Virus record (IMG/VR): IMGVR_UViG_3300021963_000087
Coordinates: 1 to 64,000 of that record
Reading direction: 5' to 3' (one strand)
DNA: 64,000 bases
Source: a virus
Lineage: Duplodnaviria; Heunggongvirae; Uroviricota; Caudoviricetes
Shown here: positions 1 to 64,000 of the stretch, piece by piece
Layout of the letters: each line of letters begins with the position of its first letter
Position numbering within the stretch: the stretch's first letter is position 1
Made by a program: the position numbers and the translations under genes
The notes under the pieces: model-generated
Databases searched by the model: none
Told to the model about the DNA's origin: nothing
Seen by the model: the letters and a program-made list of their open reading frames with translations, nothing else

Positions 1-696
1 AACCAAGAAGAAGAATCTGAAGCAATCACTAATCAAATAGTTAGGCTTGTAGAATACTTAAAATGTCTTCCTGTTGATCTTATTGCTATTGATAAAATAG
101 AAGCAGATGATTCAATAGGGTATTTAGTTTCTAAGTTACCTGAAAAGGTAGTGATTCTTTCCACAGACCAGGATTATTTGCAACTAGTATCAAATAGAGT
201 GTCAGTATACTCACCTGTGAAGAAGAAAATCTACTATCCTGATGATGTTAGAGCTGAGTATGGTATTCCTCCACAAAACTTTTTAACACATAAAGTACTT
301 GTAGGAGATAAGGGAGACAACATTCCAGGAGTAAAAGGTATAGCGCTTAAGACTTTATTAAAGCTATATCCAGAATTAAAAGAAGAAAAAGTTGTATCTT
401 TAGATGAAGTAATTAACAAAGCAGAAAGTAAGACAGGTAAGAAGGATGCTAAGTATGTTGATATTTTTAATTATAGACATCAACTACGAATTAACGAACA
501 GTTAATGAACTTAATAACTCCCAACATACCTGATCCAGATAAAGAAGTATTAGATGCAATGATAGATACTTTTAGAGATACTTACGAACCTCAAGCATTC
601 ATAAAGTTGTACAACGAAGATAGTTTAGGAGGAAGTATTTTAAATGTACCGGTTTGGTTAAATGAAACATTTAGTAAGTTGACACAATACAAATAA
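1..696 (+). CDS. 5'-3' exonuclease / flap endonuclease (RNase H-like), 5'-partial (continues upstream of window)
   Basis: Frame 1 is open from nt 1. It contains an EADDSIGYL acidic motif and the H3TH motif GDKGDNIPGVKGIALKTLLKL typical of 5'-3' exonucleases. Confidence 0.75.
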   Translation, partial: NQEEESEAITNQIVRLVEYLKCLPVDLIAIDKIEADDSIGYLVSKLPEKVVILSTDQDYLQLVSNRVSVYSPVKKKIYYPDDVRAEYGIPPQNFLTHKVLVGDKGDNIPGVKGIALKTLLKLYPELKEEKVVSLDEVINKAESKTGKKDAKYVDIFNYRHQLRINEQLMNLITPNIPDPDKEVLDAMIDTFRDTYEPQAFIKLYNEDSLGGSILNVPVWLNETFSKLTQYK

Positions 697-704
697 TAAG
701 AGTT

Positions 705-2084
705 ATGGCGGTTTTAAATCAGTTGCAAAACTATGGAATAGGATTCCAGATTAAAGTTCTATCTAGCTTAATCAAGCATAAAGAATTTTTACAGAACATA
801 CACGATATACTAGACTCAGAGTACTTTGATAATCCTGCACACAAGTGGATTGTAGAAGAAATCTTAAAGTATTATTACAAGTACCATGCAGCTCCTACTA
901 TGGATGCTTTAAGTGTAGAAACTAAGAAACTTGAGAATGATGTATTAAGAGTATCGGTAGTAGATCAATTGAGAGAAGCCTACAAAGCTTCTAATGAAGA
1001 TAGAGAGTATGTTGAGCAAGAGTTTGCTAACTTCTGTCGTAATCAACAATTGAAAAAAGCAATCATGTCATTACCTGAATTATTAGATGCAGGTCAGTAC
1101 GATGACATCCGATATGTAATGGATTCAGCTTTGAAAGCAGGTCAAGAAAAGAACATTGGACACGAGTATGAGAAGGATATGGAAACTCGTTATCGAATTG
1201 AAGAAAGAGGAGCTATTCCAACTCCATGGGGTAACATTAACGAATTACTCATGGGTGGATTAGGTGGAGGTGATTTAGGAATTATCTTCGGTAATCCAGG
1301 TGGCGGTAAGAGTTGGATGCTAACTAATATGGGAGCACAAGCAATAGTACATGGCTATAATGTTTGCCACTACACATTGGAATTGTCAGAAGATTATATG
1401 GGTAAGAGGTATGATGCGATTCTAACAGGATTGGATGTACAAACTATACATAGTCACAGAGCAGAAGTTGATGCAGCTGTTGCAAAAGTGAAAGGTAAAC
1501 TTATCATCAAAGAGTTTGCAATGGGCAAAGCATCTATTTCCAGCATTGAAGCTCACATCCAAAAGTGTACAGATCTAGGTTACAGACCTAACCTAATTAT
1601 CATTGACTATGTAGACTTGTTGAAATCTAAGCGCAAATCAATTGATAGAAAGGATGAAATCGACGATATTTATGTTTCTACTAAAGGACTCGCAAGGGAA
1701 TTAAAAATCCCAATTTGGACGGTTTCTCAAGTAAATAGAGCGGGTGCTAAGGATGATGTAATTGAAGGCGATAAGGCAGCTGGATCTTACAATAAAATGA
1801 TGATTGCTGACTTTGCTATTTCTTTATCTAGAAAGCGTCAAGATAAGGTAAATGGAACTGGTAGGATTCATATAATGAAAAACAGGTATGGAACCGATGG
1901 TATGACCTATGCTGCGAAGATTAATACCTCGAATGGGCATATAGAAATTGAGGAGAAGGAATTAGATGAGGATATGATTGGGCTTGATAATCAACAAGGT
2001 CCAAGTAAGCCAACAACAGGAACTGATTTTAATAATCAAGAAAGGAAATATTTGAGCGAAAAATTCTTTGAATTATCGAAATAA
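705..2084 (+). CDS. DnaB-like replicative DNA helicase
   Basis: Walker A GNPGGGKSWMLTNMG, RecA-like C-terminal domain, and a DnaB-type helical N-terminal domain. Confidence 0.85.
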   Translation: MAVLNQLQNYGIGFQIKVLSSLIKHKEFLQNIHDILDSEYFDNPAHKWIVEEILKYYYKYHAAPTMDALSVETKKLENDVLRVSVVDQLREAYKASNEDREYVEQEFANFCRNQQLKKAIMSLPELLDAGQYDDIRYVMDSALKAGQEKNIGHEYEKDMETRYRIEERGAIPTPWGNINELLMGGLGGGDLGIIFGNPGGGKSWMLTNMGAQAIVHGYNVCHYTLELSEDYMGKRYDAILTGLDVQTIHSHRAEVDAAVAKVKGKLIIKEFAMGKASISSIEAHIQKCTDLGYRPNLIIIDYVDLLKSKRKSIDRKDEIDDIYVSTKGLARELKIPIWTVSQVNRAGAKDDVIEGDKAAGSYNKMMIADFAISLSRKRQDKVNGTGRIHIMKNRYGTDGMTYAAKINTSNGHIEIEEKELDEDMIGLDNQQGPSKPTTGTDFNNQERKYLSEKFFELSK

Positions 2085-2114
2085 CGCTATTTATTAGTAC
2101 AAAAATCAGTCGCT

Positions 2115-2330
2115 ATGAGTTTACTAGGCCTATTTAAGAAGAAAAACGCAAATCCATTGGCACCTCCGCCAAATCAGGAAACCTATACAGAGTTTGTGTT
2201 TAACATGGAAAAGAACCATACTAATGACCTAGTAGAGCGTAACAACGTTGATTTTACATTCCGTCCTCCTGCATCTACAACCAAGTATCAAGAGACAATC
2301 TTCCAGGAGCAAAGAAACAGAAACGCCTAG
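2115..2330 (+). CDS. hypothetical protein
   Basis: ORF in the gene-dense + strand array. Confidence 0.3.
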   Translation: MSLLGLFKKKNANPLAPPPNQETYTEFVFNMEKNHTNDLVERNNVDFTFRPPASTTKYQETIFQEQRNRNA

Positions 2331-2417
2331 ATTGAAATAAAAGTTATAAACAACTTCCGAAGGCAAAATCCATCGGATGCTAAACCTATCTTTAATATTT
2401 AAAAAACAAGTAACAAA

Positions 2418-4274
2418 ATGGACATTTCACAGAGCATTTTGAGTGATATTACCGTCTACATGAAGTATGCGAAGTATACACCAGAATTAGAAAGGAGAGA
2501 ATTATGGAACGAATTAGTGGATAGAAACAAAAACATGCACTTAAAAAAGTTCCCAGAACTAAGTGAGGAGATTGAAAATGCTTATAAATTTGTCTATGAT
2601 AAAAAGGCTTTACCTTCTATGCGTTCAATGCAATTTGCAGGTAAACCAATTGAAATAAGTCCTAATAGAATTTATAACTGTGCTTATTTACCAATAGATG
2701 ATTGGAGAGCATTTGGTGAAACAATGTTCCTATTATTAGGTGGAACAGGAGTAGGTTATTCAGTACAAAAGCATCACGTAGACTGCTTACCAGAAATTAG
2801 AAAACCAGATCCAAAAAAGAACAGACGTTTCTTAATTGGTGATTCTATTGAAGGATGGGCTGATGCAGTAAAAGTATTAGTTCGAGCATACTTTGAAGGT
2901 GGATCTACACCTAACTTTGATTTCTCGGACATCAGACCAAAAGGAGCTACATTAGTAACTTCAGGTGGTAAAGCACCTGGTCCTCAACCATTAAAAGAAT
3001 GCTTAATTAAAGTACAAGGTATTTTAGATAGCAAGCAAGATCGTGAGAAGTTATCTCCAATTGAAGTTCATGATATGGTTTGTCATATTGCAGATGCAGT
3101 ATTAGCAGGTGGTATTAGAAGAGCAGCTTTGATTAGTTTATTCAGTGCAGATGATGCAGATATGATTGGAGCTAAGTCTGGAGCATGGTGGGAAAATAAT
3201 CCACAAAGAGGTAGAGCAAATAACTCTGCAGTATTGTTAAGAAATAAAATTACAGAAGAATTCTTCTTTGAATTATGGGATAAGATTAAAGCAAGTGGTG
3301 CAGGTGAGCCTGGTATCTACTTTAACAACGATAAAGATTGGGGAACTAATCCATGTTGCGAAATTGCTTTAAGACCTTTCCAATTCTGTAACTTATGTGA
3401 AGTAAACGTTTCAGATGTTGTAGATCAAGATGATCTTAATGCAAGAGTAAAAGCAGCAGCTTTTATTGGTACTTTGCAAGCATCTTATACAAGCTTCCAC
3501 TACTTAAGACCAGTATGGCAAAGAACAACTGAGAAAGAAGCTTTAATTGGTGTTGGTATGACTGGTATTGGATCAGGTGCAGCACAAAAATTAGACTTAA
3601 AAGAAGCAGCCAGAATAGTTAAAGAAGAAAACGAAAGAGTAGCTAAGTTGTTAGGAATTAATTCTGCAGCTAGATGTACTACAATTAAACCTTCAGGTAC
3701 TTCATCTTTAACTTTAGGTACCTCCTCAGGTATCCATGCTTGGCATAACGATTACTACATTAGAAGAATTCGTGTTGGTAAGAATGAAGCAATGTACACA
3801 CATTTGTCAATTTACCATCCTGAATTAATTGAAGATGAATATTTCCGTCCACATGACACAGCAGTTATTTCTGTACCACAAAAAGCACCAGAAGGAGCTA
3901 TCTACAGAACAGAATCTGCAATGGATTTATTAGAAAGAGTTAAGTTCTTCTACCAAAACTGGATTAAACCAGGTCACAGATCAGGACAGAACACACATAA
4001 CATTTCTGCTACAGTCTCAATCAAAGAAGATGAGTGGGAAGCAGTAGGAAAGTGGATGTGGGATAATAGAAAGTTCTACAACGGGTTATCGGTTTTACCT
4101 TATGCAGATCACACATACAAGCAAGCTCCTTTTGAGGATTGTACCAAAGAGCAATACGAAGAAATGATGAGTCACTTACACAATATAGACTTATCTAAGA
4201 TCGTAGAATTGGTAGACAATACTGATTTGAAGGGTGAAGCTGCTTGTGCTGGTGGAGCATGCGAAATTGTGTAG
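2418..4274 (+). CDS. nrdJ: class II (adenosylcobalamin-dependent, RTPR-like monomeric) ribonucleotide reductase
   Basis: 618 aa. The N-terminal region resembles Lactobacillus RTPR (KYAKYTPELERRELWNELVDR). A C-terminal Cys cluster CAGGACEIV is typical of the RTPR redox tail. Confidence 0.75.
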   Translation: MDISQSILSDITVYMKYAKYTPELERRELWNELVDRNKNMHLKKFPELSEEIENAYKFVYDKKALPSMRSMQFAGKPIEISPNRIYNCAYLPIDDWRAFGETMFLLLGGTGVGYSVQKHHVDCLPEIRKPDPKKNRRFLIGDSIEGWADAVKVLVRAYFEGGSTPNFDFSDIRPKGATLVTSGGKAPGPQPLKECLIKVQGILDSKQDREKLSPIEVHDMVCHIADAVLAGGIRRAALISLFSADDADMIGAKSGAWWENNPQRGRANNSAVLLRNKITEEFFFELWDKIKASGAGEPGIYFNNDKDWGTNPCCEIALRPFQFCNLCEVNVSDVVDQDDLNARVKAAAFIGTLQASYTSFHYLRPVWQRTTEKEALIGVGMTGIGSGAAQKLDLKEAARIVKEENERVAKLLGINSAARCTTIKPSGTSSLTLGTSSGIHAWHNDYYIRRIRVGKNEAMYTHLSIYHPELIEDEYFRPHDTAVISVPQKAPEGAIYRTESAMDLLERVKFFYQNWIKPGHRSGQNTHNISATVSIKEDEWEAVGKWMWDNRKFYNGLSVLPYADHTYKQAPFEDCTKEQYEEMMSHLHNIDLSKIVELVDNTDLKGEAACAGGACEIV

Positions 4275-4310
4275 GTATGAACCATGATAATTTAGTACAG
4301 AATATAGTAA

Positions 4311-4532
<222 letters not shown>

Positions 4533-4550
4533 TTTTAACAAAAGAATCTT

Positions 4551-5024
4551 ATGAAGACTATTTTTAAATCTACCAAATTATTTGACGGCTATTCTACCTG
4601 CTTCCGTCAATGGAAAGCAGAAGGTACACATTGTAAATTTTTACACGGATATGCTGTATCTTTTAGAGTGTGGTTTGAAGGAGAGTTGGATGAAAGAAAC
4701 TGGGTATTTGACTTTGGTGGTATGAAGCGTGCAAAGTGTAATATCGAAGGTAAGTCACCTAAAGATTTCTTTACTTGGTTATTAGACCATACAACAGTAG
4801 TAGCAGAAGATGATCCATACTTAGAGCTTTTCAAGCAAATGGACAAAGATGGTATTATTCAATTGCGAGTACTACCTTCAGTAGGCTGTGAAAGATTTGC
4901 TCACTATTTGTATGACAAGATCAATACATTCTTATTAGAAGAAACACAAGGAAGAGTGAGAGCAGTTAAAGTAGAAGTATACGAGCATGAAAGAAACTCA
5001 GCTTCGTATGAACAACAAGATTAA
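4551..5024 (+). CDS. queD: QueD/PTPS-family 6-carboxytetrahydropterin synthase-like
   Basis: Aligns with E. coli QueD around the catalytic Cys and the HGH-like motif (THCKFLHGY; LLDHTTVV). It is divergent and may lack one Zn-binding His. Confidence 0.6.
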   Translation: MKTIFKSTKLFDGYSTCFRQWKAEGTHCKFLHGYAVSFRVWFEGELDERNWVFDFGGMKRAKCNIEGKSPKDFFTWLLDHTTVVAEDDPYLELFKQMDKDGIIQLRVLPSVGCERFAHYLYDKINTFLLEETQGRVRAVKVEVYEHERNSASYEQQD

Positions 5025-5051
5025 TAATAAAATAAAACATGGAGGAAAACT

Positions 5052-5255
5052 ATGAAGTGTTTAAAAAGTTCAAAGACAGGTGAAATCATTCGAGTAAGTG
5101 ATGAAAAAGCCTACAATGCATCAAGTGAATGGAAGTTTATTCCTAAATCAGAATGGAAAGCTCAGTTTAGAAAAGCAGCACCACAAGTAGAAGAAGTTGC
5201 AGTTGCGGAACCAACAATCGCAGAGAAGCAATTAAAAAAGAAAAAATCTAAATAA
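5052..5255 (+). CDS. hypothetical protein
   Basis: ORF with a Shine-Dalgarno-like ggaggaaaa upstream. Confidence 0.35.
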   Translation: MKCLKSSKTGEIIRVSDEKAYNASSEWKFIPKSEWKAQFRKAAPQVEEVAVAEPTIAEKQLKKKKSK

Positions 5256-5725
5256 TGTCTTACAGCAGATGGTCTAACAGTAGGTGGTATACTTTTTGGA
5301 GTGCTATGGGTGCAGAGCCAACTCAGTACAAATGGCCTACCCAAAAGTTAAAAGATAATCAAGTATTTGAAATATGTGACATGCCCTCTTACCACATCAC
5401 TTATGGTGACTTAAAAAGAAGATCCAGATCCGCAATACTACATGAAATAGAAGAACACTTTGCAGCTGACTTTGATTGGCATGATATAGAGATTGTTGAT
5501 GGAAAGCTAGAGCGAGGTAAACCGAAAGTCATAAAAGGTAGAAGACCTACCTGGGATGAATTAAATGAATTACAATTATATCTTGCCCGTTTTATAAAAG
5601 ATGTTGATGATCACTTTAGATTTTGGACCTTTATGAAATATGAATGGTATTTTCCATTTAGAAATAAAATAATATTTAAGTATAGAAAATTAAAACAACG
5701 TTATGTCAAAGATAGATCCAAGTAA
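5255..5725 (+). CDS. hypothetical protein
   Basis: ORF in array. Confidence 0.35.
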   Translation: MSYSRWSNSRWYTFWSAMGAEPTQYKWPTQKLKDNQVFEICDMPSYHITYGDLKRRSRSAILHEIEEHFAADFDWHDIEIVDGKLERGKPKVIKGRRPTWDELNELQLYLARFIKDVDDHFRFWTFMKYEWYFPFRNKIIFKYRKLKQRYVKDRSK

Positions 5726-6536
5726 GTTATTAATTAGTAGTGACTTTTACACAGTCCAGGGAGAAGGAATTTCATCAGGTATTCCATCCTACTTTGTACG
5801 TTTAGGTATTTGTAACCTAACATGCGGCATGTCTCGTAAATTTGCTAATCAATTAGAGAAGGAACAAAAGTTAGAAGATGGTGAAATCTTTGTAGGCGAC
5901 TTGCATGCAGAAGGTAAAGCTACTTGGACTTGTGACTCTACTTCTCAGTGGTTATGGAGAGGTGAAGATAAAGATTTCCAATATTTAATTGATAGATGGA
6001 AAGAACAAGACATTTATGATGATATCATAAACGGTAATATTCATATTATTTGGACTGGTGGTGAACCTACAATTAAAGGACACCAAGAAGCAATTATTAA
6101 TTTCCTTGCATATTGGAAAGATGATAGATTTAATGCTAATTGTAGACCGTTTAACGAAATTGAAACTAATGGTACTATTGTTATTGATGAATTATTTGAT
6201 CATTTACAACAAATCAACTGCTCACCTAAATTGTCAAATTCAGGTATGACTGAAAAACAACGTATTAATCCAGAAGCAATTAAGCGTATTATGGAGCATG
6301 ATAACTATCAATTTAAGTTTGTTATTAGTACTGAAGATGATGTTAAGGAACTATTCCGTGACTTCGTAGAACCGTTTAATATACCACTTAAGAATGTAGT
6401 GTGTATGCCAGGTTTAGATGACGCAGCTAACTTTGAAGAAAGAACTCGATTTGTAATGGAGATGGCTAAGAAGTACAGATTTAGAGGTTTAACTAGATTA
6501 CACATTGCGGCTTGGAATAAAACATTAAACGTATAA
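5703..6536 (+). CDS. queE: 7-carboxy-7-deazaguanine synthase (QueE-like radical SAM)
   Basis: TVQGEGISSGIPSYFVRLGICNLTC matches the QueE N-terminus, and WTGGEPT matches the GGEP motif. The cluster motif reads CNLTCGMS (Cx3Cx2S). Confidence 0.75.
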   Translation: MSKIDPSKLLISSDFYTVQGEGISSGIPSYFVRLGICNLTCGMSRKFANQLEKEQKLEDGEIFVGDLHAEGKATWTCDSTSQWLWRGEDKDFQYLIDRWKEQDIYDDIINGNIHIIWTGGEPTIKGHQEAIINFLAYWKDDRFNANCRPFNEIETNGTIVIDELFDHLQQINCSPKLSNSGMTEKQRINPEAIKRIMEHDNYQFKFVISTEDDVKELFRDFVEPFNIPLKNVVCMPGLDDAANFEERTRFVMEMAKKYRFRGLTRLHIAAWNKTLNV

Positions 6537-6537
6537 T

Positions 6538-7155
6538 ATGAAGAAGAAATTTACAATAGGAGCTTTACACGATCCTAAAACATTAAAACCTATAAAGTAT
6601 GTCGTTACTCCAATAACAGACGCATTATTTCCAGAAGCACCTCTCTTCACAGGCACTGAAGAAGAGTGTAAAGAGTTTGTTAAGAATTATAAAGGAGAAA
6701 AGTCTAAAAATAAGCTAAGCTTACTCCAAAAGATTAAATTTATCTTAGTTGTTAAGTATTATGAGCATATCCTTCCTATCTTTAGTAATGAATTAGAAAA
6801 AGAACGTATGCAAGTTGCAGCTTTTATAATTGAAGCAAAAAATACAAAGCATTGGAAAAAGTACCAAACAGCACTACAAACTTTGAAGTTTGGTCCTAGA
6901 ACAGCACCCGATGTAACAACTATTATAAAAAGTGAAAACGGTGTTGAACGTAAGATAACTGTAAAAGGAGATTCTGTAACAATTGAAAAAGGAGCTTGTC
7001 CACAAGGACCAGTAGAAGTGGTACCAGAAGTAAAAGCAACTATTGAAGCTTTAGAGGCGGAAGCTAAGAATCCTCAACCATGGACTGGTGAGAGTAATCC
7101 AGAAGCAGCGTTTCCCTTAGAACTGACAGATAAAATTTTAAACAATGGAAAATAG
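6538..7155 (+). CDS. hypothetical protein
   Basis: ORF in array. Confidence 0.4.
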   Translation: MKKKFTIGALHDPKTLKPIKYVVTPITDALFPEAPLFTGTEEECKEFVKNYKGEKSKNKLSLLQKIKFILVVKYYEHILPIFSNELEKERMQVAAFIIEAKNTKHWKKYQTALQTLKFGPRTAPDVTTIIKSENGVERKITVKGDSVTIEKGACPQGPVEVVPEVKATIEALEAEAKNPQPWTGESNPEAAFPLELTDKILNNGK

Positions 7156-7486
7156 AAGAAACTTTTTTAAAGCAGTAGGTTTATTTGCTGCAGGAGTAGT
7201 TGGTGCTAAGATAGCAACCTACACTCCTAAAAAGAAAGAAGAAGAGTTACAAGTTGCTGAATCGGTAACAGTAAAAGATGCTAATGGTAATGAGTATAAC
7301 ATGGTTGTAGTTCCTAAGAAAAAGGAAGAACCAAAACCAATACAAACTTCAGGATCAGGTAGCTTTCACTCAGATGTAAGCGCAAGACCTACTTCAGGCG
7401 GTAACTTCGTTCTAAGTGGCGCTCCACCACCTGAGACTATATTGATGATTAGTCAGAATAAAAAATTACGTAAATTAAATGCTTAA
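7145..7486 (+). CDS. small protein with twin-arginine (Tat)-like signal peptide
   Basis: N-terminus MENRRNFFKAVGLFAAGVVGA fits the S/T-RRxFxK pattern followed by an h-region. Confidence 0.45.
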   Translation: MENRRNFFKAVGLFAAGVVGAKIATYTPKKKEEELQVAESVTVKDANGNEYNMVVVPKKKEEPKPIQTSGSGSFHSDVSARPTSGGNFVLSGAPPPETILMISQNKKLRKLNA

Positions 7487-7707
7487 TGAATAATAGAAGA
7501 GATTTCTTGAAGATGTTTGTTATGGCTTCTATGGCAACAGCATTGCCTATATCTTCAACTCCTAAAAAATTAACTGTACCTCTTACAACAGGAGATGGTG
7601 ATATGAGGATCGGAGTAAATGGGGTAGAGCGAATGAGAATATACTCTAGTGGAAATGTTGGAATAGCTTGTATTAATCCTTCCTACGAATTAAAATTAAA
7701 AGTATAG
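7486..7707 (+). CDS. small protein with twin-arginine (Tat)-like signal peptide
   Basis: N-terminus MNNRRDFLKMFVMASMATALP (RRDFLK). Confidence 0.45.
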   Translation: MNNRRDFLKMFVMASMATALPISSTPKKLTVPLTTGDGDMRIGVNGVERMRIYSSGNVGIACINPSYELKLKV

Positions 7708-7710
7708 CAT

Positions 7711-7959
7711 ATGCCAAAGTACAAAATTATGGGTGAACGTACCCTTGTAGAAGCTTGGACTTATATAGTTGAAGCTGATGATTACGAAACAGCAATTGAA
7801 ATGGTTGAGGAATGTCCTGACGGAATGTGTGATGGCGTTACTCGTCTTCAGGACGATCAATGCTATGAGGATAATACTGAGTTTTCATTCTTAGAAGAGA
7901 TTGAAGAACCGAAGAAGAAAGTAGCTAAGAAGGCAGTACCTAAAAAGAAAAAAAAATAA
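7711..7959 (+). CDS. acidic Cys-containing small protein with Lys-rich tail
   Basis: Composition only. Confidence 0.4.
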   Translation: MPKYKIMGERTLVEAWTYIVEADDYETAIEMVEECPDGMCDGVTRLQDDQCYEDNTEFSFLEEIEEPKKKVAKKAVPKKKKK

Positions 7960-8058
7960 TATGCAAATGTTAATAATTTTAGGTTATGTTTTAATAGCTG
8001 TTCTAGCTGTATTTGGTACAGTAGATATGCTTAGACAATTAAGAAAAAAATAAAAGTT

Positions 8059-8256
8059 ATGAAAAAGTATTTTGAACGTTTCGAGCCACTCTTTGTGGCT
8101 TTAGGAGCTCTCGTATTCATTTACGTAGGGCTGTTTCCAGGATTAACCTCAGCAAACACTTTCGTTAATGTAATTTGTACAGCAGGCCTAATAGGATTGG
8201 CTATCTTTTTGTATGTATACTACGAAGATTATTTCACCACTAAAAAAGAAGATTAG
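8059..8256 (+). CDS. small membrane protein (possible NfeD-like partner of SPFH protein)
   Basis: Two predicted TM helices. It lies immediately upstream of the SPFH gene. Confidence 0.35.
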   Translation: MKKYFERFEPLFVALGALVFIYVGLFPGLTSANTFVNVICTAGLIGLAIFLYVYYEDYFTTKKED

Positions 8257-8257
8257 T

Positions 8258-9172
8258 ATGGCATACGAAAGTTGGGAAGAAAGGGAAGCTCGTTACAGAG
8301 AACAAGAAAAACAAAACAGATTAAAACAACAAATAAAAATTAAACAAATGATTAAGTTATCAAGTCTCGGTGTTATAGGATTAATCCTAATGGTTTTATT
8401 AGTTAAGTCTTGCGAAAGAATCGATGCAGGACATGTGGGTGTTAAAGTAAATCTCTATGGAGATAATAAAGGTGTAAGTGATGTTACTGAAGTAACAGGT
8501 ATGGTGTTTTTTAATCCAATCACACATCAGATCTATGAGTTTCCGACCTTTATTCAACATAAAGAGTATACAGGTGATAATGCATTTATTGTAAACTCTA
8601 AGGATGGTAGTGAGTTTCATATTTCTCCTATCATTAACTACTCTGTAAAACGTGAAAAAGTACCATCTATCTTTGCTAAGTATCGTAGAAGCTTGGGTGA
8701 GATTGAAGATGGCTTCTTAAAGACTAACATTTACGATGCATTTCGTATGACAGCTAACTTTTATACAGCTGAAGAGTTAATTAGCAATCGTCAGTTATTT
8801 GAAACAAAGGTGAGACAAACATTAGATGCCAGCTTATTACCAGAAGGATTCATTATTAATCAATTGACTTCTAACTTAGTTTATCCTGAAACATTTAAAA
8901 GAGCTATTGAAGCTAAGAATAACGCAGTTCAATCAGCATTAATGGCTGAGAATAAGGTAAAGCAAGCAGAAGCTGAAGCTAAGATTAAAGTAGCTACTGC
9001 TGAAGGTAACGCATCAGCAATGCTAACATCAGCTAAAGCAGAAGCAGAGGCGAATAGATTAAAGCAACAAACCATTACTCCGATGTTATTACAATTAGAG
9101 TGGATCAATAAATGGGATGGTAAGCTACCAGTGTATGGTCAAGCTCCAATGTTGTATAAACCAATTAACTAA
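8258..9172 (+). CDS. SPFH/band-7 (stomatin/prohibitin/HflC-like) membrane protein
   Basis: N-terminal TM helix followed by an SPFH-like core. The C-terminus is an Ala/Glu-rich coiled coil (AEAEAKIKVATAEGNASAMLTSAKAEAEANRLK). The start was chosen at the non-overlapping ATG 8258; the ORF track starts at 8213. Confidence 0.5.
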   Translation: MAYESWEEREARYREQEKQNRLKQQIKIKQMIKLSSLGVIGLILMVLLVKSCERIDAGHVGVKVNLYGDNKGVSDVTEVTGMVFFNPITHQIYEFPTFIQHKEYTGDNAFIVNSKDGSEFHISPIINYSVKREKVPSIFAKYRRSLGEIEDGFLKTNIYDAFRMTANFYTAEELISNRQLFETKVRQTLDASLLPEGFIINQLTSNLVYPETFKRAIEAKNNAVQSALMAENKVKQAEAEAKIKVATAEGNASAMLTSAKAEAEANRLKQQTITPMLLQLEWINKWDGKLPVYGQAPMLYKPIN

Positions 9173-9183
9173 AATCCTAATAT

Positions 9184-9564
9184 ATGGCAACACAATTAGC
9201 AATCTGGACTTGTCAATACTGTGGTAAAGACACTTCCGATGTAGATATGGACTACCTTTCAAACTATGATCATTTAGGTTGTGCATTGGATGCAGAAATG
9301 AAAGCACAAATGGAAGCAAGTCAAGAACCTAACCCAGTCGACAAATGCATACTGTGTGGAGAAGATACAGCATACCGCTATAACGATCACATTGATACAA
9401 GAGTTGGATATATTGAAGGAGCAGGTCAATTATGTATTAAGTGTTGGAATAAGGGAACAGATCGTAGACATATGGCAGTTCCGATGAGTATGGTTTATGA
9501 TACTCCAAACGATCAAGAATTAGGTGCTAAAGTAAGACAACTATATTATGAAAACAACAGCTGA
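9184..9564 (+). CDS. Cys-rich hypothetical protein (possible zinc-binding)
   Basis: CQYCG...CILCGE...CIKCWN motifs. Confidence 0.4.
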   Translation: MATQLAIWTCQYCGKDTSDVDMDYLSNYDHLGCALDAEMKAQMEASQEPNPVDKCILCGEDTAYRYNDHIDTRVGYIEGAGQLCIKCWNKGTDRRHMAVPMSMVYDTPNDQELGAKVRQLYYENNS

Positions 9565-9775
9565 GGACTTTTACGAAGCAATTAAACATGTAGGTGCCGG
9601 TAGTTTGTATTACCTTAAGAAAAAAAATGATACTGAGTTCATCTTTGAACCTCTTATTATTGATACAAAGAATAAGGATCTTACTATCAAAATACTAAAA
9701 CGTGCAATGCTTGAACCAGATTTTGTAGCTTTTCCAGGAACACCTGAAGCGTACGAATTTATGAATGAAAAGTAG
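9548..9775 (+). CDS. hypothetical protein
   Basis: ORF in array. Confidence 0.35.
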   Translation: MKTTAEDFYEAIKHVGAGSLYYLKKKNDTEFIFEPLIIDTKNKDLTIKILKRAMLEPDFVAFPGTPEAYEFMNEK

Positions 9776-9793
9776 TATCTTTAAACTAACCAA

Positions 9794-10018
9794 ATGACCA
9801 TAAACATAACCGAAACCAATCTTTATCTAGCCACTATTGTACTTTTAATAATCATTCAAATCTATCATCAAAAAAGAATAGCAAAACTTGAAAAAGAGAT
9901 AGATGATGTATGGCTTCAGCTTGGAGTTCTCACTCAAGGCCTTACTACTAAACTAATGGATCTACTTAAAGACTTAAATAACAAACAAGATAAAAATGAG
10001 AACAAGCGTAATAGTTAG
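9794..10018 (+). CDS. small membrane protein
   Basis: N-terminal hydrophobic helix. Confidence 0.35.
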   Translation: MTINITETNLYLATIVLLIIIQIYHQKRIAKLEKEIDDVWLQLGVLTQGLTTKLMDLLKDLNNKQDKNENKRNS

Positions 10019-10343
10019 ATTACAAGTTGATGGCATGCACAACTTTCCTAAAGCAGCAGAGTTGTTTCCAGAAGTAGCTTTTTTAGCAGAAAGACATAGA
10101 CATATATTTCACATCGAATTGAAAAAAGAAGTATTTCACGATGATAGAGATGTTGAGTTTATAATGTTTAAAAAAGACGTTACTGACTTTTTGAAGCAAA
10201 TGTACTATAAGCCTGAAACTCGCACACATGAGTTTGGTCCCATGAGCTGTGAAATGATAGCTAGGCAATTATTAAACCAATTCCACTGTATATCAGTGAC
10301 TGTCTGGGAGGACTTAGAAAATGGAGCAATCGTTGAAGCATAA
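9996..10343 (+). CDS. hypothetical protein
   Basis: ORF in array. Confidence 0.35.
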   Translation: MRTSVIVRLQVDGMHNFPKAAELFPEVAFLAERHRHIFHIELKKEVFHDDRDVEFIMFKKDVTDFLKQMYYKPETRTHEFGPMSCEMIARQLLNQFHCISVTVWEDLENGAIVEA

Positions 10344-11433
10344 AGTAACGCTAGTATTCGGGAGAATATGTAGTGGAAAAGGATCTTATATGAAGGATGC
10401 TGATAAGCGAATTGTGGTATCGGATATTGTAAAGAATATTATAAGCTCAAACAATAGAGATGCTTTGCAAAATTCCTTGCATTTGGATAATCAGATAGGT
10501 ACTACTTTGATTAATAGCATTTACATAGCTAGCATGGCTAATAGAGAACATGTTGTAGTAGATGGTATTAGACAAGTATCGATCGTAGACAGGGTTCTAA
10601 ACGCTTTTCCAGAGGCTGAATTGGTTTGGTTAGAAGTTCCAGTGGAGGAACGTAAACGAAGATATGAAGCTAGAAAGGATGTTAAGGACGTTGAATCATT
10701 CGAATTAGCAGATAATAAGGCTATAGAGTTGGAATGTCAGAAGATATTTCATACCTTTAAAGATAAATTAACAATTATAAACAATTACCAAATGGAATTA
10801 ATTAAAAAAGCTAACGGCAATATCGTTCGTACAGCTGAAGAAAAAGCTCAAATGATTGAGGAAGCTGCTAAATACTATGGACAGTTTTTAACAGCAATGG
10901 GTTTTGATTGGGAGGCTGATCCTCACTCGGCTGACACTCCAAAAAGAGTAGCAAAAGCTTGGGTGACTGATTTAATTAAAGGTTCAATAAATCCTGCTCC
11001 AGTAATAACAGCGTTTCCTAACGATGAAGGTTATACAGGATTAATATGTCAAACTCGTATTCCAGTGGTTAGTATGTGTGCTCACCACAATTTGCAATTT
11101 GTTGGTTTATGTCACGTAGCATATATTCCTGGCAAAGAAAAAACTGATATGGTTATTGGTTTAAGTAAACTAAATCGTATTGTGGATTTTTATAGTCGTA
11201 GACCTAATATACAAGAGTCTTTAACCAAGCAAATTCACGATGAAATTGATAAGTTATGCGTTGGTAATCGTGGAGTGGCTGTGATTGTTGAATCACAACA
11301 TAACTGTGTGCGATGCAGACAACTAAACCACGAAAGTGTGATGAAGACTTCACAGCTATCCGGCTACTTCCATACGAATGAGGTGGGTACTCGCGTAGAG
11401 CTATTTAGCTTAATTGAAAATTCTCGATTGTAA
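10321..11433 (+). CDS. folE: fusion: dNMP-kinase-like P-loop domain + GTP cyclohydrolase I (FolE)
   Basis: N-terminus has the P-loop VFGRICSGKGSY and a VVDGIRQ motif resembling T4 gp1 dNMP kinase. The C-terminal ~190 aa is clearly FolE (CAHHNLQF, GLSKLNRIVDFYSRRPNIQE). Confidence 0.8.
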   Translation: MEQSLKHKVTLVFGRICSGKGSYMKDADKRIVVSDIVKNIISSNNRDALQNSLHLDNQIGTTLINSIYIASMANREHVVVDGIRQVSIVDRVLNAFPEAELVWLEVPVEERKRRYEARKDVKDVESFELADNKAIELECQKIFHTFKDKLTIINNYQMELIKKANGNIVRTAEEKAQMIEEAAKYYGQFLTAMGFDWEADPHSADTPKRVAKAWVTDLIKGSINPAPVITAFPNDEGYTGLICQTRIPVVSMCAHHNLQFVGLCHVAYIPGKEKTDMVIGLSKLNRIVDFYSRRPNIQESLTKQIHDEIDKLCVGNRGVAVIVESQHNCVRCRQLNHESVMKTSQLSGYFHTNEVGTRVELFSLIENSRL

Positions 11434-11488
11434 TTAAAAGGTTTTATACCTCTACAACTATTTATTATAAACAAACTAAAGTAGAGGT

Positions 11489-12244
11489 ATGAAGCATTTT
11501 TTAAAACAAGGAGATATTTATCACAGTTGGACAGTTATTGAAGCACATAATCCAAATCCACAGAGCAGTTTAGTACAATGTTCGTGTGGAGAACAAAGAA
11601 CAATGCGAAATTGGAATTTAATAGATGGATCACCTAGCAAGTGTAAAGAATGTTATCAACTAGATAGAATTAAAGCTGCTCTCATTCCTGTAGGAACGCA
11701 GTATGGAGATTGGACTATTATAAGTGATAAATACGAAAAGAAAAACAGTAGAACTGGGGGGTTAAAACAGGAAGTAGTGTGTAAGTGTGGATATACTAAG
11801 TTTTTAGAGTTATACCAGCTAAAAGTAGGTAAGACTGTTAAGTGTTTAATATGTGCATCGAGAGATCGCTTGCAAGTATATAAAGACTTGATACCTATTC
11901 GCTATGTTAAACGAATAGAGTATGAAGCTATTAATAGAGGGCTTTTGTACGATCTAACCTTAGATTATCTATACAATCTGTATAACGAACAAAAAGGTAC
12001 TTGTGCTATATCAGGAATGATTCTTAGTATGCCATTAGTTAATATTTCTAGGTACGAAAAGGGAAAAAAATTCAATAATTCCAAAGACTTCACCGCTTCT
12101 TTAGATCGCATTGATTCAAAACAGGGTTATATTGAAGGTAATGTGCAGTGGGTACATAAACTTGTTAATAGGATGAAAATGGATTTAGATGAGGTTGAAT
12201 TTTTCAGTATTGTTAAGCAAATAAGTAAATACAAACAGCTATAA
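11489..12244 (+). CDS. HNH homing endonuclease-like
   Basis: CxxC pairs at the N-terminus. C-terminal motif DRIDSKQGYIEGNVQWVHKLVN is typical of HNH/AP2-type homing endonucleases. Confidence 0.55.
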   Translation: MKHFLKQGDIYHSWTVIEAHNPNPQSSLVQCSCGEQRTMRNWNLIDGSPSKCKECYQLDRIKAALIPVGTQYGDWTIISDKYEKKNSRTGGLKQEVVCKCGYTKFLELYQLKVGKTVKCLICASRDRLQVYKDLIPIRYVKRIEYEAINRGLLYDLTLDYLYNLYNEQKGTCAISGMILSMPLVNISRYEKGKKFNNSKDFTASLDRIDSKQGYIEGNVQWVHKLVNRMKMDLDEVEFFSIVKQISKYKQL

Positions 12245-12318
12245 TATCAAAAAATCAGTATAAATACCCTTGTTTAATTAGATTAGTTGGTGTAATTTTA
12301 TAGCATAAAACAAATAAT

Positions 12319-12852
12319 ATGAAAAAAACAACAACAAACCCCACGTACCCATCGTACAAAACTACTGATTTAGTTAATCATTTAAATGAATCAGGAACAG
12401 GCACTTTAAGTCAAACATTCAATCCTAACTTTACAACACAAAGTAAACCTCAAAGTCTATTTGCATATGTAAGTACCTCTCAACCAGGTACAATCGTTAA
12501 TATAAGCACAGAGTACCAAAATTTATCAGAGAAAGAAAAATCAGAATTACTTTCAAAATTATTTGAATGGATTGCTAATAAAAAAGCTGAGATTAAACCT
12601 GTAAAATTATATACAGAACAACAAGTAATAATGGCAATGCATTTAACTAATACATACAAAGAAAATTATAATCAGGTATTAGAACAATTAACACCCATAG
12701 AACTACCAACTGATGAGGAGGTAGAAGTAAAATCTAAAAAACTGCCATTTGAAGTTCGTGTTAATAACGATTTATATAACGAAGCTCTTAATGAAGGATT
12801 TTTTTTAGGAGTAGAATATATGCAACAACAAATACTCAACCAAAACAAATAA
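12319..12852 (+). CDS. hypothetical protein, paralog A (C-terminal ...YMQQQILNQNK)
   Basis: Shares a C-terminal motif with the next ORF. Confidence 0.45.
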   Translation: MKKTTTNPTYPSYKTTDLVNHLNESGTGTLSQTFNPNFTTQSKPQSLFAYVSTSQPGTIVNISTEYQNLSEKEKSELLSKLFEWIANKKAEIKPVKLYTEQQVIMAMHLTNTYKENYNQVLEQLTPIELPTDEEVEVKSKKLPFEVRVNNDLYNEALNEGFFLGVEYMQQQILNQNK

Positions 12853-12855
12853 CCT

Positions 12856-13119
12856 ATGAAAAACCATAATTATAACTTACCCACAGGTACAGATGAACAA
12901 GGACCTTATTGGTTAGATGAAAATAATAACAAATATAGATGGAATGGGCCAATGGTAGGACTCAGTATGAGCATGGAATTCTCTGTAATAGAACAAGAAG
13001 CTCAGAAACGACATCCCTATGAAAAACACATGGGTGCTACATGGGAAAATGGATTACACGAAGGTTTTATAATGGGTGCAGAATGGATGAAACAACAAAT
13101 ACTTAACCAAAACAAATAA
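12856..13119 (+). CDS. hypothetical protein, paralog B (C-terminal ...WMKQQILNQNK)
   Basis: C-terminal 20 aa nearly identical to the preceding ORF. Confidence 0.45.
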   Translation: MKNHNYNLPTGTDEQGPYWLDENNNKYRWNGPMVGLSMSMEFSVIEQEAQKRHPYEKHMGATWENGLHEGFIMGAEWMKQQILNQNK

Positions 13120-13125
13120 ACAGTT

Positions 13126-13365
13126 ATGAAAGTAAAAGAATTAATTGAAGCACTACAAAAAGTAGAAAACCAAGATGCAGAAGTATTCTACGGTAAAGAA
13201 AGTGAAGGAAGTATGTACATTTGCCATTATGATTTAGAAGAACATGATACTGATGGTAAATACGCTCACCCTGAATGGAATGCAGATTTTACTCCTAAAG
13301 AAAGAGTTGCTGACTATCCATATGATGAACCATCTAGATTGTCAATTTGGTTAGGATACCTATAA
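13126..13365 (+). CDS. hypothetical protein
   Basis: ORF in array. Confidence 0.35.
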   Translation: MKVKELIEALQKVENQDAEVFYGKESEGSMYICHYDLEEHDTDGKYAHPEWNADFTPKERVADYPYDEPSRLSIWLGYL

Positions 13366-13375
13366 ATTATAAATT

Positions 13376-13591
13376 ATGAGAACAGCAATGCAATTAATGC
13401 TTTGGTATTTAAAAAATGAAGGTCTTGAAGAAAGTGGAGCATATTATAAAGCTAAAATGCTACTTGAAAAAGAAAAAGAGGATTTAATGAAAGCATTTTC
13501 AGATGGTCAAGAAACACCAATAAACCATCCCACTCTACCTCATTATAGTAGAGAGGAGTATTATAACGATAACTATAATCAAGATAAATAA
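13376..13591 (+). CDS. hypothetical protein
   Basis: ORF in array. Confidence 0.35.
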   Translation: MRTAMQLMLWYLKNEGLEESGAYYKAKMLLEKEKEDLMKAFSDGQETPINHPTLPHYSREEYYNDNYNQDK

Positions 13592-13592
13592 T

Positions 13593-14402
13593 ATGAAAAA
13601 AGTAAAGTACGGATACATATCCCCAATTAAGTATCAGCACCTCATTCCAGAGAGTGCTGACTTTCATTTGATATTAGCTCACTTATTAGATAAGAAAGAG
13701 TACGTAGATTTCTACAAAGAGAAGATCAAGAGAGGCGATACAGTGATATTAGATAACTCAGCATTTGAGTTCAAGAGAGCGTTATCAGCTGAAGAGATCT
13801 TTGGCTTTATTGAACGTAGTGGCATTGAACCAACATATGTAGTAGCTCCAGATTACCCATTCCAAGAATGGCAAGTTACTATGGAATCTACTCTAGCTTT
13901 TATAGAAGAAGTTAAAGATAAACCTTACAAAGTAATGGCTGTTCCTCAAAGTAGAAGAGGTGATGTAGATGGATGGGTAACATGTTATGATTTAATGGTT
14001 ACGAATCCTAACATTAGTGTAATTGGTATGTCTATTTTAGGCATTCCTAACGCATTCCATGCGATGACTGGTACAGACGATATCGCTTTTAATAGAATAT
14101 TTGCAACCAAATATTTATTAGAGCGTAAGAATAACCATCCAACTAAGTGGCATCACTATTTGGGATTGGGTGGAGGACCGAGAGAAATCTTGATTCAAAG
14201 GCAGTTAGGATTAATGGATAGTAATGATTCATCTTCTCCTTTCTGGCATGGTTGTATGAATATTCATTTTGATAAAAGCATTTGGGGATTACAATATGGA
14301 AAAAGCAAGGAAGAAGTTAACTTCGATTTTGAATACTATCCAGGAAATGCTGAAGTTATTAAATATAACATCGATTACATGGAAAATGTTATTTTAAAAT
14401 AA
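13593..14402 (+). CDS. dpdA: DpdA-like / tRNA-guanine transglycosylase-fold protein (7-deazaguanine DNA transglycosylase candidate)
   Basis: ILDNSAFEF resembles the TGT DSGGFQ substrate-Asp motif. HHYLGLGGGPREIL...GLMDSNDSSSP resembles the TGT LMGVGxP...D motif. No C-terminal Zn site. Confidence 0.5.
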   Translation: MKKVKYGYISPIKYQHLIPESADFHLILAHLLDKKEYVDFYKEKIKRGDTVILDNSAFEFKRALSAEEIFGFIERSGIEPTYVVAPDYPFQEWQVTMESTLAFIEEVKDKPYKVMAVPQSRRGDVDGWVTCYDLMVTNPNISVIGMSILGIPNAFHAMTGTDDIAFNRIFATKYLLERKNNHPTKWHHYLGLGGGPREILIQRQLGLMDSNDSSSPFWHGCMNIHFDKSIWGLQYGKSKEEVNFDFEYYPGNAEVIKYNIDYMENVILK

Positions 14403-14599
14403 TGAAGGAATTTGACCCTAAACAAAAATCTCAAGGCTTAGGCGATACCATTGCTAAGTTTACAAACTTCTTTGGTATCGACAAGCTAGCGGATTGGGTA
14501 GCAAAGATGTTCGGAAAGAAGGATTGTGGATGTAATCGCCGTAGGAAACAATTAAATAAAATAGTATCTTATAAAGATGATAATAATAGACCTAAATAA
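14402..14599 (+). CDS. hypothetical protein
   Basis: ORF in array. Confidence 0.3.
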   Translation: MKEFDPKQKSQGLGDTIAKFTNFFGIDKLADWVAKMFGKKDCGCNRRRKQLNKIVSYKDDNNRPK

Positions 14600-14765
14600 A
14601 TACAAATCTATAGAGCATGCTCTTAAGGTTTATAAGCAAAAGCATAATAAGATCGGTACTGTAAAAGAACTACGTGATAGACAAACCTTTACAAAGCCTT
14701 CTGTTAAGCGCAGAGCTGAGTTATTAAATGCAAAATACAAACAACAAAAATACGGAAATCAATAA
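14577..14765 (+). CDS. basic small protein
   Basis: ORF in array; Lys/Arg-rich. Confidence 0.3.
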   Translation: MIIIDLNKYKSIEHALKVYKQKHNKIGTVKELRDRQTFTKPSVKRRAELLNAKYKQQKYGNQ

Positions 14766-14768
14766 GTT

Positions 14769-15293
14769 ATGTTAAACGCAGATCAAATTATAGAGAAAGG
14801 TCTACTTAAGTTAGAACACTCTAAAGGTAAAAAAGCTCAAATTGGTTACGACTTATCTTTGAAAGAAGTTAATAAGATTGGCAACAGCTCAGGTTTTGGG
14901 TTTGTTGTTGAAAGTAGAATTGGCAAAGTTTTAAAAGATAAAACTGAACTAACTACTTACAATAAAGTTGAAAAGCTTAATTTAGATGCAAAGCATGGAT
15001 GGTTACTACATCCAGGAGTTTACGACATTACCTTTTGGGAAGGATGCACAATTCCTTCTAACTATGTAGGATTAATTAGACAAAGATCCTCTATGTTAAG
15101 AAATGGTACAGTATTACATTCGTCTGTATTTGATCCAGGATTCGAGACAGAATTTATGGGAACTGTAATGGTAGTTAACGAACCTATCTTTATTGAGGAA
15201 GATGCTCGTGTAGCTCAAATTTATTTCCATGAGTGCGATCCTGTAGAAGAATTGTATGACGGCCAGTGGCAAAATGATAAACAAAGAAAGTAA
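14769..15293 (+). CDS. dCTP deaminase / dUTPase-superfamily protein
   Basis: IGYDLSL and SVFDPGFETEFMGTVMVVN resemble Dcd/dUTPase beta-barrel motifs. Confidence 0.5.
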   Translation: MLNADQIIEKGLLKLEHSKGKKAQIGYDLSLKEVNKIGNSSGFGFVVESRIGKVLKDKTELTTYNKVEKLNLDAKHGWLLHPGVYDITFWEGCTIPSNYVGLIRQRSSMLRNGTVLHSSVFDPGFETEFMGTVMVVNEPIFIEEDARVAQIYFHECDPVEELYDGQWQNDKQRK

Positions 15294-15458
15294 TGCAATC
15301 AAGAGAATCAAAAACAAAATGGCATTTTGTAAATAGTCTAACCAAATCAGCGTGTAGAATGTTGGGATGCATTTGGGGAATAGCGTATGCTGATTTATAT
15401 ACAATGAGCATAGCATTTTTTGCTGCCGAAGTGTTGGGTGTTATAGAAGAATTTTAAT

Positions 15459-16478
15459 ATGAAATTAGACAAATACAACAAGCTTAAACTAAAGCTAGAG
15501 GTTTTCAAATTAGAGAAGAATTATTTTACATTGGATCAAATCCTATATTATTTTTCTTTCTTAGGTAATATCTTTTTGATTTATTTTGGATACTTCTTTG
15601 TTAAGTCTATTACTAATAGTATACCCCCTTTATTTCCTTATCAAGATTTCTTCTTTACTGTATTTGTAGGTTTATTTTTAACAGGATATGAATTAACTAA
15701 GAGATTTGCCTTAGAGCAATTTTTTACAAACACACTTCAGATTAAAAGATTAACAACTGGAATCTTTATTGGAGGAATGATTTGTTCATTTTTAATAGCA
15801 GGTAGTTTTTACTTATCTGTCAAAGGTGCACATAGGTTAGTTGATAACACAGAAACAATAAGTACAGCAGTAGATGCAAGTATTGCTCAGAAGCAAGACT
15901 CAATAGCAAAGTATTATGATAAGGAAATACTATATTATAGAAATCAATCTGCTAGAACCAGATCCGAAAAAGTCTACCGTGATTCGATTGTTAACGTCTT
16001 ACAGATGGCGAAGGATACAAAAATCCAACAAATTGAATCTAAAGCGCAAACGAAAACGAGTACTACTTTGGAGAAGAATAGTGAAAACTCCACTGCGTTT
16101 CTTTTTATAACAATTTTCCTTGAGATGATTGTTTTAATTGGTGTTGGATTTGATGCATTCTATACGTTAGGCAGTTATGAAGAAACTAAAAAACTGTTAC
16201 AGACTCCTAAGTTTAAACAGTTGGAATTAAATTTAAAATTACTTAAGTTATATTATCAGAATGGTAAGAAGGTAGCAGGTGATCAAACACTATCTTTTAA
16301 CAAGTTTAAGTCTTTAGCACAAACACAAAAAGTAGATTGTTCACAAGCAGATCTAAAATCTTTTGTTACCTTATGTCAAGAGTTAGATATTGTAAAAGAG
16401 TTCAGAGGTAGGAAGAAAGAATTTATGATATCCTACGTAGAAGCTAAACACATCATAGAAAGCCAGGAAGTAATATAA
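15459..16478 (+). CDS. membrane protein, hypothetical
   Basis: About 4 N-terminal TM helices followed by a soluble C-terminal domain. Confidence 0.4.
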   Translation: MKLDKYNKLKLKLEVFKLEKNYFTLDQILYYFSFLGNIFLIYFGYFFVKSITNSIPPLFPYQDFFFTVFVGLFLTGYELTKRFALEQFFTNTLQIKRLTTGIFIGGMICSFLIAGSFYLSVKGAHRLVDNTETISTAVDASIAQKQDSIAKYYDKEILYYRNQSARTRSEKVYRDSIVNVLQMAKDTKIQQIESKAQTKTSTTLEKNSENSTAFLFITIFLEMIVLIGVGFDAFYTLGSYEETKKLLQTPKFKQLELNLKLLKLYYQNGKKVAGDQTLSFNKFKSLAQTQKVDCSQADLKSFVTLCQELDIVKEFRGRKKEFMISYVEAKHIIESQEVI

Positions 16479-16479
16479 A

Positions 16480-18789
16480 ATGCAAGAAAAAAGCTACGTT
16501 ACAGTCAATAGCAAAGAGACTTTAAAAGAATTACTAGAACATATTAAGAACAGCGAACTCGTTGCATACGATACTGAGACCGATAGTTTGAATCCTCGTA
16601 AAGGTTTGATTATTGGTTTTTCTGTATCTGGTGAAATTGGCAAGGGTTACTATATGCCAATCCGTGAATGGAAGAACGATCACTTAGAAGAAATTATAAT
16701 AGAAGGTACTAATGCTGATAAACTAGCTAAGTTTGCTATTAGTCAATTACTAAATAAAAAGCTAGTGATGCATAACGCATCATTCGATGTTCGATTTACA
16801 AAGAACTTTTACGGAATAGATTTACTCCCAGCCTTATATGCCGATACCGGATTACTTGTACATACAGTAAGAGAGGAAGGAGCATTTGGATTTGGTAATC
16901 CTTTTGGATTGAAGTCTATTGCTAAGATGGTTCAAGCAGATATCGGACTTAATGTAGAAGAAGAAGCTAACGAGGAACAACTAGAATTAAAAGCAAGTAT
17001 TAAAGCTAATGGAGGATCTACCTCAAAAGATAACTTTGAGATTTTCAAAGCAGATATGAAAATACTTTCTAAGTATGCAGCTGCCGATACAGATTTAACA
17101 TTAAGAATCTACCATCATTTTTTAGGATTACTTAAAGAAGAGGATCTTGAGAAGTTTTTCTTTGAGGATGAAGTAATGCCTTTATACAAAGAAGTTACAG
17201 TTCCTATGGAAGATTATGGTGTGAGAGTAGATGTACCTTTAATGCAAGAGATTAGAGCTAAGATAACCGAAGATCTAAAGTCTTATGGAGAGAAAGTAAC
17301 TGCTACTTTATTACAAGAGCCTAAAATTAGAACTTGGATTATAGAAAGAGCTTGGGAAGCTTATCCACCTAAGAATAAAGGAACCTTTGCTCAACGATTA
17401 TTAGAGCAAGCAGGTAGCAATTTGATAAAGTCTGAAAAGACTGGTAAGTACACTTTGAACAAATCATCTCTTACAGCGATGGAAGAAAGTCCTGTTAAGT
17501 ATTATTTACTAACTGGTGATGAAAGTCACTTAACCAAAGAGCAAATTGTTAGATGTAGTCTCTCTTTGTGGAAGGAAGATAATGGTGGTGAGTTCTTTAA
17601 TATCCAATCTAAGGACCAATTAGGTAAAATAGCCTTTGATGTATTAGGTTTAAAACCTCTATCATCAACAACTAAAGGCAAAGCTCAGTTTGATGAAGAT
17701 ATGATTCAATCTATTAGTGATCAATTTGAATGGGCTAAGTATTTAAGAATTTATAACAAACTAACTAAGATCAAATCAGCTTATATTGATCGCTTTTTGG
17801 ATTCATCCGAAGATGGAAGATTCTATCCTTACTTCAAACAGAACGGAACTGTATCTGGAAGATATGGATCTGACTTACAACAGCTACCTAAACCATTAGA
17901 ACCAGGACAGGACGAAGAGATTATTATGGAATACACTAACATTGTTAGAGCATTCTTTATTTGTGATGATGGATATAAGCTATTAGATACTGACTACGCT
18001 TCGTTAGAGCCTAGAGTGTTTGCAACTGTAGCTGGTGATCCAGGTTTGAAAGAGATCTTTAATAACGACTTAGACTTCTATTCTCACATTGCTATCAAAA
18101 CTGAAAAGCTAGAAGGTGTTAGTGCACATACAAAAGCACCCAACTTCCTTAAAAAGGTAGATCCAGTTAAAAGACAAACAGCTAAGTCATATTCATTAGG
18201 TGTGCCTTATGGTATGTCAGGCTATGCTTTAGCAATGTCTCTAAACGTAAGCAAGGAAGAAGGACAAAGACTTGTAGAAGGTTACTTAGAGGGATTTCCA
18301 CAACTAAGAGAATGGAGAGAAAACTCACGAGCATTTGTAAAAGAGAATGGATACATTAAAAATAAGGTAGGAAGGATTCGACATCTACCTATCGCCAAGA
18401 AAGTTTATGCCAAGTACAAAGATCAACTCATTGATGATTGGAGATTTAGAAAAGAATTAGAACGTGGATATGGAGTTGAGTTAGTAACTAAGATCTATAA
18501 GGATTATAAAAATGCATTGAATAACTGTTTAAACTTCCAAATTCAGAGTTATTCTGCTAGTATTGTAAATAGAGCTGCTTTACAAATAAACCGTAAATTT
18601 AAGCAGGAAAACATAGAAGGACAGGTGATTGCTCAGATACATGACCAATTAATTTGTCAAGTGAAAGAAGAGTTTGTTCCTAGAGCTTGTGAGATTGTAC
18701 AAGATTGTATGGAAAATACAACTAAACTAGATGGTGTAAACTTAATTGCTGAGCCTGAGGTTACAATAAATTTTAGGGATGGCCATTAA
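16480..18789 (+). CDS. DNA polymerase I-like (family A) with 3'-5' exonuclease domain
   Basis: Exo I motif AYDTETDSL. Pol motif A region DYASLEPRV, motif B RQTAKSYSLGVPYG, and motif C QIHDQLICQV. Confidence 0.9.
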   Translation: MQEKSYVTVNSKETLKELLEHIKNSELVAYDTETDSLNPRKGLIIGFSVSGEIGKGYYMPIREWKNDHLEEIIIEGTNADKLAKFAISQLLNKKLVMHNASFDVRFTKNFYGIDLLPALYADTGLLVHTVREEGAFGFGNPFGLKSIAKMVQADIGLNVEEEANEEQLELKASIKANGGSTSKDNFEIFKADMKILSKYAAADTDLTLRIYHHFLGLLKEEDLEKFFFEDEVMPLYKEVTVPMEDYGVRVDVPLMQEIRAKITEDLKSYGEKVTATLLQEPKIRTWIIERAWEAYPPKNKGTFAQRLLEQAGSNLIKSEKTGKYTLNKSSLTAMEESPVKYYLLTGDESHLTKEQIVRCSLSLWKEDNGGEFFNIQSKDQLGKIAFDVLGLKPLSSTTKGKAQFDEDMIQSISDQFEWAKYLRIYNKLTKIKSAYIDRFLDSSEDGRFYPYFKQNGTVSGRYGSDLQQLPKPLEPGQDEEIIMEYTNIVRAFFICDDGYKLLDTDYASLEPRVFATVAGDPGLKEIFNNDLDFYSHIAIKTEKLEGVSAHTKAPNFLKKVDPVKRQTAKSYSLGVPYGMSGYALAMSLNVSKEEGQRLVEGYLEGFPQLREWRENSRAFVKENGYIKNKVGRIRHLPIAKKVYAKYKDQLIDDWRFRKELERGYGVELVTKIYKDYKNALNNCLNFQIQSYSASIVNRAALQINRKFKQENIEGQVIAQIHDQLICQVKEEFVPRACEIVQDCMENTTKLDGVNLIAEPEVTINFRDGH

Positions 18790-18901
18790 TTTTAATAAAA
18801 AGCAGTATATTTATTAAGACAAAGAGGTACTTGGTAGGCCTCGGTTACGAACAATAAAATTTATAAACCGTTCACCGTAAGGGAACACAAACTTAAACAA
18901 C

Positions 18902-19336
18902 ATGGGAAACTTTAGACCCTTCGAGCTAGATCCATTTGACTTGCTTTGGAGAAATTTACTAGACACACAATCACACTTTACTGCACTCACGCAGAAAATC
19001 ACACATCCAGTAGACATTTTTGAAACAGAACAAGGCGTACTCTTTGAAGTAGCTGCTGTAGGACTTTGTCAAGAAGACATTGAAATTCTTGTCGACGGAG
19101 ATCAATTACGCATCAAACACGATGCAAAACCATTTAATCAAGAAAACGCTCTTTACAGAGGTATTAAAAGATCTGGTTTTGACCTTACTTTTAAGATCTC
19201 AACTAAGTTTGATCTATCACAGTTAGCAGCATCTTTAGACAAAGGATTACTAACTCTCAGTATTCCAGTTGCTGAAGGTAAAGCAGTGCGTAGAATTGAA
19301 ATCAATGTGCCAAAAGCACTTCCAGCTAAAAAATAA
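18902..19336 (+). CDS. small heat-shock protein (Hsp20/alpha-crystallin family)
   Basis: Alpha-crystallin core PVDIFETEQGVLFEVAAVGLCQEDIEILVDGDQLRI. Confidence 0.75.
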   Translation: MGNFRPFELDPFDLLWRNLLDTQSHFTALTQKITHPVDIFETEQGVLFEVAAVGLCQEDIEILVDGDQLRIKHDAKPFNQENALYRGIKRSGFDLTFKISTKFDLSQLAASLDKGLLTLSIPVAEGKAVRRIEINVPKALPAKK

Positions 19337-19367
19337 ATAAAGGTAAAAGGCCTACCAAATATCTGTT

Positions 19368-19550
19368 ATGTTTAAAAATGAGTTCCTCACCTTTCAAGAC
19401 AACCTCTACGTCATTAAAAAGATTATCCGCGAAGACACAAATCCTGTCATCGACGTTTGGAAAGAACATTTAAGGGCGGATATTGTATTAAGAAGGGATG
19501 GATGGCTCTATTTTTTAGAGTTAGTACCTGATTTAGAAATTATTAATTAA
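19368..19550 (+). CDS. hypothetical protein
   Basis: ORF in array. Confidence 0.3.
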   Translation: MFKNEFLTFQDNLYVIKKIIREDTNPVIDVWKEHLRADIVLRRDGWLYFLELVPDLEIIN

Positions 19551-19558
19551 TAAAGTAT

Positions 19559-19849
19559 ATGAGTAAATTACAACCAATGAATGGCTATCTAATACTGAAG
19601 CCAATTGAAGAAGAGGAGCAAACGTATGGCAACATCGTAATCCCAGATTTAGGTAAAGAGAAGCCTGAAATCGGAATAGTAGTAGCAACATCAGGAACCT
19701 ACAACTTTAATTCAGACAAGTTAGTACCATCAAGTCTACAAGAAGGAGACAAAGTCTTAATTCCAAAATTAGGATCTTTGAGAATTACTGTGGAAGGTGA
19801 GGAGTACTACATTACAAAAGAACAAGACGTTTATTCAAAATTTAATTAA
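19559..19849 (+). CDS. groES: co-chaperonin GroES
   Basis: 96 aa. LKPIEEEEQTYGNIVIPD mobile-loop region and GroES fold pattern. Immediately upstream of groEL. Confidence 0.8.
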   Translation: MSKLQPMNGYLILKPIEEEEQTYGNIVIPDLGKEKPEIGIVVATSGTYNFNSDKLVPSSLQEGDKVLIPKLGSLRITVEGEEYYITKEQDVYSKFN

Positions 19850-19851
19850 AA

Positions 19852-21516
19852 ATGGCAACACAAACAGTTTTTGGAATAGAGCTAAAAAATAAACTATTAG
19901 CAGGTATTAAGCAATTAAACCATTCTGTGTCTTCAACATTAGGACCAGGTGGTAGAACAGTTTTGATCAAGGATAGATCAGGCGAAGTGAAAGTAACTAA
20001 AGATGGTGTGACTGTTGCAAAGTCGTTTCATGAATTAGAAGACCAAGTTGAGGACTTAGGTGCTCAATTAGTAAAGCAAGTATCTATTAAGTCTGCTAAT
20101 GAAGCAGGTGATGGTACTACTACTTCAACTTTACTTACTACTGTTATGGTAGAGGAAGGATTGAAACTAATTAACCAAGGTTCTAATCCAGTAGAAGTTA
20201 AAAAAGCAATTGACAAATATGTAGCACAAGTAGTTGAAAACTTGAGAAACATATCTCAAGACATTTCAACAGAAGAACAGATTAAGCAAGTGGCTACTAT
20301 TTCTGCTAACAACGATACTGAAGTAGGAGAATTAATTGCTACAGCTATTGGTAAAGTTGGTAGAGAAGGTATTGTTACAATTGAAGAATCTAAAACTGGT
20401 GAAACTAGTTTAGAAGTTGTGGAAGGTATGCAGTTTGATAGAGGTTACAAATCTCCTTACTTCGTTACCAACAATAATACAATGACTGCTACATTGGATG
20501 AACCATATGTTTTAATCTACGATGGTAGAATTACTACTGCAGCAGAGTTGTTAAATGTTTTGAATAAGGTAAACTCAGAGAACAAATCTTTGTTGATTGT
20601 TGCTGAGGATATTGATGGTGAAGCATTGGCAACTTTGATTGTTAATAAGATGAGAGGTATTGTTAAAGTGGCTGCTGTTAAAGCACCTGACTTTGGTGAA
20701 AGAAAAACCTTGCTTTTGGAAGACTTAGCTATCTTGACAAAGGGTCAAGTTATAAGTAAAGACAAAGGACATAAGTTAGATAAATTAACACCAGTCCAAT
20801 TAGTAGAATTTTTAGGTAAAGCTAGATTGGTAACAGTTGGTAAAGAAGATACTACAGTTGTAGATGGTAAAGGTGAGACGGAAGCAATTAATGCAAGAGC
20901 TGAAGAAATTAAAGAGCAAATTGAAAAAGCTGGTTCATTCTACGAAAAAGAGAAACTACAAGAGAGATTAGGTAAACTAATTGGTGGTGTAGCTATCATT
21001 TCAGTAGGAGGTAACTCAGACATTGAAATTAAAGAAAAGAAAGATAGAGTAGAAGATGCTTTATTTGCTACCAAAGCAGCATTAGTTGAAGGAGTAGTTC
21101 CAGGTGGAGGTATTGCTTTGATTGAAGCTTTTGAGTCAGTAGGTTTACCACAAACTGCATCAAGCGATAATCAAAAGGGTTGGGATATTGTAAGAAAGGC
21201 TTGTAATAGTCCTTTTACTACAATCTTAACAAATTGCGGTATTGAAGATTATTATGGAATTTTACGTCTTATTAAAGATACACGCGGAGATTTCTTTGCT
21301 GCTTCACAACAAGATGAGTTATTTACCTATAATGCTAAAACCCATACTGTAGTACATGCTGTCGAAGCAGGATTGTTAGATCCCACCAAAGTAACACGCA
21401 CAGCTTTAGAGAATGCAGCATCAGTAGCTGGAACAATATTAACCACCGAATCAGTTATCTTCGAAAAGAAAGACGACAAGTCTAAAGAAGATGACATGAT
21501 GTCACAATACCAATAG
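19852..21516 (+). CDS. groEL: chaperonin GroEL
   Basis: [14 protein letters not shown]-binding motif, [27 protein letters not shown], and the C-terminal tail MMSQYQ. Confidence 0.93.
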
Positions 21517-21518
21517 TT

Positions 21519-21680
21519 ATGTTAGCAGGTATTATCCTATTTGCTTTTATTGCTAATGTTTTAATCATTAGTATGTTTATAGTAGAAGAAAGAATAGAAA
21601 AGCTTCCTCCCGAAAGTAAATTAAAAAAATGGTGGAGAAAGCATTTAATAGGCGAGGATATTTACGGAGACAATTTCTAA
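21519..21680 (+). CDS. small hydrophobic protein
   Basis: 53 aa ORF (below the track cutoff) with one TM helix, followed by a terminator. Confidence 0.25.
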   Translation: MLAGIILFAFIANVLIISMFIVEERIEKLPPESKLKKWWRKHLIGEDIYGDNF

Positions 21681-21686
21681 GATAAG

Positions 21687-21712
21687 CCCCTACTTTTGAG
21701 TAGGGGTTTTCT
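21687..21712 (+). terminator. rho-independent terminator
   Basis: cccctact-tttg-agtagggg stem followed by ttttct. Confidence 0.6.
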
Positions 21713-21743
21713 ATTTATAAGACAGCAATCTCCTAAACACTCT

Positions 21744-21992
21744 ATGGTAAGAATTAAGAAACATAATGGTGCTGAGTTTATTATCATAGATACAGACATT
21801 CTTATGTATGAAGATAGAGAGGTTTCTAAGATCGTTCCTGTCCAAGTCCAAGTAAGACTTAAAGACTTAACCGAACAGCAACAACGTGCTATATACAAGC
21901 ACGCTTCCATATACTTTGATCGTACATTATCCATCAATAAACCTCAGCCTGAGGTAAAGAAAGGATGGTTTTCTAGCTGGTTTAGTAAATAG
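21744..21992 (+). CDS. hypothetical protein
   Basis: Start set at the internal Met (MVRIKKHNG) downstream of the terminator; the ORF track starts at 21696. Confidence 0.35.
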   Translation: MVRIKKHNGAEFIIIDTDILMYEDREVSKIVPVQVQVRLKDLTEQQQRAIYKHASIYFDRTLSINKPQPEVKKGWFSSWFSK

Positions 21993-22056
21993 TATATACA
22001 AGCTTTTCTCTTGAATTTAGTGCAAGGTAGCTATTTATTAGTACCAAAATCAAGAC

Positions 22057-22572
22057 ATGAAGAACTACGTACTATTTTTCCTAGGGACCATCCTATGGTT
22101 CACTTTTCTTGCTAGCTTTTCACATAAAGAAGTTCCTGCATTCGTTCCACAAAAAGCCCACGTAAATTCGGTTATAAACAATATCAAGGTAGGTCCTCTT
22201 ACAGGAAACAAAAACCTTGCATTTGGCGTTAAAAACGTATTAGAGGAAGCTTTACAAGATAAAGGCTTTGATTTAGTAGATCGTTATAGTGCAGATCACA
22301 TAGTAGACGTAGAAATCATATTCTTTGATATTGAAAATACTCAGAAGGGAGTATCAGTGTTCCACAAAGATGAGAATGCTGTAGTAGTGCGAATGAGAGC
22401 AACTCTTTCAGATGGTGAAGGTAAAGTTATTAAAACTGTTATAGCTGAAGATCGTTCTTCAGAAATTAGTACATCAACCCTATTAATTAATCAGGGAGGT
22501 CAATTCAATTCAACAGTACAAAGGAACGCAGTTAAAAAAGCTTGTGTTTTAGTTGTGTCAAAACTTTTTTAG
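22057..22572 (+). CDS. exported/membrane-anchored protein
   Basis: N-terminal hydrophobic signal anchor. Confidence 0.4.
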   Translation: MKNYVLFFLGTILWFTFLASFSHKEVPAFVPQKAHVNSVINNIKVGPLTGNKNLAFGVKNVLEEALQDKGFDLVDRYSADHIVDVEIIFFDIENTQKGVSVFHKDENAVVVRMRATLSDGEGKVIKTVIAEDRSSEISTSTLLINQGGQFNSTVQRNAVKKACVLVVSKLF

Positions 22573-22575
22573 CAA

Positions 22576-24687
22576 ATGAGAAAACTATTAGTATTTATTC
22601 TACTTTTGGTAGGAGTGACTGGGTTTGGTCAAATTAAATTTAAGGCGAGTACATCTATTGGGGGAGCTACTCTTGATAGAGGTAGTGAGTTTGATTATAT
22701 AGTATATGGTAATGGTAATTCCGATGCAACAACTCGCCAATTACTTTTTGATTTGCAATATGATAAAGACAATTTTGAAATAGTATCCGTAAACCATACA
22801 GGTACAGGAGGTAATGGTGGTATCTTACCACAAAACAGTACTATCAATTTATCATACTACAACTATCCTGGCTACAGCTGGGCTGCAGTAACATCAGGCA
22901 ACAGTGCTAACAACACTACAAATGGTAGCACTAACTATCAATACGCTCAGTATGTTTATAGTGGTACTAGTGCAAACGCTATATTAAGAATTACACTTAC
23001 CTGGGCCACTACTTCAGCAATGCCTTATAACTCTTATAGTGATTTTATTAAGGTAAGATTTAGATTAAAAGCAGCATCTACTGCATATACTTTTAATCCA
23101 ATCAAGTTAAACTTTGTTGCAGGTTGGAATAATGCAGGAACTATAGTAGCTACTACAATGGAATCTCCACTATCTACGGCAGTTGTAATGAATCAAAACT
23201 ACGGCAAGTATGTAACTGCAAAAGTTGATCTAAACTCAAACCTATATAATTTAACAGGTTTGAAAGTATCTTTTAAGGATACTGCAACTAATACAGGACA
23301 ACTGTTTAATGTATTATCAGATGGTAGTGTTGATATCAATCAATCTTTATTAGCTGCTAACAAAGTTTACAGTGTTAGTTTAATGCATGAGATGGATAAG
23401 ATCTACACAATATATAATGGTGCAATAACAATATCAGATTTTACTACAGCCCAAAATGAATTCACTTCTATGGGATTAGATGGCACTAATGGTCAAATTT
23501 TAAAAACAGGTCAGTCATTATATGCTGCAGATATTAACAGAAACAATAAAATTGATGGTGGTGACTTGCCTAGATTGTTAGCTCAAATAGCTACTTTAGA
23601 TACTTTAAATACATTGCCAACTGGGTATACAGTAGGTAGTGGTGGTTATATGAGTCTACCAACTTGGAGATCAACTGATGTAACAACTGTAGCTGGTCAA
23701 ACAGAATGGGGATATGTTACACCTGGTACTAACTTTAGTACTTTGCGTATTGACATGAGAAAGTTTCCTAGTGGTGTAGCTGCCAATACCATCAAGAGTA
23801 TCCAGCTATTTGATGTATACACAGGTCCTATTGAGTATATAAGCGAAGATGCTTCTTGGGCACAATACAAAGTACCTTCTACTTTAACCAAAGCTACAGA
23901 TGGTACTTCTATATTCAATTCATACATTAGAAACATAAATGGTCAAAATGCTGACTATGCGTTTCAAGTAGAGTTCGCTTTCAATACCGATCCAGCAAAC
24001 TCTTGGGGAGCAATAACAACTTCAAACTGGAAGGACATATCATATCCTAAGACATACTTTAAGACTACTACATTAGGAGCTAATCAAATTTTAGATCTTA
24101 AGTATCTTTTATGGGGTGATGTAAATAGATCACACTCATCTCAAGTAGTAACTACAAGTGGTGGTAGCAGTACAGTACAAACAAATGCAGTTAATAGCTT
24201 AAGAACGAATGATGCATTTGCAAGTATGGCTACAGCTAATATGGCTTACATCAATACTCCTAACGATATTACTGCTATAGATGTTAATTTAACAAACATA
24301 ACAGTAACATCAAATACTATTGAGATTCCTGTAGATCTTGATACTAAAGGAGCAAGTGTAGGTGGTTTACAATTAGAGTTCCAATACGATCCAACTAAGA
24401 TTAAGTTTGAAGAGATAGTATCAAATATTCCAAGTACTTGGTATGTGTTTGCTACTTCTAAAGATGGCAAGGTTAAGTTTGGAGCTTTGGATCAAAACAA
24501 CAAAACTGGAATCAAAGGAGTTAATACTCCATTTAAATTAAAGTTCTCAACAATTGGTAGTGGAGTTGATATTCTAACATCTGTAAAAGTTTCACCAACT
24601 ATGGATGCTAGTAGTATTAACGGAACCCAATTAGGTATTAATTTAAACAGAACCCAAATCAAATTAACAGGATATAATAACTTCTAA
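22576..24687 (+). CDS. large secreted protein with dockerin/EF-hand-like Ca-binding loop
   Basis: Signal peptide MRKLLVFILLLVGVTGFGQ, motif DINRNNKIDGGDL, and Thr/Ser/Asn-rich beta-type composition. Confidence 0.5.
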   Translation: MRKLLVFILLLVGVTGFGQIKFKASTSIGGATLDRGSEFDYIVYGNGNSDATTRQLLFDLQYDKDNFEIVSVNHTGTGGNGGILPQNSTINLSYYNYPGYSWAAVTSGNSANNTTNGSTNYQYAQYVYSGTSANAILRITLTWATTSAMPYNSYSDFIKVRFRLKAASTAYTFNPIKLNFVAGWNNAGTIVATTMESPLSTAVVMNQNYGKYVTAKVDLNSNLYNLTGLKVSFKDTATNTGQLFNVLSDGSVDINQSLLAANKVYSVSLMHEMDKIYTIYNGAITISDFTTAQNEFTSMGLDGTNGQILKTGQSLYAADINRNNKIDGGDLPRLLAQIATLDTLNTLPTGYTVGSGGYMSLPTWRSTDVTTVAGQTEWGYVTPGTNFSTLRIDMRKFPSGVAANTIKSIQLFDVYTGPIEYISEDASWAQYKVPSTLTKATDGTSIFNSYIRNINGQNADYAFQVEFAFNTDPANSWGAITTSNWKDISYPKTYFKTTTLGANQILDLKYLLWGDVNRSHSSQVVTTSGGSSTVQTNAVNSLRTNDAFASMATANMAYINTPNDITAIDVNLTNITVTSNTIEIPVDLDTKGASVGGLQLEFQYDPTKIKFEEIVSNIPSTWYVFATSKDGKVKFGALDQNNKTGIKGVNTPFKLKFSTIGSGVDILTSVKVSPTMDASSINGTQLGINLNRTQIKLTGYNNF

Positions 24688-24688
24688 T

Positions 24689-25042
24689 ATGAAAAAAGCA
24701 TTATTAATAGTAGTTACGTTATTAGCATCGTGTACTAAGATAGTACAACCCGTACCACAGGTAATAGACTTAGGTACTAAATCAACTTCTACAGCTATCA
24801 AATCCATCAGCCAAGTTGGCAATGTAGTTACTGCTGAATTTGAAACAACGATAGGATCTAAATACTCAGTGCAAATTATACCTTTCGGTAGTGACGAACC
24901 CTCTAGGAAAGAAGGGTTTACAGCAAATGAGACTATAACTAGAAAAGTGTTTGATTTGTCAAACTTAGCCAAAAAGGATTATGATCTAATATTTATAGAC
25001 GTAAGTGGTAAAGAAGTTAAATATCCAATAATTATAAAATAA
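24689..25042 (+). CDS. lipoprotein
   Basis: Lipobox LLASCT. Confidence 0.45.
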   Translation: MKKALLIVVTLLASCTKIVQPVPQVIDLGTKSTSTAIKSISQVGNVVTAEFETTIGSKYSVQIIPFGSDEPSRKEGFTANETITRKVFDLSNLAKKDYDLIFIDVSGKEVKYPIIIK

Positions 25043-25048
25043 TTTAAT

Positions 25049-25354
25049 ATGGCAGAAGAACAAGAACAACAATCAGGTGGAACTTCGATTAAACAAATTT
25101 TAATCGGATTAGTATCAACTATTACATTAGGTGTAGGTGGTTGGTTTACAACTAAGTTAACAGGTGGTGATGATAAGGAAGCAGCTCCGGTACAACAAGC
25201 AGCTCCAGTAATTAACATTCAAAACAACCAAACTCAGCAACAAGCTGCAGGAGGTAAGACTGTGATTATCAAGGAGAAAGCAGCTGAACCTGCAAAACCA
25301 GCTAAGCCTAAGAAAGAAGGTGATGAATTTAAAGAGAAACCAGCTGCATGGTAG
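25049..25354 (+). CDS. membrane protein with Pro/Ala/Lys-rich tail
   Basis: Single TM helix. Confidence 0.4.
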   Translation: MAEEQEQQSGGTSIKQILIGLVSTITLGVGGWFTTKLTGGDDKEAAPVQQAAPVINIQNNQTQQQAAGGKTVIIKEKAAEPAKPAKPKKEGDEFKEKPAAW

Positions 25355-25438
25355 TATGGTATCAAATAGGAACAGTAGCTTTCTTTATAGGATTGCTATC
25401 GTTTTTAATTAAGTGGTCGTTTAAAATAAATAAAAAAG

Positions 25439-26053
25439 ATGAGTAATCAACCGCCAAGTGGCTTCAAAGATCTATTAAACGCAATGATGAAACGCAGATG
25501 GTATATCACTGCGTTAGTATTGGGAGGTTTTATGTTAATTATAGCTGGTATGTTTACCGCTATAGCAGTTAAAACTCCTATGGCAGCAGAATGGAAAGAA
25601 TTGCTGTTATTGTTGTTAGGTGCTTTTATTGGTAGCTACGGCAAGATTATTGATTACTGGTTTAGCGATACGGACAAAGACAAGATGTTAGTTCAGAAGA
25701 TGGATGAAGAAGATGGTACAACTCTATCTCATACTAACGATATGAAAGAAACTAACAAACCAGTTACTCCTTTAATTCCAGATGCATTCGTTCAAGGTGC
25801 AGCTGCAGCTAGAGAATTAGCTGTTACTGAAAACAAACAGAATTATGATCTAAAGAAAGACGAACAAGAACATCGTCAACTATTAGAAGTAGATCAACAA
25901 GAGCATGATCAAGAATTAGAAAAATTAAAACTAGAGCATGAAATAAAAGCACATAGATATTGCGAACATGAGTGGGGTGATGCAGATCACGACGGTCATT
26001 TAGAATGTCAGAAGTGTGGGTTGTTTAAACCAGAATGGGATGATACACACTAA
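25439..26053 (+). CDS. membrane protein with C-terminal zinc-ribbon-like motif
   Basis: Two TM helices, a coiled-coil segment, and CEHEWGDADHDGHLECQKCG. Confidence 0.4.
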   Translation: MSNQPPSGFKDLLNAMMKRRWYITALVLGGFMLIIAGMFTAIAVKTPMAAEWKELLLLLLGAFIGSYGKIIDYWFSDTDKDKMLVQKMDEEDGTTLSHTNDMKETNKPVTPLIPDAFVQGAAAARELAVTENKQNYDLKKDEQEHRQLLEVDQQEHDQELEKLKLEHEIKAHRYCEHEWGDADHDGHLECQKCGLFKPEWDDTH

Positions 26054-26064
26054 AATGTAAAACT

Positions 26065-26301
26065 ATGAAACAATTTTTCAAAAGCTTGTTTGATGATTCA
26101 AACAGCATTAACGAGAAAGCAGTAATAGGTTTCGGAGCTTTTGTTATGATGGTAGTTTTTGCAGTAGCAGACATTGTTACTGGTAGTATGGGTAAAGATT
26201 TAGTAGTAAATGAATTTATTTACGATTCATTTAAGGTACTAACAATAGCTTGCTTTGGCATTGCTTCGGTTGACAAATGGATTAATAAAAAGGGTGAATA
26301 A
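26065..26301 (+). CDS. small membrane protein (holin-like candidate)
   Basis: 78 aa with TM helices. Confidence 0.3.
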   Translation: MKQFFKSLFDDSNSINEKAVIGFGAFVMMVVFAVADIVTGSMGKDLVVNEFIYDSFKVLTIACFGIASVDKWINKKGE

Positions 26302-26307
26302 TTAAAA

Positions 26308-26330
26308 GGGGGTCACAAGCCCCCTTTTTT
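26308..26330 (+). terminator. rho-independent terminator
   Basis: ggggg-tcacaag-ccccc stem followed by tttttt. Confidence 0.65.
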
Positions 26331-26527
26331 CCAAAATCAAAAGGTATGAAGAATATAAAAGATAAATTATTTCTAGGGTTTGTAAAACTGGTTTTTGCAT
26401 GGACAGTATTTGCTTTAACTTTTCAAGTTACTATGATAACTTTGAGTTATACCAAACCTGAACTGGCTACAAGAATAGGTAATGAACTAACTTGGAGATT
26501 GGATGGTAGATTCAATAAATAAACTAT

Positions 26528-27160
26528 ATGAAAAGTATTTTAGTTACTATAGCAGTATTGTTCGCACTAAGTGCAACAGCTCAAGATGTAGTTGTATTAA
26601 AGCATACAAACTATACATCTCACTTTAGCAAGTCAAAGAAGTATCCAGTAATGGTAGAGTGGTGGGAAACAAAAGCAAAAGTTGCTTGTGAAAAACCTTT
26701 CCCAAGAGTAGATGCTTTCAGACCTGATCCTTTAGAGATGGAAGTAACTGATATAAAAGCAGACTATGTGAATAGTGGTTATGATAGAGGACATATGAGT
26801 CCCGCTGCATCTAACCAATGTCAAACAATGGATGTGCAGTTAGAATGTTTCTATATGAGTAACATGGCTGCACAAACACATAGATTAAATGCTGGAGATT
26901 GGAAATCATTAGAAGTGCTTACAAGAGAGTGGGCAACTAAAGAAGATTCGGTTCATGTATGGGCAGGTAATGTTGGAGAGATTAAGAGAATAGGAAGAGT
27001 GGCAGTTCCAAAGCAATGTTGGAAAGCAGTTCACGTTAAAAAAACAAACGAATGGTTTTTCTTCTTATTTGAGAATGACCTATCTAATCCAGACGGTATT
27101 AATAACAATAAAGTTTTAAAAGAAGATATAGAATTATTAACGGGATTAAAATTCAAGTAG
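26528..27160 (+). CDS. secreted DNA/RNA non-specific endonuclease (Serratia NUC family)
   Basis: Signal peptide MKSILVTIAVLFALSATAQ and the catalytic DRGHMSPAASN (DRGH) motif. Confidence 0.8.
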   Translation: MKSILVTIAVLFALSATAQDVVVLKHTNYTSHFSKSKKYPVMVEWWETKAKVACEKPFPRVDAFRPDPLEMEVTDIKADYVNSGYDRGHMSPAASNQCQTMDVQLECFYMSNMAAQTHRLNAGDWKSLEVLTREWATKEDSVHVWAGNVGEIKRIGRVAVPKQCWKAVHVKKTNEWFFFLFENDLSNPDGINNNKVLKEDIELLTGLKFK

Positions 27161-27161
27161 T

Positions 27162-27440
27162 ATGAAAAAGTTACTTATCGGATTATTATTTTTAGCAAGT
27201 TGTACACCAGTAAGATATGTGTACATAGATCCAAAGGATTCAGTAGTTAGAGAACAAAGAAGGATACACCAAGACTTCACTACACCCCTCTACTTTCAGT
27301 ATAACTGGTATAGACCTTACTACAGTCCAATTATTATTCAAAGGCAAAGACCTATTGTAGTTCCGCAGAAACCTATCATAGTTCCACAAAGACCACAATA
27401 TAAACCAATGCCTTCAAGACCATCAAAATGGAGAAACTAA
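27162..27440 (+). CDS. lipoprotein, Pro/Gln-rich
   Basis: Lipobox FLASCT. Confidence 0.4.
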   Translation: MKKLLIGLLFLASCTPVRYVYIDPKDSVVREQRRIHQDFTTPLYFQYNWYRPYYSPIIIQRQRPIVVPQKPIIVPQRPQYKPMPSRPSKWRN

Positions 27441-27443
27441 AAT

Positions 27444-28160
27444 ATGAAAAACTTATTAATGTTATTAGGTCTATTTTTGACCACAAATGTAGTTGCCCAA
27501 ACTGTAGGGTCGACAAAGACAGAACAGTACAAGGCTTCATTCGAAACAAAAATCGATATTAGTCAATTCTTAGATTATGATGGACCTACTATTCCGATAC
27601 AGATTCTCAAATGTGGTATTGGTGATGAGGTTTATGAGCAATATCCAGAACTCAAGGAGAAGAAAGTTGGTTTGGGTGTGGCTAACATCACGTTGGAATA
27701 TCTTGAAAATCTTAATCGCTTTACATTTACGGAAGATAAGACAGAGATCAAGAACAGGATGGTCAAGCAGTTCCAAGCATCACAAGCAGGAATCTCTCAA
27801 GATAAGTTGGATGGACGAGGCAAGATTAGACTAGCACACTACTTTGTAGAGATAGAAGTCTATGATTGGTCAGTAAGTGATGATGAAGAAATTAATTTAA
27901 AGGACGGAGTTAAAAATACAATGGTAACCCGTTTAGGTTTACAAGTTAGGTTTACAGATGCAGAGACAGGAGAAATCATTGCTGCATCAGGTTTAGGAGA
28001 AGCTAAGACAACTAGAGAATTAACTTTATTAAGTGACGCTACAGTTGATCCAGTTAAATTCAATCAATCAACAGTATCTATTGCAACTAAGAAAGCATTG
28101 GATATTGCATGCGCTCGTATCTTAGCTCGTATGGTTAAGAAGGACGTATTTAAAAAGTAA
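27444..28160 (+). CDS. secreted protein
   Basis: Signal peptide MKNLLMLLGLFLTTNVVAQ. Confidence 0.45.
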   Translation: MKNLLMLLGLFLTTNVVAQTVGSTKTEQYKASFETKIDISQFLDYDGPTIPIQILKCGIGDEVYEQYPELKEKKVGLGVANITLEYLENLNRFTFTEDKTEIKNRMVKQFQASQAGISQDKLDGRGKIRLAHYFVEIEVYDWSVSDDEEINLKDGVKNTMVTRLGLQVRFTDAETGEIIAASGLGEAKTTRELTLLSDATVDPVKFNQSTVSIATKKALDIACARILARMVKKDVFKK

Positions 28161-28284
28161 AACTATGGCAAACGCAGCACCAAAGAAAAGACCCATGAGA
28201 AGTAAACGCTCTGGGATTAAGAAAGCAGAATTAGTAAAAGCTAATCTAGAAGTTCTTAAGAAGATTAATAATTCCAAATTATAG

Positions 28285-29553
28285 ATGAAAAAATGGGTAA
28301 GATTTCTTTCAATATTCGTTTTGTTCCTAATAGCTTATCAAGCTAACGGACAAGTCATTACCCAAACCTATACAGATCCATGCGACGGTAAAGTTTACAC
28401 AATATCCGTCCCAATTCCAAACCAAGTAGTAGTCGTTGTTATTAGAGGTAAGACTAAAACGTTTACCTATGTAGAAGCACAATCAGGTGTTATGTCTACT
28501 TGGATCACTACAATCCTATCAGAGCCATGTCCAGTATCAATAGCCGTAACCGTAGCCCAACAGGCTGCGCAAGCGGCAAGCAGTGCAGCATCCTCGGCAG
28601 CGAGTTCAGCAGCTTCATCAGCAAGCTCAAGCGCATCTTCAGCAGCATCATCCGCAGCATCAAGTGCTTCGAGCTCAGCAGCATCCTCTACCCCTGCATC
28701 AACTTCATCGGGATCATCATCTTCCTCCCAATCATCTTCATCATCTACGGAGTCATCATCATCCAGTGGATCATCGGAAAGCAGCGGAGGAGGGGAAACA
28801 AAATCAGAAAGCAAGCAAGAAAGCAGTGAGTCTAAATCTGAATCAAAAGAGGAAAAGAAATCAGAAGAGAAGAAGAAAGAAGAGGAAAAGAAAAAGAAAC
28901 AAGAAGAGCGAAAAGCTAACCCTCCAGTAGTCAAAGCAGACCTGTCAGTTATACAAGCAGGATTTGTTGTAATACCTACTCTCAATCTTAACATGTCAAA
29001 GTCTTTAAACGACGGGATGTTAAACTGGGGACTCAGCACTTCTGTCAGAGCTGATCTAAAGCAAATAGTAATAGGTGGTAACACATCAAGTGTTATCATG
29101 AAAGAAGGAAAAGTAAAAGGTGTAACATCTACAAGTGTTACTTATGTAACCGATTGGAGTAATCAATTTATTTTTTATGGTTGGAGTTATATAAGGTTAT
29201 TGAATAAAGGTGCTGTAGCTGGATTAAGTTTGAGTGGTAACGAATTACTAATAAAGGGTAACCAATTAATGTTATCTCCTTCAGTAATTGTTTTCTATAC
29301 AAGACCTATCCAAGTAACTAAAAAGCAAACAGTATCTCCAGAGTTGTATCTTATATCCTCTCCACTTATGTATGGACAGAAAGATAAAGTTGCAACTTAT
29401 GATTACAATGTATCATTCTTTACTGGAGCTGGAACGGATATAGTATTTACCAAGAAGTTTAAAGCTAACTTTAACTTTAAGGTAAACATAAGCACTAATC
29501 CAAATGTACCTTTGATGAGTGTTTTTTCAATAGGCTCAAAAATAAATTTATAG
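28285..29553 (+). CDS. secreted protein with Ser/Ala-rich and Lys/Glu-rich low-complexity tracts
   Basis: Signal peptide, (SSAAS)n tract, KE-rich tract, and a beta-rich C-terminus. Confidence 0.5.
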   Translation: MKKWVRFLSIFVLFLIAYQANGQVITQTYTDPCDGKVYTISVPIPNQVVVVVIRGKTKTFTYVEAQSGVMSTWITTILSEPCPVSIAVTVAQQAAQAASSAASSAASSAASSASSSASSAASSAASSASSSAASSTPASTSSGSSSSSQSSSSSTESSSSSGSSESSGGGETKSESKQESSESKSESKEEKKSEEKKKEEEKKKKQEERKANPPVVKADLSVIQAGFVVIPTLNLNMSKSLNDGMLNWGLSTSVRADLKQIVIGGNTSSVIMKEGKVKGVTSTSVTYVTDWSNQFIFYGWSYIRLLNKGAVAGLSLSGNELLIKGNQLMLSPSVIVFYTRPIQVTKKQTVSPELYLISSPLMYGQKDKVATYDYNVSFFTGAGTDIVFTKKFKANFNFKVNISTNPNVPLMSVFSIGSKINL

Positions 29554-29605
29554 AAAAGTTGGAACTTTACTTCAATATGGTGCTATTTATTATAAACACA
29601 CTAAA

Positions 29606-30298
29606 GTGAAGTCAACAGAAGTTATTTTCTTGGATAAGTATTATGAGTATAGAGATTTTATAGAAGAATGTAAGAGAAAGGAGTATGGTGGTGAATTAGT
29701 ATTACACTTACATCACATACTCCCAAAACATTTAGAAACAGGGTTACCTGATAAAACCAATACAACTTACCTAAGTGTTGATGATCATATAAACGCTCAT
29801 TTACTCTTAGCTAAATGTTTTACTGAAGGTTCTTATGAAAGATTAGCAAATATAAGGTCTGCTAAATTATTATCAAAGAATTCTATAAAAGAGTTGCATT
29901 TATTAGAAGAGTTAAGTAAATTTAGTAAAGGAGTAAATAATCCATTCTTTGGTAAAAAACACACAGAGGATACTAAGGAACTACTTCGCAAAGCTACTAC
30001 GTTGAGTAGAAAGAATGTAAGCTATGAAGAGTTTTACGGAAATAGAGCTGAAGAGGAGAAACAAAAAAGAGCTGTGAAGCAGAAACAAGTTTGGAATAGT
30101 AGATCGAAAAAAGAAAAAGATACTATAAAAGAAAAAATAAAACTGGCTAAGATAAACATGGACGTTTCTGGAGGTAATAATCCAAATTCTAAGGAAGTTT
30201 ACATAGACAGTGTTAAATTTAGTTCAATCTCAGAAGCAAAAAAATATTATAATAAATCAAGATACAAACTTTTTAAAGAACATAAAATAACATACTAA
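29606..30298 (+). CDS. HNH homing endonuclease with NUMOD-like repeats
   Basis: LHLHHILPKH HNH motif and NPFFGKKHTEDTKELLRKA (NUMOD3-like). Confidence 0.65.
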   Translation: MKSTEVIFLDKYYEYRDFIEECKRKEYGGELVLHLHHILPKHLETGLPDKTNTTYLSVDDHINAHLLLAKCFTEGSYERLANIRSAKLLSKNSIKELHLLEELSKFSKGVNNPFFGKKHTEDTKELLRKATTLSRKNVSYEEFYGNRAEEEKQKRAVKQKQVWNSRSKKEKDTIKEKIKLAKINMDVSGGNNPNSKEVYIDSVKFSSISEAKKYYNKSRYKLFKEHKITY

Positions 30299-30555
30299 TG
30301 CCTAGAATACTATACTTCTCTACTCCAACTTGTGGTCCATGTAGAATGTTTAAACCACTTGTTCAACAAGTCTCTGCTGAAACAGGAGTAAGCATTACTT
30401 ACATAGATGCTACCCTAGATCCACACACTGCCCAGCAATTTAACGTGAGTGTGGTTCCTACAATAATTGTAGAGAATAATGGAACCGTGCTTTATAGAAG
30501 TTCCGGTGTAATGCCAAAGCCTCAATTAGCAAACGTGTTGTCACAATTTAAATAA
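30298..30555 (+). CDS. thioredoxin
   Basis: 85 aa with the TCGPC active site. Confidence 0.75.
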   Translation: MPRILYFSTPTCGPCRMFKPLVQQVSAETGVSITYIDATLDPHTAQQFNVSVVPTIIVENNGTVLYRSSGVMPKPQLANVLSQFK

Positions 30556-30585
30556 AGGATTAATTAACCAAAAAACAAACGAAGA

Positions 30586-30765
30586 ATGAAAAAAGCAATC
30601 GCAATTTTCGCTATCGCTGCTTTGACTGCTTGTGGTTCTAACAACGCAGTAGTAGTGAATGCAGATTCTACAGCAGTTGCAGCAGTAACAGACACTACTG
30701 TTAAAGCTGATTCTACAGTTGCTCCTGTTGAAGCAAAGAAGGATGCAGTAGAAGCTGTTAAGTAA
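30586..30765 (+). CDS. small lipoprotein
   Basis: 59 aa, lipobox LTACGS; below the ORF-track cutoff. Confidence 0.3.
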   Translation: MKKAIAIFAIAALTACGSNNAVVVNADSTAVAAVTDTTVKADSTVAPVEAKKDAVEAVK

Positions 30766-30794
30766 AGACAAAGGCGTCGGGGTGTCTGGCCTGC

Positions 30795-30822
30795 AAAGAC
30801 TACGCAGTAGAAAGGTCTTTTT
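30795..30822 (+). terminator. candidate terminator
   Basis: aaagac...gtcttt stem followed by a T-run; the loop is long. Confidence 0.3.
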
Positions 30823-30859
30823 AAATTTGTATATATTTATACTTAGTTCTTTAAAATAT

Positions 30860-31244
30860 GGGGATGCCTGGAATTGATCCAGATGAGATGGGTAGTATCG
30901 CATGCAAGAGCTGGTAGAGCTCAAACAATCTATCGAACAACAAACGACGAAATGTCAACTATGACCTTCGAAGACTTAATGTCTTTCGTAGGCGCGAATG
31001 AGTACGCAGTAGCGGCTTAATTAGCAACGGGTCGGTGCACATATAACCTAGGAACAGAAGTGTTTACAAAGTGATAACACCACCTTAAAAGTGTTAAATG
31101 TTTTCTTTGTTATGTCAAAACAAAGTGGTGGATCTTGGTACTTAATCGTACGGCCCTTTACTGATCAGGTAAAACAGATCTAAGCATGTAAGAATGGTAT
31201 TATTTATACTTCTGGAGACAGGGGTTCGATTCCCCTCATCTCCA
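30860..31244 (+). ncRNA. ssrA: tmRNA (SsrA), full length; tag ends ...GANEYAVAA-stop
   Basis: 5' GGGGAUG pairs with 3' CAUCUCC including the G3-U70 wobble. T-arm is agggg-ttcgatt-cccct. Internal tag ORF reads ggc gcg aat gag tac gca gta gcg gct taa. Confidence 0.75.
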
Positions 31245-31291
31245 CTGGGTGCCTTTTTGTATCTTTTAACTATTTATAGTAAAGGTATAAA

Positions 31292-31933
31292 ATGGCAAAG
31301 CAAACATATGGTACTAGAAAGAAGTATCACTACATCTACAAAACAACTAATTTACTTAGTGGTAGGTATTACGTAGGGATGCATTCTACGGATGATTTAA
31401 ACGATGGCTATATGGGATCGGGTAAACGTCTGAAAGCTTCTATTAAAAAGCATGGAATTGAGAATCATAAATTTGAAATTCTAGAATTTTTTAATTCAAG
31501 AAAAGAGCTCGCTTTAAGAGAAGGACAATTAGTGACGATGAAAGAAGTTGCTAGTAAAGAGTGCATGAATCTTAAAGTCGGTGGTATTGGTGGATTTCCT
31601 CCAAGCGCTAAAAAAATCTTTATGGAGAAGATGAAAGATTTTGACTTCAAGAAAGTATTTGGCGAAAAATGCTCAGAGCGCAATAAAAAACTTTACGAAA
31701 GTGGAGTTTATAAAAATTTTAAGTATGATTGGACGGGTAAAAAGCACAGACCTGAATCTATTCAGAAAATGAAAGATACTAAGAAAGGTCAAGGTAAAGG
31801 AGAGATAAATTCTCAATTCGGTACTTTTTGGATTACAGACGGTAAAACAAATAAAAAAACAACTTCTAAAATACCAGAAGGATGGTATAGAGGAAGAGTT
31901 CTTAAAAATACAAATAACTGTGTGACCGAATAA
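31292..31933 (+). CDS. GIY-YIG homing endonuclease
   Basis: YIYKTTNLLSGRYYVGMHS...DGYMGSG; the GIY-YIG motifs are intact. Confidence 0.85.
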   Translation: MAKQTYGTRKKYHYIYKTTNLLSGRYYVGMHSTDDLNDGYMGSGKRLKASIKKHGIENHKFEILEFFNSRKELALREGQLVTMKEVASKECMNLKVGGIGGFPPSAKKIFMEKMKDFDFKKVFGEKCSERNKKLYESGVYKNFKYDWTGKKHRPESIQKMKDTKKGQGKGEINSQFGTFWITDGKTNKKTTSKIPEGWYRGRVLKNTNNCVTE

Positions 31934-32237
31934 ACTCTTGAGAGGGGTTAAGGTACTGCTGAGTTAGCTGAAAAGCTAAGGAGGTGGGTTTCACAGACGG
32001 ATGAGTTAAAACCACCATCGTTCTGCGTCGGCTAACGTAATGAACGCTCTGGATACGCTTAAGATCAACATTAACTGATCTCTGCAAGCGTTGCTGGTAG
32101 CCAAACCAGCCTGTTATTAACAAATGAGGACGACCATCAGGGTTATCCAAGCGCAAACATTTGGACAGTGGGTGAAAAGGGGTCCGTCCTTGGATTGTGG
32201 GTAATCAGTACTCCCACTTCAGTTATTATTTTATTAC

Positions 32238-32309
32238 CGCAAGATAGAGCAGAGGTAGCTCACTAGGCTCATAACCTAGGGGTCGAAGGTTCGAATCCTT
32301 CTCTTGCAA
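32238..32309 (+). tRNA. tRNA-Met (CAT), initiator-like
   Basis: C1-A72 mismatch, D-arm gagc-agaggta-gctc identical to E. coli tRNA-fMet, anticodon loop ctCATaa, T-loop ttcgaat, 3' GCAAC. Confidence 0.75.
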
Positions 32310-32316
32310 CAAATAT

Positions 32317-32448
32317 GCCAGAGTGGCGGAATAAACAATGCATTGCTATACACGCGTTAAAGCACTAATGCATTGAGACGTGCCCTAATCCGGAGTGGTG
32401 CAGTGACCGAAAAGGACTGCGTGAAGGTAACCAACCCTTCCTCTGGCA
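32317..32448 (+). ncRNA. tRNA-like structured RNA (132 nt; paired termini, tRNA-Leu-like 5' end, no canonical cloverleaf)
   Basis: 5' gccagag pairs with 3' ctctggc, followed by a-cc. An internal 10-bp hairpin is built from the palindrome caatgcattg, and a second hairpin is gcagt-(11 nt)-actgc. Confidence 0.35.
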
Positions 32449-32462
32449 CCTTAATATAACGA

Positions 32463-32547
32463 AGCCTTGGTGTTGGAACTGGTAGACAAGTCAGACTTAA
32501 AATCTGGTTCGCTGAAAGCGAGTGCGGGTTCGATTCCCGCCTGAGGC
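32463..32547 (+). tRNA. tRNA-Leu (TAA)
   Basis: Class II tRNA. D-arm ttggaactggtagacaa, anticodon loop ctTAAaa, long variable arm, T-arm gcggg-ttcgatt-cccgc. Confidence 0.8.
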
Positions 32548-32571
32548 ACGGGCAGTATTATGTGTATTACT

Positions 32572-32656
32572 TGGAAAGATGGCAGAGTGGTTGAATGCAC
32601 CGGTCTTGAAAACCGGCAACTGTAAAAGGTTCTGGGGTTCGAATCCCTGTCTTTCC
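32572..32656 (+). tRNA. tRNA-Ser (TGA)
   Basis: Acceptor ggaaaga/tctttcc, anticodon stem ccggt/accgg with loop ctTGAaa, long variable arm, T-loop ttcgaat. Confidence 0.8.
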
Positions 32657-32767
32657 GCAAGATGTCTATCCCCCTTCCCAACGAACAGGGCGCTTAGGGT
32701 AGGCCTTTTACCAAAGTGGATAAAACGTGTAGTAACCACAGGGATGCTAGCTCCCACTACACTCTTC

Positions 32768-32838
32768 TGCCCTTTAGTATAACGGTAGTACGGCAGTTTT
32801 TGGTACTGCTTGTTGAGGTTCGAATCCTTGAGGGGCAA
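32768..32838 (+). tRNA. tRNA-Gln (TTG)
   Basis: U1-A72 as in E. coli tRNA-Gln, U8 A9, anticodon stem gcagt/actgc with loop ttTTGgt, T-arm tgagg-ttcgaat-ccttg. Confidence 0.7.
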
Positions 32839-32851
32839 CAAAATAAAAGTT

Positions 32852-33148
32852 ATGATGGTTTATTTTTTAGTTTTTATGTTTCAATTTTTCTTTAACATCT
32901 TCAAGACGTTAGAGATTAAGTATACCTACGAGCATAAAGTAAATGCACTATTAGTAAACTCAGTTTGGATTAATGTAGTCTCATTAGGATCAACTTACTT
33001 TGCATTGGATAGATTGTTGGCAGGTGAGTGGTCTGTAATAGTTTTCTACATAGCAGGTAGCGTGGTAGGTAAGTGGTTTGCGATGACAAAAGTTAGTACC
33101 TACAAAAGAAAAATAAGACGTTTGTATTTAAAATTAAAAAGAAAATAG
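32852..33148 (+). CDS. small membrane protein
   Basis: Start placed after tRNA-Gln (the track ORF 32810 overlaps the tRNA). Three hydrophobic helices. Confidence 0.4.
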   Translation: MMVYFLVFMFQFFFNIFKTLEIKYTYEHKVNALLVNSVWINVVSLGSTYFALDRLLAGEWSVIVFYIAGSVVGKWFAMTKVSTYKRKIRRLYLKLKRK

Positions 33149-33149
33149 T

Positions 33150-33389
33150 ATGTTTATAACTTATTACATTATTTGTATTATTTACTGCTTCTATCAACTA
33201 TTCAAGAAGTACAGCCAAAGGTATAGCAATAACGCAACAGGAAACTCTCCAGAGTTGGATAGCGTAATGGTGTTAGTTATGGCTTGGGTATTAGCTCCAG
33301 TTGATGTATGTTTAACTTGGATCCGTTGGTATAAAGAAGCTGAAGCAGCTAAGAATGCAAGAAAGCGACACACCGATAGATGGATTTAA
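33150..33389 (+). CDS. small membrane protein
   Basis: Hydrophobic N-terminus. Confidence 0.35.
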   Translation: MFITYYIICIIYCFYQLFKKYSQRYSNNATGNSPELDSVMVLVMAWVLAPVDVCLTWIRWYKEAEAAKNARKRHTDRWI

Positions 33390-33392
33390 TAA

Positions 33393-33544
33393 TGTAGGGT
33401 GGTGAAAACATTTGGCAGACATACCCTCTCGTCTCGAGGGTGCAGAGAACGAAATAGAAAAGTAGTATGGGGTTGACCACCAGCTTGCAAGCATTGTGCT
33501 ACTTCTCGAATCGCTGCGTGGAGGTTCGAATCCTTCCCCTACAG
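33393..33544 (+). ncRNA. tRNA-like structured RNA (152 nt; paired termini plus canonical T-arm)
   Basis: 5' tgtaggg pairs with 3' ccctaca followed by g. T-arm ggagg-ttcgaat-ccttc resembles tRNA-Tyr/Gln, but the ~65 extra internal nt preclude a standard tRNA. Confidence 0.3.
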
Positions 33545-33557
33545 CAAATTTTAATTT

Positions 33558-33794
33558 ATGCAACAACAACCAAGCATTCCGTTTGAAAAGACTTTACCGA
33601 TTGTCTGCGACAAGTGTGGTAATGATCGATTCACGTCTACTTTTCTTCTTCGAAGAGTAAGCAAGTTCTTAACAGCAGCCCCACAGGATTCTATTACACC
33701 TGCACTTCCAACATTTGCTTGTGCAAGCTGTGGACACATTAATGAAGAATTTGATATACAAATAAAAGGAGAAGGTAACGATGACGAAGAATAG
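33558..33794 (+). CDS. zinc-ribbon protein
   Basis: CDKCGN...CASCGH. Confidence 0.4.
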   Translation: MQQQPSIPFEKTLPIVCDKCGNDRFTSTFLLRRVSKFLTAAPQDSITPALPTFACASCGHINEEFDIQIKGEGNDDEE

Positions 33795-34041
33795 AGATTT
33801 AGGTACAAATATCATATACGATAGTACCAATACAAGACAAGTTTTGAAGACTGATTCAGTAGTAGATTCTATTATCGATCAGTTTATTGATAGAGCTCGA
33901 TTTGGAAAAGTGAAATACAATACTGATCTTGATAGAGATGACCTCTCAGTCCCACAATGGATTGAACACGCTCAACAGGAGTTGATGGATGGTATCTTAT
34001 ATTTAGAAAAGTTAAAGAAGATATTAGGTGGAAGAAAATAA
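33781..34041 (+). CDS. hypothetical protein
   Basis: ORF in array. Confidence 0.35.
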   Translation: MTKNRDLGTNIIYDSTNTRQVLKTDSVVDSIIDQFIDRARFGKVKYNTDLDRDDLSVPQWIEHAQQELMDGILYLEKLKKILGGRK

Positions 34042-34897
34042 AACCGTTTCGTATTCTCAGTATTCAGTTTACAAACAATGTCAGCACAGATGGTATTTAG
34101 ATTATGTTAAAAAGCTACAGCCTTTTAAGCCTTCTATCCATTTGATATTTGGTACAGCATTTCATGAAACTGTACAGAACTACTTACAAATAATGTATGA
34201 TAAGTCAGCAGAAGATGCTGACAAGATACATCTTCCCACCTACTTCAAGACTAAGCTCATAGAGTTATACCAACAAAACTCTACAGAAGGACACTTCTCT
34301 ACCCCAGCAGAGCTTAATGAATTCTTTGAAGATGCGTTAGCCATCTTAGATTTCTTTAAACGAAAAAGAAAGATTTACTTTAGTAAAAAGAATACCAAGT
34401 TAATTGGTATAGAGATTCCTATCTTACAACCTATTGTAGAAGGGCTAGAGAACGTCAAATTTAAAGGATTTATTGATTTGGTGATCTATGATAAGGCTTT
34501 AGACAAGTACATAATTTACGACTTTAAAACTTCAACTAGAGGGTGGTCAGATTATGAGAAGAAAGATGAGACAAAGCTTAGCCAGATACTTCTATACAAA
34601 AGGATGTTCTCACAACTGAAGAATGTTCCTGAAGATAAGATTGATGTAGAGTTTTTTATTGTACGTAGAAAGATTAATGAGAACTTAGAATATGCTCCTA
34701 AAAGGATACAGCAGTTTATTCCGGCTAACGGATCTAAGAAAGTAGAGAGTGCTGTGCAAGGAGTTAAGGATTTCATAGCAAACGTATTCACAGCAGAAGG
34801 TGCTTACCAAGATAAGTACTATCCAAAGGATAGCAACAAGTGTAGGTTCTGTCCATATGCAGACAGGCCAGATCTTTGTGATAAAAAAAATCCCTAA
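34028..34897 (+). CDS. PD-(D/E)XK nuclease with Cys cluster (Cas4/RecB-exonuclease-like)
   Basis: GFIDLVIYD...IYDFKTS (D...D-x-K). N-terminal CQHRWY plus C-terminal CRFCPYADRPDLC resemble a Cas4-type Fe-S cluster. Confidence 0.55.
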   Translation: MEENKTVSYSQYSVYKQCQHRWYLDYVKKLQPFKPSIHLIFGTAFHETVQNYLQIMYDKSAEDADKIHLPTYFKTKLIELYQQNSTEGHFSTPAELNEFFEDALAILDFFKRKRKIYFSKKNTKLIGIEIPILQPIVEGLENVKFKGFIDLVIYDKALDKYIIYDFKTSTRGWSDYEKKDETKLSQILLYKRMFSQLKNVPEDKIDVEFFIVRRKINENLEYAPKRIQQFIPANGSKKVESAVQGVKDFIANVFTAEGAYQDKYYPKDSNKCRFCPYADRPDLCDKKNP

Positions 34898-34947
34898 ACA
34901 TATATAGGTATATACAAATCTAGACTATTTATTAGAAATTATTAATT

Positions 34948-35151
34948 ATGAAAGTAGGTAAAAAAGACGACATACTTACCACTGTAAGATTAAAAGAGAA
35001 GTTATTTGAAGATTTCAAGCAAGTTAGTATCTTAAATAAGATCACTATGAGAAACCTCTTAGAAAGATCTATGTACTTGTACATGACAGATGCTGAGTTT
35101 AAGAGAAACATTAACAATCAACTTAACACTTATTACACAGGAAGTATTTAA
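34948..35151 (+). CDS. hypothetical protein
   Basis: ORF in array. Confidence 0.35.
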   Translation: MKVGKKDDILTTVRLKEKLFEDFKQVSILNKITMRNLLERSMYLYMTDAEFKRNINNQLNTYYTGSI

Positions 35152-35165
35152 ATTAAATTAGTTAC

Positions 35166-36596
35166 ATGAAAGAAGGTTACATTCCACAGGCAGATAGAAA
35201 GAAGATTCTATTACTCTGCGATGATATTAGATTTACATCTGGTATCTCAACAATGGCTAAAGAGATTGTCATTGGTACATCACATCGTTTTAATTGGGTA
35301 AACTTAGGAGCAGCTATCACTCATCCTGATCAAGGTAAGAGATTTGATGTTTGCCAAGATACAAACCAAATAGCAGGTATTACCGATTCATCGGTATTCA
35401 TTATACCTACCTCAGGTTATGGTAATCCAGACTTGCTACGTCAAGTAATTGAAATGGAGAAGCCTGATGCATTAATGTTCTTTACCGATCCGAGATATTG
35501 GATTTGGTTATTCCAAATGGAGAACGAGATTAGAAAGAAGATCCCAATGATTTATTTAAACATTTGGGATGACTTACCAGCACCTTTATACAATGAACCA
35601 TACTACGAGTCTTGTGACACATTGTTAGCTATTTCAAAGCAAACTGCTAACATTAATAGATTGGTACTTGGAGATAAGGCTAAGGATAAGATTATTAAGT
35701 ATGTACCTCATGGTATTAACGAGAAAGTATTCTTCCCATTACCTAAAGACACACCTGAGATACAAGCAATGAGAAAGTTATACTTCGGAGATGATCAACC
35801 TGAGTTTGTTTTATTCTACAATGCTAGAAACATTAGACGTAAGTGTACTTCAGATCTTATCTTAGCGTATGCTCAGTTCTGTGATAAGATTGGTAAAGAG
35901 AAAGCTAAAAAATGTGCTTTGCTTTTACATACTCAAAGAGCAGATGAGAATGGTACTGACTTACCAGCTGTTATAGATTTATTCTGTGACCCTGAGTATC
36001 AAAGAGTTGTATTCTCTGAGTACAGATATTCTCCACATCAAATGAATCATTTATACAACTGTGCAGATGCTGTTACTTTAGTTTCTTCTAATGAAGGCTG
36101 GGGCTTATCTTTGACAGAAGGTATGATGACTGGTAAGATGATTATTGGAAACGTAACAGGAGGTATGCAGGATCAAATGAGATTTGAAGATGAGAATGGT
36201 AAGTGGATTGATTTTGATGAGAAGTTCTGTAGCAATCACTTTGGTACTTACAAAAAGCATGGAGAGTGGGCAGTACCTGTGTATCCTTCTAATTTGTCAA
36301 TTGTTGGTTCTATTCCTACTCCATACATTTTTGATGACAGAGCAGACTTTAGAGATATTGCAAAAGCAATTGAGGAAGTTTATAACTTAGGTCCTGAAGA
36401 AAGAGAAAGAAGAGGTTTGAAAGGAAGAGAGTGGGCTACTTCAGAAGAGTCAATGCAAAGTGCTAGTTCAATGTCTAAGAATATTATTGATGGTGTTGAA
36501 GAAACATTTGCTAAGTGGAAGCCGAGAAAGAAACATCAACTTATCAAAGTGAAGAAGCTACCACGTAAAAAGGCAGCACACTCGTTGGTATATTAA
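35166..36596 (+). CDS. glycosyltransferase, GT4-like (GT-B fold)
   Basis: SSNEGWGLSLTEGMMTGKMIIG (E-x7-E motif). Confidence 0.65.
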   Translation: MKEGYIPQADRKKILLLCDDIRFTSGISTMAKEIVIGTSHRFNWVNLGAAITHPDQGKRFDVCQDTNQIAGITDSSVFIIPTSGYGNPDLLRQVIEMEKPDALMFFTDPRYWIWLFQMENEIRKKIPMIYLNIWDDLPAPLYNEPYYESCDTLLAISKQTANINRLVLGDKAKDKIIKYVPHGINEKVFFPLPKDTPEIQAMRKLYFGDDQPEFVLFYNARNIRRKCTSDLILAYAQFCDKIGKEKAKKCALLLHTQRADENGTDLPAVIDLFCDPEYQRVVFSEYRYSPHQMNHLYNCADAVTLVSSNEGWGLSLTEGMMTGKMIIGNVTGGMQDQMRFEDENGKWIDFDEKFCSNHFGTYKKHGEWAVPVYPSNLSIVGSIPTPYIFDDRADFRDIAKAIEEVYNLGPEERERRGLKGREWATSEESMQSASSMSKNIIDGVEETFAKWKPRKKHQLIKVKKLPRKKAAHSLVY

Positions 36597-36620
36597 TAAA
36601 TAAAGTTTATATTTTAAAAC

Positions 36621-37895
36621 ATGAAACAATACTGCGTTATATCAGCACCTCCAGACACATATAGTGGTTATGGTGCAAGATCAAGAGATTTTATAAAAGC
36701 TATCTATGAGCTTAAAAAGGATGAGTGGGATATTCAAATCATACCGCAGAGATGGGGTAACACTTCTTGGGGTTTCTTAGAAGATAATAAAGAGGAGTGG
36801 GGTTGGATGATTCCATTATTGTTGAAGAGTCCTATGACAAGACAACCTGATGTATGGTTTCAAATCACAGTACCTAGTGAGTTCCAACCAGTGGGTAAGA
36901 TTAATATAGGAGTTACAGCAGGTATTGAAACTACAGTATGTGATTCTAGTTGGATCGAAGGTTGTAATAGAATGAATGCAATATTTGTATCATCCGTACA
37001 TGCTAGAACAGTATTACAAACTACAGCCTTTACTAAGAAGGATGATCCTAACTTTCAAATCAAATTAACTAAGCCTGTTGAAGTTCTATTCGAAGGAGTA
37101 GATCTAAACAAGTACTTCCATATTCCAGATGATGAGTTACCTGAAACAGATCTAGTATTAGACTTAGATGAGATTGAAGAAGACTTTTGTTTTCTATATG
37201 TAGGACACTGGTTGCAAGGAGACTTAGGAGAGGATAGAAAGAACACAGGTAAGCTAGTTCAGGTTTTCTTAGAAACCTTTAAAGGAAAGAAAAAGAAACC
37301 TGCTTTAATTATGAAGACTTCTAGTGCAACATCTTGTATTATGGATAGAGATGAAATGCTTAGAAAGATTAACATTCTTAAAGAAGCTGTGGGTGGTGAT
37401 ATACCAAACATTTACTTACTACATGGTGATATGGATGATGAAGATATGAACTGTCTCTATAACCATCCTAAAGTAAAAGCCTTTGTATCATTTACAAAAG
37501 GTGAAGGATATGGAAGACCTTTAGCAGAGTTCTGCTTATCCAAGAAGCCAATGATAACTACAGCATGGTCAGGTCATATAGATTTCTTAAGTAAAGAGTT
37601 CAGTGTACTATTACCAGGAAAGCTTACAGAGACTCATCCATCAGCTCATTCTAATACTTTAATACTTCCAGGTGCATCTTGGTTTACAGTAGACTACGGA
37701 GCAGCAACAAAAGCATTGGAAGATGTTTATAGTAACTATAAGAAGTATGAAGAGATGGGTAAGCGTCAAGGACATAAGATCAAGACTGAGTTTAGCTACG
37801 ACAACATGGTATTATTCTTATCAGCTTATTTAGCTAAGTATGTTCCTAAGCAAGTAGAATTAAAATTACCTCAACTAAAGAAAATATCTATATAA
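36621..37895 (+). CDS. glycosyltransferase (GT-B fold, GT4-like)
   Basis: SFTKGEGYGRPLAEFCLSKKPMITT. Confidence 0.5.
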   Translation: MKQYCVISAPPDTYSGYGARSRDFIKAIYELKKDEWDIQIIPQRWGNTSWGFLEDNKEEWGWMIPLLLKSPMTRQPDVWFQITVPSEFQPVGKINIGVTAGIETTVCDSSWIEGCNRMNAIFVSSVHARTVLQTTAFTKKDDPNFQIKLTKPVEVLFEGVDLNKYFHIPDDELPETDLVLDLDEIEEDFCFLYVGHWLQGDLGEDRKNTGKLVQVFLETFKGKKKKPALIMKTSSATSCIMDRDEMLRKINILKEAVGGDIPNIYLLHGDMDDEDMNCLYNHPKVKAFVSFTKGEGYGRPLAEFCLSKKPMITTAWSGHIDFLSKEFSVLLPGKLTETHPSAHSNTLILPGASWFTVDYGAATKALEDVYSNYKKYEEMGKRQGHKIKTEFSYDNMVLFLSAYLAKYVPKQVELKLPQLKKISI

Positions 37896-38320
37896 TGACT
37901 AGTCAAGAATTTGTAATATGGTTAAAAGGATTCACTGAAGGTGTGCATGATTTTAACGTTACACCTAAGCAGTGGGATATAATGAAAGATAGATTAGCAG
38001 AAGTATCAGACGATAAGTTTGCAGAAACACCAGGTATGTTTCAAGATCACACTGTACAATCTTATCCTCCGTATTGGAGTCCACATAGTCCCTTTTACAC
38101 AACAAGTGGTACTAGTGGCTCAATAGATACAAGGAGTATAGTTTCTCAATGGACAACAACTCCAAACAACATTACCTACACAGTAACCTCAGGCTCTTCC
38201 TATATTGGAGCAGGCAGCACTTATACTCATACTTATCCTAACGGAACTACTGTGAGCTATACAGCAGGTGGAACAGATGATAATTGGAATATAAAAAATA
38301 AAGACTTACTACATGATTAA
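37895..38320 (+). CDS. hypothetical protein (Thr/Ser/Tyr-rich C-terminus)
   Basis: ORF in array. Confidence 0.35.
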   Translation: MTSQEFVIWLKGFTEGVHDFNVTPKQWDIMKDRLAEVSDDKFAETPGMFQDHTVQSYPPYWSPHSPFYTTSGTSGSIDTRSIVSQWTTTPNNITYTVTSGSSYIGAGSTYTHTYPNGTTVSYTAGGTDDNWNIKNKDLLHD

Positions 38321-38750
38321 AGATGAAATGATAATATGCCCTAAGTGTGGCTGTGATGGATGTTATAAGACTCCAATCAACGAAACCTTATCAAACTACT
38401 TCTGTTGGGGATGTGGTTATCAAACTAATGACTTAATGAAAGAAGGAGAGTTTGACTTTGAAAAGTTTGAAGAAGTATTGCCTGAACTATATAAAGATGT
38501 TAGATATACTGATGCTGAGAATAGAGTTTGGTATCCTGCTGTAGTTAATATAGAAGATAAAGGAACTGTGTTCTTGAATGGGAAGAGTGTTGACGAAGTT
38601 CAATGGGCAGGTATTAAAGTAATTAAATTAACAGACGAAGAAAAAGAACAACCTAAGTTTAAAGGTAAAGAGTATAAGTCAGATGCTAAATCTCTAAAAG
38701 AGTTTGGTAATGACTTTATTGAAGCCTGTGACTATATTGGAGTATTTTAA
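38313..38750 (+). CDS. zinc-ribbon protein
   Basis: CPKCGCDGC...CWGCG. Confidence 0.4.
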   Translation: MIKDEMIICPKCGCDGCYKTPINETLSNYFCWGCGYQTNDLMKEGEFDFEKFEEVLPELYKDVRYTDAENRVWYPAVVNIEDKGTVFLNGKSVDEVQWAGIKVIKLTDEEKEQPKFKGKEYKSDAKSLKEFGNDFIEACDYIGVF

Positions 38751-38753
38751 ACT

Positions 38754-39602
38754 ATGAATGCATTAGTAACAGGTGGTTGTGGCTTTATAGGTTATGCCTT
38801 ATCTAAAGAATTACTTCTGAGAGGTTGTAGTGTTGATGTTATAGATAACTTGTTTATAGGTAATGAAGCTAAGTTAGCAGAAGGAATAAATTTTTTAGGT
38901 GGTGATGTTAGAGCAATGGATAACATACCAAATAAACCATATGATTACATATTTCATTTAGCAGCATTAAGTAGAATACAACCATCGTTCAAAAACCCAG
39001 AGCTAACATTCAATCACAATGTAGATGGTACAAAGCAAGTTACAAAGTATGCATACCAAACCAAGTCTAAATTAATATACGCAGGCTCATCATCTCGACA
39101 TCACAATCCAGAAATATCACCTTACGCTGTGAGTAAGCATATGGGAGAAGAGTGGATAAAGATGTATAAAAATGTGTATGGATTAAATGCAGAGATAGTT
39201 AGATTCTATAATGTATACGGACCAGGTGAGTTAGTAGATTCTCATATGGCAGCTGTTATTGGTAAATGGAGAGCTCAAGCTAAAAAGAATTATCCAATTA
39301 CAATTATAGGTGACGGAAAGCAAAGAAGAGATTTTACTCACATAGACGACATTGTAGATGGTTTGATAAGAGTTGCCGAAAGTGATAAAGGACATGAGGA
39401 TGCATGGGAATTGGGTACAGGTAAAAACTATTCTATAAATGAGGTAGCCGATATGTTTAGAAAAAGGCTTGGTTGTGTGAAAGTTTATATGACTGACCAG
39501 AAAGGAAATTATAGAGAGACGTTGAGAATTAACAGTGATGCTGTTAATATATTAGGATGGCAACCAAAAGATAGATTAGAAGATTATATAAAAAGCTTAT
39601 GA
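38754..39602 (+). CDS. NAD-dependent sugar epimerase/dehydratase (SDR family)
   Basis: VTGGCGFIGYAL Rossmann motif and Y-x3-K (YAVSK). Confidence 0.75.
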   Translation: MNALVTGGCGFIGYALSKELLLRGCSVDVIDNLFIGNEAKLAEGINFLGGDVRAMDNIPNKPYDYIFHLAALSRIQPSFKNPELTFNHNVDGTKQVTKYAYQTKSKLIYAGSSSRHHNPEISPYAVSKHMGEEWIKMYKNVYGLNAEIVRFYNVYGPGELVDSHMAAVIGKWRAQAKKNYPITIIGDGKQRRDFTHIDDIVDGLIRVAESDKGHEDAWELGTGKNYSINEVADMFRKRLGCVKVYMTDQKGNYRETLRINSDAVNILGWQPKDRLEDYIKSL

Positions 39603-40216
39603 AAATTAGTTACGCAATTCCTGTCTGTAATGAAGACGAAGAGTTAGATAGATTACTAACTCAACTTATAGAACATAAACGTCACCAAGACGAAATCGTA
39701 GTACAGTGTGATGAAGGTAATACAACTTCTAAAGTTTATGCAGTATTAGATAAACACGATAAGTATATTAAAGTTGTACAATTTCCTCTCAAAGGGGACT
39801 TTGCATCTTTTAAGAACAACTTAAAGAAGAACTGTACTGGAGAATGGATCTTTCAAATAGATGCTGATGAGTATCTCGATGTAAGATTTTTAAAGCAAGT
39901 ACATGAAATTCTACAACAAAACCCTACAGTAGATCTATTCTTAGTTCCTAGAATCAATAAAGTAGAAGGTCTTACTGATGAACATGTTAAGAGATGGGGA
40001 TGGAGAGTAGATGATCATGGCTATGTAAACTTCCCAGACTACCAAACTAGAATACTACAAAACTCTCCTAAGATTAATTGGGTAAGCAAAGTACATGAAG
40101 TATTAACAGGACACAGCAACTACACAATGTTACCAGCTCAGGAAGAATATTGTTTAGTACATATTAAAAATATCGCACGTCAAGAAAGACAAAATAACTT
40201 TTATAATACATTATAA
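39599..40216 (+). CDS. glycosyltransferase family 2-like (small)
   Basis: SYAIPVCNEDEELDRLL and a DAD motif region. Confidence 0.45.
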   Translation: MKISYAIPVCNEDEELDRLLTQLIEHKRHQDEIVVQCDEGNTTSKVYAVLDKHDKYIKVVQFPLKGDFASFKNNLKKNCTGEWIFQIDADEYLDVRFLKQVHEILQQNPTVDLFLVPRINKVEGLTDEHVKRWGWRVDDHGYVNFPDYQTRILQNSPKINWVSKVHEVLTGHSNYTMLPAQEEYCLVHIKNIARQERQNNFYNTL

Positions 40217-41196
40217 TGAATAAGGTTGCATTAATAACAGGAATCAATGGACAAGATGGATCTTACTTAGCAGAATATTTGCTAGAGTTAGGATACCATG
40301 TTCACGGCATACTAAAACGTAATTCAGTAGCAGAGAATCAAACAGCTAGACTAGACAAAGTGTTTGGTCTTATTCACTTCCACTATGCTGATATGACAGA
40401 TCTTTCATCCTTGTACAGAGTAATAAACAAAGTACAGCCTGATGAGATCTATAACTTAGCTGCACAATCACACGTACGTATTTCTTTCGATCAACCAATC
40501 TATACAGCCAACACTACAGGGTTAGGAGTACTTAACTTATTAGAAGCTGTAAGAGAAATCAATCCTAGGATCAAAATATATCAAGCATCTTCTTCAGAGA
40601 TGTTTGGTAACTCTGTTGATCCAGATGGCTTCCAAAGAGAAACTACCCCAATGCATCCAGTATCTCCTTACGGATGTGCAAAAGTGTTTGGGTATAACAT
40701 TGCTAGGAACTATAGAAACTCCTATGGAATGTTTATCTCAAATGGTATCTTATTCAATCATGAATCAATTAGAAGAGGTACAAACTTCGTAACTAATAAA
40801 GTTGCTAAGGAAGTAGCTAAGATTAAACATGGTTACTCTGAGGAATTGTTGTTAGGTAACTTAGATGCTTCAAGAGATTGGGGTCATGCTAAAGACTTTG
40901 TTAAAGCAATGCACTTAATTCTACAACTAGATCAGCCAGATGACTTTGTTTGTGCTACAGGAATATCTCATACGGTAAGAGATTTATGTGATTATGCTTT
41001 CACCGAACTAGATTTAGATTATAAAAAGTATGTACATTTACACGAAAAATTTTTAAGACCAGAAGAACTCAACTTTCTAAAAGGAGATCCATCTAAGCTA
41101 ATGGCTATGACAGGATGGAAGCCTGAGTATACTTTTGAAAGTATGATAACAGAAATGGTTGAGTATTGGGATCGTTTATATAGAAAAGTATATTAA
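40216..41196 (+). CDS. gmd: GDP-mannose 4,6-dehydratase
   Basis: KVALITGINGQDGSYLAEYLLELGYHVHGI...YNLAAQSHV...YQASSSEMFG, near-colinear with E. coli Gmd. Confidence 0.93.
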   Translation: MNKVALITGINGQDGSYLAEYLLELGYHVHGILKRNSVAENQTARLDKVFGLIHFHYADMTDLSSLYRVINKVQPDEIYNLAAQSHVRISFDQPIYTANTTGLGVLNLLEAVREINPRIKIYQASSSEMFGNSVDPDGFQRETTPMHPVSPYGCAKVFGYNIARNYRNSYGMFISNGILFNHESIRRGTNFVTNKVAKEVAKIKHGYSEELLLGNLDASRDWGHAKDFVKAMHLILQLDQPDDFVCATGISHTVRDLCDYAFTELDLDYKKYVHLHEKFLRPEELNFLKGDPSKLMAMTGWKPEYTFESMITEMVEYWDRLYRKVY

Positions 41197-41197
41197 T

Positions 41198-42094
41198 ATG
41201 AAAGTAGTAGTAACAGGCGGAACAGGATTAGTAGGAACTTACCTACAAGAATACCTCGATGGAGTTTATGTAAACTCTTCACACTACGACCTAACTTTTG
41301 AAGGTGATGTAGCAGATCTATACAATGATCATAAGCCGGATGTAGTTATTCACTTAGCTGCTAAGGTAGGAGGTATTGTGGATAACATCGAACATCCCTT
41401 TGAGTACTATGAACAAAACCTCTTAATGAATACTTACATGGTTAAGTATGCAAGAGAGTTCAAAGTTGAGAAATTCATAGGTGTATTATCTTCTTGCATC
41501 TTCCCAGACGTAGTTGATCACTATCCTATGGTAGAAGAAGATATGCATAAGGATTTACCCAATGCAAATAACTTTGGATATGGATATGCTAAAAGAGTTA
41601 TGGGTTGCCATATTGACATAGCTAGAAAGCAAGGTTTAAACTTCTCCTACATTACTCCTTCCAACTTGTATGGTGAATATGAACATGGAGATGTAAGCAG
41701 AAAGCATTTTGTTGGAGCATTACTTGAGAAGATCCATACTGCAAAGGTAAATGGAGATGATCATATAACTTTATTTGGTGATGGAACTCCTCTAAGACAG
41801 TTTACATTTGCAAGAGATGTAGCAGAGATTCTTAAAAGGATTGTTAAATGTGATATAAAAGAGAACTTAAACATAAGTACTCCCAGCAACATGACCATAG
41901 ATTTTATGGCTAGAGAAGCTTTAGAAGCTTTAGGTATGCAAGATATTAGAATTCTTTACGATATGTCTAAACCTAATGGTCAATATAGAAAAGATATAGA
42001 TACAACTAAATTTAAAAACATATTTCCTAACTACGAATTTACTTCGTATGTTGAGGGTATAAAACAAACCTACAATACACTATATGGAAAGTAA
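41198..42094 (+). CDS. GDP-L-fucose synthase-like (Fcl/ColC family 3,5-epimerase-4-reductase)
   Basis: Start set at MKVVVTGGTGLVG after the gmd stop. HLAAKVGGIV, SSCIFPD and YGYAK match Fcl. Confidence 0.8.
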   Translation: MKVVVTGGTGLVGTYLQEYLDGVYVNSSHYDLTFEGDVADLYNDHKPDVVIHLAAKVGGIVDNIEHPFEYYEQNLLMNTYMVKYAREFKVEKFIGVLSSCIFPDVVDHYPMVEEDMHKDLPNANNFGYGYAKRVMGCHIDIARKQGLNFSYITPSNLYGEYEHGDVSRKHFVGALLEKIHTAKVNGDDHITLFGDGTPLRQFTFARDVAEILKRIVKCDIKENLNISTPSNMTIDFMAREALEALGMQDIRILYDMSKPNGQYRKDIDTTKFKNIFPNYEFTSYVEGIKQTYNTLYGK

Positions 42095-43424
42095 GAAGCA
42101 AGCCATCTTAGACTTGGTGGCAGAGTACATTAAAGAAAAGAAAGCAAACAAGACATGGACAGCAGGTAAAGATTGGGTTCAATACTCAGGTCCTTGGTTT
42201 AATCAAGATGAATTTACAGCAGGCGTCAGTACTTTGCTCGACGAGTGGTTTATCTTAGGACAGAAAGGTAGAGACTTTGAACATAAGTTCGCTCCATTGA
42301 TCGGAAAGAAAGATGGTATTGTAGTTAACTCAGGTAGTTCTGCAAACCTATTAATGGTTTCTTTATTGAGAACTAAGAGAGGTGGGAACCTACCAATAGG
42401 TTCTAAGTTCATTACTCCAGTAGTTTGTTTCCCAACTACAATCAATCCTTTGATTCAGAATGGATTCAAGCCAGTTTTTGTAGATGTAACATTACCTAAC
42501 TTGAATTTAGACTTGGATCAAGTAGAAGCTGTTTTAGAAGCTGATACAGCGAAGGAGATTAAAGGATTAATATTTGCTCACGTATTAGGTAATCCTCCTG
42601 ATATGGACAGAATAATGGCTATTGTGAAGAAGTATGACTTGATCTTCTTGGAAGATACTTGTGATGCTTTAGGTTCAACTTGGGATGGTAAGCCATTAGG
42701 ATCTTTCGGAGACATTTCAACTTGTTCATTCTTCCCAGCTCACCACATGACAATGGGTGAAGGTGGATTCGTAGCAGTTAATTCAGCTAAGAAGAGAATG
42801 GCTTTAGCTTCATTGAGAGATTGGGGTCGTGCTTGTTATTGTAATTCTACTAAGCCAGGTAACGTAACAGAAGGTACAGCTTGTGGATGTAGATTTGGAG
42901 ATTGGTTTAAAGGTCAACCAGATATTATCTTTGATCACAGATATGTGTTTGAAGAGATTGGTTATAACTTAAAGCCAACAGAAATGCAAGCAGCTATGGG
43001 ATTAGCTCAATTAGATAAGTTAGATGAGATGCATGCTAGAAGAAAGCACAACTTCAAAAGATTGTACGACATCTTTAGTCAGTATCCTGATTTCTTCTAT
43101 TTACCTGAAATGCATGAGAAAGCTGATGCATCTTGGTTTGGTTACTTAGTAACATTGAAAGATGGTTTACATTTCACTAAGAGTCAAATGGTAGATGCTA
43201 TGGAAGAAGCTAAGATCCAAACTAGATCTTACTTCACAGGTAATGCTTTATTCCACCCAGCTTATGAAGAGTTAGCTGCAGAGTATGAAAACCCAAGAGA
43301 GCAATTCCCTATAGCAACTAAGACTACTTTAGATACATTCTTCCTAGGAGTATACCCTGGAATCACAGATGCACAGTTGGATTATATTGAGCAAGTAGTT
43401 CATGACTTTTTAAAGAATATCTAA
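42084..43424 (+). CDS. DegT/ColD-like PLP enzyme; probable GDP-4-keto-6-deoxy-D-mannose 3-dehydratase
   Basis: DegT fold. Active-site motif SFFPAHHMTMGEGG has His where aminotransferases have Lys, which is the ColD hallmark. Confidence 0.6.
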   Translation: MESKKQAILDLVAEYIKEKKANKTWTAGKDWVQYSGPWFNQDEFTAGVSTLLDEWFILGQKGRDFEHKFAPLIGKKDGIVVNSGSSANLLMVSLLRTKRGGNLPIGSKFITPVVCFPTTINPLIQNGFKPVFVDVTLPNLNLDLDQVEAVLEADTAKEIKGLIFAHVLGNPPDMDRIMAIVKKYDLIFLEDTCDALGSTWDGKPLGSFGDISTCSFFPAHHMTMGEGGFVAVNSAKKRMALASLRDWGRACYCNSTKPGNVTEGTACGCRFGDWFKGQPDIIFDHRYVFEEIGYNLKPTEMQAAMGLAQLDKLDEMHARRKHNFKRLYDIFSQYPDFFYLPEMHEKADASWFGYLVTLKDGLHFTKSQMVDAMEEAKIQTRSYFTGNALFHPAYEELAAEYENPREQFPIATKTTLDTFFLGVYPGITDAQLDYIEQVVHDFLKNI

Positions 43425-44260
43425 TGCAAACTTATATAACATACGGAAGAATAACAGAAGCAGCTGATTTAGGATCTCAAGTACAGCAGTATGCATCTTT
43501 GTATGCTATTGCTAAGTACACTGGAAAACAAATAGTATTTCCTGAATCATGTTTACATAAAGGTTGGGGAATGAAGTTTAGTAAACTATTAGACATTCCT
43601 GTTAGGATAGAACCAGATGAGTTCTTTAAAGACTTTCAGTGGGTACGTCCTGAGGATGGCTTACTACCTGACTCCAAAGTATTTCAATTAGAAGGTGATA
43701 AGAGTTACGATATTGTAAACCTTATGCATACACATCACTATTGGAATCCTGAGGATAAAGAGGATGTCTATGGATGGAAATGGAATCCAGAATACTTTCA
43801 GCAAGCATTAGAGAAGTATCAAGCATTAGCAGAACCTGGAAAAGAACTTGTATCTATTCACGTACGTCGTGGAGATTACTTAGCTCATGATCACTTCTGC
43901 AAACTAGACAATAGATACTATGAAGCAGCAATACAGAAGTTCCTTCCAGAGAAAGAAAAGTACCGCTTTATAGTATTCTCAAATGACATTCAGTGGTGTA
44001 AAGATAATTTGATTGAAGGAGAGAATGTAACTTTCTTAGATCAAGGAGTAGATTACGTTGATATGATGTTAATGAGTTTATGTCATCACAATATTATAGC
44101 AAATAGTTCATTTAGTTGGTGGGCTGCTTTTAGAAATAGGAACCCCAACAAGATAGTAATTTGTCCAAATAACTACATAAGAGAGACTAGCTCTTTTAAA
44201 TTCCTTAACGGAGCTTATTGTTTACCTGAGTGGGAAAGTATAGACAACGATCCATCATAA
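43424..44260 (+). CDS. GT11-family alpha-1,2-fucosyltransferase-like glycosyltransferase
   Basis: HVRRGDY motif. Confidence 0.7.
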   Translation: MQTYITYGRITEAADLGSQVQQYASLYAIAKYTGKQIVFPESCLHKGWGMKFSKLLDIPVRIEPDEFFKDFQWVRPEDGLLPDSKVFQLEGDKSYDIVNLMHTHHYWNPEDKEDVYGWKWNPEYFQQALEKYQALAEPGKELVSIHVRRGDYLAHDHFCKLDNRYYEAAIQKFLPEKEKYRFIVFSNDIQWCKDNLIEGENVTFLDQGVDYVDMMLMSLCHHNIIANSSFSWWAAFRNRNPNKIVICPNNYIRETSSFKFLNGAYCLPEWESIDNDPS

Positions 44261-44261
44261 T

Positions 44262-45251
44262 ATGAGAATAGCATTTTTAACTGAAATGGGTTTTACAGGA
44301 AAGGTTCCTGCTGATCATCCCAATATGCGAACAGAGTTTGCTTGGATGCATGCACTAGATGCAGACCATCATTCTATTACAAGTCATAAATGGGTAGAAG
44401 GCTACGATCACGTATTCATTATCTTTCCTAAAGGTCAGATCAACTATAGTACAATAGGAGTTAAGCTAGGTACCACACCTAATCCATACTCTCAATTACT
44501 TGCTAGTGACTGGTTAGATAGGATAAAAGCAAACAATAAGAAAGTATATTATGTACAGGAAGGTCCACATTGGATGTATACTGAACTAGAAGTAGCAGAT
44601 CAAATTCGCTTCTACAACATGCTTACAACTGTGGATGGCATATTCGCACATAATAACAACGACATGGTTTATTATGCAGGATTAGTGCCTAATACACCAA
44701 TCCATTTAATGCAGACCTTAATGATTGAAGATCTGATTAAAGATGTGGAATGGAAACCAGAAGAAAAAACTATTGTAGGAGGAAACTTTGCTAGGTGGTA
44801 TGGAGGCTTTGAAAGTTTTATCATAGCTCAAGAATTTGAAACTCCCATCTGGGGACAAACATCTCATGCTATGAGAGAACACGAAGGTTCCTTTGTGAAT
44901 CATTTACCTAGAGTACAATGGGTTGATTGGATGAAACAACTAAGTACTTTTAAGTATGCAGTTCATTTAATGCCTACAGTAGCTGCAGGTACCTTTGCTC
45001 TAAACTGTGCTTACTTTGGAATACCTTGTATAGGTAATCAAAGAGTTGATACACAAATTAATTGTCATTTACATTTATCAGTTGAAGTAGGTGATCTTAT
45101 GACAGCTAGAGAATATGCAAAGAGATTAAAGCACGACGAAGAATTTTATCAAAAATGTAGTACAGAAGCTAAAGAAGCTTACCATACTTATTTTGGAGTA
45201 GATAAGTGGAAAGAGAAAATGTTTGTAAAACTAGAAGCACTTGGAAAATAA
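44262..45251 (+). CDS. hypothetical protein (possible glycosyltransferase)
   Basis: Lies within the glycan locus; no clear motif. Confidence 0.4.
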   Translation: MRIAFLTEMGFTGKVPADHPNMRTEFAWMHALDADHHSITSHKWVEGYDHVFIIFPKGQINYSTIGVKLGTTPNPYSQLLASDWLDRIKANNKKVYYVQEGPHWMYTELEVADQIRFYNMLTTVDGIFAHNNNDMVYYAGLVPNTPIHLMQTLMIEDLIKDVEWKPEEKTIVGGNFARWYGGFESFIIAQEFETPIWGQTSHAMREHEGSFVNHLPRVQWVDWMKQLSTFKYAVHLMPTVAAGTFALNCAYFGIPCIGNQRVDTQINCHLHLSVEVGDLMTAREYAKRLKHDEEFYQKCSTEAKEAYHTYFGVDKWKEKMFVKLEALGK

Positions 45252-46857
45252 ATTTTTAATAATAGTTCCATCTTTTAATAATGAAGAGTGGGTAGAAACT
45301 AATATAGCAAGTATACTAAATCAAACCTATACAAACTATAGAGTTGTTTATATAGATGATGCTTCAACTGACCAGACTCATAGCAAAGTCTTCGATATTG
45401 TAAATTCTCTACCAAACTGGGTAGTGTGGAAAAATAAAACCAACAAAGGAGCTGCTTTTAATTACATAGATTCTCTTAAATGGCTTTATCCTAAAGATAA
45501 TGAAATTATAGTTCACTTGGATGGAGATGATTGGTTTTACGATGAGAATGTTTTAGATAAATTAAACTACTACTATAGAAGAAATGATTGCTGGATGACT
45601 TATGGTCAGTTTGTTTGTTATGACGGAACTGGCTATCCCAGACCATCCTACCCTCAAGGAACAGCTTACTCAGACTACGTACACAAGTATAAGTTATACC
45701 GAAGAGATGATTGGAGAGCTAGCCATTTAAGAACTTATAGATATTTTTTATGGAAGGCTATAGATGTAGAAGATTTAAAATCACAGAAGGATGGAGAATA
45801 CTTTTGGCATGCAAGTGATCTAGCTTGGGCTTACCCAGCTTTAGAGATATGTCCTAAAGAAAAGATTGGTGTAGTAGATTTCTTTACTCACGTTTACAAT
45901 GCAACTCCTAAGAATCAAACAAGAACCAAAGAAAGAGAGTCAAGTAACAACTCTGAATTTGAACATGAAATAAGAAATAAGAAAGTGTATAGAGAAGGAT
46001 TAAACCAAGGTAAGTTACTTCAAGTTAATGTATATGGAGATTATTTAGAAAGACATACACATCCAACTTTGTTTAGCTATTGCTACAATAGAAGTTATGG
46101 AGAGTATGATATCTTCTATGTACAGGATGAGAGGATAATTGAGTTCATCTACGGAGTTATAGAAGCTCCTAAAGGAGTTAAGATTGTGGCTAGAGTTTGT
46201 GAGAATAGAAACTTTTTCAATCAACAAACAGTTGTGGATGCTGTATTAGCTTTTCCAAATAGATTCGATTTGATCTTAACTTGGGATGAGGAAATATTAA
46301 AGTTACCCAATGCAGTTTTCTGTCCACTAACAGAGACAACTCAATTCAATACCTTACCTAATGAATTACCTGAAGACGCTTTTCAGATCTACGATAAGAG
46401 TAAATTAGTTTCTGCTATATCTTCTACGAAGTCCATGGTACCTGGACATACAACTAGACTACAGTTTATAGATTCTATTAAAGAAAAAGTAGAGTTATTT
46501 GGTAGAGGTATTAAAGAGATACCTTCCAAGCTAGATGGATTGAAAGACTACATGTTTAGTGTAGCTATTGAGAATGCAACGGATACAAATTACTTTACAG
46601 AAAAACTTACAGATTGTTTGGTAACAGGAACAATTCCAGTATATTATGGATGCCCTAATGTTGGAGACTTCTTTGATATGAATGGTATTATTACCTTCAG
46701 TAGCATAGAAGAGCTTCACCAAATATTAGATTCACTAACACCAGAATTATATCAATCTAAGTTGGAGAGTGTAAGAAAGAACTTTGAGTTAGCTTTTAAC
46801 TACCCAACAGATAACAATAGTATGTACAAATTATATTATAAGCAATATGAGCACTAA
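45241..46857 (+). CDS. bifunctional glycosyltransferase: N-terminal GT2, C-terminal GT10 (alpha-1,3-fucosyltransferase)-like
   Basis: N-terminus IIVPSFNNEEWV...YIDDASTD (GT2). C-terminus FSVAIENA...NYFTEKL resembles the FucT ENS...YxTEK motifs. Confidence 0.6.
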   Translation: MENKFLIIVPSFNNEEWVETNIASILNQTYTNYRVVYIDDASTDQTHSKVFDIVNSLPNWVVWKNKTNKGAAFNYIDSLKWLYPKDNEIIVHLDGDDWFYDENVLDKLNYYYRRNDCWMTYGQFVCYDGTGYPRPSYPQGTAYSDYVHKYKLYRRDDWRASHLRTYRYFLWKAIDVEDLKSQKDGEYFWHASDLAWAYPALEICPKEKIGVVDFFTHVYNATPKNQTRTKERESSNNSEFEHEIRNKKVYREGLNQGKLLQVNVYGDYLERHTHPTLFSYCYNRSYGEYDIFYVQDERIIEFIYGVIEAPKGVKIVARVCENRNFFNQQTVVDAVLAFPNRFDLILTWDEEILKLPNAVFCPLTETTQFNTLPNELPEDAFQIYDKSKLVSAISSTKSMVPGHTTRLQFIDSIKEKVELFGRGIKEIPSKLDGLKDYMFSVAIENATDTNYFTEKLTDCLVTGTIPVYYGCPNVGDFFDMNGIITFSSIEELHQILDSLTPELYQSKLESVRKNFELAFNYPTDNNSMYKLYYKQYEH

Positions 46858-47812
46858 GGTAGTTTACATAACAGGTTGTTTAGGTTTCATAGGTTCCTAT
46901 GTTACTAGAGCTTGTTTACACAAAGGATGGTATGTAAAAGGGGTAGATAAGATAACATACGCATCCAATAAGAACTTGTTAGAGGATTTCAATTCCTATG
47001 AGAAGTTTTCTTTTATTAAGTCAGACATAAATGATTTAAAGTTTTTGTATGAATGTGATTATGTAATTAACACAGCAGCAGAAACTCACGTAGGTAACTC
47101 AATAGCTAACAGTGATGAGTTTGTACATTCCAATATTGATGGAGTACATAACCTATTAGAGTTAATAAAGAACTACAGACAAGAGTCTTCCAAGAAACCA
47201 ATCTTCCTACACTTCAGTACAGATGAAGTATACGGAGATATTAACGAAGGAGCTCATACAGAAACAGATTTACTCAAGCCTTCTAATCCATATTCAGCTA
47301 CTAAAGCAGCAGCGGATATGTTAGTACTTGCTTGGGCTAGAACTTATAACCTACCCTATGTAATAGTTAGACCTACTAACAATTATGGTATTGGTCAGTA
47401 TGTAGAGAAGTTAATTCCAAAAGCTTGTAAGTACTTAAGTTTGGGAAAAAGGATTCCTTTACACAATAATGGTACCCCTATTAGAAACTGGTTACATGCT
47501 GATGACACAGCTAGAGCTGTTGTTCAGATTATTGAGTCAGGAGTAGAGAATGAGATCTATAACATAGCAGGTGGATTTGAGCAATCAAACTACGACACTG
47601 TTAAAAAGGTAATTGAAACGTATAGAGGGATTGAAATTCTAGACTTTAATATGAAGAACTATCTTGACTTAACATATTCTAGAGCAGGTCAAGATGTTAG
47701 ATATGCTTTAGATGATTCTAAGTTAAGAGGATTAGGTTGGGAACCAAAAGTAGTATTTGACGAACAATTGGAAGAAATTATAAATTATTACAAACATAAA
47801 TTTATCTGGTAA
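46847..47812 (+). CDS. NDP-sugar 4,6-dehydratase (RmlB-like)
   Basis: ITGCLGFIGS, GVDKITYASNKNLL and HFSTDEVYGD match RmlB. Confidence 0.85.
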   Translation: MSTKVVYITGCLGFIGSYVTRACLHKGWYVKGVDKITYASNKNLLEDFNSYEKFSFIKSDINDLKFLYECDYVINTAAETHVGNSIANSDEFVHSNIDGVHNLLELIKNYRQESSKKPIFLHFSTDEVYGDINEGAHTETDLLKPSNPYSATKAAADMLVLAWARTYNLPYVIVRPTNNYGIGQYVEKLIPKACKYLSLGKRIPLHNNGTPIRNWLHADDTARAVVQIIESGVENEIYNIAGGFEQSNYDTVKKVIETYRGIEILDFNMKNYLDLTYSRAGQDVRYALDDSKLRGLGWEPKVVFDEQLEEIINYYKHKFIW

Positions 47813-48507
47813 TGGGATTATTTAGAATACAACATTGTGATTTTGAAGAGAAGTTCACTTCTAAGGATTTTGATACAGCTCATACCAATGAGTGGGAAGA
47901 TGCTGGAAGACTTCAAGAAGAAGCTTGGCAGAAGAGATATGAGTATGAAGCTAATATTGTTAGTGTAGTTATTCAAGAAAATCCTCACATTAAAAACGTA
48001 TTAGAGATTGGTAGTGGTCCAGGAGTATTATCTCAAAAGATATTAGAGATGCACCCAGACTTAAACTATCATTTAGTAGATAAGCCATTTGCTAAGAAGT
48101 ACTTTGATGAGAATAAGTTTAAAGGAACTTTCTTTGTTAAGGATCTTTCTAGTAGTTTTGATACCCACGAACTCTTACCTAAGTATGATTTAGTAATAGC
48201 TAATGACTTTATTGAGCACGTATTTAATCCTCATATTATTGTTAGCACTATACACAGATTAACAAATCCAGATTCAGTATTCTTTATTAGTAATCCTAAT
48301 TGGAGAATGGCTCATCAATATGTCTACAGAGGTTTGTTTGACTTTGATAATTTTGTATATTTCTTATACACACACGCATTTCAATTAGAAGGCTTTTATG
48401 GATCACAATTAAAGACTCCTGCCTATCCAAGAATTAGTAGCGAGACTTTACTACCAGATGAGAACTTAACGGATTGGAATCACTATATGATATTTAAACA
48501 CAGATAA
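47812..48507 (+). CDS. class I SAM-dependent methyltransferase
   Basis: VLEIGSGPGVLS motif I. Confidence 0.6.
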   Translation: MGLFRIQHCDFEEKFTSKDFDTAHTNEWEDAGRLQEEAWQKRYEYEANIVSVVIQENPHIKNVLEIGSGPGVLSQKILEMHPDLNYHLVDKPFAKKYFDENKFKGTFFVKDLSSSFDTHELLPKYDLVIANDFIEHVFNPHIIVSTIHRLTNPDSVFFISNPNWRMAHQYVYRGLFDFDNFVYFLYTHAFQLEGFYGSQLKTPAYPRISSETLLPDENLTDWNHYMIFKHR

Positions 48508-49130
48508 TGAAAGAATTAAGAAAACGACTAGTCGAAATAGCTTATAAGAATAAGCTAGGACACTTGGGAAGTTATTTCTCAAGCTTAGAAATTATAGATG
48601 AAATCTATTCCAGAATGGAAAAAGATGACATCTTCATTCTATCTTCAGGACATGCTGCATTAGCTTTGTACGTATGCTTAGAAAAGTATAAAGGAGTAAA
48701 TGCTGATATGCTATTTGAAAAGCATGGTGGACATCCTCACAGAGATGAGGAGAACTTTATACATTGCTCTACAGGTTCATTAGGTTTAGGTATATGTGTA
48801 GCTTTAGGTAGAGCTGTAGCTAATCCTAAGAGGGAAGTTTACGTACTAATTAGTGATGGTGAGTGTGCAGAAGGAAGTATATGGGAAGCTCTCAAAACTA
48901 TTTACGAGGAAGGTATTAGTAACATAACAGTTTATGTTAATGTGAATGGATACGCAGCTTATAAAGAAGTTGAGAAACAATACTTAGTAGATAGATTAGA
49001 ATCATTCCTACCTTCTATCAACATCAGATACACAAGCGTAGAACAGTTTCCTTTCTTAAAAGGATTGAATGCTCACTACCACGTAATGAATGAAGAAAAT
49101 TATCAAGAAGCTTTAAATATATTATCATGA
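48507..49130 (+). CDS. transketolase N-terminal (ThDP-binding) subunit
   Basis: GHLGSYFSSLEI...SSGHAALALY. Confidence 0.75.
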   Translation: MKELRKRLVEIAYKNKLGHLGSYFSSLEIIDEIYSRMEKDDIFILSSGHAALALYVCLEKYKGVNADMLFEKHGGHPHRDEENFIHCSTGSLGLGICVALGRAVANPKREVYVLISDGECAEGSIWEALKTIYEEGISNITVYVNVNGYAAYKEVEKQYLVDRLESFLPSINIRYTSVEQFPFLKGLNAHYHVMNEENYQEALNILS

Positions 49131-49603
49131 GAAGAGACTTTGCGGAATTACTTTTCCAAGAGATGGCTGTTAACGAAGACATCTTTCTTGTCACAGGAGA
49201 CCTAGGATACGGTTTGTGGGATAAGATTAGAGACACCTACCCAGATAGATTCTACAATGTAGGATCTTCTGAGATGGCTATGATGGGAATGGGTATAGGA
49301 TTAGCTATGGAAGGAAAGATTCCATATGTATATTCTATTACACCTTTTGCTATCTATAGACCTTTCGAGATGATTCGTAACTATTTGGATCATGAAAAGA
49401 TTCCAGTAAACATTATTGGTGGGGGTAGAAATAAAGACTACGGCTACTTAGGCTTTTCACATTGGTCAGAAGATGATGGTGAAATTATGTTAGCATTCGA
49501 TGATGTTGTATGCCATTGGCCAGACAGTGAAGATGATTTAAAAAAAGCATTTGAGTACAGCTTAATAAAAGAAAAAGCAACTTACATAAACTTAAAGCGA
49601 TGA
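49127..49603 (+). CDS. transketolase C-terminal (pyrimidine-binding) subunit
   Basis: Translationally coupled to the N-terminal subunit; GDLGYGLWD...GMGIGLAMEG. Confidence 0.65.
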   Translation: MRRDFAELLFQEMAVNEDIFLVTGDLGYGLWDKIRDTYPDRFYNVGSSEMAMMGMGIGLAMEGKIPYVYSITPFAIYRPFEMIRNYLDHEKIPVNIIGGGRNKDYGYLGFSHWSEDDGEIMLAFDDVVCHWPDSEDDLKKAFEYSLIKEKATYINLKR

Positions 49604-50385
49604 GAATATTAATCACAGGAGCTAACGGATACATAGGTAAAACTTTACACAATGCTCTAAGAGATATACACTACGTAACAGCTATTACTAGAAAAGAAGT
49701 AGAGTTGGCTGATGCTGCTGCTGTAGATAAGTTTTTTAAAAATTCACATTTTTTTGATGTGGTTATACACTGTGCTACAGCAGGTGCTGTTAGTCCGAGG
49801 AGTGAAGATTGGAACATAATGGATAACAATCTTAAAATGTATTATAATTTACTACAGAACAAGAGACGTTACGATAGGCTAATTCATTTTGGATCAGGTG
49901 CTGAAACTTATTTGCCAAGTACACCTTATGGTTATAGTAAGAAAGTTATTGCTAAGTCTATCTTAAACCAAGATAACTTCTACAATCTTAAGATCTTTGG
50001 AGTGTTTGATGAGAATGAATTAGATACTAGATTTATAAAAGCTAACATCCTACGTTATATTAAGAAAGAGCCAATACAAATTCACGAAAATAAGTATATG
50101 GACTTCTTCTACATGCAAGATTTAATCTCAGTAGTAAAGTATTACATTGGAGAAAAGGAACCACCTAAAGAGTTTGACTGTGTTTATGAAGAAGGGTCTC
50201 CTACTCTTACACAGTTATCTACTATGATAAACGACTTAGACGGTCATAAGGTTAAAATATTTGTTGGAAATCCAGACGGTGATTCATACACATCTAAGTA
50301 TCGTAGTCAATTACCCTATGGGTTTATAGGATTAGAGCAAGGAATCAAAAACGTATACAACAAACTTAAGAATGAAACAAATTAG
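49600..50385 (+). CDS. NAD(P)-dependent sugar reductase/epimerase (SDR)
   Basis: ILITGANGYIGKTL Rossmann motif and YGYSK. Confidence 0.6.
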   Translation: MRILITGANGYIGKTLHNALRDIHYVTAITRKEVELADAAAVDKFFKNSHFFDVVIHCATAGAVSPRSEDWNIMDNNLKMYYNLLQNKRRYDRLIHFGSGAETYLPSTPYGYSKKVIAKSILNQDNFYNLKIFGVFDENELDTRFIKANILRYIKKEPIQIHENKYMDFFYMQDLISVVKYYIGEKEPPKEFDCVYEEGSPTLTQLSTMINDLDGHKVKIFVGNPDGDSYTSKYRSQLPYGFIGLEQGIKNVYNKLKNETN

Positions 50386-51661
50386 CTTTTTAATTAACAC
50401 ATCCAATAATACTTTAGATTACGTTAAGTTATTACTCAAGTCTCTAAAAGAGAACCTAGCAGGTAAAGAGCATGAGATATTAATCTTTGTGGATTCAGAT
50501 AACGAGGGTACAGTTAATTATTTAAAAGAACAGAAGAAAGACTTCTTTGATCTTAAAATAATAACTCACAACTTAACTCCTTGTGTAGGATATTCTAGAA
50601 ACAACAACCTACTTGTTGAATTGGCTAAGCATCCTATTGTAAGCTATTTACAAAGTGATATGGTTATTAGTCCTAATTACGACTTGGATGTTCTTAGTGA
50701 ACTAGAAGAGAATTGTATATTAAGTGCAACTAGAATAGAACCTCCTTTACATGGAATGTCAGATAGAACTATTACAAAAGACTTTGGAACAGATCCAAAT
50801 GATTTTAAATGGGATGAGTTTCAAAAGTTCTCAATAGAAGCTAAGACTGACAGACAAATAGATTACTTCTTTGCACCATTTACTTTCTATAAGAATGTTT
50901 GGTTAGAAGTAGGTGGGTACGATACTTTGTTTAGAAGATCAAGAGAAGACTCAGACTTGCTTCAAAGATTTATCCAGAAAGGAGTGAAGATCAAACAAAC
51001 CTTTAAAGCAAACGTATACCATTTTAGTTGTGTAAGCTCGAGAGGAAAGAATTGGTTTGATCCTAACAGCAAAGAAGCTCAGACTAGAGTACAGATTCAA
51101 CAATATGCAGACAAAGTTGAGTTAGTTAGATTTACTAGAAAGTGGGGAAGGTTTAATCACGGAGAGCAAAAGCTAATTAGATATGATATGGATTTGCTAT
51201 GGAGAGGTGGAACTATTCAAGAACTTACTTCAATAGAACCTTACTTCACTAAGACCTGGTTACCTGGAAACCAAATCAAAGAACAACTTGAAATGTACTA
51301 TAGAACTGAACATGCATTTGCAAACCAACTTCTAAAGTTTTCAGATCTAGATTGGCAAGTAGCTAAAAAGTTCTATAACCAAGTCGACTACAGTTCTATA
51401 CACCAAATCGGTGATCCAACAGATTATAATATTTTAGTAACTGTTAGTATTCCTAGAGATGAGAAAGGAGCACTTACAGAAGAAGCATCCTTGTTCTTAC
51501 AGAATTTGGCATTTTTAAGCGATATAATCGAACAAAACGAGCCAGGGACGTATCAATTAGGGACTGCTACGATCCACATAAAAAACAAGGTTAATTTAGC
51601 AAATAACCACATTGTAGTAGAAAACCCTCCTTTTGACTACTCCCTGTTAACAATCGAATAG
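50372..51661 (+). CDS. glycosyltransferase family 2-like
   Basis: N-terminal ISFLINTSNN...VDSDNEG. Weak. Confidence 0.4.
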   Translation: MKQISFLINTSNNTLDYVKLLLKSLKENLAGKEHEILIFVDSDNEGTVNYLKEQKKDFFDLKIITHNLTPCVGYSRNNNLLVELAKHPIVSYLQSDMVISPNYDLDVLSELEENCILSATRIEPPLHGMSDRTITKDFGTDPNDFKWDEFQKFSIEAKTDRQIDYFFAPFTFYKNVWLEVGGYDTLFRRSREDSDLLQRFIQKGVKIKQTFKANVYHFSCVSSRGKNWFDPNSKEAQTRVQIQQYADKVELVRFTRKWGRFNHGEQKLIRYDMDLLWRGGTIQELTSIEPYFTKTWLPGNQIKEQLEMYYRTEHAFANQLLKFSDLDWQVAKKFYNQVDYSSIHQIGDPTDYNILVTVSIPRDEKGALTEEASLFLQNLAFLSDIIEQNEPGTYQLGTATIHIKNKVNLANNHIVVENPPFDYSLLTIE

Positions 51662-51673
51662 ATATTTATATAC

Positions 51674-52438
51674 ATGCGTAGTATAATAGAATTATTAGAA
51701 GCTGATGGTGTGGTTCCTGACACAAAGTTCAAGAAGCAGATTGAGAAAGCTACAAAGTATTTAGACACCAAGAAGAAAGTATTATTTCTAACTACTTCAA
51801 ACAGAAGCGCTTATCACGTAAATGAGCTTGGGGAAGAACCTAAATCAACTAGGATTGCTCGCAAGATGCAAGAAGCTTTAGGTGCTCACAAGTGTACTTT
51901 GGTTGAGATTCCCAAGCTTAAGATCTATAACTGTGAAGGAAATGTTTCTGCTAAGGATGGTAATAACTGTGGAGTTAGAGCTGCGAAGTTAAAAGATCCA
52001 GAAAAGAATCCCACAGGTCAACTTAGATGTTGGGCTTCATATAACAATGAGGATGATGAGCTTTGGAAAGTAGTTACACCTTTATTGGAATCAGATGCAG
52101 TAGTATTCTTTGGTTCAGTTAGATGGGGACAAGCTAATGCTTACTACCAAAAGTTGATTGAGAGATTAGATTGGATTGAGAATAGATGGACTACTTTGGG
52201 TGAGAGAAATATTATAGAAGGGATTGAGTCTGGATTTATATTCATTGGACAGAACTGGAATGGAAGTAATGTGGTTAAGTTACAGAAGCAAGTGCATGAG
52301 TTCTATGGATTTAAACCAGCAGATGAACTATACTTCAATTGGCAATATACAGAAGATGTTGAAGATGAATCTAAAGACAGTTACAAAGACGCAGCTACAG
52401 CGTTAGATAACATTTTTGACATTAGAGACTTATTATGA
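51674..52438 (+). CDS. hypothetical protein
   Basis: ORF in array. Confidence 0.4.
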   Translation: MRSIIELLEADGVVPDTKFKKQIEKATKYLDTKKKVLFLTTSNRSAYHVNELGEEPKSTRIARKMQEALGAHKCTLVEIPKLKIYNCEGNVSAKDGNNCGVRAAKLKDPEKNPTGQLRCWASYNNEDDELWKVVTPLLESDAVVFFGSVRWGQANAYYQKLIERLDWIENRWTTLGERNIIEGIESGFIFIGQNWNGSNVVKLQKQVHEFYGFKPADELYFNWQYTEDVEDESKDSYKDAATALDNIFDIRDLL

Positions 52439-53073
52439 TTACATTAACAGCTAATCAATTTTACAATAACAAAACTTGGCATATTCCTTTAGAGTACGAT
52501 GTACCAGTTCCTATCCAACATCCAGAATGGATTAACATATTTGATCAAAATGGATATAGACTTACAAAGCTAGAATCCTACTATGCAGGAGCTAACAACC
52601 ATGCATTTGTAAGACATGGACATGAAATGTGTCTAAGACAAGATTGGTTTACAGAAGAAAAAATATTAACAGGTCCGCATCTAAACCATGCTTTCTTATT
52701 TGAGAGAAAAGGATATAGTGAAGAAGCTTTACACCAACTAAAAGATTTTGCAAAGCAGAATAACTTAGTAAATAAGCTCGTAAACTATAAAGGTAAATGG
52801 GGAGTTGACTTTAGTATGGACTATGTGGATGACAAGGGAAACTCAATGGAACTCCTTCATTTTGAATATGATAGCTATAGCCTAAGTGAGATTAAAGAGA
52901 TTAAAGAGATAGTAGAAGAGAAGGTAAGTATTGTAGATTGGGATTGGGCAGCACAAATTATAATGGAGAAGAAGTATGAATGGATTGAGCTAGACTTTTT
53001 TGAACAGTCTAAATGGAAAACAGATTACTTTGGCCTTCCAGCAGAGAGATTTAAAATGCTGGCTTGGGATTAA
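52435..53073 (+). CDS. hypothetical protein
   Basis: ORF in array. Confidence 0.4.
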   Translation: MITLTANQFYNNKTWHIPLEYDVPVPIQHPEWINIFDQNGYRLTKLESYYAGANNHAFVRHGHEMCLRQDWFTEEKILTGPHLNHAFLFERKGYSEEALHQLKDFAKQNNLVNKLVNYKGKWGVDFSMDYVDDKGNSMELLHFEYDSYSLSEIKEIKEIVEEKVSIVDWDWAAQIIMEKKYEWIELDFFEQSKWKTDYFGLPAERFKMLAWD

Positions 53074-53117
53074 GAGATTAATTTGAAATGAATGATATTT
53101 ATTACAAATAAGTATCA

Positions 53118-53678
53118 ATGAATTATAGAAAGGTTTGGACAGATGTATGGGGTCCTATTCCGAAAGATGAGAAAGGTAGAAGCTATGAAATTCATCACAT
53201 AGATGGAAACAGAGAAAACAATAACTTAGAAAACTTAATGTGTTTAAGTATCAAGGAACACTTTGAAAAACATTTAGAACAGGGAGATATTGCAGCAGCT
53301 CATAGGATAGGTCAGAGGTTAGAACTTGATCCTGAATATTTGAGAAAATTAAATAAAGAGAAGAGTTTAGGTAAAAAAAGACCTAAAGAGGTTTGTGAAA
53401 AGATATCAAGAGGACTTACTGGAAGAAAGAGATCAAAAGCAGAAAAGCTTTCTATTTCTAAAGGTAAAAAGGGAAAATCAAATGGACACGAAGGTCTTAA
53501 GTATTCAGATGAAACTAGAAAAAAGCAAAGTGAAGCAAGTAAGCATAAATGCCTACACGTAGAGTCTGGTCAGGTTTTTGATTCGGTTTCTGCTGCATCA
53601 AAAGCTTTTGAATACTGCTACAGTACTTTCTACTTGAGATTTAGAAAAGGAGAGTTTCAGAAGTTACGCCACATTTAA
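53118..53678 (+). CDS. HNH homing endonuclease
   Basis: YEIHHIDGNRENNNLENLMCLSIKEHFEKH. Confidence 0.65.
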   Translation: MNYRKVWTDVWGPIPKDEKGRSYEIHHIDGNRENNNLENLMCLSIKEHFEKHLEQGDIAAAHRIGQRLELDPEYLRKLNKEKSLGKKRPKEVCEKISRGLTGRKRSKAEKLSISKGKKGKSNGHEGLKYSDETRKKQSEASKHKCLHVESGQVFDSVSAASKAFEYCYSTFYLRFRKGEFQKLRHI

Positions 53679-53691
53679 ACTATTTATTAGT

Positions 53692-54162
53692 ATGATAAAC
53701 TTAGAAAACCTATTAAACGAAGCCTTACCAGCCCTTATTCCAGAATATCCTGTGAACATTGCTGGCCATTCCTTAAAGCTTAGATTTGACGTAAATGTAA
53801 ACAAAACTAAGAAAGGCATTAAGTTGCAGTTTGTATTGGATCAAGTACCAACAGATCCAAGAGAGCTACAGAACTTAGCTAATGAGATTGGTGCTGACTT
53901 ACAAGAGAAGTTTGGAGCTGCAAACCTACAAGTTATATATGATGTAGAAAATCCATATAAGAATGTTGTAGGATTCTTACTTCCACTTCCTTCAGTAGCA
54001 AACTTTATCATGACTACAGTATTACAAGGTGAAGATACTAAACCAGAAGTACCTGGACCAGAAGGAGAAGAAGCTCCTGAAACAGAACAGCTACCTGCAC
54101 AAGAGGAGCCACCAGCAGAAGAGCCTATCAGAGAGAGAATGAAACGTATTGCTGGAATTTAA
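53692..54162 (+). CDS. hypothetical protein (acidic Pro/Glu-rich C-terminus)
   Basis: ORF in array. Confidence 0.4.
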   Translation: MINLENLLNEALPALIPEYPVNIAGHSLKLRFDVNVNKTKKGIKLQFVLDQVPTDPRELQNLANEIGADLQEKFGAANLQVIYDVENPYKNVVGFLLPLPSVANFIMTTVLQGEDTKPEVPGPEGEEAPETEQLPAQEEPPAEEPIRERMKRIAGI

Positions 54163-54176
54163 AAACAAAAACGGTT

Positions 54177-54557
54177 ATGCCATCCAAAAGAATAATACCA
54201 CGAGCTTTATTCGAACCCTTTTCGGGGTTGCAGACGTCTGATCTTTTGAAGAATGAGACGTTGCTTTCTTTAATAAGAGACGAAACTCCTAATGCCATTG
54301 AAGAGGCATTTAGATCTAGAAAAACTTTCGCAACTATTTTTGAAGTAAATACAACAGGATACTATTTAGATATTCCTAAGATGTATTGGGTTGATGCATT
54401 ACAAGAATGTATAAAGCTAAACATATCAGAAGATCGCTTTGAAGAATGTATGAAGCTTACAAAGTTAATTGAGGACATTAAGAAAGCACCCAAGAAACCT
54501 ATAAAAGTAAATCAGAATGGAGAGAGAGTTAACGGAGATACAACAAGCCATAAATAA
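54177..54557 (+). CDS. hypothetical protein
   Basis: ORF in array. Confidence 0.35.
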   Translation: MPSKRIIPRALFEPFSGLQTSDLLKNETLLSLIRDETPNAIEEAFRSRKTFATIFEVNTTGYYLDIPKMYWVDALQECIKLNISEDRFEECMKLTKLIEDIKKAPKKPIKVNQNGERVNGDTTSHK

Positions 54558-54924
54558 TATACTTAATGTAAAAAGCTACGTGAGGAGGAAAAAGAAATCC
54601 CAATCAGAAAAACGAAGAGAGCTTTTTATTTCAATTGTTAATTCAATAGAACAAATTGTTACTAGGCAGAACATGATGTATCTGGATCTACAGCTAGACT
54701 TTACGAAGTACGACGAACCTTTCTTAGATACCATCGATGCTCTTATAATATTCTACTTTGGTAAAGAAGGAGCAGAGCTTATTAGTTGGTATCTATGGGA
54801 AAGACTAAATCCAGATGGTACTATGAACCCACTCATGGATGAAGAAGGTAGAGAAGTTCCTATAAACAATGCTGCAGAATTATGGTCAGTCTTAGTAGCC
54901 ATAAATCCTAAATACGATGAGTAA
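54517..54924 (+). CDS. hypothetical protein
   Basis: ORF in array. Confidence 0.35.
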   Translation: MERELTEIQQAINNILNVKSYVRRKKKSQSEKRRELFISIVNSIEQIVTRQNMMYLDLQLDFTKYDEPFLDTIDALIIFYFGKEGAELISWYLWERLNPDGTMNPLMDEEGREVPINNAAELWSVLVAINPKYDE

Positions 54925-55579
54925 GAATAAAGGAGGAAGACCACCTAGAACATTTTCCGAAGCAGTAATTAGAAATGCCATGAAGGCAACACAGTCTAAC
55001 TTTCAAGCTGCTAGATATCTCAATACTACAATAGAGACTTACAGAAAGTATGCTATGCTATACATAGACCAGGAGACTGGTAAGAATTTGTATGAGCTCC
55101 ATAAGAATATTTTTGGAAAAGGAATCAAGAAGATAAGTTGGAAGAATGAAATATCTCTACAGAAGATAGATGAGATTCTTAGTAGAGATGCTTACAGAGC
55201 TGTTGATGCTCAGAAGCTAAAGGATAGATTAATTTACGAAGGTAAGCTTAGATCAGAATGTTATAGATGTGGACATCATGAGAAGAGGGTAGTTGATTAT
55301 AAACAACCCATCCTTTTAAATTTTAAAGATGGAAATAGAAACAATTGGAAGTTTGAGAATTTAGAAATGCTTTGTTACAATTGCTACTTCCTACTTGTTG
55401 GTAATTTATTTTCAGACAAACAGATTAAGAGATTAGAAGATATGGCTGCACCTCCTCTTAAAGTATCCGAAGTTGATTGGGAGATAGATGATACTTTCTT
55501 AGCTCACTTTAAAGAGATAGGATTAGAGGATACAGATGACTACGAAGAGGGAGATGAATTTATTTCTAAATTAAAATAA
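54917..55579 (+). CDS. HNH-like endonuclease candidate
   Basis: CYRCGHHEKR...DGNRNNWKFENLEMLCYNC. Confidence 0.45.
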   Translation: MSKNKGGRPPRTFSEAVIRNAMKATQSNFQAARYLNTTIETYRKYAMLYIDQETGKNLYELHKNIFGKGIKKISWKNEISLQKIDEILSRDAYRAVDAQKLKDRLIYEGKLRSECYRCGHHEKRVVDYKQPILLNFKDGNRNNWKFENLEMLCYNCYFLLVGNLFSDKQIKRLEDMAAPPLKVSEVDWEIDDTFLAHFKEIGLEDTDDYEEGDEFISKLK

Positions 55580-55598
55580 AAAATATTAACTTTATTAT

Positions 55599-55775
55599 AT
55601 GCTAAAGGAAATGGATAAAACTGAGCTTGAAGCCATAGATCAAATACTTGATGTGGTGATGGAAGAGGGTTTAGAAGTGGAATGTATATACTGGGCATTG
55701 AAGACAATGCAGCAGGATCCAAAATTAACTCCCGCTCAAGCTTTTGCTTTAGGCATGGCTGAATGGGTCAAGTAG
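55599..55775 (+). CDS. small hypothetical protein
   Basis: 58 aa ORF, below the track cutoff. Confidence 0.25.
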   Translation: MLKEMDKTELEAIDQILDVVMEEGLEVECIYWALKTMQQDPKLTPAQAFALGMAEWVK

Positions 55776-55788
55776 ATATTTATTACCA

Positions 55789-56010
55789 ATGACAAGAAAC
55801 ACTGTATACGAGTTTATAGACACGCTAGCTGAGCAACATATTCCAGAAGGAAGGCATAAGTTACTGCATGTTGATTCAAGAAAGGCTTGGATAGAGTTGA
55901 TGAATGCATTAGTTGAAAGAGGTTTAGTAGCTAAGAAACTAGCTGTACTAAAGAAGTGTGCTCTTAATTGGGAACTTCTACTTATTCAAAAAATCAGTAT
56001 TCAAAATTAA
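55789..56010 (+). CDS. hypothetical protein
   Basis: ORF in array. Confidence 0.35.
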   Translation: MTRNTVYEFIDTLAEQHIPEGRHKLLHVDSRKAWIELMNALVERGLVAKKLAVLKKCALNWELLLIQKISIQN

Positions 56011-56016
56011 TTCAAG

Positions 56017-56337
56017 ATGTTCCTAGAGATAGACATAGTATCAACTCAATCAGTTTTCATGCAGTATGGGGTCCTGGGTGTAGTATCCTTTGTACTTGGA
56101 TACTTTGCATGGCATTCGTATAAAAGATTGTTAGAAGAAAATGATGCTCTTGAAGCAAAAGTAGATCACTTACAAAGTGAGATGACAAGATTACTTATAG
56201 AAGAAAGAAATAGAATGTCAGACATCATAGCAGAGAACACAAAAGCTATTCATGATTTGAGAACTATTATTATTAATACTCTAATAGAAAAAGAACGTGG
56301 CACTAAAACAACTAGGACTAGGAAAAGCAGCCAATAA
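56017..56337 (+). CDS. membrane-anchored coiled-coil protein
   Basis: N-terminal TM helix. Confidence 0.35.
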   Translation: MFLEIDIVSTQSVFMQYGVLGVVSFVLGYFAWHSYKRLLEENDALEAKVDHLQSEMTRLLIEERNRMSDIIAENTKAIHDLRTIIINTLIEKERGTKTTRTRKSSQ

Positions 56338-56584
56338 GATAGTAGATCGTTTAGAAAGTTTTGATAAACTTAAACAGGTTGCTAATAAAAATAACTATCC
56401 ACAAAAGATTAAAAAATTATTTGAAAGACTAACCGAAGAAAGAAATTTCTGGTCACGAAAAGGGAGCAGTCCTCGGTTGTTAGATCTTGAAAAAGATCTT
56501 AATTTTATTTTAAGTCAGGTAGGAGAAGAAAGAATTGATAAAGCTAGAGTAGATCTTCTCATACAAAAGTATCCGATCAACTAG
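56297..56584 (+). CDS. hypothetical protein
   Basis: ORF in array. Confidence 0.35.
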   Translation: MALKQLGLGKAANKIVDRLESFDKLKQVANKNNYPQKIKKLFERLTEERNFWSRKGSSPRLLDLEKDLNFILSQVGEERIDKARVDLLIQKYPIN

Positions 56585-56587
56585 TTT

Positions 56588-56776
56588 ATGGCTTTAGTAA
56601 AGCAAGAAACTCCAAGAAAGTTTATTCAAGAATTTAAAGACGAGAAAGGTAAGGTAGTAGCAAGATGGCACTACGATAAGGATAAGTTTCCCTACGGTCC
56701 TATCTTATGTGAAAATTTTGACTTACCTCAAAAAGAAAAAAAGAAAAAGAAAAAAGGTTATGAGCAAGTATTGTAA
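56588..56776 (+). CDS. hypothetical protein with Lys-rich tail
   Basis: ORF in array. Confidence 0.35.
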   Translation: MALVKQETPRKFIQEFKDEKGKVVARWHYDKDKFPYGPILCENFDLPQKEKKKKKKGYEQVL

Positions 56777-56972
56777 AATCTGTCAGACAGAAATCCCAAA
56801 GAGGAGAGTGGAATTAGGATACACGGAAACTTGTGTAGAGCATTCAAACGTATATAGGTATACTGGATTTGTAGCTGCAGCAGGTAAAACTGATTACGAA
56901 GTATCAATTATCCGAGATGAAGAAACAGCCCAGCATATGGAATTATTAGCAATGACAAGAGGAGTATTCTAA
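56760..56972 (+). CDS. zinc-finger protein (CxxC...C..H)
   Basis: Start at the internal Met (MSKYCKIC); the track ORF begins at 56709 inside the A-rich tract. Confidence 0.4.
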   Translation: MSKYCKICQTEIPKRRVELGYTETCVEHSNVYRYTGFVAAAGKTDYEVSIIRDEETAQHMELLAMTRGVF

Positions 56973-57493
56973 TGTATAAGATAAAAAGATTTTTCAAACG
57001 TTTCTATAATTTATATAGATGGCTACCAATCATTTGGAATGACCAAGATTGGGATACTAGCTACATTTGGGAAATCTGGATGACTAAGTTAAAGCACCAA
57101 GCAGACTACATGGCTAAGAGAGGTCACCATGTTAACAATGACCGTGATGCACAAAGAATGATGACTTGTGTTAGATTGATGGAGAGGATTCAAAATGAGT
57201 ATTACTTAAGTGAACCACACACCTACCACGAAACTAAATGGAACTGGGATGACTACGAAAAGAGTGATAGTGAGTTCTTCGAATTAAAATCGGAGACTAT
57301 ATCGGAACACTTTAAGGATTACTTTAAGAAGTATCCTTTGGTACACAAGAAAGTAAAAGAAGGTGGAAGATGTGGCTTTATCAGAAGCAAGAAAGAAGGA
57401 ATGGCTTTTGCAATAGCACATGAAAACCACAAGAGAGCTTTAAAACTTCTATTCAAATTACTAGAAAACCATATTCAAGAGTGGTGGGATTAG
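56972..57493 (+). CDS. hypothetical protein
   Basis: ORF in array. Confidence 0.4.
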   Translation: MYKIKRFFKRFYNLYRWLPIIWNDQDWDTSYIWEIWMTKLKHQADYMAKRGHHVNNDRDAQRMMTCVRLMERIQNEYYLSEPHTYHETKWNWDDYEKSDSEFFELKSETISEHFKDYFKKYPLVHKKVKEGGRCGFIRSKKEGMAFAIAHENHKRALKLLFKLLENHIQEWWD

Positions 57494-57522
57494 TACAATT
57501 TACAACTATTTATAAGAAATAA

Positions 57523-59250
57523 ATGAGCATGGAATATATATCTCACGAAGATTATAAGAAAATGATGGAGAGTTTTTCTAAAGGAACTCCAAAACAATCT
57601 TTAAACGAAGCTTTGGATCCTGTTGGAAAAGAAGACAGTGACATCGATAATGATGGTGATACTGATAAAACCGATAAGTATTTAGCAAACCGCCGTAAAG
57701 CTGTTGGTAAAGCTATGACTAACGAAGGTGATGATGTAGTTGATACAAAGTTAACTAAAATTGCTGACTTGTATAAGGATAAGGCTATTAAGCACGAAGA
57801 AATTGAAAAGATAGTTAAGGCATTGACTGGACAAGGTCATGAGATTAATGCAAGATACGTTCAAGAGTTTTTAAAAAACCACGACGTTCAATTAGATGAA
57901 TACCAATTTGATCAAATGTATCCAGACGATCCAGGACCATTCGAAGGTAAGAACTTTATGGATCCGGATGAGTCTTATTTCACAATGGCTGTTGCTGAGG
58001 ATTTAGATGGTGGTGATTGGGGATTAAGTCCAGAACAATTAGAAGCTGCACACGAATACTTAGAAGCTAACTACTACGATTTACAAGGAGATTTTGCAAA
58101 CAATCACGAAGTTGGTGGTGGTTCAGGTAGAGCTGCTAGATACATTGTAGATTTAATTAAAAAGCAGAGTCAGGATACGGATTTCACAATTAGAGAGTTC
58201 TTAATGAAAGAAGATGATGTGAATTGGGATAAGGTAGATGATGAAGAAGCTGAAGAGAATCAAACAGATAATGGTATTGAAGAAGGTGTAAACGAAATTG
58301 GAGGTCACGGTGATGCACCTGATGATCCTAAATTACAGGCAGCTGTTAAGTACCTTGTACAAAATAGAGATAAATTTATTACTCAAGATTATTTTTTTCC
58401 ACACGCAATAAGTATTTTAAGCTTAAAATCTGATAAGGACTTATATGATTACGTAGTTAATAACTGGCATTCTGATGGGGTGTATGATACTGTAGCTCAT
58501 ATGAAATCTCAAATAGAAAAAGATATGTATGCTAATACAGATCCTAACATAGCAGATCCTATAAACGAAGGAGTTAACTACGAAGATCCTTATACATTAG
58601 CTAAAGCAGTTGCTGAAGCACATCCTGAATTACAGAGATTTGCATTAGAAGATAGAAAGATGTTCCAAAGAGCTGCATTTAAGTATGCTTCAGAATTAAT
58701 GAAAACAGGCGGTGTTTCTAGTACTGCACAGATTAATTTAATTAACGGTTACGCTGATGAAGATTGGCCTTCTGATTACATTTCTGCTTTAGGAAAAGAA
58801 CTAGAGGGAATGGAAGAAGGCTTACATATGCCTCCATTCCAAGCTACAGGACCTACTATTCAAACAGTAGAGGCAAAGCATGACGTTGCTAAATTAAAAT
58901 CAGAAGAAAGAGATCAACTTAAACAATACATCGAAACTATTAGAACTGTTAAGGAAGAAATTAGTAAGATGTTGAATAAGACTAAAATGAAAGAGGGTGG
59001 TGACAATACCAACTTAATCATGAAGCCTAGCACAGTTAGTGAAGATGAAACAGAGGAAGGTGGAGATAAGCATGAAGCAATTGAAAAAGCTTTAGGACCT
59101 AAGCACCAAGTTATTCATAGCGCAATCGATAAGATTATCCAAACAGTAAAAGATTCTGGATTCTCGGAAGGTGATGCTGCTTTATTCTTGCAGCATGAGA
59201 TTGAAGAGAAGGCTAAAGAGTACACAATGAGTCAGTACGATCCACACTAA
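57523..59250 (+). CDS. large acidic protein (Asp/Glu-rich)
   Basis: 575 aa with a [15 protein letters not shown] segment. Confidence 0.5.
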
Positions 59251-59271
59251 CAATTAAAATAAAACGCAAAG

Positions 59272-59307
59272 ATAGCAGGTCTCAAACAAGAGCCTGCTAT
59301 TTTTTTG
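59272..59307 (+). terminator. rho-independent terminator
   Basis: atagcagg...cctgctat stem followed by ttttttt. Confidence 0.6.
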
Positions 59308-59415
59308 TACCTTATTAATATTAGCTAAAAATCTAATTTGTAAGCGGTTATACTTAAAAAGTTGTCTAGTAAATTAATAGTATGTAATTTTGTAGCAAAT
59401 CTTTAAATAGTAGTT

Positions 59416-59619
59416 ATGTTAAACGAAACAATCAATCAGTCTCAAGTTGAGACACCAGTAACAGTAGGAGTTACTTACAAGGCAAAAAAAGTAGTTAACT
59501 TAAAGGAGTTACCAAAGTTTCAGACTGAGGATACACCTAAAACAAAAAGACGTTACATGTATGAGAAGACAGGTAATTATGTATGCTATGCACGTGCAAA
59601 GCAATTAGGAATTATCTAA
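59416..59619 (+). CDS. hypothetical protein
   Basis: ORF followed by a terminator. Confidence 0.35.
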   Translation: MLNETINQSQVETPVTVGVTYKAKKVVNLKELPKFQTEDTPKTKRRYMYEKTGNYVCYARAKQLGII

Positions 59620-59671
59620 ACATTTCTCAGCTACCCCAACCCACCCCAACCCACCTATTTACTATCTTATT

Positions 59672-59700
59672 GGTCGGGTCTTTCAGACCCGGCCTTTTTT
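59672..59700 (+). terminator. rho-independent terminator
   Basis: ggtcgggtct-ttc-agacccggcc stem followed by tttttt. Preceded by tandem ccccaaccca x2. Confidence 0.65.
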
Positions 59701-59722
59701 CCACTTTTAAATTTATAGACAG

Positions 59723-60061
59723 ATGAGACACGAAGTACTGTTTTTAAACAGCAGAAGAACCTATGTACGTGTAGAGGATACATGGTATGATGTAAACAAA
59801 GAACATAACCCAAAGGTAGGTCAAGGATTCTTACTTGGACAAATAAAAGAAGTTTTGAGTTTCGAAAAATATAAGGAACTTTATCCTGAATCAAAGACTG
59901 AAATGTATTACGACTTTGTAGATAAGACTCACTCAGGTGGCTTCATTAGAAAGGTATCAGACAAGAAATTCCTGCATGGAGAGTATAGTAGAGTAGTTCA
60001 ATACGCAGTTAATCCATTACAGCCTTCCTTGATTTCTAAGAAAGATATTAATTTAAATTAG
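59723..60061 (+). CDS. hypothetical protein
   Basis: ORF in array. Confidence 0.4.
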   Translation: MRHEVLFLNSRRTYVRVEDTWYDVNKEHNPKVGQGFLLGQIKEVLSFEKYKELYPESKTEMYYDFVDKTHSGGFIRKVSDKKFLHGEYSRVVQYAVNPLQPSLISKKDINLN

Positions 60062-60116
60062 TATGTGAGGATCGCTCAAAGAGGGAAACACAACTATTTA
60101 TATCTAAAATAGATAT

Positions 60117-60785
60117 ATGAAAAAGGTAATACTTGTCGTTGGTTTAGCTTTTATTGGCTATATTTTGTTTGATCTAGGTTCAATGAGAGCCTCTTCTAAC
60201 TTCCAGGCTAAGCTTGATAGTTTAGATAAACAGAATGATTCTTTGTATGCTGAAAATGCTAAGGATGATTCTACAATAGCTAAGTTAGCAGCTTTGGATC
60301 AAGAGTTAGAATATAAGTTAGATCACCAAAAGGCTAAGGTAATTAAGATTAAGGAAGTTGTAGAGATAGAAAGAAATAAGATAGACAATCTTAATGAGCA
60401 AGAGCTAGTAAGTTATTTGAATAAACGTTATCCAAAAGATACAGTAACCAATCCACTACCTGTAGCACAACCAGTTCTAGTAGAAGCTTCTAAAGACTTA
60501 GCAGCTTATGATGGAGCAAAGCAAGAGCTTGTAGTTAAAGATAGTGTGATTGCTATACAAGATAGTAGAATCTTTTTTAAGGATAGTACTATTAATCTAT
60601 ATGTAACTAAGGAAGGAAGATTCAAATCAATTATAACTAATCAAGATCTTAAGATTACTGAATGGTCAAAGCAATACAATAATCTTTATCTTGAACACAA
60701 TAAATTAAAACTAAAAAATAAGTTTACTAAGATCGGAGCTGGTGTGATAATTGGCGGTTTAATTTACATGACCATCGCCAAGTAA
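60117..60785 (+). CDS. membrane-anchored coiled-coil protein
   Basis: N-terminal and C-terminal TM helices. Confidence 0.4.
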   Translation: MKKVILVVGLAFIGYILFDLGSMRASSNFQAKLDSLDKQNDSLYAENAKDDSTIAKLAALDQELEYKLDHQKAKVIKIKEVVEIERNKIDNLNEQELVSYLNKRYPKDTVTNPLPVAQPVLVEASKDLAAYDGAKQELVVKDSVIAIQDSRIFFKDSTINLYVTKEGRFKSIITNQDLKITEWSKQYNNLYLEHNKLKLKNKFTKIGAGVIIGGLIYMTIAK

Positions 60786-60832
60786 CAGTTGATTTAACTA
60801 GAAAAATATGGTAAGTTTTATAAAAAGAACTT

Positions 60833-61075
60833 ATGAAGATTACCATCAAATCAACTCTAGCAGACATTGCTCCAGAGGTATACCAAGCTGTTAACTATGA
60901 AACAGCTAAAGCCATTATCCAAGAACATTTAAAGGACTCAACTATAAAAGATGAGGATAGAAAAAAAATGTTGGATGGTGTTAGTAAAATAAATAATTTG
61001 AGACAGGTTCAAACATACTTTTCAAATGCTTTGCTTAAGTATGAAGGAATGTCTTTAAACAACAAAAAAGAATAA
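60833..61075 (+). CDS. hypothetical protein
   Basis: ORF in array. Confidence 0.35.
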   Translation: MKITIKSTLADIAPEVYQAVNYETAKAIIQEHLKDSTIKDEDRKKMLDGVSKINNLRQVQTYFSNALLKYEGMSLNNKKE

Positions 61076-61080
61076 AAGTT

Positions 61081-61506
61081 ATGGCACTACAACCTTACGC
61101 TCCAAAAGCGAGCATAAAGCAAGATCCTACTTTAATGTACAAACTAGGGTACACATCACACAATGATGCAAACAACAGACAGGACATGGACTTCAAAGAT
61201 GGTCGAGTTCCTCTAGGCAGGGATTACGAAGTCACAACCCTCTACTCAAGTTGGGTTACTCCAGAACAAAGATTTCAGTTAGAAGAGTGGTTCAAACAAA
61301 CTTATCATAAGGATGTATGGACTAAGGTGTTTTACAATGGTATAACCGAATGTAGAGCTTTTGGTTACAAAACATCTAAGGAAGTTACAGAATATCTATA
61401 CGAGAAGTTTCCTCCTTACGCACACATAAAAGCAGATGGATTGGATCACGTATACTTTCAAATGCTTAAGTTAAAAACATCTACTACAGCGTTAGCAGCA
61501 AAATAA
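61081..61506 (+). CDS. hypothetical protein
   Basis: ORF in array. Confidence 0.4.
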   Translation: MALQPYAPKASIKQDPTLMYKLGYTSHNDANNRQDMDFKDGRVPLGRDYEVTTLYSSWVTPEQRFQLEEWFKQTYHKDVWTKVFYNGITECRAFGYKTSKEVTEYLYEKFPPYAHIKADGLDHVYFQMLKLKTSTTALAAK

Positions 61507-61513
61507 TAAAACT

Positions 61514-61765
61514 ATGACTAGAGAAGAATTACTAGAAGTATATGAAGGTCTTATTGATGAGAACACAGAGATCTTAATGGCAGATGGTTTTGATGATGCC
61601 ATCATAGGTTTATGTTCTAAGTCAATGAGAGTAATTTATGACTATGATCTTATGATAGAAGTTTTAGAAGATGAAGGAATGACAGAGATAGAAGCAATTG
61701 AGCATTTAGAGTTTAATGTGCTTAATGCTTGGGTTGGAGATCAAACTCCAATCTATATGATATAA
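61514..61765 (+). CDS. hypothetical protein
   Basis: ORF in array. Confidence 0.35.
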   Translation: MTREELLEVYEGLIDENTEILMADGFDDAIIGLCSKSMRVIYDYDLMIEVLEDEGMTEIEAIEHLEFNVLNAWVGDQTPIYMI

Positions 61766-61776
61766 AATAATAAGTT

Positions 61777-62247
61777 ATGCCATACAAAGAAATCGTAAAG
61801 GAGCTAAAAAAGCTCGACCAAGATCAACAAGTAGAGGTAGTCCTTGATGCAGGTAAGAAAGGTTTAGTAGAGGAATGCCAAACCAGAGCAGAGTACGAAG
61901 GCTACTCGGTTAGCTTTCTAGCTTCTACCAATTGGAGATCCTCAGAAGTAAAGACTACAGAGATGTATCTTGAAGATGTAGTGAAGCTCCTAAAGAAAAA
62001 GAAGTTAGCCAAAATGACAGACAGAGACTTCTATGGAATCTACAACGAAGAGTCTTCGGATGGTGGAATGGAGTTTAGTGAAGTTGAGTGGGATGATGAT
62101 ACGCCGGAAGAGATTAAAGAAGAAGCAGACCTATTTGATCTATACTTCAAAGGTGATATAGATTGTGATTGTAGGTTTGAAGGTTTAGTAGGATTAGAAA
62201 TTTATGTAGGCGATGACAGTTACGTAATAACAGAAGAAGATGAATAG
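61777..62247 (+). CDS. acidic hypothetical protein
   Basis: ORF in array. Confidence 0.4.
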   Translation: MPYKEIVKELKKLDQDQQVEVVLDAGKKGLVEECQTRAEYEGYSVSFLASTNWRSSEVKTTEMYLEDVVKLLKKKKLAKMTDRDFYGIYNEESSDGGMEFSEVEWDDDTPEEIKEEADLFDLYFKGDIDCDCRFEGLVGLEIYVGDDSYVITEEDE

Positions 62248-62339
62248 CATTCCTTGGTTAATTGATGGCAGGCTAGGGAAAAAAGTTCCTAGAAAGAAAA
62301 AGAATATTGATATTAATAGTATAACAAAAACAAATACAA

Positions 62340-62501
62340 ATGGCAGAGTTCAAGCAGTACGCAGTAATTGCGTTCCCGGATTTAGATTCTTTAGTAAAGG
62401 AAGTTAACATGCTTTTAACTAGAGGATGGACACCATTGGGTGGATTAACTTTGAAGACAATCGCTTCGGAGACAATCTACTTTCAATCAATGGCGAAGTA
62501 A
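62340..62501 (+). CDS. small hypothetical protein
   Basis: 53 aa ORF, below the track cutoff. Confidence 0.25.
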   Translation: MAEFKQYAVIAFPDLDSLVKEVNMLLTRGWTPLGGLTLKTIASETIYFQSMAK

Positions 62502-62740
62502 GATAATTGAGATCCAAACTTGAGTAACAGAGATCGGTGCGTGGCGATTAAGTATATATATATTTATATTTAATCCTCCCTTCCTTAGGAAGCAGCTGGA
62601 TTAGTGTCTTGGGTTTGGATCTTTTCCTATGGACTATGTACAGTAAACAGTAAAGAGTATGGATAGTGTAGAGATGGAAGCCTTAATAAAGGTATTAACC
62701 CGTATAGAACGTAAATTAGACACAGTAATACGAGCAATAT

Positions 62741-63139
62741 ATGAACACGACGAAGACATCTACGATGAGTATGGAAGATCTCAACGCTGCATTGAAACAG
62801 GACGCAGACGTGAAGCAGATGATCAAGCAGGAGATCTACTGGGAGAATGTGATGATGAATCCAGCCCCTCAAGAGAACAGCCAGGAGCACCAATCGCCAA
62901 CCGAAGTCCCATCGGAGAAGCCAACCCTGCTAGAGGTAATGGAGAGGTTCAGAGGCAAGAATCTATTCCCAGAGGCAACGGAAAGAACAAGAACGTACCT
63001 AGAGAGAATGGGGTTCAACAACATGCCTCATCCAAACCCAATGCCTCCCGCCAACATCACTCAAGAGGAGGTGGACAGAGAGGCTTTAATGGCAATACTC
63101 AAGGGTCAAATCGATGACATAAAAGAAAAAGGAGTTTAA
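62741..63139 (+). CDS. hypothetical protein in GC-rich island (overlaps alternative frame ORF 62659..63117)
   Basis: Non-repetitive protein-like composition. The overlapping frame turns low-complexity after ~40 aa. Confidence 0.4.
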   Translation: MNTTKTSTMSMEDLNAALKQDADVKQMIKQEIYWENVMMNPAPQENSQEHQSPTEVPSEKPTLLEVMERFRGKNLFPEATERTRTYLERMGFNNMPHPNPMPPANITQEEVDREALMAILKGQIDDIKEKGV

Positions 63140-63196
63140 AATAAAAAAAGTTGCCAGCGATGGTGACTTTTCCTATCTTTAGGCAAAATAAATGTT

Positions 63197-63475
63197 ATGA
63201 GAGTTATTTGTATTGAAAGTTCAACGTGGGCATATAGTAAGAGGCCCGAAGAGATTGGTACATTATCAGTTCAAAAAGGATCCATTTACCATGTAACAGG
63301 TTCTGTAGATGCAGAAGAAGTAAGAAAGGATGAGAGGTTTCGCAATGCTGGAGATGGTACTTGGTATGAATTATTAGAACTAACTGGATGGCATCACTCT
63401 ATGAGGTTTCTCGAGATACCTGATGATAGAGTAGAGGAAGCAGTAGATGAATTGGAATTAGTTAAAAGTAATTAG
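63197..63475 (+). CDS. hypothetical protein
   Basis: ORF in array. Confidence 0.4.
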   Translation: MRVICIESSTWAYSKRPEEIGTLSVQKGSIYHVTGSVDAEEVRKDERFRNAGDGTWYELLELTGWHHSMRFLEIPDDRVEEAVDELELVKSN

Positions 63476-63478
63476 AAT

Positions 63479-63742
63479 ATGGTAAAAGTATATCAATATT
63501 CTATAAAGGATGATCCAACCTCTGAGTCTGATTGGGTAGATTGTAATGAGAATGTGTATAAGGAACTTGTAGGATACGGACCAACTAGAATAATTGAGAG
63601 AGAAGCTGTAGTGAATGATTGGGATGATGTGTGGGATGAGTTTAAAACGACTCCTGAATATAGACAATCGATCGCGGCTTTGCAAGTTAGAGCTTACATG
63701 GATTGGTTAAGAAATAATTTTAAAGCACCAGTTAAAAAATAA
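63479..63742 (+). CDS. hypothetical protein
   Basis: ORF in array. Confidence 0.4.
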   Translation: MVKVYQYSIKDDPTSESDWVDCNENVYKELVGYGPTRIIEREAVVNDWDDVWDEFKTTPEYRQSIAALQVRAYMDWLRNNFKAPVKK

Positions 63743-63743
63743 T

Positions 63744-63968
63744 ATGTTAAAGCAAATTAAAAAGTATGTAGTAATAGATCAGGCAGATGACGATACTATT
63801 ATATGCTGTGGTACATTAGATGGTATACATGTTCATTTAGAGAATGAGTATATTGATAAGATGGATCATGATTGGGATACAGATAAGTGGTTAAACACTT
63901 TAACTGTTTATGAGTTAACTAAACCAACTAAACTCAAATACACAAGATCTAAACTAGAAATTAAATAA
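63744..63968 (+). CDS. hypothetical protein
   Basis: ORF in array. Confidence 0.35.
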   Translation: MLKQIKKYVVIDQADDDTIICCGTLDGIHVHLENEYIDKMDHDWDTDKWLNTLTVYELTKPTKLKYTRSKLEIK

Positions 63969-63969
63969 T

Positions 63970-64000
63970 ATGGCAAACGCTAAAGAAGAATTACTATACC
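63970..64000 (+). CDS. hypothetical protein, 3'-partial (runs off window)
   Basis: ATG 63970 (MANAKEELLY...) with no stop before the window end. Confidence 0.25.
   Translation, partial: MANAKEELLY

Follow-up and report, generated by a model that had tools for sequence, protein, structure and literature searches.

A chaperone operon of the phage's own, hsp20–orf60–groES–groEL–(orf53), bounded by a promoter-like box and a terminator, is most probably present in a large uncultured phage related to Flavobacterium phage immuto. It lies in a 64,000-nt stretch of viral DNA that was analysed as a whole (the window), of which positions 18902-21516 on the + strand encode Hsp20 (144 aa), GroES (96 aa) and a full-length GroEL (554 aa), directly 3' of a gene for a family-A DNA polymerase. 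The gene combination itself has been known since 2017; the new part is a conserved, co-varying RNA helix around hsp20. The features of the unit, together with the adjoining polymerase gene, are as follows.

16480..18789, + strand: PolA, family-A DNA polymerase with a 3'-5' exonuclease domain (PF00476, 4e-63; PF01612, 1.4e-13).
18806..18814, + strand: promoter-like box TATATTTAT of putative function, about 10 nt 5' of the helix 5' arm; intergenic and conserved in relatives.
18817..18841, + strand: 5' arm of the helix, with core AGGTACTTGGTAGGCCT at 18825-18841.
18868..18888, + strand: 5'-UTR hairpin CCGUUCACC-GUAA-GGGAACAC with a GNRA loop, 13 nt 5' of the hsp20 ATG.
18902..19336, + strand: hsp20, small heat-shock protein with an alpha-crystallin domain (PF00011, 2.3e-11; phrog_432, 1.6e-8; PDB sHSP 3w1z and 1gme).
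19348..19373, + strand: 3' arm of the helix, with core AGGCCTACCAAATATCT at 19348-19364, beginning 12 nt past the hsp20 stop.
19368..19550, + strand: orf60, conserved 60-aa protein inside the operon, between hsp20 and groES (63 protein clusters).
19559..19849, + strand: groES, co-chaperonin (PF00166, 1e-19; PDB GroES matches; alignment with E. coli GroES).
19852..21516, + strand: groEL, full-length group I chaperonin (PF00118, 1.2e-62; phrog_5725, 4e-149).
21519..21680, + strand: orf53, small protein with a hydrophobic N-terminus, weakly supported; last gene before the terminator, starting 2 nt past the groEL stop.
21684..21709, + strand: intrinsic-terminator-like hairpin, an 11-bp stem followed by a T-rich tail, which closes the unit.

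The ORFs of hsp20, groES and groEL have exactly the coordinates and strand given in an earlier note on this DNA, and its description of them as Hsp20, GroES and full-length GroEL is borne out by matches to PF00011, PF00166 and PF00118. Pfam, PHROG and PDB matches agree on the identity of all three, with scores far above chance; Hsp20 reaches 44.1 bits (cut-off 20.8) and covers profile positions 1-102 of 102, GroES reaches 70.8 bits (cut-off 21.1) and GroEL 212.7 bits over residues 23-539 (cut-off 34.3). The polymerase gene at 16480-18789 does lie directly upstream, as was also claimed. The earlier picture of a contiguous block holds in that the three genes are present together, but not in the strict sense, as the 60-aa ORF at 19368-19550 separates hsp20 from groES. 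By its conservation, orf60 is evidently a real gene, since it is represented in 63 protein clusters and has an excess of synonymous changes relative to a close relative (12 synonymous, 3 non-synonymous).

Judged by alignment, the residues by which a functional sHSP, a GroES and an ATP-hydrolysing GroEL are recognised have been retained in Hsp20, GroES and GroEL. The C-terminal [IVL]-x-[IVL] anchoring motif of Hsp20, found in 120 of 121 family members, occurs here as R-R-I-E-I near the C-terminus, the N-terminal arm is aromatic and an N-terminal FRPFELDPFDLLWR is almost invariant in the family. GroES has the roof hairpin, its alignment with E. coli GroES being free of deletions at residues 44-58, and its mobile loop reads G-N-I-V-I against G-G-I-V-L in E. 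coli (Gly24→Asn), with the hydrophobic tripeptide I-V-I kept. Across the clade this loop is mostly G-N-I-[VI]-I-P-D, with a few Gln, Ser or Ala variants at the Asn position. In GroEL, the nucleotide-binding residues T30, K51, D52, GDGTTT 86-91, I150, S151, D398, G415 and D495 all align as in E. coli, and 21 of 21 clade members have both D87 and D398. The hydrophobic apical residues that bind substrate and GroES in group I GroEL (Y199, Y203, F204, L234, L237, L259, V263 and V264) are kept, as is S201, with a conservative change of V263 to I. The best PDB matches of GroEL are an ancestral FCB-group chaperonin and Chlorobaculum GroEL, with E-values against PDB GroELs down to 4e-162. The chaperone proteins of the module are under purifying selection; codon changes relative to a close relative number 8 synonymous and 0 non-synonymous in groES, and 88 synonymous and 11 non-synonymous in groEL.

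The fold family, ATPase site, apical binding residues, mobile-loop tripeptide and operon order are thus shared with E. coli GroEL/GroES, and the two GroELs are 48% identical in the trimmed tree alignment. The differences, besides the loop change in GroES, lie in the tail, in D83 and F44, in the inter-ring residues and in a clade-specific insertion of 3-4 residues in the apical domain. The C-terminal Gly-Gly-Met repeat tail, which is typical of GroEL without strictly defining it, is missing, and clade tails run from a charged segment into a short Met-rich end. D83N and F44S are both carried by the window GroEL, and neither position is conserved in the clade. The ring-to-ring contact positions of E. 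coli GroEL (A109, E434, R452, S463 and V464) are conserved in the 12 cellular GroELs compared but not in the phage clade, in which A109 is replaced by Q in 14 of 21 members, S463 by Y or W in 17 of 21, and V464, R452 and E434 are variable. Because of the altered ring contacts, D83, F44 and the reduced GGM tail, assembly state and allostery may differ from those of E. coli GroEL. The variability of the inter-ring positions could even point to a single-ring or otherwise non-canonical chaperonin, as in OBP, AR9 or mitochondrial Hsp60, in place of the GroEL14 double ring, and phage chaperonins with a single ring are known (PMC9598537, PMC7185714). These, however, have no co-chaperonin, whereas GroES accompanies GroEL here in every locus compared, and an argument drawn from a handful of residue positions is weak; a departure from the double ring is, on balance, rather unlikely.

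From their sequences and surroundings, the three chaperones evidently belong to a deep, virus-only clade with conserved gene order. Where IMG/VR loci contain enough upstream sequence, GroEL is accompanied by GroES in 68/68, by Hsp20 in 58/68 and by PolA in 42/54, and the gene tables of three of them (L003-L005) agree with the order PolA–Hsp20–GroES–GroEL. The 80 IMG/VR copies of GroEL examined are 62-81% identical to that of the window, while the best 120 database homologues are at least 79% identical and lie on contigs of up to 187 kb. The suggestion that complete GroEL/GroES sets are rare holds for cultured phages (GroEL in 283 of 50,697 records, GroES in 19) but not for aquatic metagenomes, in which the module is common: GroEL occurs on more than 510 IMG/VR viral contigs and Hsp20 homologues form 676 protein clusters. 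The earlier note had proposed a GroEL phylogeny as the means of separating a phage lineage from recent host capture; in a neighbour-joining tree, built without bootstrap and with Bacteroidota host GroELs not directly sampled, the window GroEL falls inside an all-viral clade with internal identities of 62-99%.

Host DNA, whether from recent capture, chimeric assembly or contamination, would also be expected to show this arrangement, in that bacterial GroES-GroEL operons share the gene order, and several 'phage' records matching GroEL/GroES are evidently host fragments (e.g. Listeria, Enterococcus and Salmonella records). A near-identical host copy of GroEL, named in the earlier note as the sign of such an origin, was looked for and not found: the best matches in GTDB species genomes are 55-65% identical and lie only on tiny MAG contigs of 1.4 and 3.4 kb, the remainder are 38-51% identical, and the closest cellular GroELs found reach about 50% at most. 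In a library clustered at 50% identity, some ten representatives are enough to bring the similarity down to about 50%, and megablast of the region gave no nucleotide match in the phage collection. Moreover, the block recurs with its phage neighbours on dozens of independent viral contigs, and both GC content (0.32-0.37) and strand are uniform. The host-DNA reading is effectively refuted. As to the organism infected by the phage that owns the operon, likeness to a Flavobacterium phage and to FCB-group GroELs suggests Bacteroidota hosts.

The arrangement of an sHSP and GroES>GroEL next to PolA has already been published (PMC5649160; PMC11348598). Marine et al. (2017, ISME J, PMC5649160) worked with short virome contigs from Chesapeake Bay (SERC site) and Norway and described viral operons of the GroES>GroEL type in which an sHSP lies upstream, the linked PolA has Leu762 and the mobile-loop Gly is changed to Asn or Ser. 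The window matches these signatures, sharing the sHSP–GroES–GroEL order, the Asn loop of GroES, a non-cellular GroEL and a PolA with Leu where E. coli Pol I has Phe762 (AKAINF762G against AKSYSLG in BLASTP with E. coli PolA); in the consulted portions of the paper, neither the 60-aa gene nor the boundaries of the operon nor the RNA helix was found mentioned. A literature search for a combined description of sHSP, GroESL and Bacteroidetes phages gave nothing past the papers cited here. The module lends support to the idea that chaperonins are common among viruses and evolve separately from those of cells, but this idea is already published, so the module chiefly adds a well-resolved example with exact boundaries. 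It also means that a very abundant group of large phages, known only from metagenomes, carries a complete private protein-folding set.

The closest isolate is Flavobacterium phage vB_FspM_immuto (Immutovirus, 160 kb), of the immuto-like group (PMC11348598). The order PolA → GroES → GroEL is shared, queuosine/7-deazaguanine genes lie nearby in both, and the immuto GroEL, GroES and PolA are 57%, 41% and 58% identical to those of the window. However, immuto is without hsp20, orf60 and the bracketing helix, its PolA–groES gap being just 63 nt, its GroES loop is G-S-III and its GroEL is placed outside the window's own clade in the tree. A tblastn search of the phage collection with Hsp20 gave no match at E 1e-3, so no cultured phage there has a close Hsp20 copy. 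Cyanophage sHSPs (Maaroufi & Tanguay 2013, PMC3827213; S-ShM2 HspSP, PMC5028025) are also alpha-crystallin proteins with a C-terminal anchoring motif, but they are beyond the reach of this search, are linked to the window Hsp20 only by the PHROG profile (1.6e-8) and, unlike it, have no linkage to a phage chaperonin. In T4 (gp31), RB49 (CocO) and phages EL (gp146), OBP and AR9, as in the window, the phage itself contributes part of the chaperonin machinery that serves its proteins. T4 gp31 and CocO are GroES analogues that use host GroEL and miss the roof hairpin, whereas the window encodes both canonical partners and an sHSP; the EL, OBP and AR9 chaperonins have no co-chaperonin and are very divergent (PMC7185714, PMC9598537).

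The helix forms between the beginning of the leader and the spacer that separates hsp20 from orf60, and it brackets the hsp20 ORF; in the outer part of its 3' arm, the U and G of the orf60 start codon are base-paired. An inverted-repeat scan found the repeat at 18811-18841 / 19348-19378, and no bracket of this kind surrounds any other gene of the window, the hsp20 repeat being the only gene-bracketing intergenic repeat there. In the window the helix has about 23 bp interrupted by small bulges, and in relatives 12-30 bp; as in an RNase III processing stem, it is double-stranded RNA of about two helical turns built from flanking sequences. It is recovered in both the MFE and the centroid structure of a 583-nt RNA. 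Over 54 loci, duplexes between cognate arms have a mean of -28.1 kcal/mol against -19.0 for non-cognate arms; seven of these loci are without a strong helix, which misjudged gene ends may explain. There are 29 distinct helix sequences, and all 11 of the 11 RNAalifold consensus-core pairs show compensatory changes, with 47 double-change cells against 9.2±2.9 in shuffled data (0 of 500 shuffles reach 47) and a covariation score of 0.475 against at most 0.131 with partners slid, the arms having been located in each sequence by complementarity, so that pairing within each sequence is favoured.

It is probably as RNA that the helix works, in processing or in the control of translation. An inverted repeat could alternatively work as DNA, in the form of paired protein-binding or recombination sites or the ends of a cassette. 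In keeping with this, the palindrome AGGCCT is present in both arms of the commonest variant, and hsp20 is absent or replaced in 10 of 68 IMG/VR loci, as would fit a swappable cassette. The palindrome is, however, lost in the variants GGGCC, AGACC and AGGGC while arm complementarity stays, most mismatches read as G·T on the + strand (the cores have 5 of the G·U type and 1 of the A·C type, and the outer helix has 14 G·U), and RNA folding recovers the helix. The orientation of hsp20 is also identical in every locus that carries it, and an invertible or mobile hsp20 cassette was rejected because none of these loci has the inverted orientation. A function at the DNA level is regarded as improbable, and an RNA helix is the preferred reading.

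In pre-rRNA, RNase III cuts a double-stranded stem in which sequences from either side of a functional unit pair, and structured leaders of sHSP mRNAs are known as RNA thermometers (ROSE, ibpA). The window stem is likewise a flanking-sequence duplex, here enclosing a protein-coding ORF of about 0.5 kb. T7 RNase III sites and thermometers are local hairpins, whereas this helix is long-range; the thermometer reading of it was rejected because its core, GC-rich and at least 12 bp long, is too stable and the hsp20 start is not covered. Rfam identified only tmRNA and tRNAs on the whole window at gathering thresholds and nothing at E ≤ 5 on 18700-19600, and thus no match to any known family of thermometers or leaders.

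The module is read most economically as a dedicated folding system. The large structural or glycosylation proteins that the earlier note put forward as its clients are speculative candidates. Hsp20 would hold unfolded phage proteins for the phage GroEL, which, capped by its own co-adapted GroES (Gly-to-Asn mobile loop), would fold them, and the set may free morphogenesis from the host chaperonin, as T4 gp31 partly does. The leader–spacer helix would act in the mRNA, most likely by offering an RNase III-type processing site, by blocking initiation at orf60 or both, and in this way could set the ratio of Hsp20 to the chaperonin genes. It is tentatively proposed, at somewhat less than even confidence, that this is an RNA device of the phage lineage, in which the helix excises or stabilises the hsp20 message by an RNase III-type cut, gates translation of orf60–groES–groEL and sets the holdase-to-foldase ratio, with orf60 as a new accessory factor of the viral chaperonin. 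The conserved 60-aa protein, whose gene is always placed between those of the holdase and the foldase, is a testable lead. Shine-Dalgarno-independent initiation makes leader structure important in Bacteroidota phages, and a co-varying helix that encloses one ORF over about 0.5 kb could serve there as a clean natural system in which to study mRNA processing or the gating of translation.

The chaperones might otherwise be auxiliary 'host-maintenance' genes, which keep the infected-cell proteome working under cold, heat or takeover stress and do not fold specific phage proteins; cyanophage sHSPs are usually discussed in these terms (PMC3827213). The module is also surrounded by replication, nucleotide and translation-support genes (PolA, dCTP deaminase-like, bS21, tmRNA and tRNAs), away from structural genes. 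Against this, a private system of altered specificity is suggested by the clade-wide Gly-to-Asn change in the GroES loop and by the divergence of GroEL in its cavity and tail, and T4 gp31 is the precedent for a phage co-chaperonin in capsid folding. Host maintenance in place of phage-protein folding is considered unlikely, though both could hold together. Within the dedicated folding system, the pairing of a GroEL whose ring contacts are altered with a GroES matched to it could be of interest both as a folding tool and in work on chaperonin mechanics.

The unit boundaries, like the 60-aa gene and the RNA helix around hsp20, had been overlooked in the earlier note. Three + strand copies of the box TATATTTAT occur in the window, all of them intergenic though 91% of the window is coding; the other two precede the tmRNA gene and position 62559, and in an hsp20-less locus (L046) the box is retained immediately 5' of groES. 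As a motif it is a putative promoter; a sigma-70 promoter scan gave fewer matches than in shuffled sequences. Control of the HrcA/CIRCE type was rejected, an inverted-repeat scan of the region including both intergenic gaps having given no operator-like repeat. The 5'-UTR hairpin is unique in the window, appears in both the MFE and the centroid fold and is kept in relatives with GUAA, GGAA or GAAA loops. At the 3' end, orf53 is 43-85% conserved in close relatives, with 9 synonymous and 8 non-synonymous changes, and hairpins equivalent to the terminator are found with other stem sequences in four related loci (L003, L004, L005 and L028).

The chaperone genes downstream of the DNA polymerase (PolA) are closely packed, and every ORF called in this region lies on the plus strand. 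The features of the operon and its leader are as follows:

16480-18789, plus strand, family-A DNA polymerase with a 3'-5' exonuclease domain (Pfam)
18806, promoter-like box TATATTTAT, PolA–hsp20 spacer
18825-18841, element AGGTACTTGGTAGGCCT, PolA–hsp20 spacer
18868-18888, GNRA-capped hairpin, PolA–hsp20 spacer
18902-19336, plus strand, Hsp20/alpha-crystallin (Pfam, E 2.3e-11, full-length domain)
19368-19550, plus strand, orf60, a 60-aa ORF between hsp20 and groES (ORF call)
19559-19849, plus strand, Cpn10/GroES (Pfam, E 1e-19)
19852-21516, plus strand, Cpn60/GroEL (Pfam, E 1.2e-62)
21519-21680, plus strand, orf53, a 53-aa ORF (ORF call)
21684-21709, terminator-like hairpin 3' of the 53-aa ORF

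PHROGs assignments agree with Pfam for PolA, Hsp20, GroES and GroEL. In order from PolA through hsp20, orf60, groES and groEL to the 53-aa ORF, the intergenic gaps measure 112, 31, 8, 2 and 2 nt. The terminator-like hairpin has a counterpart in relatives, with different stem sequences. ORF calls and Pfam reproduce exactly the coordinates of the chaperone block in the earlier note (18902-21516), but its description of the three genes as contiguous overlooked orf60, which intervenes between hsp20 and groES. Immediately 3' of the operon (22057-24687, plus strand) are genes for a lipoprotein-like 171-aa protein and a secreted-looking 703-aa protein that contains a cohesin domain (PF00963, E 1.5e-6); close relatives keep the two genes.

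The window looks like a portion of a large phage genome. A few embedded ORFs excepted, its 73 ORFs of 100 aa or more lie on a single strand, and GC content is 0.32-0.37 throughout apart from the tRNA cluster, which coincides with the only GC bump (0.41). Gene content includes DnaB helicase, ribonucleotide reductase, PolA, GTP cyclohydrolase, glycosyltransferases and homing-endonuclease-like genes, as well as a tmRNA, four tRNAs and ribosomal protein bS21. In a metagenome protein collection, none of the best 120 GroEL homologues falls below 79% identity, and their contigs reach 187 kb; more than 510 IMG/VR contigs carry GroEL relatives (62-81% identity in the 80 examined). In a pattern-based, non-exhaustive scan of one genome each for 185,579 prokaryotic species, GroEL matches were 38-51% identical, apart from two short contigs with phage-type GroEL that are probably mis-binned viral DNA: a 3.4-kb contig of a Flavobacteriaceae MAG (JABAZD010000017.1, 55%) and a 1.4-kb contig of a 'Proteobacteria' MAG (RGZB01000178.1, 65%). 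When a library clustered at 50% identity was searched exhaustively with HMMER, the GroEL representatives stood at 72, 62, 56, 55, 55, 53 and 52%, after which values level off at 50% or less.

In a neighbour-joining GroEL tree built without bootstrap, the window falls within an exclusively viral-contig clade, immuto-like phages branch farther out, and the GroELs of cellular MAGs, taken from long contigs, are placed elsewhere. Codon changes between the window and one close relative, contig L005, are overwhelmingly synonymous (synonymous/non-synonymous: GroEL 88/11, GroES 8/0, orf60 12/3, Hsp20 23/13). The near-identical host GroEL that, according to the earlier note, would have indicated chimeric assembly or contaminating host DNA was thus not found in these scans, and the genes belong to a phage lineage. 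Among solved structures, the GroEL matches best an ancestral Fibrobacteres-Chlorobi-Bacteroidetes chaperonin (543 bits) and Chlorobaculum GroEL (541; E. coli 468), a hint that the phage gene is of old origin from that host group.

By tblastn of window proteins on the 80 IMG/VR loci, counting those with sufficient upstream sequence, GroES was found in 68/68, Hsp20 in 58/68, PolA in 42/54 and orf60, a short protein for which the count is a lower bound, in at least 41/68. Gene tables of three metagenomic contigs (L003-L005) give the identical order, with bS21 and a dCTP-deaminase-like gene upstream. The closest isolate, Flavobacterium phage vB_FspM_immuto, has PolA–GroES–GroEL as in the window but lacks hsp20. 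In some relatives (L065 2828-3616, L072 2624-3424) the position of hsp20 is occupied by an unrelated gene, roughly 262 aa long and preceded by the same TATATTTAT box, so the slot after PolA appears exchangeable.

Marine et al. 2017 (PMC5649160) define viral GroEL clades by GroES position and, for the GroES>GroEL clade, describe an sHSP upstream in viral operons, Leu762 PolA genes on the same contigs and Asn or Ser where the mobile loop otherwise has Gly; all three signatures are present in the window, the loop residue being Asn. According to a 2024 study on the swapping of DNA polymerases (PMC11348598), immuto-like phages of 155-190 kb always carry GroEL or GroES near the regular polymerase. 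Cyanophages are known to have sHSPs (PMC3827213, PMC5028025), and EL, OBP and AR9 have chaperonins without a co-chaperonin (PMC7185714, PMC9598537). Given these precedents, the module is of a kind already known. The rarity claimed for phage GroEL/GroES pairs holds for cultured phages only, in view of the more than 510 IMG/VR contigs; the module is neither rare in nature nor new, although a dedicated phage folding system, as the earlier note proposed, is plausible. The parts that merit follow-up are a co-varying helix around hsp20 and the 60-aa gene.

Nucleotide conservation of the PolA–hsp20 spacer extends across phages whose Hsp20 proteins share just 45-70% identity. The reverse complement of AGGTACTTGGTAGGCCT lies at 19348-19364, 12 nt past the hsp20 stop codon, and the full pairing joins 18817-18841 to 19348-19373. 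All three window copies of the TATATTTAT box fall within the intergenic 9%, the other two before the tmRNA gene (30832) and at 62559; in a locus without hsp20 (L046) the box immediately precedes groES. A promoter function of the box would place the 5' arm at the extreme start of the transcript. The copy at 62559 sits inside an exact 10-nt inverted repeat (62510-62519 / 62613-62622), 5' of a 152-aa ORF, and 62510-62622 (plus strand) may be another structured leader.

Both arms, which were found via their own complementarity, change in concert among relatives (e.g. TTAGCAGGCC, TGTGAGTAGGCC, CGACAGGCCTTTA, CCTAAGGGC, CTCTAGGGCGAG), giving 29 distinct helix sequences, and a strong helix is missing in 7 of 54 loci. 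Mean duplex energies are -28.1 kcal/mol for cognate arms versus -19.0 for non-cognate arms. In an alignment that is poor for the most divergent group, RNAalifold finds compensatory changes in 11/11 consensus pairs; double-change cells number 47 against 9.2±2.9 after shuffling (equalled in 0/500 shuffles), and slid-partner controls give far lower covariation. In a 583-nt RNA, the MFE and the centroid fold each have the helix as their closing stem, and in a window scan it is the sole gene-bracketing intergenic repeat. Its G·U pairs fall on the plus strand, which favours action in RNA over action in DNA. The U and G of the orf60 start codon are paired within its outer part; the likeliest role of the helix is as a processing stem of the RNase III type, as a block on initiation at orf60, or as both, which would adjust the level of Hsp20 against that of the chaperonin genes.

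Orf60 is a genuine, conserved small protein, modelled by AlphaFold2 as a beta-beta-alpha-beta-beta fold (pLDDT 89); structural and family searches gave no informative match. Hsp20 has an alpha-crystallin domain, an almost invariant aromatic N-terminal arm and, in 120/121 homologues, the C-terminal I/V-x-I motif. The GroES mobile loop retains its hydrophobic tripeptide; in place of the Gly before it, most clade members have Asn (G-N-I-[VI]-I-P-D) and a few have Gln, Ser or Ala. Aligned with E. coli GroEL, every nucleotide-binding residue examined is identical, as are the apical substrate/GroES-binding residues save V263 (Ile), and both sets are invariant or almost so across 21 clade members. 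Relative to cellular GroELs, D83 is Asn in 19/21, F44 is substituted, 3-4 residues are inserted apically, and a charged tail with a short Met-rich end replaces the GGM repeats. Positions of ring contact vary, with Gln for A109 in 14/21 and Tyr or Trp for S463 in 17/21; V464, R452 and E434 vary as well. These differences would allow an altered ring architecture or allostery.

Elsewhere on the plus strand, the phage-encoded tmRNA (30860-31247; Rfam RF00023, 75.3 bits; tag peptide ANEYAVAA) has its box upstream, as hsp20 does. Two of three homing-endonuclease-like genes (29606-30298, 31292-31933 and 53118-53678; NUMOD3, GIY-YIG/SegE-like and HNH) lie on either side of it, and the tRNA cluster (32238-32839) encodes Met-CAT, Leu-TAA, Ser-TGA and Gln-TTG. 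The bS21 gene (14577-14765; PF01165, E 3.4e-11), just 5' of the dCTP-deaminase-like gene, is conserved in L003-L005, where there may also be a ferredoxin gene. Genes of 7-deazaguanine/queuosine type encode a QueD-like PTPS (4551-5024) and a GTP cyclohydrolase fusion (10321-11433), and a 269-aa ORF (13593-14402) stands in the place of the DNA-guanine transglycosylase DpdA of immuto; this suggests modified DNA like that of immuto. The replication region encodes an SPFH/Band 7 family protein (8213-9172; PF01145, E 1e-20), and a long series of glycosyltransferase, aminotransferase and GtrB-like genes (35166-52438) looks like a sugar-modification cluster.

Follow-up and report, generated by a model that had tools for sequence, protein, structure and literature searches.

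We found that the stretch of viral DNA analyzed here, 64,000 nt in length and hereafter called the window, carries a one-piece phage tmRNA (ssrA) that quite probably is functional and adds a tag of 24 residues, in a large virulent-type phage related to the Flavobacterium phage vB_FspM_immuto. The host probably belongs to the Bacteroidota, as judged from the relatedness to the Flavobacterium phage and from the type of tag. Phage tmRNAs are already known, and the trait that distinguishes this one is its extended, conserved tag.

A full-length tmRNA gene in the window

When the 64,000-nt window was analyzed with ARAGORN, a tmRNA was called on the plus strand at 30860-31245, with the tag given as ANEYAVAA*. 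The Rfam model RF00023, whose gathering score is 47 bits, matched positions 30860-31247 with 75.3 bits and an E value of 1.9e-27, and the match covered model positions 1-374 of 374. The sequence-only reading of this DNA had proposed a full-length tmRNA, and this was borne out by both the ARAGORN call and the covariance-model match, which spans the whole model above its gathering score. The coordinates of the gene, its parts and its neighbors are collected in Table 1.

The tRNA-like domain of tmRNA has no anticodon arm, and its G3-U70 wobble is the alanine identity element recognized by AlaRS. Here, this domain is composed of a 7-bp acceptor stem, formed by both RNA ends, and a T-arm with a T-loop. 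The tRNA-Ala-like termini with a G3-U wobble and the T-arm that had been proposed were read in the sequence as GGGGAUG/CAUCUCC and AGGGG-UUCGAUU-CCCCU, and so was the proposed internal frame, which ends in GANEYAVAA and UAA (GGC GCG AAU GAG UAC GCA GUA GCG GCU UAA). The 3'-terminal CCA is not encoded in the window copy, which reads ...CUCCA-CUG, i.e., the discriminator is followed by CUG. Among the homologues described below, an encoded CCA is present in L005, L055, L074, and L008, and absent in L052, L058, and L002. An encoded CCA is not needed for membership of the tmRNA family, and a nucleotidyltransferase can add it.

In the Rfam alignment, GGUAGA...UCUAUC fell on the hairpin of PK1 in the model, and a putative second PK1 stem was read directly from the sequence. 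The PK2-PK4 region had low Rfam posterior probabilities and differs in length among homologues; one hairpin downstream of the tag does covary (A3 columns 324-344). The helix 5 that Rfam placed at 30965-30992 was rejected, because the hairpin at this position sits within the real reading frame of the homologues. The pairing at 31000-31018 is probably the true helix 5; from this candidate RNAalifold picked two inner G-C pairs alone, and neither of them varies. Collectively, the window gene has the features of the tmRNA family that can be tested in silico.

Table 1. Positions of the tmRNA gene, its structural and coding parts, and the neighboring genes in the window.
Feature	Positions	Strand	Basis or remark
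HNH/NUMOD3 endonuclease	29606-30298		Upstream of the tmRNA
Thioredoxin gene	30298-30555	+	PF00085, 50 bits; upstream neighbor kept in the phage group
Stem-loop followed by T-run, after an upstream small ORF	30795-30822	+	Conserved in L005 and L002
tmRNA (ssrA), one-piece	30860-31245	+	386 nt, counted through the first base past the discriminator; ARAGORN, Rfam, nhmmer
Acceptor stem, 5' strand, GGGGAUG	30860-30866	+	Contains G3 of G3-U70
PK1: stem 1 GAGC/GCUC, stem 2 GGUAGA/UCUAUC (putative in part)	30908-30934	+	Rfam and direct reading
Resume-site context AACAACAAAC, A at -4, C at -1	30936-30945	+	PWM
Full tag frame (predicted), 24 codons, DEMSTMTFEDLMSFVGANEYAVAA, and UAA at 31018-31020	30946-31020	+	Homologue frames; ARAGORN calls in L052 and L004
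N-terminal extension (predicted), 15 codons, DEMSTMTFEDLMSFV	30946-30990	+	Coding signature
Hairpin within the extension, CCUUCGAAGAC-UUAAU-GUCUUUCGUAGG	30965-30992	+	Covariation, folding
C-terminal nine codons, GANEYAVAA	30991-31017	+	The tag given by ARAGORN is 30994-31020
Helix 5 candidate, GAGU-A-CGC/GCG-GCUU, ending at the stop codon	31000-31018	+	Direct sequence reading
T-arm: AGGGG, loop UUCGAUU, CCCCU	31220-31236	+	Homologue covariation
Acceptor stem, 3' strand, CAUCUCC, and discriminator A	31237-31244	+	Sequence reading, homologue alignment
GIY-YIG homing endonuclease	31292-31933	+	phrog_314, E 5e-36; between the tmRNA and tRNA-Met
tRNA cluster: Met-CAT, Leu-TAA, Ser-TGA, Gln-TTG	32238-32839	+	ARAGORN, Rfam; one RNA-gene island with the tmRNA

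The gene lies in phage DNA

The flanks contain the genes named in the sequence-only reading, i.e., thioredoxin and HNH genes upstream, and a GIY-YIG gene and tRNAs downstream. Homologues of the thioredoxin were found in 14 distinct related contigs; wherever the coordinates were comparable, the thioredoxin gene precedes the tmRNA by a few hundred bases. The contigs L005 and L002 have an equivalent tRNA cluster. L005 lacks the GIY-YIG gene at this location, with tRNA-Met beginning 4 nt past the tmRNA, and in L004 the tmRNA is followed by a copy of the endonuclease gene with 67% identity. From the stem-loop and T-run to the 5' end of the tmRNA the DNA is AT-rich. The stem-loop with its T-run may be a terminator, and the AT-rich stretch a promoter region; a scan for sigma-70-type promoters and terminators gave weak matches, at the level of chance.

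Nearly all ORFs of at least 60 codons lie on the plus strand, and the GC content is flat at about 35% across the window. It encodes DnaB, a class II ribonucleotide reductase, a family A DNA polymerase (PolA), GroES/GroEL, GTP cyclohydrolase I and other 7-deazaguanine genes, and a large sugar/glycosyltransferase cluster. Collinearity with vB_FspM_immuto, a cultured phage of lytic type, extends over 21 genes (24-62% amino-acid identity), and that with the IMG/VR viral contigs L005 and L002 over 19-25 genes (identity of up to 96%). The 41 kb of immuto in synteny with the window contain no tmRNA and no tRNA; therefore, the island of RNA genes is an accessory trait in the lineage of the window phage.

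Since phages commonly integrate at ssrA, and pieces of this gene occur in prophages (PMC9004378), we considered that this could be a host ssrA captured at a prophage junction, or a phage/host assembly chimera. The terminal 25 nt at the 3' end of the tmRNA are present once in the window, with no att-like repeat, and no integrase was found in the scanned ORFs (PHROGs on 20, Pfam on nearly all ORFs of the window). The composition and coding strand are uniform, the genes on either flank follow the same order as in the cultured lytic-type phage and in viral contigs, and the same tmRNA occupies the same place past thioredoxin in independent contigs from different samples. When a profile of the phage group was used, the best bacterial tmRNA scored 35 bits, and every full-length member of the group scored more than 160 bits. 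In agreement, the group-specific tmRNA motif AAGTGGTGG...GTACGNCCC...TACTGATCAG had no match in 185,579 bacterial and archaeal genomes, one per species, and 29 matches in metagenome contigs. The origin at a host junction or by chimeric assembly is thus effectively refuted: the tmRNA lies in phage DNA and not at a host att junction, and the earlier claim of a phage-borne gene holds.

With regard to the motif, most members of the group read TGTACG where the strict form of the pattern had CGTACG, and this strict pattern matched 2 viral loci. A distant-mode blastn search with the tmRNA region as the query gave no match in 50,697 deposited phage records, and the sole matches of a 24-kb megablast search were a 71%-identical immuto glycosyltransferase and short tRNA-Ser stretches.

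Structural conservation among homologues

An nhmmer profile search over all fetched loci, from viral and metagenome contigs, yielded 34 homologues of full length, of which 26 are distinct. Within the RNA, conservation is strongest in the tRNA-like domain, and G3-U70 was kept in 24/24 aligned homologues. In these 24 sequences, 98.2% of the cells in the acceptor stem, T-arm, and helix 2 were paired, and 15 of the 30 pairs in the tRNA-like domain and helix 2 showed compensatory changes. These included three of the seven acceptor pairs (pairs 5-7) and all five pairs of the T-arm, which was paired in 100% of the cells. When the 3' partner was slid by 1-3 columns as a control, only 41-59% of the cells were paired. 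For four measures out of five, the observed value was attained by none of 500 shuffles; for the fifth, the number of further pair types, it was attained by 21/500. Based on the pairing, the compensatory changes, and the shuffled and slid controls, the RNA is under strong structural selection and is no decaying fragment. In the PK1 region, two subgroups of homologues were out of register in the alignment.

The tag reading frame and its probable resume codon

The frame of a tmRNA has no start codon; the resume codon lies about 10-12 nt past PK1, behind a conserved context with an A at -4, and the tag has a hydrophobic ...AA tail before the stop codon. In the window, PK1 ends at 30934 and a GAC codon starts at 30946. 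Translation most likely resumes at this codon (30946-30948, gene position 87), which would yield the 24-residue tag DEMSTMTFEDLMSFVGANEYAVAA. We infer the exact resume codon from the open frames of the homologues, the bacterial-like position and context of the site, the coding signature, the ARAGORN calls in homologues, and the alignment of the tag.

Starting at the homologous site (gene positions 85-93), every one of the 26 distinct homologues has an open frame, with a length of 23-24 codons in most of them and 27 in L004, and the tag ends in A-A-stop in 26/26. For two homologues, ARAGORN gave a long tag at this very site, namely ADKTSRQEIGASIINMAFANAPVALAA at position 92 in L004 and VELSTMTFADLMSFVGADEYAYAA at position 90 in L052; their resume codons are GCA or GUA, and that of the window is GAC. 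GAC (Asp) is an unusual resume codon. The short call in the window may be explained by ARAGORN rejecting GAC, since the long frame was called with GCA and GUA.

The other possible reading of the tag takes the call at face value: translation would resume at GGC or GCG (30991/30994) to give (G)ANEYAVAA, and the 45 nt upstream would be an untranslated hairpin spacer after PK1. ARAGORN gives ANEYAVAA for both the window and L005, and GANEYAVAA agrees with GENNYALAA in length and pattern. The latter is the tag of 76/101 Bacteroidota tmRNAs, a sample of ARAGORN calls on loci gathered by a tag-shaped pattern scan, and in 100/101 of this pattern-gathered sample the tag starts at gene positions 94-101. 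The upstream phage site, at 85-93, agrees with the bacterial start position, but the internal GGC at 132 does not; with the short tag, the resume codon would lie about 40 nt farther from PK1 and the 5' end (132-135 vs. 94-101 in the sampled bacteria).

The sequence context also distinguishes between the two sites. A PWM was built from 53 distinct Bacteroidota resume contexts, all of which (53/53) have an A at -4 and usually read UAAAY. The upstream site of the window, AACAAAC followed by GAC, scored +5.3 bits and ranked 3/378, while the internal site, UUUCGUA followed by GGC and thus with no A at -4, scored -7.5 bits and ranked 101. With eight phage tmRNAs scored in this way, the rank of the upstream site was first in five, third in L002, and 18th of 356 in L008, and the internal GGN site scored from -4 to -13 bits. 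Furthermore, the upstream frame is open in 26/26 homologues, even through the unrelated 18-codon extension of L004. A further frame, using the UAA in the loop at 30965-30992, was rejected: its earlier stop would give EQQTTKCQL*, without an end that resembles a degradation signal.

The nhmmer profile search aligned the last nine codons of the long frame to the bacterial tmRNA tag, and these codons show many synonymous differences among homologues. GANEYAVAA is presumably the degradation signal, and it resembles the Bacteroidota tag GENNYALAA; a literature search for "GENNYALAA" gave no match. The sequence-only reading had suggested that the end of the tag might differ from that of the host. This stood, with GANEYAVAA against the GENNYALAA that is found in 76/101 of the pattern-gathered tmRNAs, although the larger difference is most likely the N-terminal extension and not the V-for-L exchange. 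On the sequence, the phage tag can be read as a degradation signal of Bacteroidota type with an in-frame 5' extension.

The probable 15-codon extension and its hairpin

The extension is absent from the sampled Bacteroidota tmRNAs. Its variable sites number 6, 6, and 12 at the first, second, and third codon positions, respectively, and its pairwise codon differences in frame were 297 synonymous vs. 328 non-synonymous, compared with 37 vs. 706 and 104 vs. 627 in the other two frames. Ser codons switch between TCT and AGT/AGC, and Leu codons between TTA and CTT, with the peptide xExSTMTFxDLMSFV retained. The third-position variation, the synonymous ratios, and the switches between Ser and Leu codon families suit the long frame alone. 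The extension of L004 has 18 codons, and its sequence is unrelated to the others.

A hairpin lies within the extension (Table 1), with 91.3% of the cells paired and 5 of its 10 pairs changed on both sides. Its covariation score was higher than in all 500 shuffles, and the count of pairs changed on both sides was reached in 21/500. The z-scores of the fold were -2 to -3.6 in most variants and about -0.2 to -0.6 in two. The apparent codon pattern of the extension is in part coupled to this hairpin. Because of these hairpin-coupled codon changes, and because the 45 nt of the extension are identical in 8/26 distinct homologues, the number of independent substitutions is modest. Another hairpin, at the resume codon, was rejected as a homologous structure, since homologues of the GAC type and of the GUA type pair in different registers.

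The compensatory changes of the hairpin upstream of GGC speak for an untranslated spacer, and so does the nucleotide identity of this segment in many homologues, in which the last nine codons vary synonymously. Nevertheless, no hairpin was found by folding in the L004 extension, where the frame is open all the same. Weighing these observations with the position and context of the two sites, we regard the short tag as improbable. By its substitution pattern, the extension is probably translated, and the long frame is under purifying selection at the peptide level.

Judging from how the extension is conserved as a peptide, the tag seems to hold information beyond the C-terminal degradation signal. 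A possible, though rather doubtful, explanation is that the extension is a phage-specific recognition module placed ahead of a host-type signal, so that tagged proteins would be rerouted to another adaptor, protease, or fate. If this were the case, the phage could gain quicker clearance of the tagged proteins and recycling of amino acids, or evade a host response that monitors trans-translation. The virus would then be reprogramming the ssrA tag, and the in-frame hairpin might act as a second control, at the RNA level.

Proposed mode of action

The gene would be transcribed with the small tRNA cluster or beside it, and the transcript would be trimmed by the host RNase P and 3'-end enzymes. CCA would be added afterwards, a step that is needed because the gene does not encode it. 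The host AlaRS would then charge the RNA with alanine by means of G3-U70. A search with Pfam over essentially all ORFs of the 64 kb found no SmpB, CCA-adding enzyme, or Clp/Lon protease in the window; since no SmpB gene was found here, the host SmpB is presumed to carry the RNA to stalled ribosomes. Translation would resume at GAC (30946) and not at the GCG chosen by ARAGORN, and hence the rescued protein would gain Ala plus DEMSTMTFEDLMSFVGANEYAVAA. The likely benefit to the phage is extra capacity for ribosome rescue during infection, and the extension may serve as a phage-specific handle on the tagged products. In this scheme, we infer the expression, the charging, the use of host SmpB, and the fate of the tagged proteins; ribosome rescue and re-routed proteolysis are both plausible roles.

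A different mode of action would be that of a decoy or inhibitor, in which the tRNA-like domain titrates the host SmpB and lowers host trans-translation, and the RNA does no tagging. Such a role was suggested for mycobacteriophage DS6A, whose tmRNA is reduced to the tRNA-like domain (PMC4131195), and a similar molecule, as cited in that paper, strongly inhibits tmRNA, perhaps by SmpB titration. The strongest conservation in our group does fall in the tRNA-like domain, and no phage SmpB gene was found in the window. However, the gene has its full length and includes PK1, a resume context, an uninterrupted frame, and a stop codon, and both the peptide-level purifying selection on this frame and the A-A-stop kept in 26/26 homologues would be needless for a pure decoy, which makes this alternative very improbable. 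A working tagging RNA with the 24-residue tag is the reading that we retain.

Comparison with known tmRNAs

The phage gene is like the one-piece tmRNA of Bacteroidota in its tRNA-Ala-like domain with G3-U70, helix 2, and PK1, in the context ...UAAAC followed by G at the resume site, with A at -4, in the tag end Y-A-x-A-A-stop, and in its total length, 354-462 nt. The distance of the resume site from the 5' end is also similar (85-93 in the phage group, 94-101 in Bacteroidota). In contrast, the sequences have very little in common (35 bits at best when bacterial tmRNAs are scored with the phage-group profile), and the resume codon is GAC, GUA, or GCA in the phage group and GGC in Bacteroidota. 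The phage group has 15 extra in-frame codons at the start of the tag (18 in L004), with the hairpin inside, and its antepenultimate tag residue is V, Y, or L, whereas it is L in Bacteroidota. Moreover, the window tmRNA differs from the Bacteroidota type in being carried by a phage and in not encoding CCA.

Among phages, tmRNAs have been found in 402 of 18,146 genomes, about 2.3%, including two-piece forms in marine phages (PMC9004378). They are known in Bxz1-like mycobacteriophages and Bacillus phage G (PMC4131195), in the flavobacterial (Cellulophaga) phage Calle (PMC8776804), and in huge phages, some of which also encode SmpB (PMC7162821). The window gene is like these in being a complete ssrA within a genome of lytic type, usually near tRNA or translation-related genes. 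It differs from the tmRNAs of the OM43 phage Melnitz and the pelagimyophages, which are two-piece, and from the SmpB-encoding huge phages in that no SmpB gene was found in the 64-kb window. A further difference is that no riboswitch family reached the Rfam gathering score anywhere in the window. The roles proposed for phage tmRNAs are the upkeep of the hijacked translation machinery and the selective tagging of proteins for degradation (PMC9004378), and the sensing of the host load of stalled ribosomes (PMC7162821). The tag content of phage tmRNAs is not analyzed in PMC9004378, PMC7162821, PMC4131195, or PMC8776804.

Long tags occur in bacteria as well. Gur and Sauer reportedly described in 2008 that the tmRNA tags of Mollicutes are about 27 residues long, begin with Asp, and are degraded by Lon. 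The phage tags are like these in exceeding the usual 10-11 residues, in the Asp resume codon, and in that the added length carries, or in the phage may carry, recognition information beyond the C-terminal residues. The two kinds of tag are unrelated in sequence, and the phage tag has the canonical end ...YAxAA vs. the ...FAFA type of Mollicutes.

Here, a group of environmental phage tmRNAs, tied by gene order to a Flavobacterium phage, retains a tag of 23-27 residues whose phage-specific part is conserved as a peptide, and this extended tag offers a testable handle on why phages carry tmRNA. The group also illustrates that automatic annotation can misreport the tag: ARAGORN gave 8 residues in the window and missed four homologues (L002, L053, L008, and L010). 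Finally, it was observed that the window also encodes the ribosomal protein bS21 and Hsp20; together with GroES/GroEL and the tRNAs, these genes fit a broader investment of the phage in the machinery of translation and protein folding.

tmRNA Homologues and Their Detection

The analysis with ARAGORN called no tmRNA in L002, a viral contig collinear with the window, or in the homologue loci L053, L008, and L010 (0/4 loci). When the same loci were searched with the phage-group profile, an nhmmer profile built from homologous phage tmRNAs, all four were detected, and two were found by Rfam, at 58-77 bits. These misses therefore suggested that ARAGORN-based surveys may undercount phage tmRNAs, besides mis-calling their tags. 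The stretch from the tag to the 3' tRNA-like domain differed in length between homologues by about 100 nt, and the whole genes measured 354-462 nt. Within this variable region, about 45 nt (CCCCGCTATAGTCTCAGTATTATAGCTCTGCTCC...) formed a block that was present in L005 (a second collinear contig), L002, and L053, and absent from the window.

The window tmRNA is followed by a GIY-YIG homing endonuclease, and a copy with 67% identity to it (12494-12685) was also found immediately after the tmRNA of the divergent locus L004. At this place, L005 has no such endonuclease, and tRNA-Met starts 4 nt past the tmRNA (12488-12492). Since the encoded 3' end of the window tmRNA reads CUG and not CCA, the insertion of the endonuclease may have replaced the encoded CCA. 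A tmRNA whose tag is GENNYALAA, of the Bacteroidota type, was also observed in L089 (CAVKHS010000005.1), a Paratractidigestivibacter sp. genome with an actinobacterial label, and this may be due to bin contamination.

Other Genes of the Window

The putative S21 protein is a further translation-related phage gene product, beside the tmRNA, the tRNAs, and the chaperonins. The Hsp20/alpha-crystallin, GroES, and GroEL genes are mutually adjacent. A protein of 422 residues with a signal-peptide-like N-terminus contains a long Ser/Ala-rich low-complexity region with SSAASS repeats; a segment rich in Lys and Glu follows, and the C-terminal domain is conserved. Its comparison with Pfam and PHROG gave no match in either, and its C-terminal half was 73% identical in related viral contigs.

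The co-occurrence of the PTPS/QueD, possible QueE-like, GTP cyclohydrolase I, and DpdA-like ORFs suggests that the phage DNA carries a 7-deazaguanine modification, as annotated in the cultured Flavobacterium phage immuto. The sugar-nucleotide pathway, in part common to immuto, is unusually large for a phage, and includes glycosyltransferases, a GDP-mannose 4,6-dehydratase, several NAD-dependent epimerases, an aminotransferase, a methyltransferase, and a split transketolase-like pair.

Features of the window and of the related loci
Feature	Sequence	Position	Strand	Remarks
PTPS/QueD	window	4551-5024	+	
Possible QueE-like ORF	window	5703-6536	+	no Pfam match; assigned solely by place in immuto gene order
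GTP cyclohydrolase I	window	10321-11433	+	
DpdA-like ORF	window	13593-14402	+	24% identity to immuto DNA guanine transglycosylase
Ribosomal protein S21 ORF	window	14577-14765	+	62 residues; PF01165, 43 bits (cut-off 27)
Hsp20/alpha-crystallin	window	18902-19336	+	
GroES (Cpn10)	window	19559-19849	+	common to immuto, 41% identity
GroEL	window	19852-21516	+	common to immuto, 57% identity
703-residue protein	window	22576-24687	+	cohesin-like domain; signal-peptide-like start
DNA/RNA non-specific endonuclease	window	26528-27160	+	PF01223; signal-peptide-like N-terminus
422-residue protein	window	28285-29553	+	signal-peptide-like N-terminus
Variable tmRNA region	window	about 31040-31110 and 31170-31180		homologue alignment (A3) columns about 230-320 and 400-510
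GIY-YIG homing endonuclease	window	31292-31933	+	immediately 3' of tmRNA
Sugar/glycosyltransferase cluster	window	35166-52438	+	about 17 kb
tmRNA	L002	12065-12471		phage-group profile
tmRNA	L053	4297-4755	-	phage-group profile
tmRNA	L008	13474-13839		phage-group profile
tmRNA	L010	16337-16702		phage-group profile

What the first reader, a model, noticed from the sequence alone, without database searches (positions are those of the whole stretch)
32317..33544. Two long tRNA-like RNAs (132 nt and 152 nt) with paired termini but non-canonical interiors
Element 1 (32317-32448) pairs gccagag with ctctggc-a-cc. Its 5' end mimics tRNA-Leu (GCCAGAGUGGCGGAAU). Its interior has a 10-bp hairpin built from the palindrome caatgcattg and no canonical T-loop. 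Element 2 (33393-33544) pairs tgtaggg with ccctaca and has a perfect T-arm (ggagg-ttcgaat-ccttc), but ~65 extra nt lie between the acceptor and T-arm. Both are too short for group I introns. They resemble the stable tRNA-like RNAs (species 1 and 2) co-processed in the T4 tRNA cluster. Alternatively they could be tRNAs with unusual insertions, decoys for tRNA-targeting host defences, or RNase P/Z-processed sRNAs.
Basis: partly seen in the sequence, partly recalled or inferred. Interest (0 to 1): 0.55.

Follow-up and report, generated by a model that had tools for sequence, protein, structure and literature searches.

The report
Two tRNA-shaped RNAs in phage
Both elements are real, conserved, tRNA-shaped non-coding RNAs in a phage tRNA/tmRNA gene island: one is a small relative of the orphan 'manA' RNA motif, and the other belongs to a large, apparently undescribed family of tRNA look-alikes with a giant extra arm, shared by Bacteroidota bacteria and their phages.

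Summary
Neither element is an ordinary tRNA: ARAGORN (including intron mode) and the Rfam tRNA model both miss them.

**Element 1 (32317-32450)**
- It has six independent relatives in phage tRNA arrays, 1-13 nt from flanking tRNAs in most of them.
- Its structure is supported by covariation: a 7-bp acceptor-like stem stacked on a 5-bp hairpin, and an invariant encoded 3' ACC.
- It resembles the manA motif (Rfam 23.5 bits, below the 55.2 cut-off) and shares its sequence signatures.
- A larger manA-like RNA lies upstream at 31915-32225.

**Element 2 (33393-33544)**
- It is a complete class-II tRNA body: acceptor stem, D arm with G18G19, 5-bp anticodon-type stem and canonical T arm.
- It carries a 76-nt extra arm with an invariant GGGUUGACCAC.
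- The family is large: at least 120 IMG/VR stretches, plus 99 chromosomal copies in Bacteroidota, 71 of them next to an AsnC-like regulator.
- 32 of 38 pairs covary.
- U1-A72, G2-C71, G73 and the loop NNGUCUM are near-invariant. This matches the aspartate identity set, but U37 is universal and C33 frequent, which argues against ordinary decoding.

No Rfam family, GenBank phage or paper describes Element 2. Function is inferred: tRNA-type processing, and recognition by tRNA enzymes.

The parts
32317..32450 (+). Element 1: tRNA-shaped, manA-related RNA. P1 is 32317-32323 with 32441-32447. U8 G9 are at 32324-32325. The D-like stem GCG is 32326-32328, enclosing GGAAUAAAC and a 10-bp hairpin. The P3 arm has a CCGAAAAGG tip. 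The T-like arm is GAAGG (32423-32427), an 8-nt loop, and CCUUC (32436-32440), directly abutting P1. The encoded ACC is 32448-32450.
   Evidence: Sequence. Fold. Rfam manA 23.5 bits, E 1.6e-4. Homologues and covariation. It lies 6 nt after tRNA-Met and 13 nt before tRNA-Leu.
33393..33545 (+). Element 2: class-II-tRNA-derived RNA with a giant extra arm. The acceptor is 33393-33399 with 33537-33543. U8 G9 are present. The D stem is 3 bp, with a loop containing GG. The anticodon-type stem is 33424-33428 with 33436-33440, and its loop UCGUCUC is 33429-33435 (G34 U35 C36 = 33431-33433). The extra arm is 33442-33517, with the invariant GGGUUGACCAC at 33470-33480. The T arm is 33520-33536. G73 is 33544 and C74 is 33545.
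   Evidence: Sequence. RNAalifold. Covariance model R1 scores 155 bits and aligns globally to tRNA-Leu. 113 relatives with covariation. Position statistics.
31915..32225 (+). P1 is UAACUG (31915-31920) with CAGUUA (32220-32225). The 5' core is GUGACCGAAUAAAC-hairpin-UUAAGGUAC. The 3' hairpin is GUGGGUAAUCAGUACUCCCAC.
   Evidence: Rfam manA 29.4 bits, E 5.9e-5, below the gathering score. Conserved in L024, L028, L030, L031, L189 and L193, with P1 covarying. In relatives it follows the tmRNA directly.
32238..32839 (+). Canonical tRNA genes of the array: Met 32238-32310, Leu(UAA) 32464-32549, Ser(UGA) 32573-32658, Gln 32768-32839. They flank Element 1.
   Evidence: ARAGORN and Rfam.
30860..31247 (+). 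Phage-encoded tmRNA at the head of the RNA island (context).
   Evidence: ARAGORN (tag ANEYAVAA) and Rfam (75.3 bits). Also present in relatives.

Best explanation
**Shown**
- Both elements are genuine, conserved, structured non-coding RNAs with a tRNA ground plan.
- They sit in a phage RNA island: tmRNA, homing endonuclease, manA-like RNA, tRNA-Met, Element 1, tRNA-Leu, tRNA-Ser, tRNA-Gln, two small ORFs, Element 2.
- Element 1 is a compact member of a small family related to the manA motif. A 7-bp acceptor-like stem is stacked on a 5-bp hairpin, giving the 12-bp minihelix of a tRNA. It also has U8 G9, a 3-bp D-like stem with an inserted hairpin, one further arm, and an encoded 3' ACC.
- Element 2 is a class-II tRNA derivative. 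It keeps the acceptor stem, the elbow nucleotides (U8, A14, G18 G19, T loop) and a 7-nt anticodon-type loop. Its variable arm has grown to about 80 nt and carries invariant sequence.
- Element 2's family is encoded on Bacteroidota chromosomes and in tRNA arrays of their phages, so phage and host share the gene.

**Inferred**
- Both RNAs are cut out of the polycistronic transcript by the host tRNA-processing enzymes. RNase P would act at their own 5' ends and at the 5' end of the next tRNA, with 3' trimming and the CCA-adding enzyme completing the ends. They would then accumulate as stable RNAs of about 135 and 155 nt.
- Element 2 is most likely recognised, and possibly charged, by aspartyl-tRNA synthetase. 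Exactly the Asp determinants G73, G34, U35, C36, C38 and G2-C71 are conserved. The positions the ribosome needs are not: U33 is replaced by C in a third of members, and U occupies position 37, which is a purine in standard tRNAs.
- It would therefore act as a non-decoding tRNA mimic or aminoacyl carrier. Its extra arm would bind a partner that is still unknown.
For: **Not ordinary tRNAs:**

**Element 2 structure**
- RNAalifold on 15 sequences: 23 of 38 pairs compensatory.
- 113 relatives: 95% of cells paired against about 50% slid, 32 of 38 pairs compensatory, covariation score 0.541 against 0.07-0.11.
- The model aligns globally with class-II tRNA-Leu at 29 bits.

**Element 2 identity positions**
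- U1-A72 111/113, G2-C71 109/113, G73 112/113, U8 G9 113/113, loop NNGUCUM 108/113.
- The Asp determinants are as listed in PMC9976931.

**Element 2 distribution**
- At least 120 IMG/VR stretches.
- 99 of 120 genome stretches carry the full core, and every titled one is Bacteroidota.
- Some genomes hold tandem copies.
- 71 of 99 have a divergent AsnC-like regulator upstream.
- A canonical tRNA-Asp(GUC) sits in the same fetched locus in 13 of 92 viral loci, including the arrays of L087, L132 and L147, so Element 2 is not its substitute.

**Element 1**
- manA match with shared signatures: GUG-C-GAAUAAAC, GUGGUG, UG-stem-GUAA..-stem-P1-ACC.
- Family of 7 sequences with covariation and an invariant GGCACC end.
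- Spacers of 1-13 nt to flanking tRNAs in the window, L087, L106, L132 and L182.
- A bona fide manA in cyanophage S-CREM1 lies flush between tRNA-Leu and tRNA-Asn.
Against: - There is no expression, end-mapping or charging data, so the processing and AspRS steps are inference.
- Bacterial tRNA-Asp strictly has G1-C72, described as crucial in PMC9976931, whereas Element 2 has U1-A72.
- The invariant U37 is not explained by AspRS recognition.
- A class-II body with G73 could instead be a SerRS substrate.
- Element 1 scores far below the manA gathering threshold. The Element 1 model does not find S-CREM1 manA or Element 0.
- manA was absent from three other cyanophage tRNA clusters.
- In the window, Element 2 lies between protein genes, not next to a tRNA.
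- The AsnC-like linkage may only reflect conserved gene order, since an asnC-sufB operon is seen.
Confidence: 0.6

Rival explanations
1. Element 2 is a working, specialised decoding tRNA. It could be an unusual Asp isoacceptor, or a recoding tRNA that uses its giant arm to recruit a dedicated factor, as tRNA-Sec does.
For: It has a full tRNA body with elbow nucleotides, a 5-bp anticodon stem, a 7-nt loop and the GUC triplet. It lies in tRNA arrays and occurs as tandem copies, like tRNA genes. Class-II tRNAs with long arms do work on ribosomes.
Against: U37 is present in 108/113 members. C33 is present in the 36 members whose loop is NCGUCUM, including the window copy. The arm is 44-127 nt, several times longer than in any known tRNA. 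Canonical tRNA-Asp(GUC) is present in the same arrays. ARAGORN and the Rfam tRNA model reject it.
Confidence: 0.12
2. The phage copies are decoys or spare substrates that protect against host tRNA-cleaving defences, such as anticodon nucleases acting on GUN or QUN tRNAs.
For: They sit in phage tRNA arrays. The near-invariant GUCU loop mimics tRNA-Asp. The general idea that phage tRNAs counter tRNA-targeting defences is established knowledge and was not tested here.
Against: The same RNA is a conserved chromosomal gene in Bacteroidota with stable synteny. That points to a cellular function the phage copies supplement. The decoy idea does not explain the invariant sequence in the extra arm, or Element 1.
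Confidence: 0.1
3. Element 1, and Element 0, are cis-acting riboswitch-type regulators, as manA RNAs are currently classed.
For: They match the manA model. manA is listed as a riboswitch candidate in PMC2864571.
Against: Element 1 and its relatives lie between tRNA genes, mostly with 1-13 nt spacers and no ORF downstream. A verified manA in S-CREM1 is likewise flush between two tRNAs. The invariant ACC tail and the 7+5 bp minihelix fit a tRNA-like end better.
Confidence: 0.1
4. They are ordinary or intron-containing tRNAs with mis-set boundaries, or chance hairpins.
For: Individual features are tRNA-like. ARAGORN in intron mode forces assorted tRNA calls on some relatives.
Against: The forced calls are inconsistent in isotype and intron position. 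There are no calls in the window in any mode. The interior is conserved and covaries, which chance hairpins and spliced-out introns would not show.
Confidence: 0.03

Closest known systems
Class II tRNAs (Leu, Ser, bacterial Tyr, Sec)
   Same: Element 2 has a 7-bp acceptor, U8 G9, and a 3-bp D stem with loop AAAUUGGCAGA, close to tRNA-Leu. It has a 5-bp anticodon stem, an extra arm emerging before the T arm, and a canonical T arm. The model aligns globally to tRNA-Leu.
   Different: The extra arm is 44-127 nt (76 nt here) with invariant sequence. The loop carries U37 and often C33. Some members have a hairpin inserted in the D loop. tRNA finders do not recognise it.
manA RNA motif (Rfam RF01745, orphan riboswitch candidate)
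   Same: Elements 1 and 0 share the order P1, UG, short stem, GAAUAAAC, hairpin, GUGGUG, UG, 3' hairpin abutting P1, AC(C) tail. They occur in phages. S-CREM1 manA is also flush between tRNAs.
   Different: Scores are 23.5 and 29.4 bits against a gathering score of 55.2. Element 1 lacks the central multi-hairpin domain and the upstream hairpin, and its P1 is 7 bp rather than 5. The hosts are Bacteroidota phages, not cyanophages.
Phage T4 species 1 and 2 RNAs (rnaC, rnaD)
   Same: They are extra stable RNAs at the edge of a phage tRNA cluster that also holds a GIY-YIG homing endonuclease. rnaC has a T arm.
   Different: No sequence or structure homology was detected. The T4 RNAs are of unknown function too, so the comparison adds no mechanism.
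tRNA-Asp and tRNA-Asn identity sets
   Same: G73, G34, U35, C36, C38 and G2-C71 match aspartate identity. U1-A72 is the determinant used by the tRNA-dependent amidotransferase on tRNA-Asn (PMC9976931; statistics).
   Different: Bacterial tRNA-Asp has G1-C72 and a purine at position 37. No charging data exist.
tmRNA tRNA-like domain and YrlA (bacterial Y RNA)
   Same: These are tRNA mimics with an acceptor/T-arm module that are processed like tRNAs. A true tmRNA is encoded 2 kb upstream.
   Different: Element 2 has no G3-U70, no tag reading frame and no pseudoknots. Unlike tmRNA it keeps a D arm and an anticodon-type arm. YrlA has its ends in the Ro-binding stem, not in the acceptor stem. No Rfam match to either.

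Membership tests
Canonical tRNA (RF00005 / ARAGORN) | 7-bp acceptor stem stacked directly on a 5-bp T-type arm | tested here: met
   Both elements have it: Element 1 at 32317-32323/32441-32447 plus 32423-32440, and Element 2 at 33393-33399/33537-33543 plus 33520-33536.
Canonical tRNA (RF00005 / ARAGORN) | T loop UUCRANY and D loop with G18 G19 | tested here: inconclusive
   Element 2 meets it (TTCGAAT; GG in the D loop). Element 1 does not (8-nt loop UAACCAAC, no GG).
Canonical tRNA (RF00005 / ARAGORN) | 7-nt anticodon loop with U33 and a purine at 37 | tested here: not met
   The Element 2 loop is UCGUCUC, with C33 and U37. Family-wide, U37 is present in 108/113 members. Element 1 has no such loop.
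Canonical tRNA (RF00005 / ARAGORN) | Detected by tRNA finders at their thresholds; length 70-95 nt | tested here: not met
   ARAGORN in default, intron and relaxed modes, and the Rfam tRNA model, all fail. The lengths are 134 and 152 nt.
manA RNA (RF01745), for Element 1 and Element 0 | Reaches Rfam's gathering score (55.2 bits) | tested here: not met
   23.5 bits (E 1.6e-4 in a 163-nt search) and 29.4 bits (E 5.9e-5 in 3.5 kb). Relatives of Element 0 were not reported at E<=0.1 in a 67-kb search.
manA RNA (RF01745), for Element 1 and Element 0 | Conserved core: P1, GUGAC-UGAAUAAAC, hairpin, UAAGG, and a 3' hairpin abutting P1 with an AC(C) tail | tested here: met
   Alignments to the model, the S-CREM1 manA sequence, and the Element 1 family consensus.
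manA RNA (RF01745), for Element 1 and Element 0 | Lies in the 5' UTR of a protein gene (cis-regulatory) | tested here: not met
   Element 1 and its relatives lie between tRNA genes. The one verified manA examined is also between tRNAs.
T4 species 1/2 RNAs | Extra RNA genes in a phage tRNA cluster with a GIY-YIG endonuclease | tested here: met
   T4 annotation. Window: SegE-like GIY-YIG ORF at 31292-31933.
T4 species 1/2 RNAs | Sequence or structure homology to rnaC/rnaD | tested here: not met
   Model R1 finds nothing in L082. Rfam gives only noise for rnaC/rnaD.
T4 species 1/2 RNAs | Stable RNAs released by tRNA-processing enzymes | not testable with these tools
   This needs RNA-seq or northern data.
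Class II tRNA | 3-bp D stem and an extra arm between the anticodon and T arms | tested here: met
   Global alignment of R1 to tRNA-Leu. D-stem covariation G-C/A-U and U-A/C-G.
Class II tRNA | Extra arm of roughly 10-25 nt | tested here: not met
   The variable region is 44-127 nt with a median of 79.
tRNA-Asp (identity set) | G73, G34, U35, C36, C38 | tested here: met
   G73 in 112/113 and loop NNGUCUM in 108/113, of which 102 have C38 and 6 have A38. The set is as given in PMC9976931.
tRNA-Asp (identity set) | G1-C72 (strictly conserved in bacteria) | tested here: not met
   U1-A72 in 111/113.
tRNA-Asp (identity set) | Aspartylation by AspRS | not testable with these tools
   This needs a biochemical assay.
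tmRNA | Alanine identity pair G3-U70, tag reading frame, pseudoknots | tested here: not met
   U3-A70 in 105/113. ARAGORN and Rfam call the real tmRNA at 30860-31247, not Element 2.

The most novel reading that the evidence does not exclude
The Element 2 family may be a dedicated, non-ribosomal aminoacyl carrier in Bacteroidota and their phages.

- AspRS would charge it through the conserved G73 and GUC-C38.
- Its U1-A72 pair would mark it for the tRNA-dependent amidotransferase, or for another enzyme docked on the giant arm.
- An amino acid such as asparagine would then be made or delivered on an RNA that is kept off the ribosome.
- The usual divergent AsnC-like regulator would fit amino-acid-responsive control.

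A parallel reading is that manA-class RNAs, including Element 1, are not riboswitches. They would instead be tRNA-like stable RNAs excised from phage tRNA transcripts.
Probability: 0.12. Interest if true: 0.85.

Novelty: new variant of a known kind. Interest (0 to 1): 0.62.

Why it matters
- **A widespread, unnamed family.** Element 2 belongs to a strongly conserved RNA family. It has hundreds of copies, chromosomal in Bacteroidota and carried in phage tRNA arrays. It is absent from Rfam 15, from cultured-phage records and from the literature searched.
- **An unusual conservation pattern.** The family keeps every part of a tRNA that enzymes recognise. It changes the two loop positions the ribosome depends on, and adds an 80-nt arm with invariant sequence. 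That pattern suggests a tRNA put to a non-decoding use, and it can be tested directly by charging assays, pull-downs of the arm, and deletion in Pedobacter or Chitinophaga.
- **A new lead on manA.** Element 1 and the upstream manA-like RNA suggest that the manA motif, an orphan 'riboswitch candidate' since 2010, may be a tRNA-like RNA processed out of tRNA transcripts.
- **Annotation.** These genes are invisible to tRNA finders. In related genomes they may be left blank or called as small ORFs.

Tried and rejected
- **ARAGORN with introns and relaxed scores.** No calls in the window. Calls on relatives were inconsistent in isotype and intron position.
- **Rfam at gathering and E-value thresholds.** Run on the window, phage relatives and bacterial copies. 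There is no family for Element 2 (best hit 5S rRNA at E 2.1, which is noise).
- **blastn against GenBank phages.** Only tRNA matches for the whole region. No match for Element 2 or for a second subgroup member.
- **IMG/VR pattern for Element 1** (AGTGNCNGAATAAAC...GGTAANC). It returned four chance hits in coding-looking DNA.
- **Is manA generally found in tRNA arrays?** Confirmed only in S-CREM1. blastn with that manA finds only itself. There is no manA in the tRNA clusters of S-RSM4, S-PM2 or S-RIM32.
- **T4 rnaC/rnaD as homologues.** Rejected.
- **Flavobacterium phage immuto tRNA region.** No Element 2.
- **Pseudoknot or tertiary pairs in Element 2.** A column-pair covariation scan showed mostly subgroup correlations and one extra pair extending a helix.
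- **Conserved protein neighbours of phage copies.** Only lineage synteny was found: a small membrane protein, a Zn-ribbon protein and a PD-(D/E)XK nuclease. No RNA enzyme was found.
- **Other bacterial neighbours.** Apart from the AsnC-like gene, they vary (SufB, TrmB, LacI-type).
- **Literature.** Nothing describes either family. A candidate named DNAVirus_1850 in PMC10690425 (27 IMG/VR hits, one overlapping a tRNA-Asp call) might be Element 2. Its supplement is not held, so this could not be checked.
Full report
**Setting.** The window looks like a phage genome. All long ORFs are on the + strand and GC is about 35%. The nearest cultured relative is Flavobacterium phage vB_FspM_immuto, at 58% amino-acid identity over the DNA polymerase.

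Positions 30860-33545 form an RNA island, in this order:
- a tmRNA at 30860-31247 (Rfam 75 bits);
- a SegE-like GIY-YIG ORF at 31292-31933;
- a 311-nt structured RNA, Element 0, at 31915-32225;
- tRNA-Met;
- Element 1;
- tRNA-Leu(UAA), tRNA-Ser(UGA), a 109-nt spacer, and tRNA-Gln;
- two small membrane-protein ORFs;
- Element 2.

**Observation.** ARAGORN in default, intron and relaxed modes calls only the four tRNAs. The Rfam tRNA model gives nothing for Element 1 and a 12-bit local T-arm match for Element 2. Folding energy alone is weak evidence, with z-scores of -2.41 and -1.04. The case rests on comparison with relatives.

**Element 2: structure.**
- I used the neighbouring PD-(D/E)XK nuclease gene to fetch 80 related IMG/VR loci. 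nhmmer found Element 2 in 24 of them.
- RNAalifold on 15 distinct copies gave a cloverleaf. It has a 7-bp acceptor, U8 G9, and a 3-bp D stem whose loop holds GG and, in most relatives, an inserted hairpin. A 5-bp stem carries a 7-nt loop. A long arm leaves the core just before a canonical T arm.
- A covariance model built from these sequences scores the window copy at 155 bits.
- The same model aligns end to end with the window's own class-II tRNA-Leu at 29 bits. Acceptor, D stem, anticodon arm, base of the extra arm and T arm are all in register.
- Element 2 is thus a class-II tRNA body with a hypertrophied variable arm.

**Element 2: distribution.**
- It also hit 120 stretches in the genome collection. 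Of these, 99 carry the full core, and every titled one is Bacteroidota: Pedobacter, Chitinophaga, Saprospiraceae, Cytophagaceae, Aquirufa, Flammeovirga and others. The rest are chance matches in other phyla.
- Some genomes hold tandem copies, five in Flammeovirga.
- Pedobacter has a short 114-nt paralogue next to the long form.
- In 71 of 99 bacterial loci a regulator is encoded divergently 120-600 bp upstream. Its best NCBIfam match is AsnC, at 180 bits and below the equivalog cut-off.
- In Cytophagaceae that regulator is followed by sufB. The linkage may therefore only reflect conserved gene order.

**Element 2: covariation and conserved positions.**
- On 113 model hits, 95% of cells pair against 46-54% when partners are slid. 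32 of 38 pairs show compensatory change. The covariation score is 0.541 against 0.07-0.11.
- Near-invariant positions are U1-A72 (111/113), G2-C71 (109), U3-A70 (105), G73 (112), U8 G9 (113) and the loop NNGUCUM (108).
- G73-C74 is conserved in about 93% of 215 distinct copies.
- G73, G34, U35, C36 and C38 are exactly the strong aspartate determinants, and G2-C71 is an accessory one.
- Bacterial tRNA-Asp, however, has G1-C72. U1-A72 is the determinant of the tRNA-dependent amidotransferase on tRNA-Asn (PMC9976931).
- Position 37 is U throughout. Position 33 is C in the 36 members whose loop is NCGUCUM, including the window copy. A decoding tRNA would not tolerate either.
- A canonical tRNA-Asp(GUC) is found in the same fetched locus in 13 of 92 viral loci, among them the large arrays of L087, L132 and L147. 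Element 2 is therefore an extra, not a substitute.
- No Rfam family, no GenBank phage and no paper searched describes it.
- One unverifiable candidate is csRNA DNAVirus_1850 of PMC10690425.

**Element 1: link to manA.**
- Rfam at E-value threshold gave manA (RF01745) for Element 1 at 23.5 bits and for the upstream Element 0 at 29.4 bits. Both fall below the 55.2-bit gathering score.
- The shared signatures come in the same order: P1, UG, a short stem, GAAUAAAC, a hairpin, GUGGUG, UG, a hairpin directly abutting the 3' strand of P1, then AC(C).
- Element 0 is conserved in six relatives, with P1 covarying. In those relatives it follows the tmRNA directly. In the window the homing-endonuclease ORF is inserted between them and ends inside the GAAUAAAC motif.

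**Element 1: family and structure.**
- A signature search and then a covariance model found relatives in L002/L157, L182, L087, L106, L147 and L132.
- The structure has 95.9% of cells paired against 37-45% slid, and 17 of 37 pairs compensatory. That alignment was fitted to the model.
- The parts are a 7-bp acceptor-like stem (GCC...GGC), U8 G9, and a 3-bp D-like stem GCG/CGU enclosing GAAUAAA plus an optional hairpin. One further arm is tipped by CCGAAA(A)GG. A 5-bp hairpin with loop UAACCAAC is stacked on the acceptor. The 3' ACC is invariant and encoded.
- The flanking tRNAs lie 1-13 nt away in the window, L087, L106, L132 and L182. In L147 the spacers are longer, 253 and 136 nt.
- In the one verified manA I could inspect (cyanophage S-CREM1, 100.6 bits according to PMC9964418), the RNA also lies flush between tRNA-Leu and tRNA-Asn.
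- This did not generalise to three other cyanophage tRNA clusters, which contain no manA.

**How they probably work.**
- Shown: both have tRNA-type architecture, are conserved, and sit inside tRNA arrays.
- Inferred: RNase P cuts at their own 5' ends and at the next tRNA's 5' end. 3' trimming and the CCA-adding enzyme then give stable RNAs.
- For Element 2, the conservation pattern keeps what AspRS reads and drops what the ribosome needs. This points to a non-decoding tRNA mimic or aminoacyl carrier whose extra arm binds an unknown partner. SerRS charging (class-II shape plus G73) remains possible.
- Phage copies would supplement the host RNA during infection, as the phage's tmRNA and tRNAs would.

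**Comparison with known systems.**
- The T4 species 1/2 parallel is contextual only. No homology was detected.
- Element 2 fails the tests for canonical tRNA, tmRNA and YrlA. It meets the class-II plan apart from arm length.
- Element 1 is manA-like but below threshold.

**Verdict.** The finding is real and more interesting than proposed, mainly because Element 2 opens a large, unnamed tRNA-derived family shared by Bacteroidota and their phages. Function remains inferred.

Noticed in passing
window 30860-31247: The phage encodes a tmRNA (Rfam 75.3 bits; ARAGORN tag ANEYAVAA). Relatives L002, L024, L028, L030 and L132 also encode one at the head of the same RNA island.
   Followed up: partly
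window 31292-31933 and 29606-30298: A SegE-like GIY-YIG ORF sits between the tmRNA and Element 0. In relatives these two RNAs are about 10 nt apart. Its stop codon (31931-33) lies inside the conserved GAAUAAAC motif of Element 0. A second homing-endonuclease-like ORF (NUMOD3) lies 1 kb upstream.
   Followed up: partly
window 32659-32767: A 109-nt spacer lies between tRNA-Ser and tRNA-Gln. It has no homologue in the related loci (in L002 and L182 the two tRNAs are 2 nt apart) and no significant fold (z -0.64). Its origin is unknown.
   Followed up: partly
L203 1141-1254 (minus strand); also L307 1548-1663: Pedobacter and another Bacteroidota genome carry a short (114-116 nt) paralogue just upstream of the long Element 2-type gene. 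It has the same loop UUGUCUC but a simple hairpin in place of the GGGUUGACCAC module.
   Followed up: partly
L282 3688-4630; L225 6974-7744: Element 2-type genes occur as tandem arrays: five copies at 197-nt spacing in Flammeovirga pacifica and three in a Saprospiraceae genome.
   Followed up: no
L328 4004-4098 (Synechococcus phage S-RSM4): A wcaG RNA (92 bits) lies 93 nt upstream of tRNA-Gly and coincides with a CDS annotated as a hypothetical protein (SRSM4_042). This is probably a mis-called ORF. In S-CREM1, wcaG also sits inside the tRNA cluster.
   Followed up: no
L002 about 6520-6610 and L182 1-30: A conserved sequence lies upstream of Element 1 in two relatives (GTCCACGCACCCATCTTCT.CTTTCC, with a complementary AAAGTAGA upstream in L002). 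It may be another small structured RNA and is absent from the window.
   Followed up: no
window 33150-33389: The 79-aa membrane-protein ORF ending 3 nt before Element 2 is the most frequent neighbour of phage Element 2 copies (39 loci). It has no Pfam match. This is likely lineage synteny.
   Followed up: partly
window 28285-29553: A 422-aa ORF has a long Ser/Ala-rich stretch followed by a Lys/Glu-rich low-complexity stretch. It was not examined.
   Followed up: no
L327 2608-3489 (Flavobacterium phage immuto): The nearest cultured relative encodes QueC (7-cyano-7-deazaguanine synthase) just upstream of its tRNA cluster and an 86-nt 'tRNA-Cys'. No Element 2 was found in the 11 kb examined.
   Followed up: partly
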